In this document: one piece after another, positions 1 to 38,836 of the stretch | Numbering within the stretch: position 1 is the stretch's first letter | How the letters are laid out: every line of letters starts with the position of its first letter | DNA from: Klebsormidium nitens | Lineage: Eukaryota; Plantae; Klebsormidiophyceae | DNA: 38,836 bases | Direction: 5' to 3' | Assembly (NCBI GenBank): GCA_000708835.1 | Contig: DF237685.1 | Coordinates: 1-38,836, forward strand | Notes under the pieces: generated by a model | Database searches by the model: none | Told to the model about the DNA's origin: nothing | What the model saw: only the letters and a program-made list of their open reading frames with translations | Program-made: the position numbers and the translations under genes

Positions 1-76
1 AGTCGTAATCGTTACAGATTGCAGACAAGAAGACTAGGTTTCAAAGACTAGAGATCTAGATCAATGACAAATACAT

Positions 77-219
77 GATTGCAGACCAAAAGACCGGAAG
101 ACCAGAATTCTAGATCTTTTTCATTTCATTTCCCAGTGAATAGCACTATGACATAGTGCCTCTCTGTAGAATAAAAAAGATTGAGAATCTCGGGCTTCTG
201 GTCTTTTGGTCTGCGAATC
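77..219. repeat. Fold-back / MITE-like inverted repeat with a central perfect hairpin
   Basis: GATTGCAGACCAAAAGACCGGAAG (77-100) pairs with CTTCTGGTCTTTTGGTCTGCGAATC (195-219), with 1 mismatch and 1 bulge. Weaker pairing continues inward (101-121 vs 172-194). Central GCACTATG-A-CATAGTGC at 143-159. Confidence 0.8.
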
Positions 220-288
220 CCATCCTGCCTCATCAGATTCAAGTTGATTCGGTGACAGCCATTTGATTGCAAACCAGAAGACTATCTT

Positions 289-3200
289 TCAAACATGTAA
301 TAGGCAATATCGAACAAACGGTGTCCACCAGCGTACGTTACCCGCTACTCTCATCTTAGCGTCATCTACCCGCACAAGTTCTGAATTTCGGCCACTCACC
401 AAACTGGCTAGAATAATCATGAAAGCTTCGAGCCCAGAGTACCAGCCTAGCGTCTTAAACCTGACGAGAAAAGAATTGCAACTCTCGACAGCCGAAGTGT
501 TGACCCAACGCACTACGTCATAGTAATCTGGATTGAATGTTGGTCCGCACTTGTGTCCCTCCGCTCCTGTTCGTTGAAAGTGGAACCTGCACGCAACATT
601 GCGCGAATATCAGATCAGTTCAAGAAGAACGCGTTTATGGAAGTGATCATACGGACAACATCTTCACGATGTCAGCCAACCAATGTGCACATAAAGCAAC
701 CTCACTAGACAACAGTCAACCTCCTGCACGGTAGCATGGCGTCAGGGATCAGACAATGCGTTTGACTGGCTAAATTCTCGAAAGTTCGCTCTATGACCGT
801 AGGACTTGTCTAGGTTCTGCGGTTTCAAGGCATATACAAAGTGTGCTGAATCTAGACCACAGTGCCCCAACCAAGGTTGCAGATTTGTGACGTTTGAAGA
901 GATGTAAAGTCGTGTGTTGGCAATACGGAAGAAGTCAAGAAGAGTGTGTCTCCATCTCACCTGTCTACCAGGAAGCGAACGTCGGCAAAAAAAGCCGGCT
1001 CGCGTCGCATGCAGTAGGCTCGCAGCTTGCAAGCGTTGTCGTAGAAGACAAAGCGAGGCAGATGGTGTCGATGTAGTCGTGTATACAGCACGGCAAACGG
1101 ATCGCGCGGCGACTCCCCCCAAAGCATGGCATGAAAACCATAAATTACCCGGTGGGGACAGCAGAACACGAAGCCCCCTTTGGTATGCTTCTGGAGACGC
1201 TGAGCGGACTTCGACTTGCTAAGAGTCGCGACCTCAGCGTCAAACTCCCCCACGGTGAGCCCCCCTCTACATCGATGCTCTTCAGCCCGTTCGATGGATC
1301 TGCCTAGCTCATCTTCAAAAGGTCTGTACTGCGGCAGAGGGCGCTTCTGTTCCCAGCCCGGCAGAGGATAGCAGCCAAGCGCACGCTGTTTTTTGCAGAA
1401 GGAATGATTGAGGGGTAGGTTGGGAGGGATGTTTCCACCTGCTTCTAGGCCTAGCCGCTCGTTCCAAAGCGCTATCTCTGGTACCGAGAGCGGATAGACT
1501 ACAGCTTGCGGTTGCGAGAGCTGCTCTACCGCGGGTAGCAAAGCATTTGTCCGCGCCTCCCAAAACGCGAAAGCTTGCTGGCGGTCCGCGGACCATGCGT
1601 GCGGCCGCTCTACTCTGTCCCGCGCTGACCAAACGCAGATGTCTAACCCCTCGATGGCAGAGAGTGCGATCCCAGCGCGACCGACGCCTAGGCCAACCGC
1701 TCCGCGGCCCAAGAGAGTGAGCCGATATAGATGGTGGAGGGTTGGCAGGAAGAAGGTGGGGAAAGTGGAACCGTAGTGGTCTAGCAATCGGCGCAAGATG
1801 GGAGAATGCTTAGCCAGGACGGCACGGTTGTCTAGGTTTGCCACTCCTCCCAAGAGAAGCTTTCTGACCACCGCTAGAGCACTGCCATGCTGGATGATAT
1901 TGCTATCATCCGAGACGGACTTCGGAGTGCCGAGGCTGTAAAGCAGCTCCGACCATCTTCCAGGGCAACGAGGGGGGCTCTGTCCGGGATTGTTTAGCAG
2001 AGACTCTGCCTTGATCCCTTCCATGAGCTCGAGCAGCGCCCGGTTTTTACTCCGAATCAGGCCGGTCTGGTCGAGAAGAATGCGCCGACGCCAATGGACA
2101 AGGACGGGGTCAGCGTCGGGGTTGTCAGGATCTGGGATGAACTCGGTGACGACTTGTACGTCTGCCCGATTGAGCGCAATCTGCAATGGCAACAGCAAAG
2201 TACTCAGAGCAGTGCAAACCTCCTTTGCACTGGAGCTGTCTAGGTTCTGCACAGATTATATATGCTTTCAATCTGCAAAATCTAGACAATGTCTACGTGG
2301 TTCGCATCCAGGTACTAGAGTTGTCTAGGTTCTGCACGATTTTTGTATGCTTCGTTTTGCAGAATCTGGACAAGTTGGTATACGCTCAATCTTACCAAGA
2401 AGACACCGAGACGAGCAAAAGCTAGACACTTTCAGCGCGGAGGCCAATCTTACACAGCTTGTCTAGATTAAGGTTTTGCAGATTGAAGCCATATACAAAG
2501 TGTGCAGAATCTGGACAACTCTAGCCCCGGATGCCAACCTCGTCCAGGTTCTGCAGATTGAAGGCATATACAAACCGTGCAAAACCTGGACAACTTCGGT
2601 ACGACACTTCTGGCCCCAGGTGCCAACCTCGTCCAGGTTCTGCAGATCAAAGGCATATACAAACCGTGCAAAATCTGGACAACTTCGATACGACACTTCT
2701 GGCCCCAGGTGCCAACCTCGTCCAGGTTCTGCAGATCAAAGGCATATACAAACCGTGCAAAACCTGGACAACTCTGGTACGACACTGCTGGTGCCCAATG
2801 CCACCTCGTCCAGGTTTTGCAAACACTAGACAGCACTTGTGTCGGATGCTATCTTCACAGAGCCTGTCTAAACATAGCAGATTTCAAGCATTCGGGAACT
2901 GGTTGAACTCACCAACAGCTCGTCAAACTCCTTGCTGCTCAGGGGTGCTCCAAGATCCGGGTCCTTTGAGTGATGACGACTGAACCGAGCCAGCAACGTG
3001 CGCAACTCCGGTTGGTGCAGAAGACGCCGTTTTGGGCCGCAACCGTCTAGCCCAGCTCCGCAAAAATTCACGCCCGACTGCATCACCTTCTCGACGTTTG
3101 CTCCCGCAGCGTCTTGACTCGGAGCCGTAAACGGACGCAGATGCGCCGCGCTCGTGCCAGACAAGCCCCCTTTCTGGCGCCCACCATCCGCACACGCAAG

Positions 3201-6174
3201 GCCTGCGATCCCGTCGCAGAGGAGGATCGCAGGATGAGGCCCGCAGATGCTGCAGCACTCCAAAATGGAGCGACCGCAGAGCTTGAAGAAGCCCATACTC
3301 GCCTTCCGCCAGGTTTCGCTCGACAGAGGTTTGGCACCCGGCGAGTACAACCGGCGGACGGCGTTCTTAGCCTCTATAAGAGCGTTGCAGGCGGAGCCAG
3401 TGCCTTGCACGCATCGAAGCAGCAGCTGACACGATGCTTGTGTAACGATGACGCTCCTCGTCCATGCGTACAAGCCCAGAGCTTCTCCGTTGAAGTGGAC
3501 CGTGTGCTTCTCCGCACAGTTGCAGCAGTAGATGCGGACCTTCACCTGCATCCGAAAAGCGGACACGAGATAAGCTCATGTGGTCTCACAAAGGCGAAGA
3601 AGAGAACAATACGGTTTGGATTACGAGATCGTTCTCACGATTGTGATCACAATTGAATACCGCTAGTGCATGTGTTGTCGGCGTGCGTAACTTCACGGAC
3701 TCTTATGGTGACCGAAGCGTTACTTAATCGCAAGAAGAGCACCTTTGGTTTGGTTCGTTGGACCACATTGAAACCTGCAAACAGATGGAAGCTTGTCCAG
3801 CATCTGCGAACTAGATTATGCATGAAATCTGCAGAACCTGGACAACCCAGGCTCAATAGCGTGCATGGAAAAAAGCCTATTGCCCGGCCAACAGAAGCTC
3901 GGGCTGTGCACCTTCCTTTCTGTAGGTATGTCTAGTTGTCCAGCTTCTGCAGTCTAGATTATGCATAAAATCTGCATGATTTAGACACCCCCGACATCGT
4001 GCTTGACAAATGCAGAACCTACAAAATCCTGTTACTGTCTGTGACAAGAAGAGATTGCCAACTTGGAAGTTTGGCTTGAGCACCCTCTTCTTGATAGGTT
4101 TGTCTAGCTAGCTGTCCAGCTTCTGCATCCTTTGATTATGCATGAAATCTGCAGAATCTGGACAAGGCCCGGCACTCACCTCTTGGGACCAGTCCAAGGA
4201 GTAAATGTGCGACACCTGCATCAGGCTCGACCAGCCTGTCCCACAAGGTGGCGGCTCCTTCGGGCAAGGTGCGCACAAGCACTCAATCCTGCTCAGCTCC
4301 TCGTAATCGCGCGCCGTCAGCTGGCTGACTCTCACCGGCTGCTTCAGGAGGGTGACGGGCGGGTCGTGAACGGCCGAGCCGTCGGTCGGGCGTACCAACT
4401 TCGGAGTTTCCACCTGAACGCCCTCTGCACCCATGGGCATGACGATGGCAACCCGTGCTGGCTCTGCGTGGAGGCACGCCGACGAAGGGCAGGAGCAACT
4501 CTCACAGACGCGGACAACACCCCCCCTGTGCCCCCCCGCAGTGCACCCGGCCGCCCCGGTGTTGGCCGCCTCTCCATGCTCACCACCCCCCGTTTGAGCG
4601 GCCCAAAAGGCTTTGGACCTCCGTTTCACCCCTCGCTGTGCGGACGCCCCATCCTCTACCGTCTCCTCCCGCGGACGCTTTTCGGGTGAGCTACTGTCTG
4701 CGGAAGTACAACACCGACCTTCGCAGGGCTGCTTATCAAGGCTCACCCCCCCAAACAGCGATGGATGCTGTTGGCAGAAGCAAGCGTCGCCCTTGCACAC
4801 CGCGTCGTGCTGCTCTCCGGCGACAAGACCGAGGAGGTAACGCTCCTCATCTGGCAGGGCCTCCAGTTCCTCTCCGCCCGCGTTGCTTGCTCGACATTCT
4901 TCACCAGCTTGCGGTCGATTGCAAGCTGCATCCTCCTTTCCAGCCGCCACCTCTCTCTCCTTCCGGTACAGCCAGCCCCTGGCGCGCTCCAGCTGAGTTT
5001 CCGAAAAGAGACACCCCTCCAGTTTGCTCACCCTTCTCTCCTCTCCAGTGCTCTTTTCACCTCTAAAAGATGTCCGCAGTCCGCAGTCTTGCTGCAGCCC
5101 TCCCGTCTTCCTTCGCAATACCACTGGAAGTCTGCCTCCGCGTCGAAGTGCACCATCGTTCTTTCGGGGGAGGGCGAACTCGCATTCCAGAACACCCCAA
5201 ATACTCTCTGCCCCACGGTGCTGCACGGCACCTCCACCACCCGCGGCCCCTTCTGAAATGACAAGTGGCTTGGTTGTTGACGCTCCTGGAGGGCTTGCAA
5301 TGCCAGCTTGTGGACGCAAGCTGCGTCGAAGCTCAATCGACCACGATCGCACGTGCAACTCGGGTTTCCCATCGTGTCCCAGTACACCGTCTCGAGTAAC
5401 GCCGTGTTTTTGCTGGGCCGTTCCAGCGGCTTTGGCCTGGCAGCATTGTGGTTCCACGCGGTCATCAGGAAGACAGGGCTGCTGACCCCCGCCTCCCCAG
5501 TGCTATAGATGGAGCAGTAGCCGGTTTTGATGTTGGCCAGAAACCGTGCAGCTTGGGCAACGAGTGTGAGCTGCCCGTTCGCATCTCGGCCTTCCTCTCG
5601 TCCGCAATCCTGCAAACAGGTTTGAATACCATGGATCAGTCAATTGCCTGAAAGATCTGGAAAATTCAAGTGTGCTCGACGATACTCTTTCCAGATTCAG
5701 GATCTAAAGGAAGGCTTTAAACTGCTAAAGTGAAGCTACGAAAGTTCCTTCTGTCCACATCCTGCAAGTCGTAAAAGCATGATTGGCCGCCTTCGTCCAG
5801 ATTCTGCATATCTTATTATTGTGTTCACTTCCGCAAAATCTGGACACACTAGAATTACGATTCATATCTGCTATGCCACACTGTAGCGGCGGTCTAGCTG
5901 CAAGGATCCAAGAGCAGCTAGAACAACTTTCCCTCGCTCGAAAACAAGTCACTTTTTGTTGGACCGTCCGCGGAATCTCTCCTGCTTGGCGGCCTCGGTT
6001 CAAAGCAGCTTCGGCTGCGGATCTGCTGCGCTTTCGGCCAGCTGCCTCTCTGCTCTTGGCATCCAATGTTTGCAGCCGAATGACCTCTTCTCCGGCCAGA
6101 ACCTTCTGTTGGCGCCAAGAGCCGGTGGGCTGTGCAGTGCGGTCGAACCAGATTTCTGGTGGACCCCGGCCCAT
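289..6174 (-). CDS. KDZ (Kyakuja-Dileera-Zisupton)-class DDE transposase, multi-exon, with SWIM-like and CxC Cys clusters
   Basis: Phase-consistent GT-AG model on the minus strand: exons (start uncertain)-5953, 5609-5032, 4978-4180, 3545-2913, 2246-961, 586-289. The last five exons total 1198 codons with no internal stop. Motifs: SWIM-like CTCD..ACVH; PCGTGW..YSLDWSQE|VKVRIYCCNC..HFNGEALGLY (CxC); CSICGPHPAILLCDG (first acidic residue); GGFVFCCPHRVIYGFH..GESPRD; FYDNAC; VDR|FH..GHKC (rebuilt across intron 587-960); NTSAVESCN. The 5' end and the exon content of 2247-2912 are uncertain. Confidence 0.85.
806..857. repeat. Intronic palindromic unit (TGTCYAG.TTYTGCA-N20-24-TGCARAAYCTRGACA)
   Basis: TTGTCTAGGTTCTGC...GGCATATACAAA...GTGCTGAATCTAGAC. 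Same arms and spacer as the units at 2237-2771. Confidence 0.75.
2237..2518. repeat. Three dispersed copies of the palindromic unit in both orientations
   Basis: Units at 2237-2289, 2321-2373 (spacers reversed) and 2459-2518. Confidence 0.8.
2532..2823. repeat. 89-bp tandem repeat (~3.3 copies), each unit containing the palindromic motif
   Basis: TGCCAACCTCGTCCAGGTTCTGCAG recurs at 2532, 2621, 2710 and (variant) 2799, a period of 89. Confidence 0.95.
3793..4165. repeat. Three palindromic units with the second spacer type (GATTATGCATRAAATC)
   Basis: Units at 3793-3845, 3936-3987 and 4113-4165, inside intron 3546-4179. Confidence 0.8.
5795..5845. repeat. Palindromic unit in intron 5610-5952
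   Basis: GTCCAGATTCTGCA ... GCAAAATCTGGAC. Confidence 0.7.
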
Positions 6175-7272
6175 CCAGGTGGTGATACGCCAACAGTGGT
6201 TTTTGTGCAGTGGAGACCTTCCCGACCCAGCGCTCCACGCAAGCGAAGCACAAAGGCTGGTTCTTGCCACTGCCCTTTACCTTGTTAGAAATAGCAAAGC
6301 CGCTGAGGTTTTTCTGCTGCGATTTTCTGAAGGAGATCTGACAGACTTCGCTTTTCGAGCTCAGGAGTGACTGCTTGCATATTGCACACTTGAAAGCGGT
6401 GGAGTTGACTACTAGCAGCCTTGACGGTCTACGATAAATTTCCCCAAGGAAACCTGAGCCCACGAAGTCGGGCAGAACCCGTTACCCGGCGACCTACCCG
6501 CTATCTGAGTCATGCCGACCGTGGAGGGGCCGAGCACCTTAGGCTACTGTACGGGTTTCGCCACTCGGCCGGTCGGACTTCCTTTGACTGACTTCTAGCC
6601 TATGACCAAGTCGGCATGATATTTTTGGAGGTCGCAATCGCCTTATATTCCCTCGGATTTACCCAGGGAACCGACCTCCGAAGGCAATTTTCTGCAATCT
6701 CGGTGTGAGAGCGAACCACGTATATTGTTTCAGAGTGCATACGTACTCGCTCGGGATGAAATTTCGTATTCGCTCGGAGAGTGCCACGTGTCAATTTCAG
6801 TGCACCGGGCCCTACACAGTGCTGACAGGCGCCTAAAAGTATCGGTCAGGTTTCATGCGGCTCTCTTGGGGGGCAGTAATGGAAAATCCTCTACGGTATA
6901 TGGTTTTGAAACTCCGTCAATAGTGACGCTAAATCAGCTCGAAGTCCCGAACGCCGTCGATCTTGTCCGAGAGATATCTGGGCCGTCGCTTTTATGCCAT
7001 TCTTCAGATGGTTGGCCCCGCGTGGCATGCGCGCAACCTTCCGCGCTGGAACAGAGGAAGAGTCAATGTCAGGAAGAGATCATGCATGCAGAGGTCAATT
7101 GACACTGTCACCAGTCCTGTCTCTGCCGCTGCGTCTCTTTCTCCTTTGAAGTTTGAAGCAAGTGGTGGTCAAGTAACACATTTGAAAAGGATGAGGCGCG
7201 GTCAAACAATTGCCAAACGTCCAAATCGGTGCCAATCAGCATCGTACACTATGTATCTTTGAACGTCCTCTG

Positions 7273-10200
7273 ATGGCGGCCATGTCTTCAGCTCAGCTGG
7301 TAAGCGCGCTCCAGGCGCAGCAAGAGAAGATTGAGAGCAATGCCGACCGCCCTGACAGAAGCATTCATTGCTGTGGCAGAATGCATGGAGAGCTACTTTT
7401 ACGTCAGCGATCTGGCTGTCCAGTCTGCGGAAGTCAAGGACTCGATGGCCAAGTTTGGTTGGGCCTGGCTGGAGCTTCCTGAGTTCCCTGTGCGCAAGCT
7501 TTTTCCAGCTGCAGCAAAGGCACTGCAGCAGTTCCCCGAGCACAGGGGCCTTGTGCTGGCAATTGCGGACTGGTGCACCGATGCTTGCAAGCAGAGTGTG
7601 ATTGCGAAGCTGGAGGCGCTGCGCTGTAGGATGCTACAGGGCCTCTGCCTCGCAGCAGGGCATCTGGCATTGAGAGGAAGGTTTGATAGCAACGGATACA
7701 TGATCGCTGGACGCATCTTCGAAGCAATGCAGAAGGCTGCAGAGACTCCGAGCATCCAATTCTACTCGCGTCCAATAGAAGTCAAAGACGAGTTCTACTC
7801 GGCAGCGAGGGACGCCTGGCGTGAAGTCGGACTAGAAACGGTTGTAGCCACCTTGGAAGAACCCCTCCGCGAGAGGTTTGGAGCTGTGAACCACGCACTC
7901 CGTTTAACAGCATACTTTCTGAGAAACCACTCAGGGGTGGTTGAACTCACGAACACAGACCACAGTGTCGCAACAACGCAGTTGTACCTGGAAGTCTTGA
8001 AGAGCATGGGGGAGGCGTTTGGCAACACATTCCCTGGATTGGCAGGGAACACCGCTTTTCAGAGGTGGGTCCCACAACAGTTTGTGTGGTTTGTAAGCAG
8101 TTCCTTTTGTGACTTGGTCAGCGCAGACTCAAACATAAGCTAAGAATGAGGTTATTAAAGTGGAGTGGTGGTCAGTTGAAGTAAAAGCTTGACATGAGGT
8201 GGCCGCCAGGTCTTCGTCGCTTTCAGGAGCATGTCTTCAAGCTGTACTTTGCATTGGTCATTCTATTGTTGTAGACACTTTGCATTCCTGGCCAATCTAA
8301 GGGGGGGGAAATCCTGCCCCTGTTTTTGGGGACGTGAACTAGTAGATATTGTCCGAACGCTGAACCTCTCAAAATGCAACCCGAAGCCTTGAACATTCCT
8401 TGTCATTCGTTAGCACAATTCACTCAAGCAAGATATTGGATACACAATGTTCCAATCGCCTATGCTGTACACCGATCATTGGCTCCAAGCGGCTTAGGTC
8501 TGAACCACGTCATCGCGACCAGCCCAAAGATATGGTCAGTTGCTTCCCCTTTTGGATAGATATCAAAGCGCCAAATCAAAGCCCTTTTATCCTTCTCAGG
8601 TATCTGAAAGGTACTCTTCGGGGGATCCAAGCAGGATCCTCCTTGCCAGGATCCCCCTTTGGAGATTGCGCCAATCTGGCTAAAGAGGCCTTGCTGATTT
8701 ACGAACGAACAATCAATCCTCTGGGCGTCCCTTGGGATCAGAGGTATGCTAGCTTTTCACATGCTCTATCCATCAAATATCTGCAAACCTTTCTGAAGTC
8801 AACCTGCTTAAAAGTGTTCAAATTCGATTTACAGGGTAATCAAGCAGCGCCAACGGATCATAGGGTCCGTTTCAGGTTGCTGAGAGGGAATAGAAACATT
8901 AGTAAGTGCTTTCACACTGAGCTTCGATGTATTCAGGGATGGCTCGCACTTTCATGCCGAGAGTAACGTGGATGAAGAGTGTGATACCGGCACGAGTTTG
9001 TAACGGAACAGACAAACGCAGACCTCGAGACCCAAGTGCTGACGTCAGATTAATGTTGCACTTCCCGAATGCCCTCTTGACGTTCGCTTTTCAAGAGACC
9101 GTGTCTTCGGTAACGTGGAAAGCCAGGACGGATCCGGCCCCAAGGTTTTGGGACAAGTTACCGCTGTCCATCGCTGTGCGCCAATCGTGCATATTCAGAG
9201 ATCCGGATGCATGCCACGTTAGTCGTGTCATAAAGCCTGCCTACTGCCCTCGATCAATCAGCTTTGCGATTGGGTCTGCAAGAACCTTGATCGCAGAACC
9301 TAGAGAAGGACTCAAAAGGACCGTTTTAAGAGAAAATGCTGATGTATGTTCAGATTCAGGTCCAGTTTACTGAGTCTCTTCTGCTCGTCCTTCTAGAAAC
9401 CCGTGCCTGCTGACCGCCCTCAACGCGCATCACCAGCAAATCTCTGACGTCAGCCAGCTCGAGATCTCGGCTGAGGTCATCGCTTACAGCGAACTCCGCA
9501 AAGATGTCAGGCGAGAGATCTTGGGGATTGCAGGGACGTGCGCTGCGGCAGATGCCAAAGCAGGCGTCGAAAGCAGCTCAGCAGGTGACTGTGTAAACCC
9601 TTGAATTGCCTCCTAGCTTCCTCTGAATCCATTATGGCGAAAACCTTTCCTAACATAACCCAAACAGCGACCAATCTGATTTCTGAAGCACCCTGATCCG
9701 TCGAGATGAGTTTGCTTGTGAATGGCGTGCGAGACAAGAGCTTCAAAGCATCGTCACTGGTCACTCCTCGCTTGGCAATTGGGGTGTTCGCGTGATAGAG
9801 CCCTCTCTTTGGCATCCATTGTTCTGACGCTTTTCATGTTTGTAATGGAACAAGAATGCTTTGCGGACTGAGTCTTTAGTCCAAAACACTGGCTAAAATG
9901 TCGGTTTAACAAGGATGATTGTGCTTATTGACGTTTAATATATAAAGTACACCATCGGACGTGATAGCGCAGGCTGAATGCAGAAGTTCGCGATGGCCAA
10001 AATCGCAGCGCTATTGGTCGTTTTTTGATTTAAAGACTCCAGTCTGCAAAGTTCAGCCTGGGGGCCGCAAAGCTTGGCGGGACAGGCCCGAGATGCGGAT
10101 AACACGCAGCTAACAAGCGCAAGCGAGAAATCTGAAGCGTTATCCCTAAAAGTCAAAGTCTTAACGGCAACGCTGCGAATCTCTGTCGTCCCCCAGCTAT

Positions 10201-11206
10201 TCTGTTGTCTGCGTTCCGCCGGCATCTGCTTGCTGTGGATCAACCATTCGTCCGACCCGCCAAGCGATTCTGAACAGGTCGTCAGGCTTTTACGGATTCT
10301 AGGCTAGACTGCGGCACCTAGTTTCGCAGACAGCGCGTCTGATCCGGCGGATTCGGCTTGGCGCTTAGAGGACGGCTTGCGTGGCTCTCGGCTTATTGGC
10401 CCCGTACCTACCTACTGACCACTTTCGCTGATTTGTACGAACCCTCAGCCAGAAAGACAGGTTAAGCGAATCGGAGGCCCGACAAGCTCACATAGGGCTA
10501 CTAGAAGCTGGCACAGAACGGGCGGTTGAAAAGGTCCGTGTTTCTCTCTCCGGGCTTCTCACTCTCTCCCCGCTTTTGCGCAGGCCCATCCGGTCACAAC
10601 GAAGATACCAAAAACGAGCAAGCGGGTGACGCCTCCACTTCCAAGCGGGAAGGGAGGGCGAAAGAACGCGCGTGCGCCAAGTGTGGAACAACGCAAAAGC
10701 AGCGTGGCTCTGGAGAGCCGGCTTTCAAGAAATGCTCGCGCTGCATGTCCACGTACTACTGCGGACCCCAGGTGACCAGACTTGCTCTACCTCGTTGTGC
10801 TTTGGTTGTTCGTCTTGCCTTGGCGATGATACACTAATCAATTGCAGAAAAGGGTGTCCGGTTTTGGAATCTGGGGCCTCTCTAAGAATGAAAGTGTCCG
10901 ACTTTGTTTCCGAAGCAGATTTAGGCGTGGAGAACCGTTGAGTAAAGTTGTTTGTCAGGGTTTGGCGTGATTCTTGGCGTCCGAAGCTCTGCTTTTGCCG
11001 TCTGGAGAGTGTACTAAGCAGAATCTAGTGCGATCCGAAGGTGGCGTGCGCTGCGACGTCTTCCTTACATGGGGACATGCCGTACTGAACCATCTGTCGC
11101 GCCAGAAACACCTCATGCACCGGATCCTGAAGAGTGTACGTTTCTCCGCTTGCAGTGTCAAAAGGCCCATTGGAAGGAGCACAAGCCTGTGTGTGTGTCT
11201 CGATAG
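7273..11206 (+). pseudogene. Helical-domain + MYND zinc finger gene, copy 1 (type I), frameshifted near the N-terminus; possibly translated from ATG 7340
   Basis: Exons 7273/7340-8064, 8600-8743, 9397-9584, 10584-10771, 11156-11206, all phase-compatible. MYND: CAKC..CSRCMSTYYCGPQ|CQKAHWKEHKPVC. The ATG 7273 frame aligns with the paralog N-termini but is out of frame with the rest; ATG 7340 gives 431 aa. Confidence 0.75.
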
Positions 11207-12441
11207 ATCGTTTCCCGTGAAGCCTGCTCGGGGAACCTGTACAGAGAACCGCTAATAAAAGATCAGATCAGTGCTACGATGGCGAGGTAGGTAATCTAGA
11301 ATCTTTTAGCATCAGTACAACCTCTATGTACCGTAGTCCATATCAGTGCCTCAATATACGAGGGCGGAGCAATCTCAAGAGAACAGATCCCGTACATAAG
11401 CCAGCAGGTCGTAACTAGCGAGTCGTCTTGGGGCACTTTACAGGAAGCCCGGCCTGAGATCGCCGGCACTCGTTCACTGCCATTGGCAGACTTTGAAACT
11501 TATGCTTTTGGCTTCAGCTGAGCCGCGAGCATGTCAGACCATGCATGAGTCTCTCATGAGTCTTGCCCGCCTACTGCCAAATTTGACAATTGGCTCCGCT
11601 ATATCTGTGGCAGCTGAGCATTCTCTCAACGAACTAGTACGCGGGCCTGCATGCATGCGACGCCGCCAACTGCAATCTGTAATGTGTAATCTACATTATA
11701 ATGTTATAACATTATAACGGGCTTTGTGAATTGATCGACGTGTACGTTGACAGGAACTTGTCCCGCTTTTCCAATTTAGTGCATATGATCAGGCTTATAT
11801 ACTGAGTATTGAATCGAAGCATGCATGTCAGTGTAAGTCGAGCTTTTCGGACCGCGAGCTTGCATGCACATGTGTCTGATCGTCCGGCGCGGTTAATATA
11901 GCAGCACGCGACTGAGTCCATGTGCATATCTCACTGATGCTCTGAGTCTGGAGCCGGATTTAGAGCGGTCCGGCTCCGCCCGCCACGCGGGTTTTCGCGA
12001 GCGCATACACGGACGGGTCGAGGTGCAAACCACATAAGCCACGCGCCCCGCCGCGCCAAGCCCACAGAAACGGACTACAGTACGGTCATGCTAGCGTGTG
12101 GTTGCTAGCCTACCCAAATGGCCCGCAGTACCGTATTTCTTACGGCATGCTTTAGCAACTCACAACCATCGTGTCAAGCTACTTAAATCTGGCATTACAT
12201 CGGTCGTGGGCTCACGACTTCACGAATCATCAACAAGAGACCTATCACAACGGCTTCGTCACAAACAGCCCCGGGATTTCGTGCTTTGTGACTTTGCGCC
12301 AACGGCTTGCAGGACGAATTGCAGATTGCCTGTATAGGTGTATCTTTCTAAGCTAAGAGAACGAAAGCCAGGATCCAAATCCAGTGTTACTATCCCGCCT
12401 TTTTAGCATTTGTTATTGATTAAAGGTTCTCCAGGAGCAGA

Positions 12442-12492
12442 CTATGTACGGGCACACACGAGCTTGTGCTGCTTCCAGTGAACCTTTTGACA
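12442..12492 (-). pseudogene. Orphan terminal MYND exon (CQKVHWKQHKLVCART*), displaced from copy 3
   Basis: TTTGCAG|TGT CAA AAG GTT CAC TGG AAG CAG CAC AAG...TAG. Closest to the last exon of copy 1. Copy 3 lacks this exon downstream of 17386. Confidence 0.85.
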
Positions 12493-12822
12493 CTGCAAAC
12501 ACCAACAATCGCCTTCAGTACCCATGTCCGTACTTCGTAGCACAATCAGCAAAAAACATTCAAAAAACACGCCGCATGCAGTTCTCTTTTCGGATCTTCA
12601 CCGGCAAAAAGGAGAGAAATACACAGGCAACGTGCCAAGATGGTTCTTAGACTATTTCGCATATTCTGTGGAATATCAATATCATCCCTGGCAAAACGAC
12701 ATTTCTATGTCCAAACGAAGTAAAAGGTTTCGAGAGTCGTCGCAACCAAACATTTCCCAATGCCGTAAGCAGATCTATGTCACGGATTCCGAAACTTGTC
12801 CATATTCAAAACAATCTCTTGA

Positions 12823-13271
12823 CAAAGATGCGCTCGGCAAAGAGCATCTCATCCTGCGAGAAAGTCTCAGACAGCGCCAGCTTTCCTGCTGCCAGGCAGA
12901 GGCCCTGCAACATCCCGCACCGCATCGCCTCCATCTTGGCAATCATGTAAGTTTTGCTTGCAAAAGTCTGTGCAGAGATCCGCTAGGATCAGCAGAAGAC
13001 CCCTGTGTTCAGGGTACCGGCAGAGAGTCCTAGCTGCTAGAGGCAGAAATCTACGGAGAGGAAATTGGGGCAGCTCCGCCCACCACCAAGCATGTCTAGT
13101 CCTTGATTCCAGGACTTCTGGAGACTGCCTTTCCCGAGCGCTTGTCGAGAAATAGTCAGGCACAAGCTCGGATACGGCAATAAAAGCACGGGTGAGAGCC
13201 GCCGGATTGTTGGCATTGCGCTCAATCTTTGCGTGCTGCTTCTCAAGCTCCTGCACCAGACGAGCTGCCAT
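12823..13271 (-). pseudogene. 5' half of exon 1 of MYND-family gene B (type II), with a 4-nt frameshift insertion
   Basis: MAARLVQELEKQHAKIERNANNPAALTRAF... is collinear with copy 5. AAC-TTAC-ATG replaces AAC ATG at ~12945-12950. Homology stops abruptly at CGC ATC TTT G (12823). Confidence 0.85.
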
Positions 13272-13436
13272 GTTTGCCGTCAGTGGCGCCCGAGACTGGT
13301 TGATCAAAGAGCGCCAGCAATTTTATAACTCATCTTTTACCCATCGCTTCCACGCCAAATCATGGTCGATTGGTTCACCCAGTGGCCTGTGCCTTTCCTC
13401 GTCGCTTGCGCATCTGCAACATGCTCTGCCAGTACT

Positions 13437-13470
13437 GAGCTGTAGGAGCTGTAGGAGCTGTAGGAGCTGT
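13437..13470. repeat. 9-bp tandem repeat (GAGCTGTAG)x3.8
   Basis: Read directly from the sequence. Confidence 0.9.
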
Positions 13471-13537
13471 CCTATTGGTGACTCGACCACTGGTGAAATC
13501 CGAAATTTTGTTTGAAGGACGAAGTCTTGAAGTCGAG

Positions 13538-13591
13538 GGGATCCCCTTGCCATTGGTTCCCGCCACTTTAACTTGAAGGTCGCCGGCAACT
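13538..13591 (-). promoter_or_regulatory. Conserved upstream block of the type II MYND genes (gene B copy)
   Basis: GTTGCCGGC..AAAGTGGCGGGAA..AGGGGATCCC is shared with 21552-21595 upstream of copy 5. Confidence 0.4.
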
Positions 13592-13906
13592 GTTGCCATT
13601 GGACAGAAATTGAAGCTCCAGAACCGAGAATGTGGCGCACCCTGAACAATGGAGCAGCAAAGTAGGGCTTGCATTTGGTAAGAAGAGATAGACGTCTCAT
13701 GCAGGCGCTTGACTCTGTTCCAAGGGACATAAGGGAAGGCATTCTGAGTCACCTGCAGTCTCGAAAGTTAGACCATGCATTTAACTTCTGTTGGCCGTCG
13801 TGAGGCAACTTGCGGCTGTTGGGAGGTTAAGCTGAACTTGCAGTGAGGGTGCATTGAATCTGCAGATTGCGCTGACGGAAACTCCTCCCTCTTGGAATCT
13901 GTGGAG

Positions 13907-16900
13907 ATGGCGTCAATGGATGCGGCCCAATTAATGAGCTGTGAGCTCTATTTCCATAAAGTCACCATTGACCAGAATGCCGACAACCCAACTGTCCTCA
14001 CAGAGCACTTCATTGGAGTGGCAGAGTGCATGGAAGAGTACTTCAGCATCAGTGACAAGGAGGCGCAATCTACAGAAGTCAAGGAATCAAGATCCAAATT
14101 CGGTTGGGCTTGGTTGGAACTGCCCCAGTTTCCAATGCGCGAGCTGCTGCCAGTTGCAGCGAAGGCCCTGCAGCGATTCCCGATGCACAGGGGCCTTGTT
14201 TTGGCCATTGCAGACTGGTGCATTGACGTCTGCAAGTCAAACGTGCTGGCAAAGATGGAGGCAATGCGATGCGGGATGCTACAGGGCCTCTGCCTGGCGG
14301 CAGGGCACTTAGCTCTGTGCGAGACGTTTGGAAACGACGAGTACCTGCTAGCTGGATGCATCTTTGAGGCGCTCCGCAAGGCTGCGGAGACCCCGAGCCT
14401 GAACTTTTTCTCGCGATCAATGAAAGTGAAGGACGAGTTCTATGCAGTTGCAAGGGAGGCTTGGTTGGGGGTCAGAATAGATACGGTTCTGGAGGCTTTG
14501 GAAAAGCGGGGAACGTTAATGAACTTTGAAGGGCCGCAGGCACCGAACCCGGCACTCGTGCTGACGGCCCTCTTCCTGAGAAAGGGCTCGGACTGGGTGA
14601 CAATGGAGCTCTATCTGCAAGTGGTGAAGAGCTTGGGGGAGGCGTTCGGCAACACGTTCCCGACAATTGCTGAGAATCAGGCTTTCGAAAGGTGAGCCAA
14701 CAATTTTGAAGGCGCCTGAAGCTTAGTACAAATTTGCTGTCAGCTTCTAAAGAAAGGCCTGAGGTGATGACAAGGTTTCAGTGACTCATTGCTGGCGTGC
14801 ACAAGCGGACGCTATGGTACATGGTAGGAAGGCCGTCGTATAGCTCGGCCATATGCCCCATTGGATGTCGGAATGTGTTTAGGAAAAGATCTCGTTTTGG
14901 TGAGTTCTGAGTGTCCGAATGCACAAAATCTGGTTAAAGAAGGAGCAATAATATCCTGACATAGTGCACAGCGATCAGCTGTGACTGCAGCCCAGACAGC
15001 CAACTACGGCGACAGGCTGGCTTTAGCAGTGGGTGCACCAATGGGGCTTCTTCTGTGCATCATGTTCTTGGTCAGTGTAGTAGATTAGTATGGATTTTGT
15101 TTGCCATGCGTGTAGACTCTCCTACAAAAGTCCGAAGTCAACTGGGAAATCAAGTCCTCTGAAAGATACTGCTTCGAAACTCGTTCCATCCCTACAGGTT
15201 CCTGAACGAGACTTTCGAAGGCTTCCGGGGCAAGGTCTTGCCGGACGCCCGGTTTGGCAGCTGCGGCGATCTGCTCGATGAGGCCCGGCTGATTCACATG
15301 CGGAGACTCTACCCTTCTGACATTCCTTGGGACCACAGGTATGAAGAGACGTAACAATGTGTGTTTCGCCATGATGCTGACTGCAAGTTCCGTGGTACGC
15401 CTCGTACTTGAGCGCAAGGACTGATGTTGACGGCTGTGATTACCCGTATGGTGATGGGTGGGAGTACGACGATAGTATGTTGATGGTCGGCTATGGTGTG
15501 CCATGAGATATAAGCGGCTCAGCCATAGGAACATGCATTTACCGAGAAGTGCATGAGGTCGCTTGCTTAATCGTACAATGGAATAGTCTTCTTTAAACTA
15601 CCGTTTCTAAACTCTGCTCAATGTTAGCTTCCGCTGCATCAAACTGCCAGAGAGGCACCCCCTCGCCTGAGCTAACTCCTTGGTTATAAAGTTAACTCCT
15701 TGGTTATTGTGCTAACTCCTTGGTTACAGAGCTATCATTTCACTCCTTGATTATAAAGCACGACGGGGTACCCATGGAGCAGAATTAGCACGAGTACATA
15801 TGTTTTCTTCCCTACACAGAGCTTCTGGAACAGGCTTCGCATTTTGAAACTAGAGTAGAGTGCAATCATGTTAGGGGCTGCACTCGGACCAGAACCGACC
15901 AAACTAAATCCTTCTCAGAGCATTTCATTTCGCGGCACTCATTCCAAGTCCTCGTCTTGCTTCCAGGAACTCGTGCCTGAATCCAACTCTGAACGAGCTC
16001 TATCGGAACATCTGCACCGTCAGCGAGGCGCAAATCTCGGAGCAGGTTGTTGTGTACAACAAGATCCGTAGAAACGTACGGCGTTAGCACTTGAAGTCTG
16101 CCAGGAGATTTGCTGAGGCCGATGCTCCTAGCAGCAGTTCGGCAGGTGACCACCTCGAGGCCCTAGACTCCCGTTCTCAAATTGGGTTTCGTATTTCCTG
16201 TTCTTGTTACGACCTTTTCCGACAGAAGTTTTGCATTGCATTCTCTTTACTTTTCAGGGCCTTCTCCGATTGGAGTTGTGCAATCTCTATTCTTACTAAG
16301 GAAAAGGTCCTTCAGATTGTAAGATTTGAGTCAAAATGGTTAGGTTTTAGACAAGCTCTCCGGAAAAGTTTCCGCTTCCAACCCACTCGGGTTAGGGGGT
16401 TGTCAGTCGAGTCGCATGGTGGAAGGGCATCTAATCGAGCGGTGCCCAGGTTTGTTAACTGCGTTTTTCTATTCCCCTTCTTCTCACTATCTTCTCACGG
16501 TGGCGAACATCAGGTTCATTGTGAGCCGGTTCACATTCGACATCAGAAAGTGCTGATAACTGCGCGAGGTTCAGTACTTGCTCCGGTCCCACTGTTCCTT
16601 GGCTCCTGACGTGTACTGCGTCATCAAGCTCATCAACTCACCAGGTCTCGTCACAACTTCGTTCTTCATTCAACCACGGCAGTTGATAAAACTGTCTGCT
16701 ACATACTCTCCATGCGCTTCCCACGGCTTCGCTTGCCGTGCTCTGATTGAATTTATCGGAGATTCGTGTTCCAGCATCCACTTAAGGCCTGGCATGGAGC
16801 AAATCTTGACTAGAATAACGCGCCTGGCTGCTTAGGAGCATCCGGTTCCAAATGTGTCAGCCCACGGAGTGATCTGCGCCTAGATTCGCTCAAGTTCCTG

Positions 16901-17386
16901 CAGCCGCCAGTCTTCTCCAAGCCTTTAATCAGGCTGCGCTTATAGTTGCGGAAAAACTTGGGAATATGTGACTAGAAACATTCGACGCCTTACATTTGGG
17001 CCTAATCACCCCGGACATCTACCTTCAGATTGAATATATTGCGTAGACGCTACCTTCACTCTGAAAACGTACTCCAATCTTCTTCAGCGATTTTGTTTCG
17101 AAGAATCCTTTTTGGCCTCGTTGGAAGCTTCTATCCTCATCGTTTCGCAGGAATACCCGCCAACAGCGGGGCTGTTAACATCAACGACAGTGCGGGATCA
17201 TTAGGCACAGCAAACACGGGAGCCTCACTCGAAGCGGGAGAGGCCTCTACCCCCCAGCCGGGGGGCCGGAGAGCGAAAACCAGAGCTTGTGCGAACTGCT
17301 CGAAAGACCAGAAAGAGCGCGCCCCGGGGGAGCCCGCTTTCAAGAAGTGCTCTCGGTGCATGGCCGTGTACTACTGTGGACCACAG
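13907..17386 (+). pseudogene. Helical-domain + MYND gene, copy 3 (type I), with a nonsense codon and a displaced last exon
   Basis: Exons 13907-14691, 15198-15338, 15967-16145 (in-frame TAG at 16085-16087), 17151-17386 (CANC..CSRCMAVYYCGPQ|). No terminal exon follows on the plus strand. Confidence 0.8.
15671..15757. repeat. 20-bp minisatellite (GCTAACTCCTTGGTTAxxxx), 3 copies plus 1 degenerate
   Basis: Units at 15671, 15691 and 15711, inside intron 2 of copy 3. Confidence 0.9.
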
Positions 17387-17411
17387 GTGACTAACTGTTG
17401 TACCTTTTTTA

Positions 17412-18054
17412 CTACGAGTCAGCTGAGGATAGGTGGACAATTGAGGGATCTGAAGAGGAGCAGCGGGACTGAGGCACAGGCAGAGGAGTGGTCAAAAACT
17501 CTGCCTTAGTTTCAAGAAGCAACTAACATGAGAAGGAAAGAAGGCATACACATCCACAGCGGTGTAACGTACGCAGGCACGCGCGCCCACAATATGCGGC
17601 TACAGTAACAAACCCTCTCTGCCAGAATCAAGGCAAAAGCACATGGCCCCAAGAAGTTCAAGTTGCGTGAGGGATAAAGCATTGAGAATTTAAAAAACAA
17701 AGAGAGTCCAAGCAAAAACCCGGACTCACCTGCTGAATGCAGTATTCTCGGCCACTGTGGGGAACTTATTTTCGAATGCCTCCGCAATGTTCCTCACGAC
17801 TTCGAGGTAGTGCTCCGTGTTGGCCGCGTCAGGATACTTATTGAAGTAATGCAACGTGAGCAAGAGCGCATGGTTCGCTGCTGGTGGCCCGTCAAAGCCC
17901 TCCCATCCCTCTCTTTCTGCTAAAACCTTCAATTCGGTCCCCACATCGACCTCGCCCCACGCGCTTCTCGCCACGGCGTAGAACTCGTCTTTGACGTCTA
18001 CCGGCTGCGCATAAAACTCGATGGCTGCGGGCTCCACAATCTTCCTGAGGGCGC
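17412..18054 (-). pseudogene. Inverted 3' half of exon 1 (18054-17730) plus part of intron 1 of gene B
   Basis: (G)ALRKIVEPAAIEFYAQPVDVKDEFY...AENTAFSR|GTGAGT is collinear with the 3' half of copy 5 exon 1. Intron similarity to copy 5 runs to about 17412. Confidence 0.85.
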
Positions 18055-20496
18055 TGCTGATCTACAAGCGGACCTTGAACCCCGCAGAGCTCCATTGGGA
18101 CCACAGGTATCCTCTTTGCGTCATACACATAACATCCATTTGTTGTGACATGTACACATGATCTGTACACATGATCTTTTGTGGCAGATACATCTGTTTG
18201 ATTCGGCGGAGCTGACAGCATGTCGATTCATGGCAGGTTCCCTTAGCGCGCTAACTTTGTTACGGTCAATGTCATCTCCCAGCAGCCTTCAACGTAAGAT
18301 ACTCCAACGAGAGTGCTCTCCGTGAGTACGTAAGACTGTTACTTACTCATCATGTGCTGTCTCTGAGCATGAAACACCCATTTTCAGTGGCTCTTGGAAA
18401 CTGGTTTTGAAAGACACTCTGCCTCGAGTCCTTTTCCATCTTCCGAGTGGCTGCTAATATTGCTTCCCCGTTGCTGGAGAAGTGTTCCTCGATCCTGGAG
18501 GGAAAAAATTGCTAGAACTGGAGCAGCTCAATCTCGGAACCACTGATGTATGTCACTTCTGAGTAAGCCGGACCATTTGCGCCAAATCTTTGCTTTCCTG
18601 GAGATGAGCTGTCCAGAACGTGCCAACTAGGGCCTCTTCTTGTATGTCCAAACCTCACTATGCAACGAAACTCAAAGCTTCGATCTGACACGAAAACACA
18701 GAAAACAAGCTCAATAGATCTCCAACTTTCTTGCAGCGTACCAGCGCTGCTGCCTGAGCTCAACGACATGTACCGGCAAGGTGGCGGCGTCAACCAGGCC
18801 CCGCTCCCCATGATTGTCGCTAACTACAATGCGTATCGCCGCGACTATCGGGCAACGGTCTGCCGGACCGCTCGCAAGTATGAGTGCACCTGCGCGCAGT
18901 GCGAAAAACTACAGAGCGAGCGGCCGTCGGGTGACCCTCTCTTCATAAGGTGCTCTCGCTGCCGGAGCGTCTTCTACTGCGGGCGCGAGGTGAGGCGTTC
19001 CGCTTTCGCTTTTTGAAGCTTATTCAAGGTTTTTGAGCTGAGCGACTGTTTCTTTCCCTTGTTACTTGTGAAGCGCAGCCTTTGCCGCACCCAGGACCGA
19101 ATTCAATCGGTGACTGGTCCTCCTGATTTCTCCTGCGGCAACGTGAGGCGTTCCGATTCGGTCTCATGGGTTCTCAAAACGTCTTTGTACAAGTGTTTCA
19201 ATCAGTTTCTTTGTTTTCGAAGTCAGAGCTTGCTGCACCTGTCACGATCACGAAGGTCTCCGTCTTTAGGAAGCGCTCGCGCGGTTGGGGCGTGTTCCTA
19301 CTGCGGTCCCAACGTGAAGCTTTCAGCGCTAATTTTCTGGGTTCTCTTTGTCATCTTTCTTCCTTTCTTTCGACTGTTTCAATGTTCCGGTAAGAGCAGG
19401 CTTTGCACCCGTGATTACACCAGTTAACGAAGCAGAGCTCCCCGTCTTTGACAAATGTTCAGACAACCCGAGTGTCTTCCCCTGCGGGGACGACTGTGAG
19501 GCGTTCCGTTCTGATATCTTGGAATCTCTTCGACGTTTCTTGTGCACTGTCTCCCTGTTGCTTGTGAAGGGCAGAATTCGCCGCACCCTTGACCTCACCA
19601 CATTCAACAAAGAAGGAACTTTCCGTCTTTCAGAGCTCCTCCGCCGAAGCGTGTTCCAGTGCGGGTTCGAATCACTGCATTCCGCTCTCGTCTCCCTCCA
19701 TGCTCGTCGTTTCTGTTCGCCCGCCCCTGTATTCAAACAATCGGGGTTTGAGTAAGTCAGGCTCGGTGGAATCGTGACCATACCGGAATCATGAGAATGG
19801 AGCTTGTGATACCTATCCCGATGCCAGCCGTTAGAGTGCGCAGCGTATTCGATTGCGCGCTCAATGCGAGCAGGAGGCCGTTATCGGTCCAGTCGCTTTT
19901 CTCTGTGCTAACGCGTTTCAATCTGGACTGACAAGCGTTTTTGCCCCACCGCACGGAGAGAACCATGAGTTTTGTGGCCGTTCCTAACTGACCCGCCCAT
20001 ATTTTCTTTTCTGATGCGTCTTCTATCTTTTCGGGCAGCTTGCAAGAACCACCTCGAGAATTGGTTGAAGCCGCTCGGATTAATCTGAGAATCTGTGTGG
20101 GAAGGACAGATCAGAAGCGCAAGTTCCTTCGCCAGATTCTGCTCCCAAGTGCGAGAGCTGGCGGTTTCGATTCAGCTACAGGTCAATTTCAGAGGGTTTT
20201 GTGCGGCTGTAAACCATTAGAAAGCAGGTCACGACTTCTGCATGCGAGTGACTTCTTTGTGCACGTCGTACTCAGAATCATGTCGGATGCCAGGCGTTCT
20301 CGCCTTGACCAACGTGACGTCCTGCATACGTCCACAATAGCGTCACGAATCCAGTCTGCAGTCTTACTCCGAGCTCCTGAATATCCTCGTCAGATATCAC
20401 GGTCCTTTTTTTGTCCACTCATCCTGTTCCTGGTCGCCCCTGCAGTGTCAACGGCTCGACTGGACGGAGCATAGGCAGGTCTGTGTTGCACCGTAA
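18050..20496 (+). pseudogene. 3' part of gene B: end of exon 2, MYND exon, terminal exon
   Basis: 18050-18106 ALLIYKRTLNPAELHWDH; 18737-18989 VPALLPELN..CAQC..CSRCRSVFYCGRE|; 20446-20496 CQRLDWTEHRQVCVAP*. The 3' flank resembles that of copy 5. Confidence 0.85.
19110..19760 (+). repeat. Array of about 5 decayed copies of the MYND exon end + 5' splice site
   Basis: Recurrent ...GTCTTC/TTCTACTGCGG...GTGAGGCGTTCCG-like units near 19130, 19290, 19480, 19650 and (partial) 19730. Confidence 0.75.
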
Positions 20497-21279
20497 TATA
20501 GAAAGTAGGTTGTACAGGCATACAAACCGTAGCTAAACACGAGAAATTGACCGGTCAGTGTAGAAATGGAAGTGGGCGCAGCCCCACATAGTGTGCCGCA
20601 ACGTTAACGCCACGCTCAACCGAGCGTTTGACTGTAGATACTTCGAGTTTGGCAGCCACCTTTGTCTTAGAACCTCCATATGGCCGTTATGTCGCTGTTA
20701 CTGTTGAAGTACAACTCGGTCACAAAAGCTGTTGGTTGATGTTTCACTTGTGAAGTTTCACAGACACGCACTTATTACTTTCTCTTTTACACACCGCAGC
20801 AACCTGAGCCATAGAGTTCTCATGGCATACATAAAATGCATGTATGTATGGTCATCACTATTTCTTTTTCGATGGCTGAGCTTCTATCCAGCTGGCCGCT
20901 CTAAGGCAATAGCAAGTTCAACGAGTGCGTCGGGGCTCCAACCAAAATTGGTTATTGCATAGCTTAGTAGCTTCCTACCCCTCTCCCCCTCAAACCACCT
21001 TGCAGTCACCGGATCACCTGAGCTAAAGAGTCTAAAGTATGTATTCATCCCGGCTCGCAATGTGTAATTCGGATCCCATGCGGATTTCTATCTGTCCAGA
21101 CATAGAGGAGACATATAGAAACAAGAAGTATAGAGTGCGTCACCCGCAATTATGCGTGCATAATGCGCATTGCTAATTCTTGACGGACGATTCGTAATGT
21201 CATAATGTGTATGGTCTGTATGGTTCAATCATCAATGCACCGTCGGTTGCACAATGATCCAGCCTCCAGGCCATGTCTC

Positions 21280-21458
21280 TTCAATTTAGGTCTAGATCAA
21301 GCTCCAGGTAAAGTAAGTTCCCAGCCTAACACTAAAAACCTAACCCTCAAAATCACCCGCTCCGCACCCGAACCCACCCTAACCCCCGAACTAACCCCAC
21401 CCGTCCCAGGCTGCTTGGCTTAGGTACTTTACCTAAAGCTTATTTTACCTAAACTGAA
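21280..21458. mobile_element. MITE-like element with ~35-bp imperfect TIRs and a telomere-like interior
   Basis: Left arm TTCAATTTAGGTCTAGATCAAGCTCCAGGTAAAGTA vs reverse complement of the right arm TTCAGTTTAGGTAAAATAAGCTTTAGGTAAAGTA. Interior has degenerate CCTAAC/CCCGAAC repeats. No clear TSD. Confidence 0.55.
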
Positions 21459-21551
21459 GTCTTTACTCCAGGCCGGGCCGCGCTACCTTGTGGTAACCGT
21501 CCTTCAAGGCTTTTTGCCCAGCCGTTTGCATTTAAATTTTACACCTTGTCT

Positions 21552-21595
21552 AGTTGCCGGCAACCAAAAGTGGCGGGAATCGACTAGGGGATCCC
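21552..21595 (+). promoter_or_regulatory. Conserved upstream block of the type II MYND genes (copy 5)
   Basis: Homologous to 13538-13591 (minus strand); contains GGCGGGAA. Confidence 0.4.
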
Positions 21596-21780
21596 TTCAA
21601 TTTTAACCCAATGTGAACTCCGGGCCCCTGCATGATGAGGCTGGCCCAGGCTGTAGCCTGTACAGTGTACTCCGACTGGCACGGCAGGCATGAGGAGGCG
21701 CACAGCAAGGATAGAGGCAAGCTTGAAGCAACTCTAATACCGTACTCGAAGTAGCTTGAGGCTTCACTTATTCAGGGCGG

Positions 21781-24700
21781 ATGGCGAGCAAGCGACGGCC
21801 ATTGATTAGTAATGTTGCTGGTGCTGTTGTACTTTTGCTGGTGCTGTTGTTGGTGCGACGGGCATGGATGAGCAAGTCTGTTGTTGCTGGTGCTTTTGTG
21901 ATTTTGCTGGTGCCGTTATTGGTTCTGGTAGGCAGGTTGTGTCGGGCGCCACAGACGTCAGACATGGCACCTGGTCTGCTGCGAGAACTCGAGAGGCTGC
22001 GCGCCAAGATCGAGCGCAATGCCCACAATCCGGCCGCCCTTACCCGTGCCTTCATCTCAGTGTCTGAGCTCGTGCCTAGCTACTTTACAACGAGCGTTGG
22101 CGAAACACAGTCCCGGGAAGTATTGGAATCAAGGACAAGGCACTCTTGGCGATGGGTGGAGCTGCCACAATTTCCCCTCCGTAGATTCTTGCCTTTGGCG
22201 GCCAGGGCGCTCTGCCGGTTCCCTGAAGAAAGGGGCCTTGTGCTTATGATAGCAGACCTCTGCACAGACTTGTTTAAGCAGAACATGATTGCGAAGATGG
22301 AGGGGATGCGGTGTGGGATCCTGCAGGGCCTCTGCTCGGCTGCGGGGCAGGTGGCGCTGTCCGAACCTTTTTCACAGGATGACATGCTGTTTGCGGAGCG
22401 CATCTTTGGGGCCATCCGGAAGGTGGTAGAGCCTGCAAGCATCGGATTCTACTCGCAGCCGGTAGATGTCAAGGAAGAGTTCTACTCCGTGGAGAGAAGC
22501 GCGTGGGGCGAGGTCAATGTGGGGGACACTCTGAGGGTTCTGGCGGCCCGAGAAGGTTGGGAGAGCTTTGACGGGCCACCAGCTGCAAACCATGCAATCT
22601 TGCTCACGCTGCATTACATCAAAAAGCATCCTGCAATGACGAACATGGACCACTACCTCGAAGTGCTGAGGAACATTGCGGAGGCGTTCGGAAACATGTT
22701 CCCTACGGTGGCTGAAAATGCTGCATTCAGCAGGTGAGTCGCCTGACTTTTCGGTTGGAAACTCTTTGCTTGTATGAGTCAGAATGTGTCCCCTCTTACG
22801 CGACTTCATATGCATAATGGTATGTTTTCATTTTGGCTAAATGTTTTTAGCAATTTTGCCCTAAAGCTCCTGGCAAAATGGTTGGCTGTGGTGGTCACAC
22901 AGTATGCCCGCGTGGGTGATATGAAATAAGCACAGGCTCTTGAGATTGGAGGCACCAGTCACATGCCATTCTTCTGCCTGTGGTCGTCCCTCTACTTCTG
23001 GTCACCCCCCTTGCTGAGACGGCACAGTCTGCAAAGCTCTCTATGCACTTCTCTTGTGGCTTTGTTTCTCTTCACTCAGAGAATTGCCGGCCCAACTTCC
23101 TCGTAGCTGTCAGGCGCCGTTGAAACCCTCTCTATCTTCCAAAGCTAGCATCCATGAATCCTCCTTGCTATCTTCCCACTTCAAGCATTTTTCCCAAGTG
23201 CATTGCAGAGTGTCTCACGGGTGCCTCATGCTTGGGGAGTGGAGAATGCCTCCTTCCTCACAGGCATGCTTCCGGCAGTCATTTCAAAGCGGTGTTGAAG
23301 CACATCCCCTGGTCTACTCACACTTTCAAGCTCTCCGCCTTTGCAGCTTTGTGAAGGACACTCTGGAAACAGCCAGAAGGCCGGCCCAGCCACAGCACCT
23401 TACACGGATCCAAATGGACCTGATTGATGAGGCTCTGCTGATCTACAAGCGGACCTTGAACCCCTCCGAGTTCCCTTGGAATCACAGGTATGCGCTTTGC
23501 GCCACACAATTGACCAACTGATTGTGTTCACACCCTTGAGTATGTCAAGAGCTCGATCATCAAGGAGGTTTGTGCTGCGGTTGAGAGGATTGCAGCTTTT
23601 TTGAGGCATGCTAGAGTACGCGGGAGGTTTCTATTAATCACAGTGCTTTCCTTCAATATGTGAGTGGTGTAACTCACTCAACATTTTCTGTCCTTGAACA
23701 TCAATTACCCATTGAAATGGCTCTTGGAAAACGGCTCTGAATAATACTCAGCTCAAGCCTTGTTCCACCTTCGAAGAGGCAGCTAATATTGCTCTCTTTG
23801 CAGCAGTATCTTGCAGCGAGTCCTCTGAACGGAATCGTTTGCTAGCTCCTGGAGGGGTTCAAGCTCAAAAGCAGTACAGTATGTCAATTCTGATCAGCCA
23901 AGCCAAATTTTTCGGCACTGCTGCTTTCACACCAATGTGAGCGGATTGATACATGCAGACAACGGACCTCTTCCAGGCCTTGGAATTCTCATAGTCAACG
24001 AGATCACCAACAAGAAAACGCCAGCATGTCTCCATCTTCTTCTCCTTTTTTCTGATTTCACCGCAGGGAGGAGGGTGGGTATCCCCCCCGGGTGGGGTTC
24101 CCTCGGATCCACACGACTTCGAGGGTTCTAAGGATACTTCAAAATCAACCGGGCTATGCTCCCGGCCACCCCCTTTTAAGATACGACAGAATTACAATAT
24201 ACGGGTTTGCGTTCGAAGTGTAACCTTTTGAATGACCTGGTGGGAGCCGTGTTGAAGCGGGTACCTTCGTTCGGTCTGGACCGTTTGTTGGAGGTGTAGA
24301 AAAGAATTGATTAACTGATGACCGTATTTCGGTTTGAAAGAACCGATTCCGTGTAGAAATGTATTCAGGCAACCGACAGGATGCATGTCTCCATCTCCTG
24401 CAGCAAACCGGCGCTGCTGCCCGCCCTCAACCGCTTGTACGTGCAAGGCGCCGGGCTTCTCAACCTGGTCCCACTCTCCCTTCTCGTCGGCGCCGAGAAC
24501 CTGGGTCGCCAAGAGCACAGGGCGACGGTCTGTGAAACCGCTCGCAAGTATGAGAGCACCTGCGCGAAGTGTTCCAGGCTGCAGAGCGAGAGGCCAAGGG
24601 GGGATCCCCCCTTCAGGCGGTGCGCCCGCTGCCAGAGCGTCTTCTACTGCGGAGCCAACGTGAGGCTCTCCGCTCTCTTCTCTTGGGTTTCTTTAGCCTT

Positions 24701-26634
24701 TCTGTTATCTTTGTTTAGTTGCTTTGGTTTTCTTGTGAGAGACACTCTGACGAGAACGGATCGACGAAATCGAATCTTCCCATAGTGCCCTCGCTGCTGG
24801 AGCATCGTCGACTGCGGACCCGAAACGAGATTTTCCGCTTCCGTTCCTTCGATTCTCCTCGGCATAGATGTTCGGCGTTTCCGGTTGGCTTCCTTGCTGC
24901 ACCTCTAGCCAGAGTAAGTCGATGACAACGAGATTCTCCACATTCGGAGACTGCTTCCGCTGCCAGAGCGTCTTCTACTGCGGATTAACCGCGAGGCTGT
25001 CCGCTCTCGTCACTTGGGCTCCCTTCAACGTCTTCTCAGTCGTTCTTTTATTCTGTATCATTGTTGCTTGTGAATGACAGACTTTGCTGCACCCATGCCA
25101 AAAGCAAATCGATTAAACCGTAGTGCTCCCGCTGCGCGAGCGTCCTGTTTTGCGGACCCGACGTGAGGCTGTCCGCTCCTGTTCCTTCAGATCTCTTCGA
25201 TCATCATGTTCTTTCTTTCTGGTTTTCTTCCCTGCTGCGCCCGTGACCAAAGCGGGTTGATGACAACGAAAACTATGACGTTGGAGAATTGTTCCCGCTG
25301 CCGAGGCCTCTTCACCCCTTTCCTGATTATCTCTCTGTTCCTTGTCAAAACGTAACCTTGCACCCCTTGACCTTACCAGTAGGAGTTCCCCGTCTTTGAC
25401 AAATGCTCAGCTTACCGAAGCCTTTTTGAGTGCGGGGTTTACTATGAGGCGTTCGTTCTCGTTCTTGGGTCCTCTTCAACGTTTCTTTGCACCGTCTCCC
25501 TGTTGCTTGTAAAAGGCAGATAGTTCCGTGACCATGATTAACAAAGAAGAAAGCTCTCCGTGCTTCAGAGCTTCAACCGCAGGCGAAAGAGTATTCAAGT
25601 TTTGTATCTTGCGCTTGGTGAAATCTGTGTATCCTTTGTTTCCTTCCTCTGCTACTCGTGAATGCAGAGCTCTTCCGCCCGTGCCCTACTGATTCTTGAC
25701 TAGAAAAGGTCTCAGTCTCTGGAAAGTGCCGTGCCAGAGGAGCGGGTTCTATTGCGGGTTCGAGGCGTTCCGCTTTTGGTTCTCTTGGGTACGGTTGAAA
25801 GACCTACTTCGGGCTTGTCTCTTTGTTCACCCTCTTTCTGTAACAGTCCGGTCATTCCAAATTTCAAGCTCTTTGGAGCTTGCGACCTTAGCAGATTGAC
25901 GAGACCGGAGTTCTGATAGTTCCCTCAGGATGCGAAGCGTCTTCGACTGCGGGCGTGGCGTAAGTCAGTTGGCCCGTCTTACCTACTTCATTGTTTCATC
26001 GCGATTTAGCCTCCTTTTTTTGTGCCGCCCCGTTTCACAGTGCAAGTGTTTTTTCGGCGAGGACCGTAAATTTTCCGGCCATTCCTGCTTGCACGTACTC
26101 CTGTTCCTTTTCGACTTTTCGTCGTATCTTTCCCTTTCCTGTCACGTTCTTCAAGCTTTTAAACGCTGCGTCGGCTGGGCTGCTTGCAAGATCATCCAGC
26201 TCGGAAACTGAGAAAGCGACTCGAGCCCTCTGAATAATTTGTGTGGAGGAGCAGACTAAAAGCCGCAACCTCGGTCGCCGCAATCCTGCTTTTAGAGCGC
26301 AAGAGGTGGCGGTTTGTCAGCTTCGTTCACAGGTCAACCCCCGAGACTTGTGTGCGCCTGTAGGAGGTCACGACTTCATGAAAGTGGCCGCATTGTGCAC
26401 ATCGAACTCAAAATGTTTACGCTGTGGGTAACTTCGCCTTCGCCAGCGTCCGGCGCACGCCCGTACACTAGCGTCTCGACGGATTTGAGTCCAATCTGCA
26501 GTCTTCTCCAAGCTACGAATATTCTTGTCAGATATCACGGTTCTCTTCTCGTCCACTCATCCCGTTCCTGGTCGCCACTGCAGTGTCAACGGCTCCACTG
26601 GAGGGAGCATAGGCAGGTCTGCGTTGCACCATAA
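21781..26634 (+). CDS. Intact helical-domain + MYND zinc finger protein, copy 5 (type II), 466 aa, with two N-terminal hydrophobic segments
   Basis: Exons 21781-22733, 23347-23487, 24404-24659, 26584-26634 total 1401 nt, in frame. MYND: CAKC..CARCQSVFYCGAN|CQRLHWREHRQVC. Confidence 0.85.
24024..24396. mobile_element. 345-bp insertion flanked by a 14-bp direct repeat (TSD-like)
   Basis: GCATGTCTCCATCT at 24024-24037 and 24383-24396. The segment between is absent from the paralogous intron of gene B and has a T-rich left end. Confidence 0.55.
24785..25975 (+). repeat. Array of about 8 decayed copies of the MYND exon end + 5' splice site
   Basis: Units near 24786 (CPRCWSIVDCGPE), 24950 (CFRCQSVFYCGLT), 25124 (CSRCASVLFCGPD|GTGAGG), 25290, 25390, 25550, 25730 and 25930. 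Confidence 0.8.
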
Positions 26635-27615
26635 ATCAGAAGTATGCTGTACAGGCGTACAGACCGTAGCTAAGTTCAAAAATTGATCAACTAGTGTAGA
26701 GGATAAAAGTGGGCGGAGCCCCACTTTGTGCGCCGCGACATCAACGCCCGCCCAACCAACCTCGGGGGTGGCCAGGTCGCCGGTGAAGGATAGCCTGTAG
26801 ATACTTTGAGTTCTGCAGTCACTTCGTCTCAGAACCTTCATACGGTCTTGATCGGAGCTAATGTGCTCTTTCAGATCAATCACAAAAATGCAGGTCGACG
26901 GGTGATTGGTGACAGTTCAGAGAAACGTCTTTGTGATCAGAGTCCACCCCGTATTTGAGAAGCAGAATACGTGTACTACATGGTTGTCAGGCTTTGAGTT
27001 AAGGAGATCGTCGAAGTTCGATCACTTTCATGCATGTTAAACGGATGTCCCTTGCATATATACTGCGATTGCGAGCCTGCTCTGCAGAATCTTCACATAT
27101 GATGATTGCCTCTCAGAGACTACTTCACAGTAGATAATTCGACCAATCTCAATATCCCTGCCGTCGATTCCTGCAATGTGATTATACAACGTGAGTCCAT
27201 ACATGCATGTGCATATTTTGCAGATATGACGTTGGTAGAGGGCATGTTCAAATACATGGCATTCAAGTTTTACTGCGCATAAGGAGCTGGCATGTGTGCA
27301 TGCACTGATACTCGCTACATGCAGGTTTGTGATTTGGCATATACGCTCATGCCAAGTAAGTTGGTATGCATGGTCAACCAGATCGACCAGCACGCCAACC
27401 GCACCGTTCGCAAATTGTGTGCCAGCTCTTACCAGATCGAAAACGAAGATATAGAAACCGGCTTGAGTCACAATCACTGAGACAGTCAGCTTAAGCGGTT
27501 ATTGGACAGGCCTTAGTAGTGCACGCTTAAGGTGACACAACCGTCCGCATTATGTTTTTGAAGCCCTTGAAGACATGCCGATATGCACTTACCTTGCTGG
27601 CTAACACATAGTTTG

Positions 27616-28035
27616 TCAAGTATGTAGACTGTCACCGTCTGTTCGTTCAAGACTACTCCTCGGACCTGGTTCTGGCAGGTTCAGGGTACTCTCAATCTCT
27701 TCTTTTAAAATCTCAATGTCACAAGAAGTCCTGATCTTTCCAGGGACAAGAATCAGCCCTACATACTTGGAGTCTAATGAAGGAACCTTCGAGGGTTCTC
27801 CTCCCAGGGGGACTGGCAGGGGGCCCTCAACAGGAGTCCGACTCCGATACTCAACAGCCTCAGAGAGCAGCAGATTCCCTTGTTTATCTAGACAGTAAAG
27901 GTTCCCAGAAAAGTTTCTACCATCTTTGATACCAACCCGCAACCGCCGAGACAAGAGCTTCTTAGCTTTCTGAATTGCCACCCTTGATTCGTCCTCCTTT
28001 TCTGGTCCCTCTGATGCGCCTGTATCTGAATGCAT
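27616..28035 (-). CDS. NAA38: Sm-like (LSm) protein, most similar in pattern to NatC auxiliary subunit NAA38/LSMD1
   Basis: Sm1 motif LLSRRLRVGIKDGRNFSGNLYCLDKQGNLLLSEAVEY and Sm2 motif YVGLILVPGK. An acceptor-like TGCAG just upstream (~28045) suggests a 5' intron. Confidence 0.7.
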   Translation of the reverse strand: MHSDTGASEGPEKEDESRVAIQKAKKLLSRRLRVGIKDGRNFSGNLYCLDKQGNLLLSEAVEYRSRTPVEGPLPVPLGGEPSKVPSLDSKYVGLILVPGKIRTSCDIEILKEEIESTLNLPEPGPRSSLERTDGDSLHT

Positions 28036-29665
28036 TCTTTTGCCTGCAATTCAATGTGTAACTTCTTCCTTAAAATCCCTGATCCAATATGTCCAGAGGC
28101 GAACCTTGTCCGCATTCTGGAATAGCCCTTTCCCTGACCATACTTTATCTGAAGTATCAAATGAAACCACAAACGCACCTGAAGGAGTACCAACGGCCAT
28201 TTGCCCCCCATTGATTAACTTCAAGGTGAGAGCTCCAAATAATCAAATCTGACAATCACCAAACTCACTCATCCTTCTTCATACCGCTGAAGACTATACT
28301 TCTGTTCAGCAAGCTGCGAGACTTTGTGCGGACTACTGCGCAGCTACCCTCCCAGCAGAAGAAACTCGCACTGTTGAAAAGAAAGGCAAAGTTGCTGACG
28401 ACTTCAACTCTCATTGCACACCAATATAGACTGGACTTAACCCTTTGAACGCTTTACAACTAGCACACTCACTCACCACAGGCAACCCCTTTCGCGTCTC
28501 CCAGATTGATTGACCGGCTGCTCCACCACTGCGCACCGTGGTGGTCCTCCCTTTCCTACACTTGACTCCTACTACAGAAGACACAGGACCCAATCCTCGT
28601 GCTTTGCAAACTATCTTACATCATACAAACATGGGTGGTCAAAGCATTGACTTCATTCAAAGCGAGTCACTTTTGTAGACAGCTAGCATTTGGCAGTGAC
28701 GCTGATGTCTTTTGCGGTTCGCCTCTGATGTCAGTCCTCTCAAGCCTAATGCCTACCCTTCTGGTCCAGCTCACGTGTCAACAGTCATGTCGTTTGCCGT
28801 CAGCATTTGGAAAGCAATCGCCATTTGCTCTCTCCCCCATTGCGAAGGCATCAATGTCATCATGACAGGATCTCCTCCATTCGACACAAGTGCTCTTTCC
28901 CGAGCGTTTTGCAATTTGTACTAACTTAACCGGCGTGATTTGCGGGTCCTACTTTTTCTGTCGCAATCCTACACGTCGGTTCCTCGTCAACCGGCCTTGT
29001 TTTACCGGCCTTGTTTTACCTTGTGACTTTCCAATGAGTAAGCCCTGGTGGAGCCTGACCGGCCGGAGAATACTTGGACAGTATTAGACTATTGTGGGCC
29101 CGCGCAACTCGCGCCTCGGTTAGGGGCCCGTAACCGGGAGTGGAATCAAACAGGTAGCCAGAAAGCCCTAGCTCAGGCTGTACCGTGTACGTACGCTGGA
29201 AAGGGATGACAAGAGGGAGGCTGAGGCAGACGCTGGACATTTTCCCAAATGCTTCGGCTAGGGCGGCCAGTGTAGAACTAAAACTTAGAAGGGACCTGGG
29301 AAGAACAGCTAGAAGCGCTACGCGCGATCAAAGACCATCAAAGAAGTGCCAAGAAGCGCGGGAGCTGTGACGCGCTGCGTTTGAGCCACCGTTTGCTGTT
29401 CCCCCTGCTCAGACTTTGGTTCACGCTCGCAGAACAACTGCTTGGAAGCCTGTTTTGAGCCGGAGCCCTTGTGGCAGCCGTTAAAGTTAAAGGTGTTGCA
29501 ATAGGAGTGTCAAAGCTCATTTCTTGGGTGCGTCACGAAATCTCTAGGAAAAAGTTCTTCCAGCTCTCCTGTCCACCAGTTCCTTGTTGTGAACCCGAGT
29601 CTTCATCCATGCAAGCACAGTCTCAAGGAAAGTTTTAGGGTTTGCTTTAACCGCGGGGCGGGGTT

Positions 29666-32600
29666 ATGGCCACCACCCCAGCCGGCCGCAACCGATCACG
29701 GCACTCTCGACTAAACCCTGAGGTCCATTCTTGGAGCATGCCGCTGGCAGGGGAGGGAGAAGAGCAGACGGTTCCGGAGTTTCCACCCCTGATCGATCTC
29801 AGCATTCCGCTGCCAAAGTCACGGTTTATACCGGTGAGTTGGGAATGCAAGGCGCTGAATATGTCATGCACATGCAGGTGCCTATTTCATGCAGTCTGCT
29901 TCATTGGTATGTCATTACCTACTTTTCGGTTAAAGTATGAAGTGGTCAGAAAAAGTTCGATCGACATTGGGGTGAGGGGCCTCTCGAGCTGGTAAGTGCG
30001 CGTGACTTCTCGCGAAGCTCCTGCAATCACAGAGTCCGGCCTGAGGATCTGTTTGTCAGTCAGCTTTCCCCCTTGCTTTAGACCTAATCCGGTGGGTCAC
30101 ATCATGACTCCTTTCCAACTAGAGATCTTGTGTGAGAATGTCCAGGTACTTGAGCACGCAGTCAGAGAATGGGGAGTTAATAAAGGAGGGGGGAAGAAAA
30201 AGAAGAGCATCCGGTTGAAACGGGGAAAAGTGGTCAACTCTAGATTTGCAAACTTGTCATCTTTTGACACCGCGCAGGTGCCCCACGTACGGCAATCGTA
30301 CGCATGGGACTGTGGCCTGGCATGTGTCCTAATGGTTCTCAGGGCGCTCGGGTTCACTGGTGTCAACCTTAAAACGCTGCGGCAAATGTGCCCCACAATG
30401 AGGTGAGCCGGTTCTGTTCTGCTTTTACCCAACGTGGTTTGTGTTGAAGATGTTTTGGAGCGGTGTCTTTGGTTTCTGGTCTGCTTACTTTGAGCGAGTG
30501 CCTCAGGTCACGGATCTTCGCAACATTCACGGAGAAGGCTCTGGATGGTAAATGTATTGGTGCCCCGGAGACTGTTCATCTCGAAATGCACGCTGCTTCT
30601 GCTGTGTGCTAAACGCTCCTGCTATTCTAGATGGTGAATCATATTCAGACGCTTCTGCTGTTTCAGCTTCTTTTGTTGTTCTGGATGGTTCTCCCAACAA
30701 CAGACTCTTCTTGATGATCCCTCCTGATGCAGAAAGTTCAACGGCTTGAAGCTTTTTCAAGCTCAAACACCTCCGCTTTGAGGAAAAAGTTTGTCATTTC
30801 ACACACTTCTGCCGTCCCGAAGCATTGGCCGCTTTGACCTTTTCAGAATGCCTGCCGTTTTGTGCACTGCTGACGCGTCTGACGCTTGCAGCGTTTGGAG
30901 CGTGGACTTGGCGCACCTGCTGCGGCGCTTTGGTGTGGACGTACAACTGCTAACTGTGACGATCGGTGCCAACCCTGGCTTCGCGGACGAAAAGTTCTAC
31001 AAGGTGGGCCGCCGTGCTTCTCGTGAACTTCATTTTGTCATCTCTGCTTCGTTTGCCTCATACTTCCTCCTCTTCTCGCATTCCTATCTCGTTTTTCTTC
31101 TTTTGGCTTCAGCTTCCTCCGGAATGCCCCCATCGACTATCGGTGAATCGTTTGGCCTTTTTGTCCGGCGCAAACTCTGGACTTGCCAATCAAGAAAGCG
31201 ACATGGTGGGTCGCTTGTCACATGAAACGGTATCATTGGCCCTTCGGCAGTCCTTTCGTTCAACTCAGGTCCACGTCCTGTTCTCTTATCCTGATTCCTT
31301 GTGGCTTTTCCGGGTTATGCTCTGTTCCTATGGTCCACCTGCAATCCAACCGAGAAGGCGCCGTTGGGCATTGTCTGAAAGTATGCTCAGGTTTCGTCTT
31401 TTCAGTCAGTTCTTTGAAGTCGTACAATCATCCTTGCGTGGAATATGAATGTTTGGTACCTTGCAGACCCCGATATGTGGGTCAGCTTCTGCCTGTTGTT
31501 TACCAGACGTTAGCAGCAATGGTGGATGTGGGATCGATAGTTGGGGCATTGTCTCAATCTGCTTTCCCGGCACTCTCCTAACCTTCATCGTATCGCGTTG
31601 CTTTCGAAGTGAAGCTCTGCTTTGCATCTGGTGAAGTTTGTCATGATTGATCAACTGCCGCCATTAGTGCCTTCATCCCCCTGACTGAGGAGGTCCGCCA
31701 TTTCCAGCCACAACCGTAACTGAACGGCTTTCTGATCTGAGAACGTCGACCTGCTCCAGGGTTAAACTTACACTCCAAAAAGACTTGTTTTCTCGGTTTT
31801 GCAGGAGAACATGGCAGATGACGTGGATCGGGTAAATAGGCTGTTCGAGAACGCAGGTCGCGCAGGCATTTCAATCCAGGTGGGCACCGGCAGAACGCCC
31901 TTACCCGAGCACAAACCGTGAATTGCTGATGTTGCTATTTGATCCACTCTGTGCGACGAGTATTCAATCACCAATCGTCGCTTCTAGCTGGCCTCTGAAC
32001 TATGGTCAGTTCCTGTGACTGTCGCTTCCTAGTTATTGCTCTGAGCGAAAGACGTGGACCATCTGTCGTGACCAGCTTGTACCCTCTTTCTTGCAGTGCC
32101 GGTCGATATCGAGCGACGTGTTCCGGTCGCTCGTCCTCTGCGGGCGGTACATAGTCATCGCCCTCATAGATAAAAAGTGGTTCCGGTGCGTGCTCATCCC
32201 GCCTTCTTTGAGAATGTGCAATTAGCACTCGTCTAGATCCGAGGGTATGGAAAACCAGCTTTACGCGTTGCCGTAAAAGTCGGTTCGTCTTGAGCGGAAC
32301 CTTTACCCTCTACCCTCTACCCTTTACCCTCGCGTTTGTTCCTCATCTTTGGTTTTTTCTCGAAACAGTTCTTGAGCTCATACCCGTCCGGGTTCTAGAG
32401 TATCTCATCTCAAGTCAGCGTGTTGTAGACCGTGAAAGCTGCGGACCGAATGCCATTCGAGACAGCGCCACTTGTTTCCTGACGAGGAAATCCGCATAAG
32501 CTTTTCCAAGCCGGGCCAGTCAGAATTGCACACCCAACCTTGTGTGTGCAACGGCCAGAGGTTCTCCATCAGCCCTTGCCAATCTGTCGTGAAGAAAAGG

Positions 32601-34290
32601 ACCGTCGTAAAGAGCTTGTTGTGCTAAGCCAGCTGTCCCAATTCCGCAGGAGTCTCGGCTGGACGCACGAGTTCTGCTTCCCAGACTGCTTCGGTCTGTC
32701 AAGCGGGTATACAGGTCAGCCGACTCATGACCAGCCCATTAGTTCCCGCTTGCCTTACGTAGACCTAGTAATAAGAAGTGTTTTGTGTTCCCTGACGCCC
32801 TAAAACTCGATTTTGAAAATCCACGTTGGCCTAATGGAAGCGCCCAGCGACAGGCAGAGGTGGTTTGGGAGTTTTAGCTGTGCTTGTCAGGGTTGGTTAG
32901 CTTGCTAGAGTTTGATTTCTTAGGGTGGTAGGGGTGGATAGCTTATGAAACCGAATCCAGGTTTTTTGAATCGCGACATTTGCCTGGTTATTCTTTGCTC
33001 GCACGCCCTTGATAAATAAGGCAATTGAGACGGATCGAAGCAACCGCTCAAGACTCGACCCGATGTTCGTCTTTCCCTTTCATTTCTGAACACTCTGTGC
33101 TCTGTCAGACTTGGGCAAGAAAACTGGGCGTCGTCGCCTGACTGTGCGCTTTTGTGTGACAGGGCATTATATCGTTGTCTGCGGGTACGATCACGACCGG
33201 GACGAGTACGAGATCCGCGACCCGTCAAGTAGTAGGTAAGGAGCGGGCGGCACCCTTTTAATGGGTTCCGTCGTACGGCGCCATAACTTAGCTTCTTGTG
33301 GCCTGGGCTTTTGCTCACAACCATTGAGTCTGGAACACGTCAACAGTGCCGCTCCAGGTAAATGAAGCGTAGAGCGCCCGGTGAGGTCGTTCTTTCAAGT
33401 CAAGTTCGCCGTTCGTGAGTCAGCGAGTCACCTGTGCGCTGTCTCTTTGGAAGCTTCCATCTTCTCGCAACAACATCACAAGATTCGTCTGTACTGTCTG
33501 CCTCTCTGGCGCCCTAGAACTCTTTGCTGACTGCGGAAGTCAAGCCGTCCAATGGTGACAAGCGGGAGTCCAGGTTTCCATTCTTACATTTGGCAGGCTG
33601 CTGGCTGTCGTGTTGTTTGACGACTTTGTTGGTTTCATGGCAAGCCCTTGAATGCGCTCGTCGATGTTGAGAGTCTTTAAGACTTGTCACTGGAGTCGTC
33701 CGTGGGATCGACAGTGGCCTGACTCCACTGGTGTTAGCACGCGTCATGTGTATTTTGAGTCCTGTATGCGCCTCTTCTCCTCACCTATCGGTCCTCTCCA
33801 GCTCATCCTTCTCATCCTGATTTTGCAGTGAGGTTCAAAGAGTCTCCACAGGCGCTTTGGAGGCAGCTCGGCGGAGTTACGGAACAGACGAGGATTTGTT
33901 GCTGGTGAGCCTTTTGAAATCTGCATCTCAACGTGCCGTTTCCCATTTCGGCGGTAGCGTCTACTCTGTTGCAATGAAAGCACGTGTGTTTCTAAGCATC
34001 TGCCGAGCACAAAGTGTTTCCAGAACCAAATCTTTTCTGTGCGAATGTTTGAATTGCAACTTCGTTGAGTGCATTGCCACCATCTTGTCTTATCACCCAT
34101 TTTAGTACATATCTTTATACTCAGAAGATGGATGGTGTCCTCTTTTTCATTGATATACTGAGCTGTTCGCAACTGTTTTTCAAACTTTTTCTTTTGTCTT
34201 TCGCAGATTTCGTATGCGCTCGAGGAGGACGAGGAAAGTTTAGGCAGGGGGCGGTCTCGGCTCGAAACATCGACCACAGCAGTTCGATAG
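29666..34290 (+). CDS. GUCD1: GUCD1-like protein (Guanylate_cyc_2 / peptidase C39-like fold)
   Basis: Exons 29666 or 29738-29833, 30278-30402 (VPHVRQSYAWDCGLAC), 30892-31003 (VWSVDLAHLL), 31805-31879, 32097-32185, 32650-32714, 33163-33235 (GHYIVVCGYD..EIRDP), 33829-33904 (ARRSYGTDEDLLL), 34207-34290. Phases are consistent; the start codon is uncertain. Confidence 0.85.
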
Positions 34291-35091
34291 CAGCGCAGCT
34301 TGGGTGCGCATTCCATCACTGACGAGCACGCATGCTTAGACCAGATTTTGCACGCGCCAACAAGTCTGGCCGATGCCAGGAACTCTACAATTCTCCGGGT
34401 TGACCCGTCAAGACGACGGATTGGAAAGCGGTGTAAAATATGGAGGTTTCAAGTTCTGTCAGTAGTATTAACATAAACTCCTAAGGTCTATTTTAACAGC
34501 CCGGCCGGGATCATTCCAAGTCAGATCTCTCAATTTTGATGAGCATCTTTCGATCAAATATTGCATTTATGATGAATGTACATCACTGCCTCACTGCCTC
34601 CGATCGAGGTGGGTTGCATTGCTTAAGTTATATTCCAGGCCGGTAATATGGTTGCAATGACCGGCCATTCGCGTGCGCATGCGCACACTATATATAGACG
34701 GTTGCATAGGCATGAACGTGTGAGATGAGCTGCACGATTGAAATATATATTGACTCGAGCGTATTCTTACCGATCTTTTGGCGGCAGGCGCAATATTGCT
34801 CGTCGTGGAGAACATGAGGCGGCAATTCAATATAGTAATATCAGCGACTCATGTGCATAATGAACATGAGTGTAAAAACCAACGTACGGTCACAATGATG
34901 GCCGACAATCAATCGACAGTTGACTGATTCTATAAGCCGGGCTGGTGCACATTTAGAGGTCACTTTCGCAACAGGCCATCTACTTGACAGTATGAGCAAG
35001 AAATATGCTTACAATGTGCAGTCAAAAACGTCGCTCGTGCCGCGCGGTTTATAGCAACCCAGGAGTTCACCATGCAAAACGCATATGCCTC

Positions 35092-38000
35092 TTACTTCCT
35101 CACGTACCCAAAGTACTGCACCATGGGGACGACAAACGCAATGATCAAGAGCCCCACGACCACGGTGGTGAACTGCCCCCGCTTGTCGCTGGTCTCCTCC
35201 TTGGTCTTGAAGTTGGACACCCTCTTCGTGTCGGCCACCTGGGGTGCGCCCGGGTCGGGCAGCTTCTTGATGGCGGCCATTAGCCGCTTCACGGAGCTGA
35301 GCGTGGCCTCATTGTACTTCTCGTCGGTCGCCAAAACTGCAGAGAAAGGTACAGACTTGTCAGAGATCTCAAGCTTGCGCATTGTTGCACTTGGTGAGTG
35401 ACTATCAAATTGCATCCGCACTTTGGTCTTAAGTCGGACACGGTTTGTGTTTTCAGATCGTGTGGCGACATGCGCACATGTCTTGCGGTCAGGACTGCGT
35501 CCTGTAATGCGGTCAGGACTGCGTCCTGTAACCAAGTGATAGTACCGAGGATGGATGAGCAAAGGGACTTTTGGAGCGACGGTCGCTTAAAGATCCTCAA
35601 ATAATGATCGAAAAGAAAGAGCCTGACCACTGTGGGTCCTTGCCAAGCTGTCACCAATCGTCGTTTGCAAGTGAGCCACAGCGCCGAAGGAAAACTTGCT
35701 GGCTTTTGTTTACGGGAACTGAGACAGTTGTCAACTGAAAAGGATGACAAACAACTCTTATTGTGCTCAAGCAACTCGTTTGCAGACACCCTTGGTGGAC
35801 TTCAGGCGGCCAAAAAAGACAGGTGTAAAAGACATGCTTCCGAAGTTCACAGATACTCAAACAAAAATAAGGTCGAGTGCAAGTAGGTCGGGACTGTATT
35901 GGATTCTCAAATGAGTGCCCTTGCAACTGCTTCGAGTCGCCGTAATGACGAGTCTCTACATCCTACTTGATGTGAGGAGATTCGAAAATATTCAAAAGCC
36001 GCTAAAATTGGTGCCAAATGATCCAAACACGACGACTGTGTCCTTTGCGATCTTGCTTCGCAACTGTCGCCACACGCTAGTCTGTTTCTAAGATCTTCAC
36101 AGCATCTGCCCCTCTCAGAGAGATGGGGGTAAGATCACAGACCATTTTTCGGAGATGAAGATAAGTTTAGAATCAGGAAGTTAAGAGCCATTGGAGCCAT
36201 TTGGAGTCTGGTTCTGCTTGGAACTGTTTCTATGGTGAGATTGTTCGCCCTCATTCAAGGTTCCCATATGGCGGTTGTCGACAGTCTGCAAACTTTAATG
36301 CAGGTTGGTCACCTAAGTCGAGGTCCAAATTGGCCCACTATGCGATGCTACAGATGCAGCTCACTCAACGCAGAAGTTCTGCGTACCAAGGCTCTTTTCG
36401 GCGATTGGCTCCAATAGGATACAGATTCAGGGGCCATGACAAAAGCAAAATTGTTCAAAACCGAATTATCTGAAGATCCAAAGAGAAACGTCGTAGCAGA
36501 GACAATGGACACACCCGTGGCAAGGGTTGCAGTTGACTTGACCCTGGTATCGCAAGAAACAAGTCTTAGCCAAGTAACATACAGAAAGTAAGTGTCGACA
36601 CTCACTTGGGAGGGACTCGGTAGCGATGCTCTCCAGGACGGTTTCGCCAACCGCAGCGTTGAAGGCGGGTCCGCCAGCGACGGCGCCCTCCTTAGCGGTG
36701 GTGATCAGCACAACGACGCCCTTCTTGTCGCCCTCTTCCAGAGTGGGGTACCACTTCTCGAGCAGGTTGTCAGCATACTCAAACACATCGCCGCGGGACT
36801 GCAGCAGGATAGAAGGAACAAAAGGGCTGAGTCAGCAACTACAAGTGTCCTGTTGGGAGCAATTCCATTCCACTCTACTTTCAGAGGGGTTACTCAGTAC
36901 TTTCCCTCGTTCGTTCATATAATCTGAATGCGAGAAAACGGCCGGCAGTCTCCATAGACTTCTGTGAACAGCGTTGATGAACGAGCCACACTTTGCGGCT
37001 AGGAAACTGTTGGATTCTGGCAATTCTTTCAATCCTATAAATGTTGGATCCTGGCTCAAACTTCGTTCTGCCCTGAATCTCTGTGAACTTTGGCCGTCTG
37101 GAAGTCAAGTACAAGCGTGAAATCGGAAGGGTCCCGCGAGGGCGACGCTTCTGTCCTGATCTTCATACAACCGTGTCTTGAGCGATTCAGTGGCCTCAAT
37201 ACTAAGAAGCACCGTGGCATGTGGCTTGGATGTTTAGAAGGCTTCACAAAGTAAGTTTTCATGTTTGCTCAATGAACAACAAAAGGAAACTAGCTACTCT
37301 GAATGGTCCGTTTGAGTTGGCCTGTATGACTGAGCCCAGACACCAGCTAACCAGTACATTATTGAGATTAGAGAAGGATGGTGAAAATATCTGTTGCAAT
37401 CTCATGTTGCTGAGATCATTCTGCCACTTCTCAATGCCTGTGCTCTTGAAATACAAAGAAAGGGTCAGCAAATGCACATCACGACCGGAAGGGGTTCTGA
37501 AGTCCACCTTCGGCTATCCAACAGGTTACGGATTGGCTGCACATGGCCGCTTCAGTTGCTTAAGAAGTTGCATTCAGAATGTCAGGAGCAGGTTCTGTGG
37601 CAAGGTAGTGTCTTCCTTTTAAAGTAAAGTGTGCACTCAGATGGATTCTTTGCACTCAAATGAATTACTCGACACACATGGAGAATAATATTGCCAGCAA
37701 TGTGAGCCTCACGCGACGCTTGTGATTCCTGAGGTGTTCCAATCTCAAGGCTGCCTGGCATATTACATTTTGTCTGCTGCTTCTGTGACTCTGCCTTCAG
37801 AGCGAGCCTTCTTTGAGGCTTACATTTGACGGCACTATATAATCTCTGGACAAGCCAAGAATTAAAAAGGCGCTACTAAACCATAATGGACCAGCGCACC
37901 AAGTGAAAAGCACAGTACAATATTCCTTGAAAAATACCACAACTCTCCGACAACCTGGACTTGCAAAAGCTGCCTTCCTCACAGTATCAACGTCTGTCCT

Positions 38001-38576
38001 CGTCAGAACAGTATTACACCACATAAACCACAGCCTCCTTGCGCTCTTGCCTCTTAAGAATATCTGCGCACGTCAGGGTCTCTATCTGTCCGAAACATAT
38101 GATCTGTTTCTTGAAAGCAGACCGTGCTTGCTCACCTGGAGTTTTCTGGTGGTCACCACATCAATGTGGTACCCGTACTCCTTCTCAAACTGTGTCAGTT
38201 CCCTGGTCAGCTCTCCCTTGGAGATCCTGCTGAGCACCCCCGCATCATCCACAAAGTGCTTTTCTGTCGGCGCAGGCTCTCGCAACACGTCAAAGTCGCT
38301 CGCATTTGCAACGCCGGAGAACTGCAGAGCTGCAGACAATGCCACTGCGGCTGCTGCATTCTTCCAACCCTTCTTGTTCCCTTCCTCCTCCTTTCTAAGA
38401 GCTGACGCTGTGACTTGTTTTTTGCAGCATTGGGAGTTTCTGCGCACAGGCAATGTGGGCCTGACGCCAACAAAACCGGAGCTAGTGGATGCCGTTGAGG
38501 CGTTGCTTTGCCTGTTCAGCACAGTGCAACCCGGGGTCAGCTGGGAGACGGCCTGCATTGTGGCAAGAGAAGCCAT
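35092..38576 (-). CDS. TLP18.3: Thylakoid lumen protein TLP18.3 (TPM domain, PSII repair-associated), 292 aa with transit peptide
   Basis: Exons 38576-38136, 36798-36606, 35336-35092. Motifs VDDAGVLSR, FEYADNLLEKWYP, GGPAF, LATDEKYNEA, SNFKTKEET..KRGQF..FVVPMVQYF match the plant TLP18.3 family as I recall it. Confidence 0.92.
35484..35531. repeat. Perfect 24-bp tandem duplication in a TLP18.3 intron
   Basis: TGCGGTCAGGACTGCGTCCTGTAA x2. Confidence 0.95.
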
Positions 38577-38836
38577 AGCGCCAGCTTTCAAAGCGTGCTG
38601 TTCAAAGCTGGCTGCTGGATGCGTGAAATGTCTGCTCAGCACCAATGCAGTGATCCAGCTCCATAAAGGAATCCACGTACAAGCAATAGGCTTGCGACAC
38701 GTGTTGGGTTGCCAGTCGGGTTAAGGTTATATTTCGATCCGGTTACCACAATATCTTTGCACAAAACCTGCTTGAGATTTCACCCCAGTCTCGTTTTACC
38801 GGCGCTAGCTAATACCGTATTGGCTTGCCTCTTCCC

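Follow-up and report, generated by a model that had tools for sequence, protein, structure and literature searches.

Two adjacent in-place inversions probably disrupted two MYND-finger genes in a tandem array of the charophyte alga Klebsormidium nitens

The window analysed here (38.8 kb) corresponds to an entire scaffold from Klebsormidium nitens NIES-2285, a charophyte alga, and contains MYND-finger genes in a tandem family, two neighbouring members of which appear to have been broken by two adjacent inversions. Comparison with a related alga shows the putative ancestral order of the array to be copy 1 (+), copy 3 (-), gene B (+), and copy 5 (+), and the explanation as a whole, in which a single event with three breaks flipped two segments in place and was repaired by end joining, is assigned a probability of roughly 0.65. 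As read from the sequence, the exon that encodes the last third of the zinc finger seems to have been lost from copy 3, and gene B appears to be split into three pieces. The double flip would explain both the annotation of copy 3 (KFL_007360040) without a zinc finger and the absence of one family member, gene B, from the public gene set.

Members of the family have a C-terminal MYND zinc finger that follows an unnamed N-terminal region of ~300 aa, and protein search assigned the names KFL_007360020, KFL_007360030, and KFL_007360040 (K. nitens) to genes in the window. Two intact paralogues served as references, copy 1 (KFL_007360020; 7340-11203, +) for the exon structure of copy 3 and the four-exon copy 5 (KFL_007360030; 21964-26634, +) as the ruler for gene B. 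Both match the MYND zinc finger profile PF01753 over its full length (40.1 bits for copy 1 and 39.8 bits for copy 5, positions 1-39 of 39; Pfam gathering cut-off, 22.7 bits), a feature that they share with MYND proteins, from which they differ in the N-terminal region, where no Pfam family was matched. Apart from K. nitens itself, one JGI record and one Logan run were the only sources of relatives in two protein searches, and none of copy 3 exon 1 were found in a metagenome scan.

Gene B has a split exon 1 on the minus strand, with the rest of the gene on the plus strand from position 18050. The first part of exon 1 (part a; 12823-13271, -) begins with a start codon at 13271 and matches copy 5 at 21964-22408, while the second (part b; 17732-18054, -) matches copy 5 at 22409/22411-22731 and is followed by the 5' part of intron 1 (17444-17731, -), which has 57-59% identity to intron 1 of copy 5 and of a further intact homologue, L001. 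In the remainder of the gene (18050-20496, +) all exons are open: exon 2 is represented by its final 57 nt (18050-18106), exon 3 (~18734-18989) encodes the initial part of the MYND finger, and exon 4 (20446-20496) includes the stop codon. The comparison of the window with itself and with copy 5 that the first-pass annotation had suggested (self-BLASTN, local alignments) placed parts a and b next to each other on copy 5, with 13296-12823 (-) aligning to 21939-22408 and 18052-17695 (-) to 22411-22771, whereas the plus-strand sequence at 18050-18127 continues at copy 5 23431-23508, after which the colinearity of gene B with copy 5 extends to 20683. Part a carries a 4-bp insertion, TTAC, at 12949-12952 that causes a frameshift. 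The reading ERIFG, given earlier for part a, is the frame after the TTAC shift.

The joint between parts a and b is nearly seamless. In an alignment with the three intact homologues (copy 5, L001, and the copy on the related alga's contig L002, described below), part a ends at column 78 and part b starts at column 79, with neither gap nor overlap; base 18053 differs from all three homologues, yet matches the exon-2 side. The middle break would therefore have lost 0-2 nt, as 18053 is ambiguous between part b and the exon-2 side, and the earlier statement that the joint matches intact copy 5 with no base lost stands for the contiguous fit, though not to the last nucleotide. When both segments are flipped back in a virtual sequence, single BLASTN matches of 814-842 bp run across the joint with each of the three homologues. 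The K2P distances to copy 5, L001, and L002 are equal for parts a and b (0.20-0.25), as is their placement in the tree, such that the two behave as parts of one paralogue, and the case of an origin from different paralogues, raised at the outset as a reason to discard the reconstruction, found no support. Tandem duplication of the family and a copy number that differs between the two algae could suggest that the two parts of exon 1 and the plus-strand remainder stem from different paralogues, as partial duplicates with no connection beyond their proximity; this deserves next to no credence and is refuted as far as sequence can show, given that the fragments abut exactly at one homologous coordinate, that parts a and b share their distances and tree placement, that no part of the gene is present twice, and that in the relative the corresponding site holds a contiguous gene. 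For two independent fragments whose ends fall at random in the 768-nt exon, the expected chance of abutting in this manner is ~1/768.

Copy 3 (KFL_007360040; exons 1-4, all open, 13907-17386, +) ends at the exon-4 donor (17386|GT), and exon 4 encodes only the first part of the MYND finger (zf-MYND, 19.1 bits for exon 4 alone, profile positions 1-24 of 39). The public model is truncated, with no MYND match in the annotated protein (Pfam). The missing terminal exon was proposed to lie on the minus strand at 12442-12492, and the sequence bears this out: 12492-12442 (-) encodes 16 codons, the last third of a MYND finger, reading CQKVHWKQHKLVCART and followed by a stop. This stranded exon is 87% identical to the terminal exon of copy 1 at 11150-11195 (self-BLASTN) and 82% identical to L002 5450-5553, which there lies directly downstream of the finger exon of the copy 3 orthologue. 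Between the stranded exon and part a of gene B lies the distal part of the last intron of copy 3 (12493-12822, -), with weak intron homology to L002 5554-5793, which now adjoins part a at junction 1 (12822|12823), with the homology of part a ending exactly at 12823. Gene B and copy 3 have divergent start codons, and the spacer that separates these (13272-13906) moved together with both genes and has a similar length in L002 (9231-9861).

The ancestral state was approached using an outgroup, a 19-kb contig (SRR23617307_608705, here L002) of a related alga from run SRR23617307. Five stretches of L002 correspond to the window: 5450-5553 to 12426-12530 on the same strand, 5933-9231 to 17393-13906 in inverted orientation, 9861-10338 to 13291-12825 and 10347-10698 to 18048-17700, both inverted and contiguous, and 11210-11269 to 18050-18109 in direct orientation. 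Apart from the flips the locus is colinear with that of the relative, without an inserted element, and undoing both flips in silico puts the L002 copy 3 blocks into the order and strand of their flanks. The contiguous structure is likewise found in the intact copies 1 and 5 and in the relative. The K. nitens arrangement is taken to be the derived one because the contig of the relative has exactly the predicted un-flipped order. The proposed reversal of 12823-~17411 and ~17412-18054, which would restore copy 3 (-) and gene B (+), is thus strongly supported by the order in the relative and by the un-flipped BLASTN matches. The relative is a positional proxy for the ancestor and not a proven one-to-one orthologue: its array has one extra copy, the tree does not join gene B and its positional counterpart as sisters with firm support (bootstrap, 59-62%), and dS between the two is ~0.9, compared to 0.37 between copy 5 and its orthologue.

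The draft genome is a 2014 assembly of short reads and 454 data, built with Newbler from 454 and Illumina reads (PMC4052687), and an assembler might have misoriented the 4.6-kb and 0.64-kb segments while both genes are intact in the alga. This reading is very unlikely, as the scaffold is continuous without N and has no repeats at the junctions that would mislead an assembler, and misorientation explains neither the deletion of ~0.4 kb (with 86 nt of exon 2) nor the frameshift in part a. Two DNA runs of the probable source sample, which may be the source of the assembly itself, hold 1.00 of 605 sampled 31-mers of 12450-18400, such that at most ~3 of the 605 are missing while ~9 span the junctions. 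The public annotation, further, lacks gene B and gives copy 3 as a truncated model. Exact look-ups of two junction-spanning ORFs (17895-18221, -; 12524-13030, +) and a word search with the ORF of part b returned no contig from a collection in which the Logan contigs of K. nitens runs are probably not gene-called.

In the zone of junction 2 (17387-17443), the cut end of gene B intron 1 (-) is joined to the last intron of copy 3 (+), of which the initial 21-25 nt are retained there. The copy 3 intron can be aligned to L002 as far as 17407, and homology to copy 5 and L001 follows intron 1 of gene B to 17443/17444, so the junction can be placed only within 17408-17443; copy 3 does stop inside its last intron, as had been noted, but its end is bounded to this interval and not fixed at ~17410. 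At junction 3 (18050-18054) the motif GGCGC is assignable to both part b (-) and exon 2 (+), and L002 natively has GGCGC at the exon-2 site. The microhomology amounts to 3 nt if perfect, or 5 nt with one ambiguous base (18053), and the earlier claim of a GGCGC shared by both strands holds at 3 nt, with its extent to the fifth base ambiguous. Only junction 3 was scored for microhomology, the ancestral intron sequences at junctions 1 and 2 being too diverged. The third break was accompanied by a deletion that takes the first 86 nt of exon 2 (copy 5 23345-23430). Because the intron-1 homology of gene B extends down to ~17444 (copy 5 ~23011), ~385-420 bp are missing, a correction to the ~325 bp (23106-23430) of the first-pass annotation. 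Neither templated filler nor inverted repeats were found, at the junctions and at the segment ends, respectively; when the junction zones were aligned locally in inverted orientation, the scores matched the median of shuffled sequence. A stretch of 11 identical nt close to junctions 2 and 3 was disregarded, since it sits at two splice donors and not at the joints. Inversion by recombination between inverted repeats, as non-allelic homologous recombination (NAHR) or an invertase switch, was rejected since it requires such repeats.

In the proposed course of events, the DNA of the K. nitens lineage would have broken in the last intron of copy 3, in exon 1 of gene B, and in gene B intron 1/exon 2, and the released fragments of 4.6 kb and 0.64 kb would each have been reinserted in its own place but flipped, with ~0.4 kb lost at the third break. 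All breaks probably date from the same event, with repair by non-homologous or microhomology-mediated end joining. A single event is suggested because the middle break kept both of its sides, which a later second inversion could achieve only by exact reuse of the site. Counted in simple operations, two successive inversions are the shortest route to the present order, but the second cut would have to hit the earlier joint with a precision of 0-2 nt and transfer no bases to junction 2 or 3, and no repeat or hairpin marks the site as fragile; such a history is quite unlikely. End joining is suggested by the lack of inverted repeats, templated insertion, and duplication, together with the 3-5 nt of microhomology at junction 3.

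One multi-break end-joining event is favoured over both template switching and transposase action, the two mechanisms that had been put forward earlier. Under replicative template switching (FoSTeS/MMBIR), a stalled or broken fork would have made three microhomology switches and copied two segments in reverse, a process that is commonly invoked for complex germline rearrangements (PMC2621351; PMC3638133) and that would accommodate the 3-5 nt microhomology at junction 3. It is judged unlikely: no segment occurs twice in the window (self-BLASTN), indicating no gain in copy number, nor is any segment triplicated or any insertion templated, and at the middle break the points of departure and of landing fall within 0-2 nt of each other, leaving the break nearly intact on both sides, which is automatic with a double-strand break and unexplained for the replicative path. 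The preference for end joining rests mainly on this balanced architecture. Alternative transposition driven by a nearby element is extremely improbable and already weakly refuted, with no transposon end or other transposon sequence, terminal inverted repeat, or target-site duplication at any junction, no inverted repeats at the segment ends, and a locus that, except for the flips, is colinear with the relative and holds no inserted element. A quick Pfam scan of three large ORFs in the alleged KDZ transposase gene (about 600-5950, ~7 kb away) returned no match.

The comparison with L002 reveals two adjacent segments inverted in place, bounded by three clustered breakpoints, with the fragments re-oriented relative to the ancestral state. 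In these three clustered breakpoints and in fragments religated in altered orientation, the inferred event resembles chromothripsis- and chromoplexy-like end-joining rearrangements (Malhotra et al. 2013, PMC3638133), as it does in being balanced but for a small deletion and in lacking templated insertions; junction 3, the one joint scored, has the short microhomology that such events show at joins that are not flush. The K. nitens case differs in its tiny scale, with two fragments and 5.2 kb in all, in having occurred in a haploid alga's germline and not in a tumour, and in leaving both fragments in their original slots. Events attributed to FoSTeS/MMBIR (Hastings et al. 2009, PMC2621351) similarly have several junctions in one small region and microhomology at one or more of them, but typically leave duplications, triplications, or templated insertions, whereas in K. 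nitens the only change in copy number is a loss, and two junctions cleanly share one breakpoint. The double flip is a known kind of mutation, well documented but ordinary, and entails no new mechanism or function. It provides a clean natural three-break rearrangement, polarised by an outgroup, in a streptophyte alga used as a reference for plant terrestrialisation, and could serve as a strain marker; additionally, kb-scale inversions may contribute to the turnover of tandem gene families in K. nitens.

The event is likely to be recent because all other exons of the two genes have kept their open frames and show the evolutionary pattern of exons in functional paralogues. The dN/dS of the gene B pieces is 0.11-0.24, compared to 0.11-0.18 among intact exons of the same type (B/5; copy 5, L001, and L002), the branch length of gene B in the tree is ordinary, and only one frameshift was found. 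There is a slim chance both that NIES-2285 is unusually prone to clean kb-scale inversions in tandem families and that copy 3 has been rescued by a splice from 17386 to 20446; this predicted splice would rebuild a complete MYND finger because the terminal exon of gene B shares strand and phase with copy 3 and now lies downstream of it.

The window contains introns, has a G+C content of about 51% and 0 N, and the exon coordinates of its tandem MYND-finger genes were obtained by placing the annotated proteins back on it. In protein searches, exon 1 of copy 5 was 100% identical to KFL_007360030 of Klebsormidium nitens and copy 1 was identified as KFL_007360020 (431 aa); copy 3 corresponds to KFL_007360040, a truncated gene model of 348 aa without a MYND match, and gene B, a broken copy, has no annotated protein. 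Copy 5 possesses four exons (21964-22731, 23345-23485, 24402-24659, and about 26584-26634), of which the last intron interrupts the coding sequence of the MYND finger; full proteins match 39 of 39 positions of PF01753 (Pfam), and the finger exon, taken by itself, covers no more than positions 1-24 to 1-30. Part of the copy 5 last intron (24626-25269) has direct internal similarity (about 69%).

As proposed in the first-pass annotation, gene B is split, with self-BLASTN and local alignments pairing fragment a (13296-12823, minus) with copy 5 21939-22408, fragment b (18052-17695, minus) with 22411-22771, and the remainder (18050 onwards, plus) with 23431 onwards, colinear to the gene end. Copy 3 likewise stops abruptly past its exon-4 donor (17386), and its stranded terminal exon was found at 12492-12442. 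In an alignment to three intact homologues, column 78 is the last of fragment a and column 79 the first of fragment b, so the two do rejoin, though the claim that no base was lost needs a small correction: base 18053 mismatches all fragment b homologues and matches the exon-2 side, and GGCGC is native at the exon-2 site of a related alga (contig L002, below), such that the shared break lost 0-2 nt and the GGCGC microhomology at junction 3 (18050-18054), which is present, extends over 3-5 nt. Intron 1 of gene B is traceable down to about 17444 (copy 5 about 23011), and the missing stretch is thus about 385-420 bp, including 86 nt of exon 2, rather than ~325 bp, while junction 2, previously set at ~17411, is bounded only by 17408-17443. 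As a fourth adjustment, fragment a carries a frame-shifting 4-bp TTAC insertion (12949-12952) relative to copy 5, L001, and L002, the sole frameshift found in gene B; since no homopolymer is involved, a 454 sequencing error is an unlikely source. With these four details adjusted, the structural observation is confirmed. A short triplet-repeat-like stretch (13436-13471) lies in the spacer that separates gene B from copy 3.

Two protein-search matches are Logan contigs of SRR23617307, from a related alga (intron K2P about 0.24-0.25), and the same gene array occurs on a 19-kb contig of this run (L002 and L003). On L002, the plus-strand copy 1 orthologue is followed on the same strand by the copy 3 terminal exon (5450-5553, window 12426-12530) and, 380 bp past it, by the copy 3 finger exon and body (5933-9231), inverted relative to window 17393-13906. 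Next is a gene B-like exon 1 in a single piece (9861-10338, window 13291-12825; 10347-10698, window 18048-17700; both inverted), then a complete exon 2 (11127-11264), the second half of which matches window 18050-18109 directly. Undoing both proposed flips (12823-~17411 and ~17412-18054) gives this order: in a virtual un-flipped sequence, built in a script, the L002 copy 3 blocks align in line with their flanks and the a|b joint is covered by one BLASTN match each to copy 5, L001, and L002 (814-842 bp). The contiguous structure common to the intact paralogues and the relative shows the Klebsormidium nitens arrangement to be the derived state, with L002 gene order taken as a positional proxy for the ancestor, without a proven orthologue-by-orthologue match. 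Upstream of the copy 1 orthologue, L003 has an extra family member (2113-2916; P0006, exon 1 of 267 aa), where Klebsormidium nitens has instead a large minus-strand gene (about 600-5950). This upstream region includes tandem repeats of ~75-90 bp (2471-2821, 81-86% identical), and related copies occur at 805-860 and in inverted orientation at 2230-2283.

The genome sequence is a Newbler assembly of 454 and Illumina reads (PMC4052687), and the inverted arrangement could be an assembly artefact. This is quite improbable, as the sequence is continuous without repeats at the joints, and an orientation error would create neither the deletion nor the frameshift that accompany the flips. Further, 605 31-mers sampled from 12450-18400 had a share of 1.00 in two DNA runs, with at most about 3 words missing and about 9 spanning junctions, although these runs may themselves be the assembly source. 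Sixteen further runs from six studies contained 53-74% of the words. These indirect arguments favour a real allele.

An origin of fragments a and b from different paralogues, named in the first-pass annotation as a refuting condition, was not seen. Both have equal K2P distances (0.20-0.25) to copy 5, L001, and L002, trees built separately for each give them one shared position beyond the well-supported pair of copy 5 and L001, and none of the gene B parts is present twice; as far as sequence can show, they appear to belong to one gene. The sister grouping of gene B with the relative's gene at that position has just 59-62% support, and dS between these two is about 0.9, compared to 0.37 for copy 5 and L001.

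The double flip is a well-resolved case of an already known kind of mutation, of modest interest, with a reconstruction backed by an outgroup. Three ancestral adjacencies were broken and three new ones formed, either by two inversions sharing a breakpoint or by one three-break event. The shared break retains both of its sides with nearly single-base precision, and the other junctions contain no stray bases. Had two inversions occurred in succession, an independent second cut would have had to fall on the old joint within 0-2 nt, from which we infer that all breaks arose in a single event, in which the pieces were probably rejoined by end joining. Malhotra et al. assign a balanced pattern with short microhomology, as seen here, to concurrent, end-joined double-strand breaks (PMC3638133). 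Recombination between repeats and a switch-like invertase are excluded by the absence of inverted repeats at the segment ends, where scores equal the shuffled median. The two mechanisms suggested earlier fit worse than end joining: template switching (FoSTeS/MMBIR) usually leaves duplications and templated filler (PMC2621351), neither of which was seen at this locus, and for transposase action no transposon end or extra element relative to the outgroup was found. In the supposed transposase gene upstream, three large ORFs (957-5457, minus) lacked a Pfam match at E <= 0.01. The preference for one multi-break end-joining event is moderate, as microhomology can be scored at junction 3 and not at junctions 1 (12822|12823) and 2. 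An identical 11-mer, GGACCACAGGT, at 17378-17388 and 18098-18108 exceeds the shuffled maximum; it lies away from the joints, about 25 nt from junction 2 and about 45 nt from junction 3, at two different splice donors (exon 4 of copy 3 and exon 2 of gene B), and probably reflects chance and donor consensus.

Save for the breaks and the one 4-bp insertion, gene B and copy 3 have open exons throughout and intact splice donors, dN/dS of the gene B pieces (0.11-0.24) resembles that among intact exons of the B/5 type (copy 5, L001, and L002; 0.11-0.18), and the gene B branch is not lengthened, which makes the rearrangement recent compared with the divergence from the related alga. The exon encoding the last third of the MYND finger is lost from copy 3, and gene B is predicted to be unable to give a continuous message. 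The gene family is lineage-specific and looks dispensable; it seems to decay in both lineages, unless the Logan contig has errors. In the relative, the copy 3 orthologue (L002 5940-9180) is interrupted by in-frame stops and a frameshift and has a MYND-finger Cys replaced by Tyr, and exon 1 of the copy 1 orthologue (L002 1-700) contains a frameshift.
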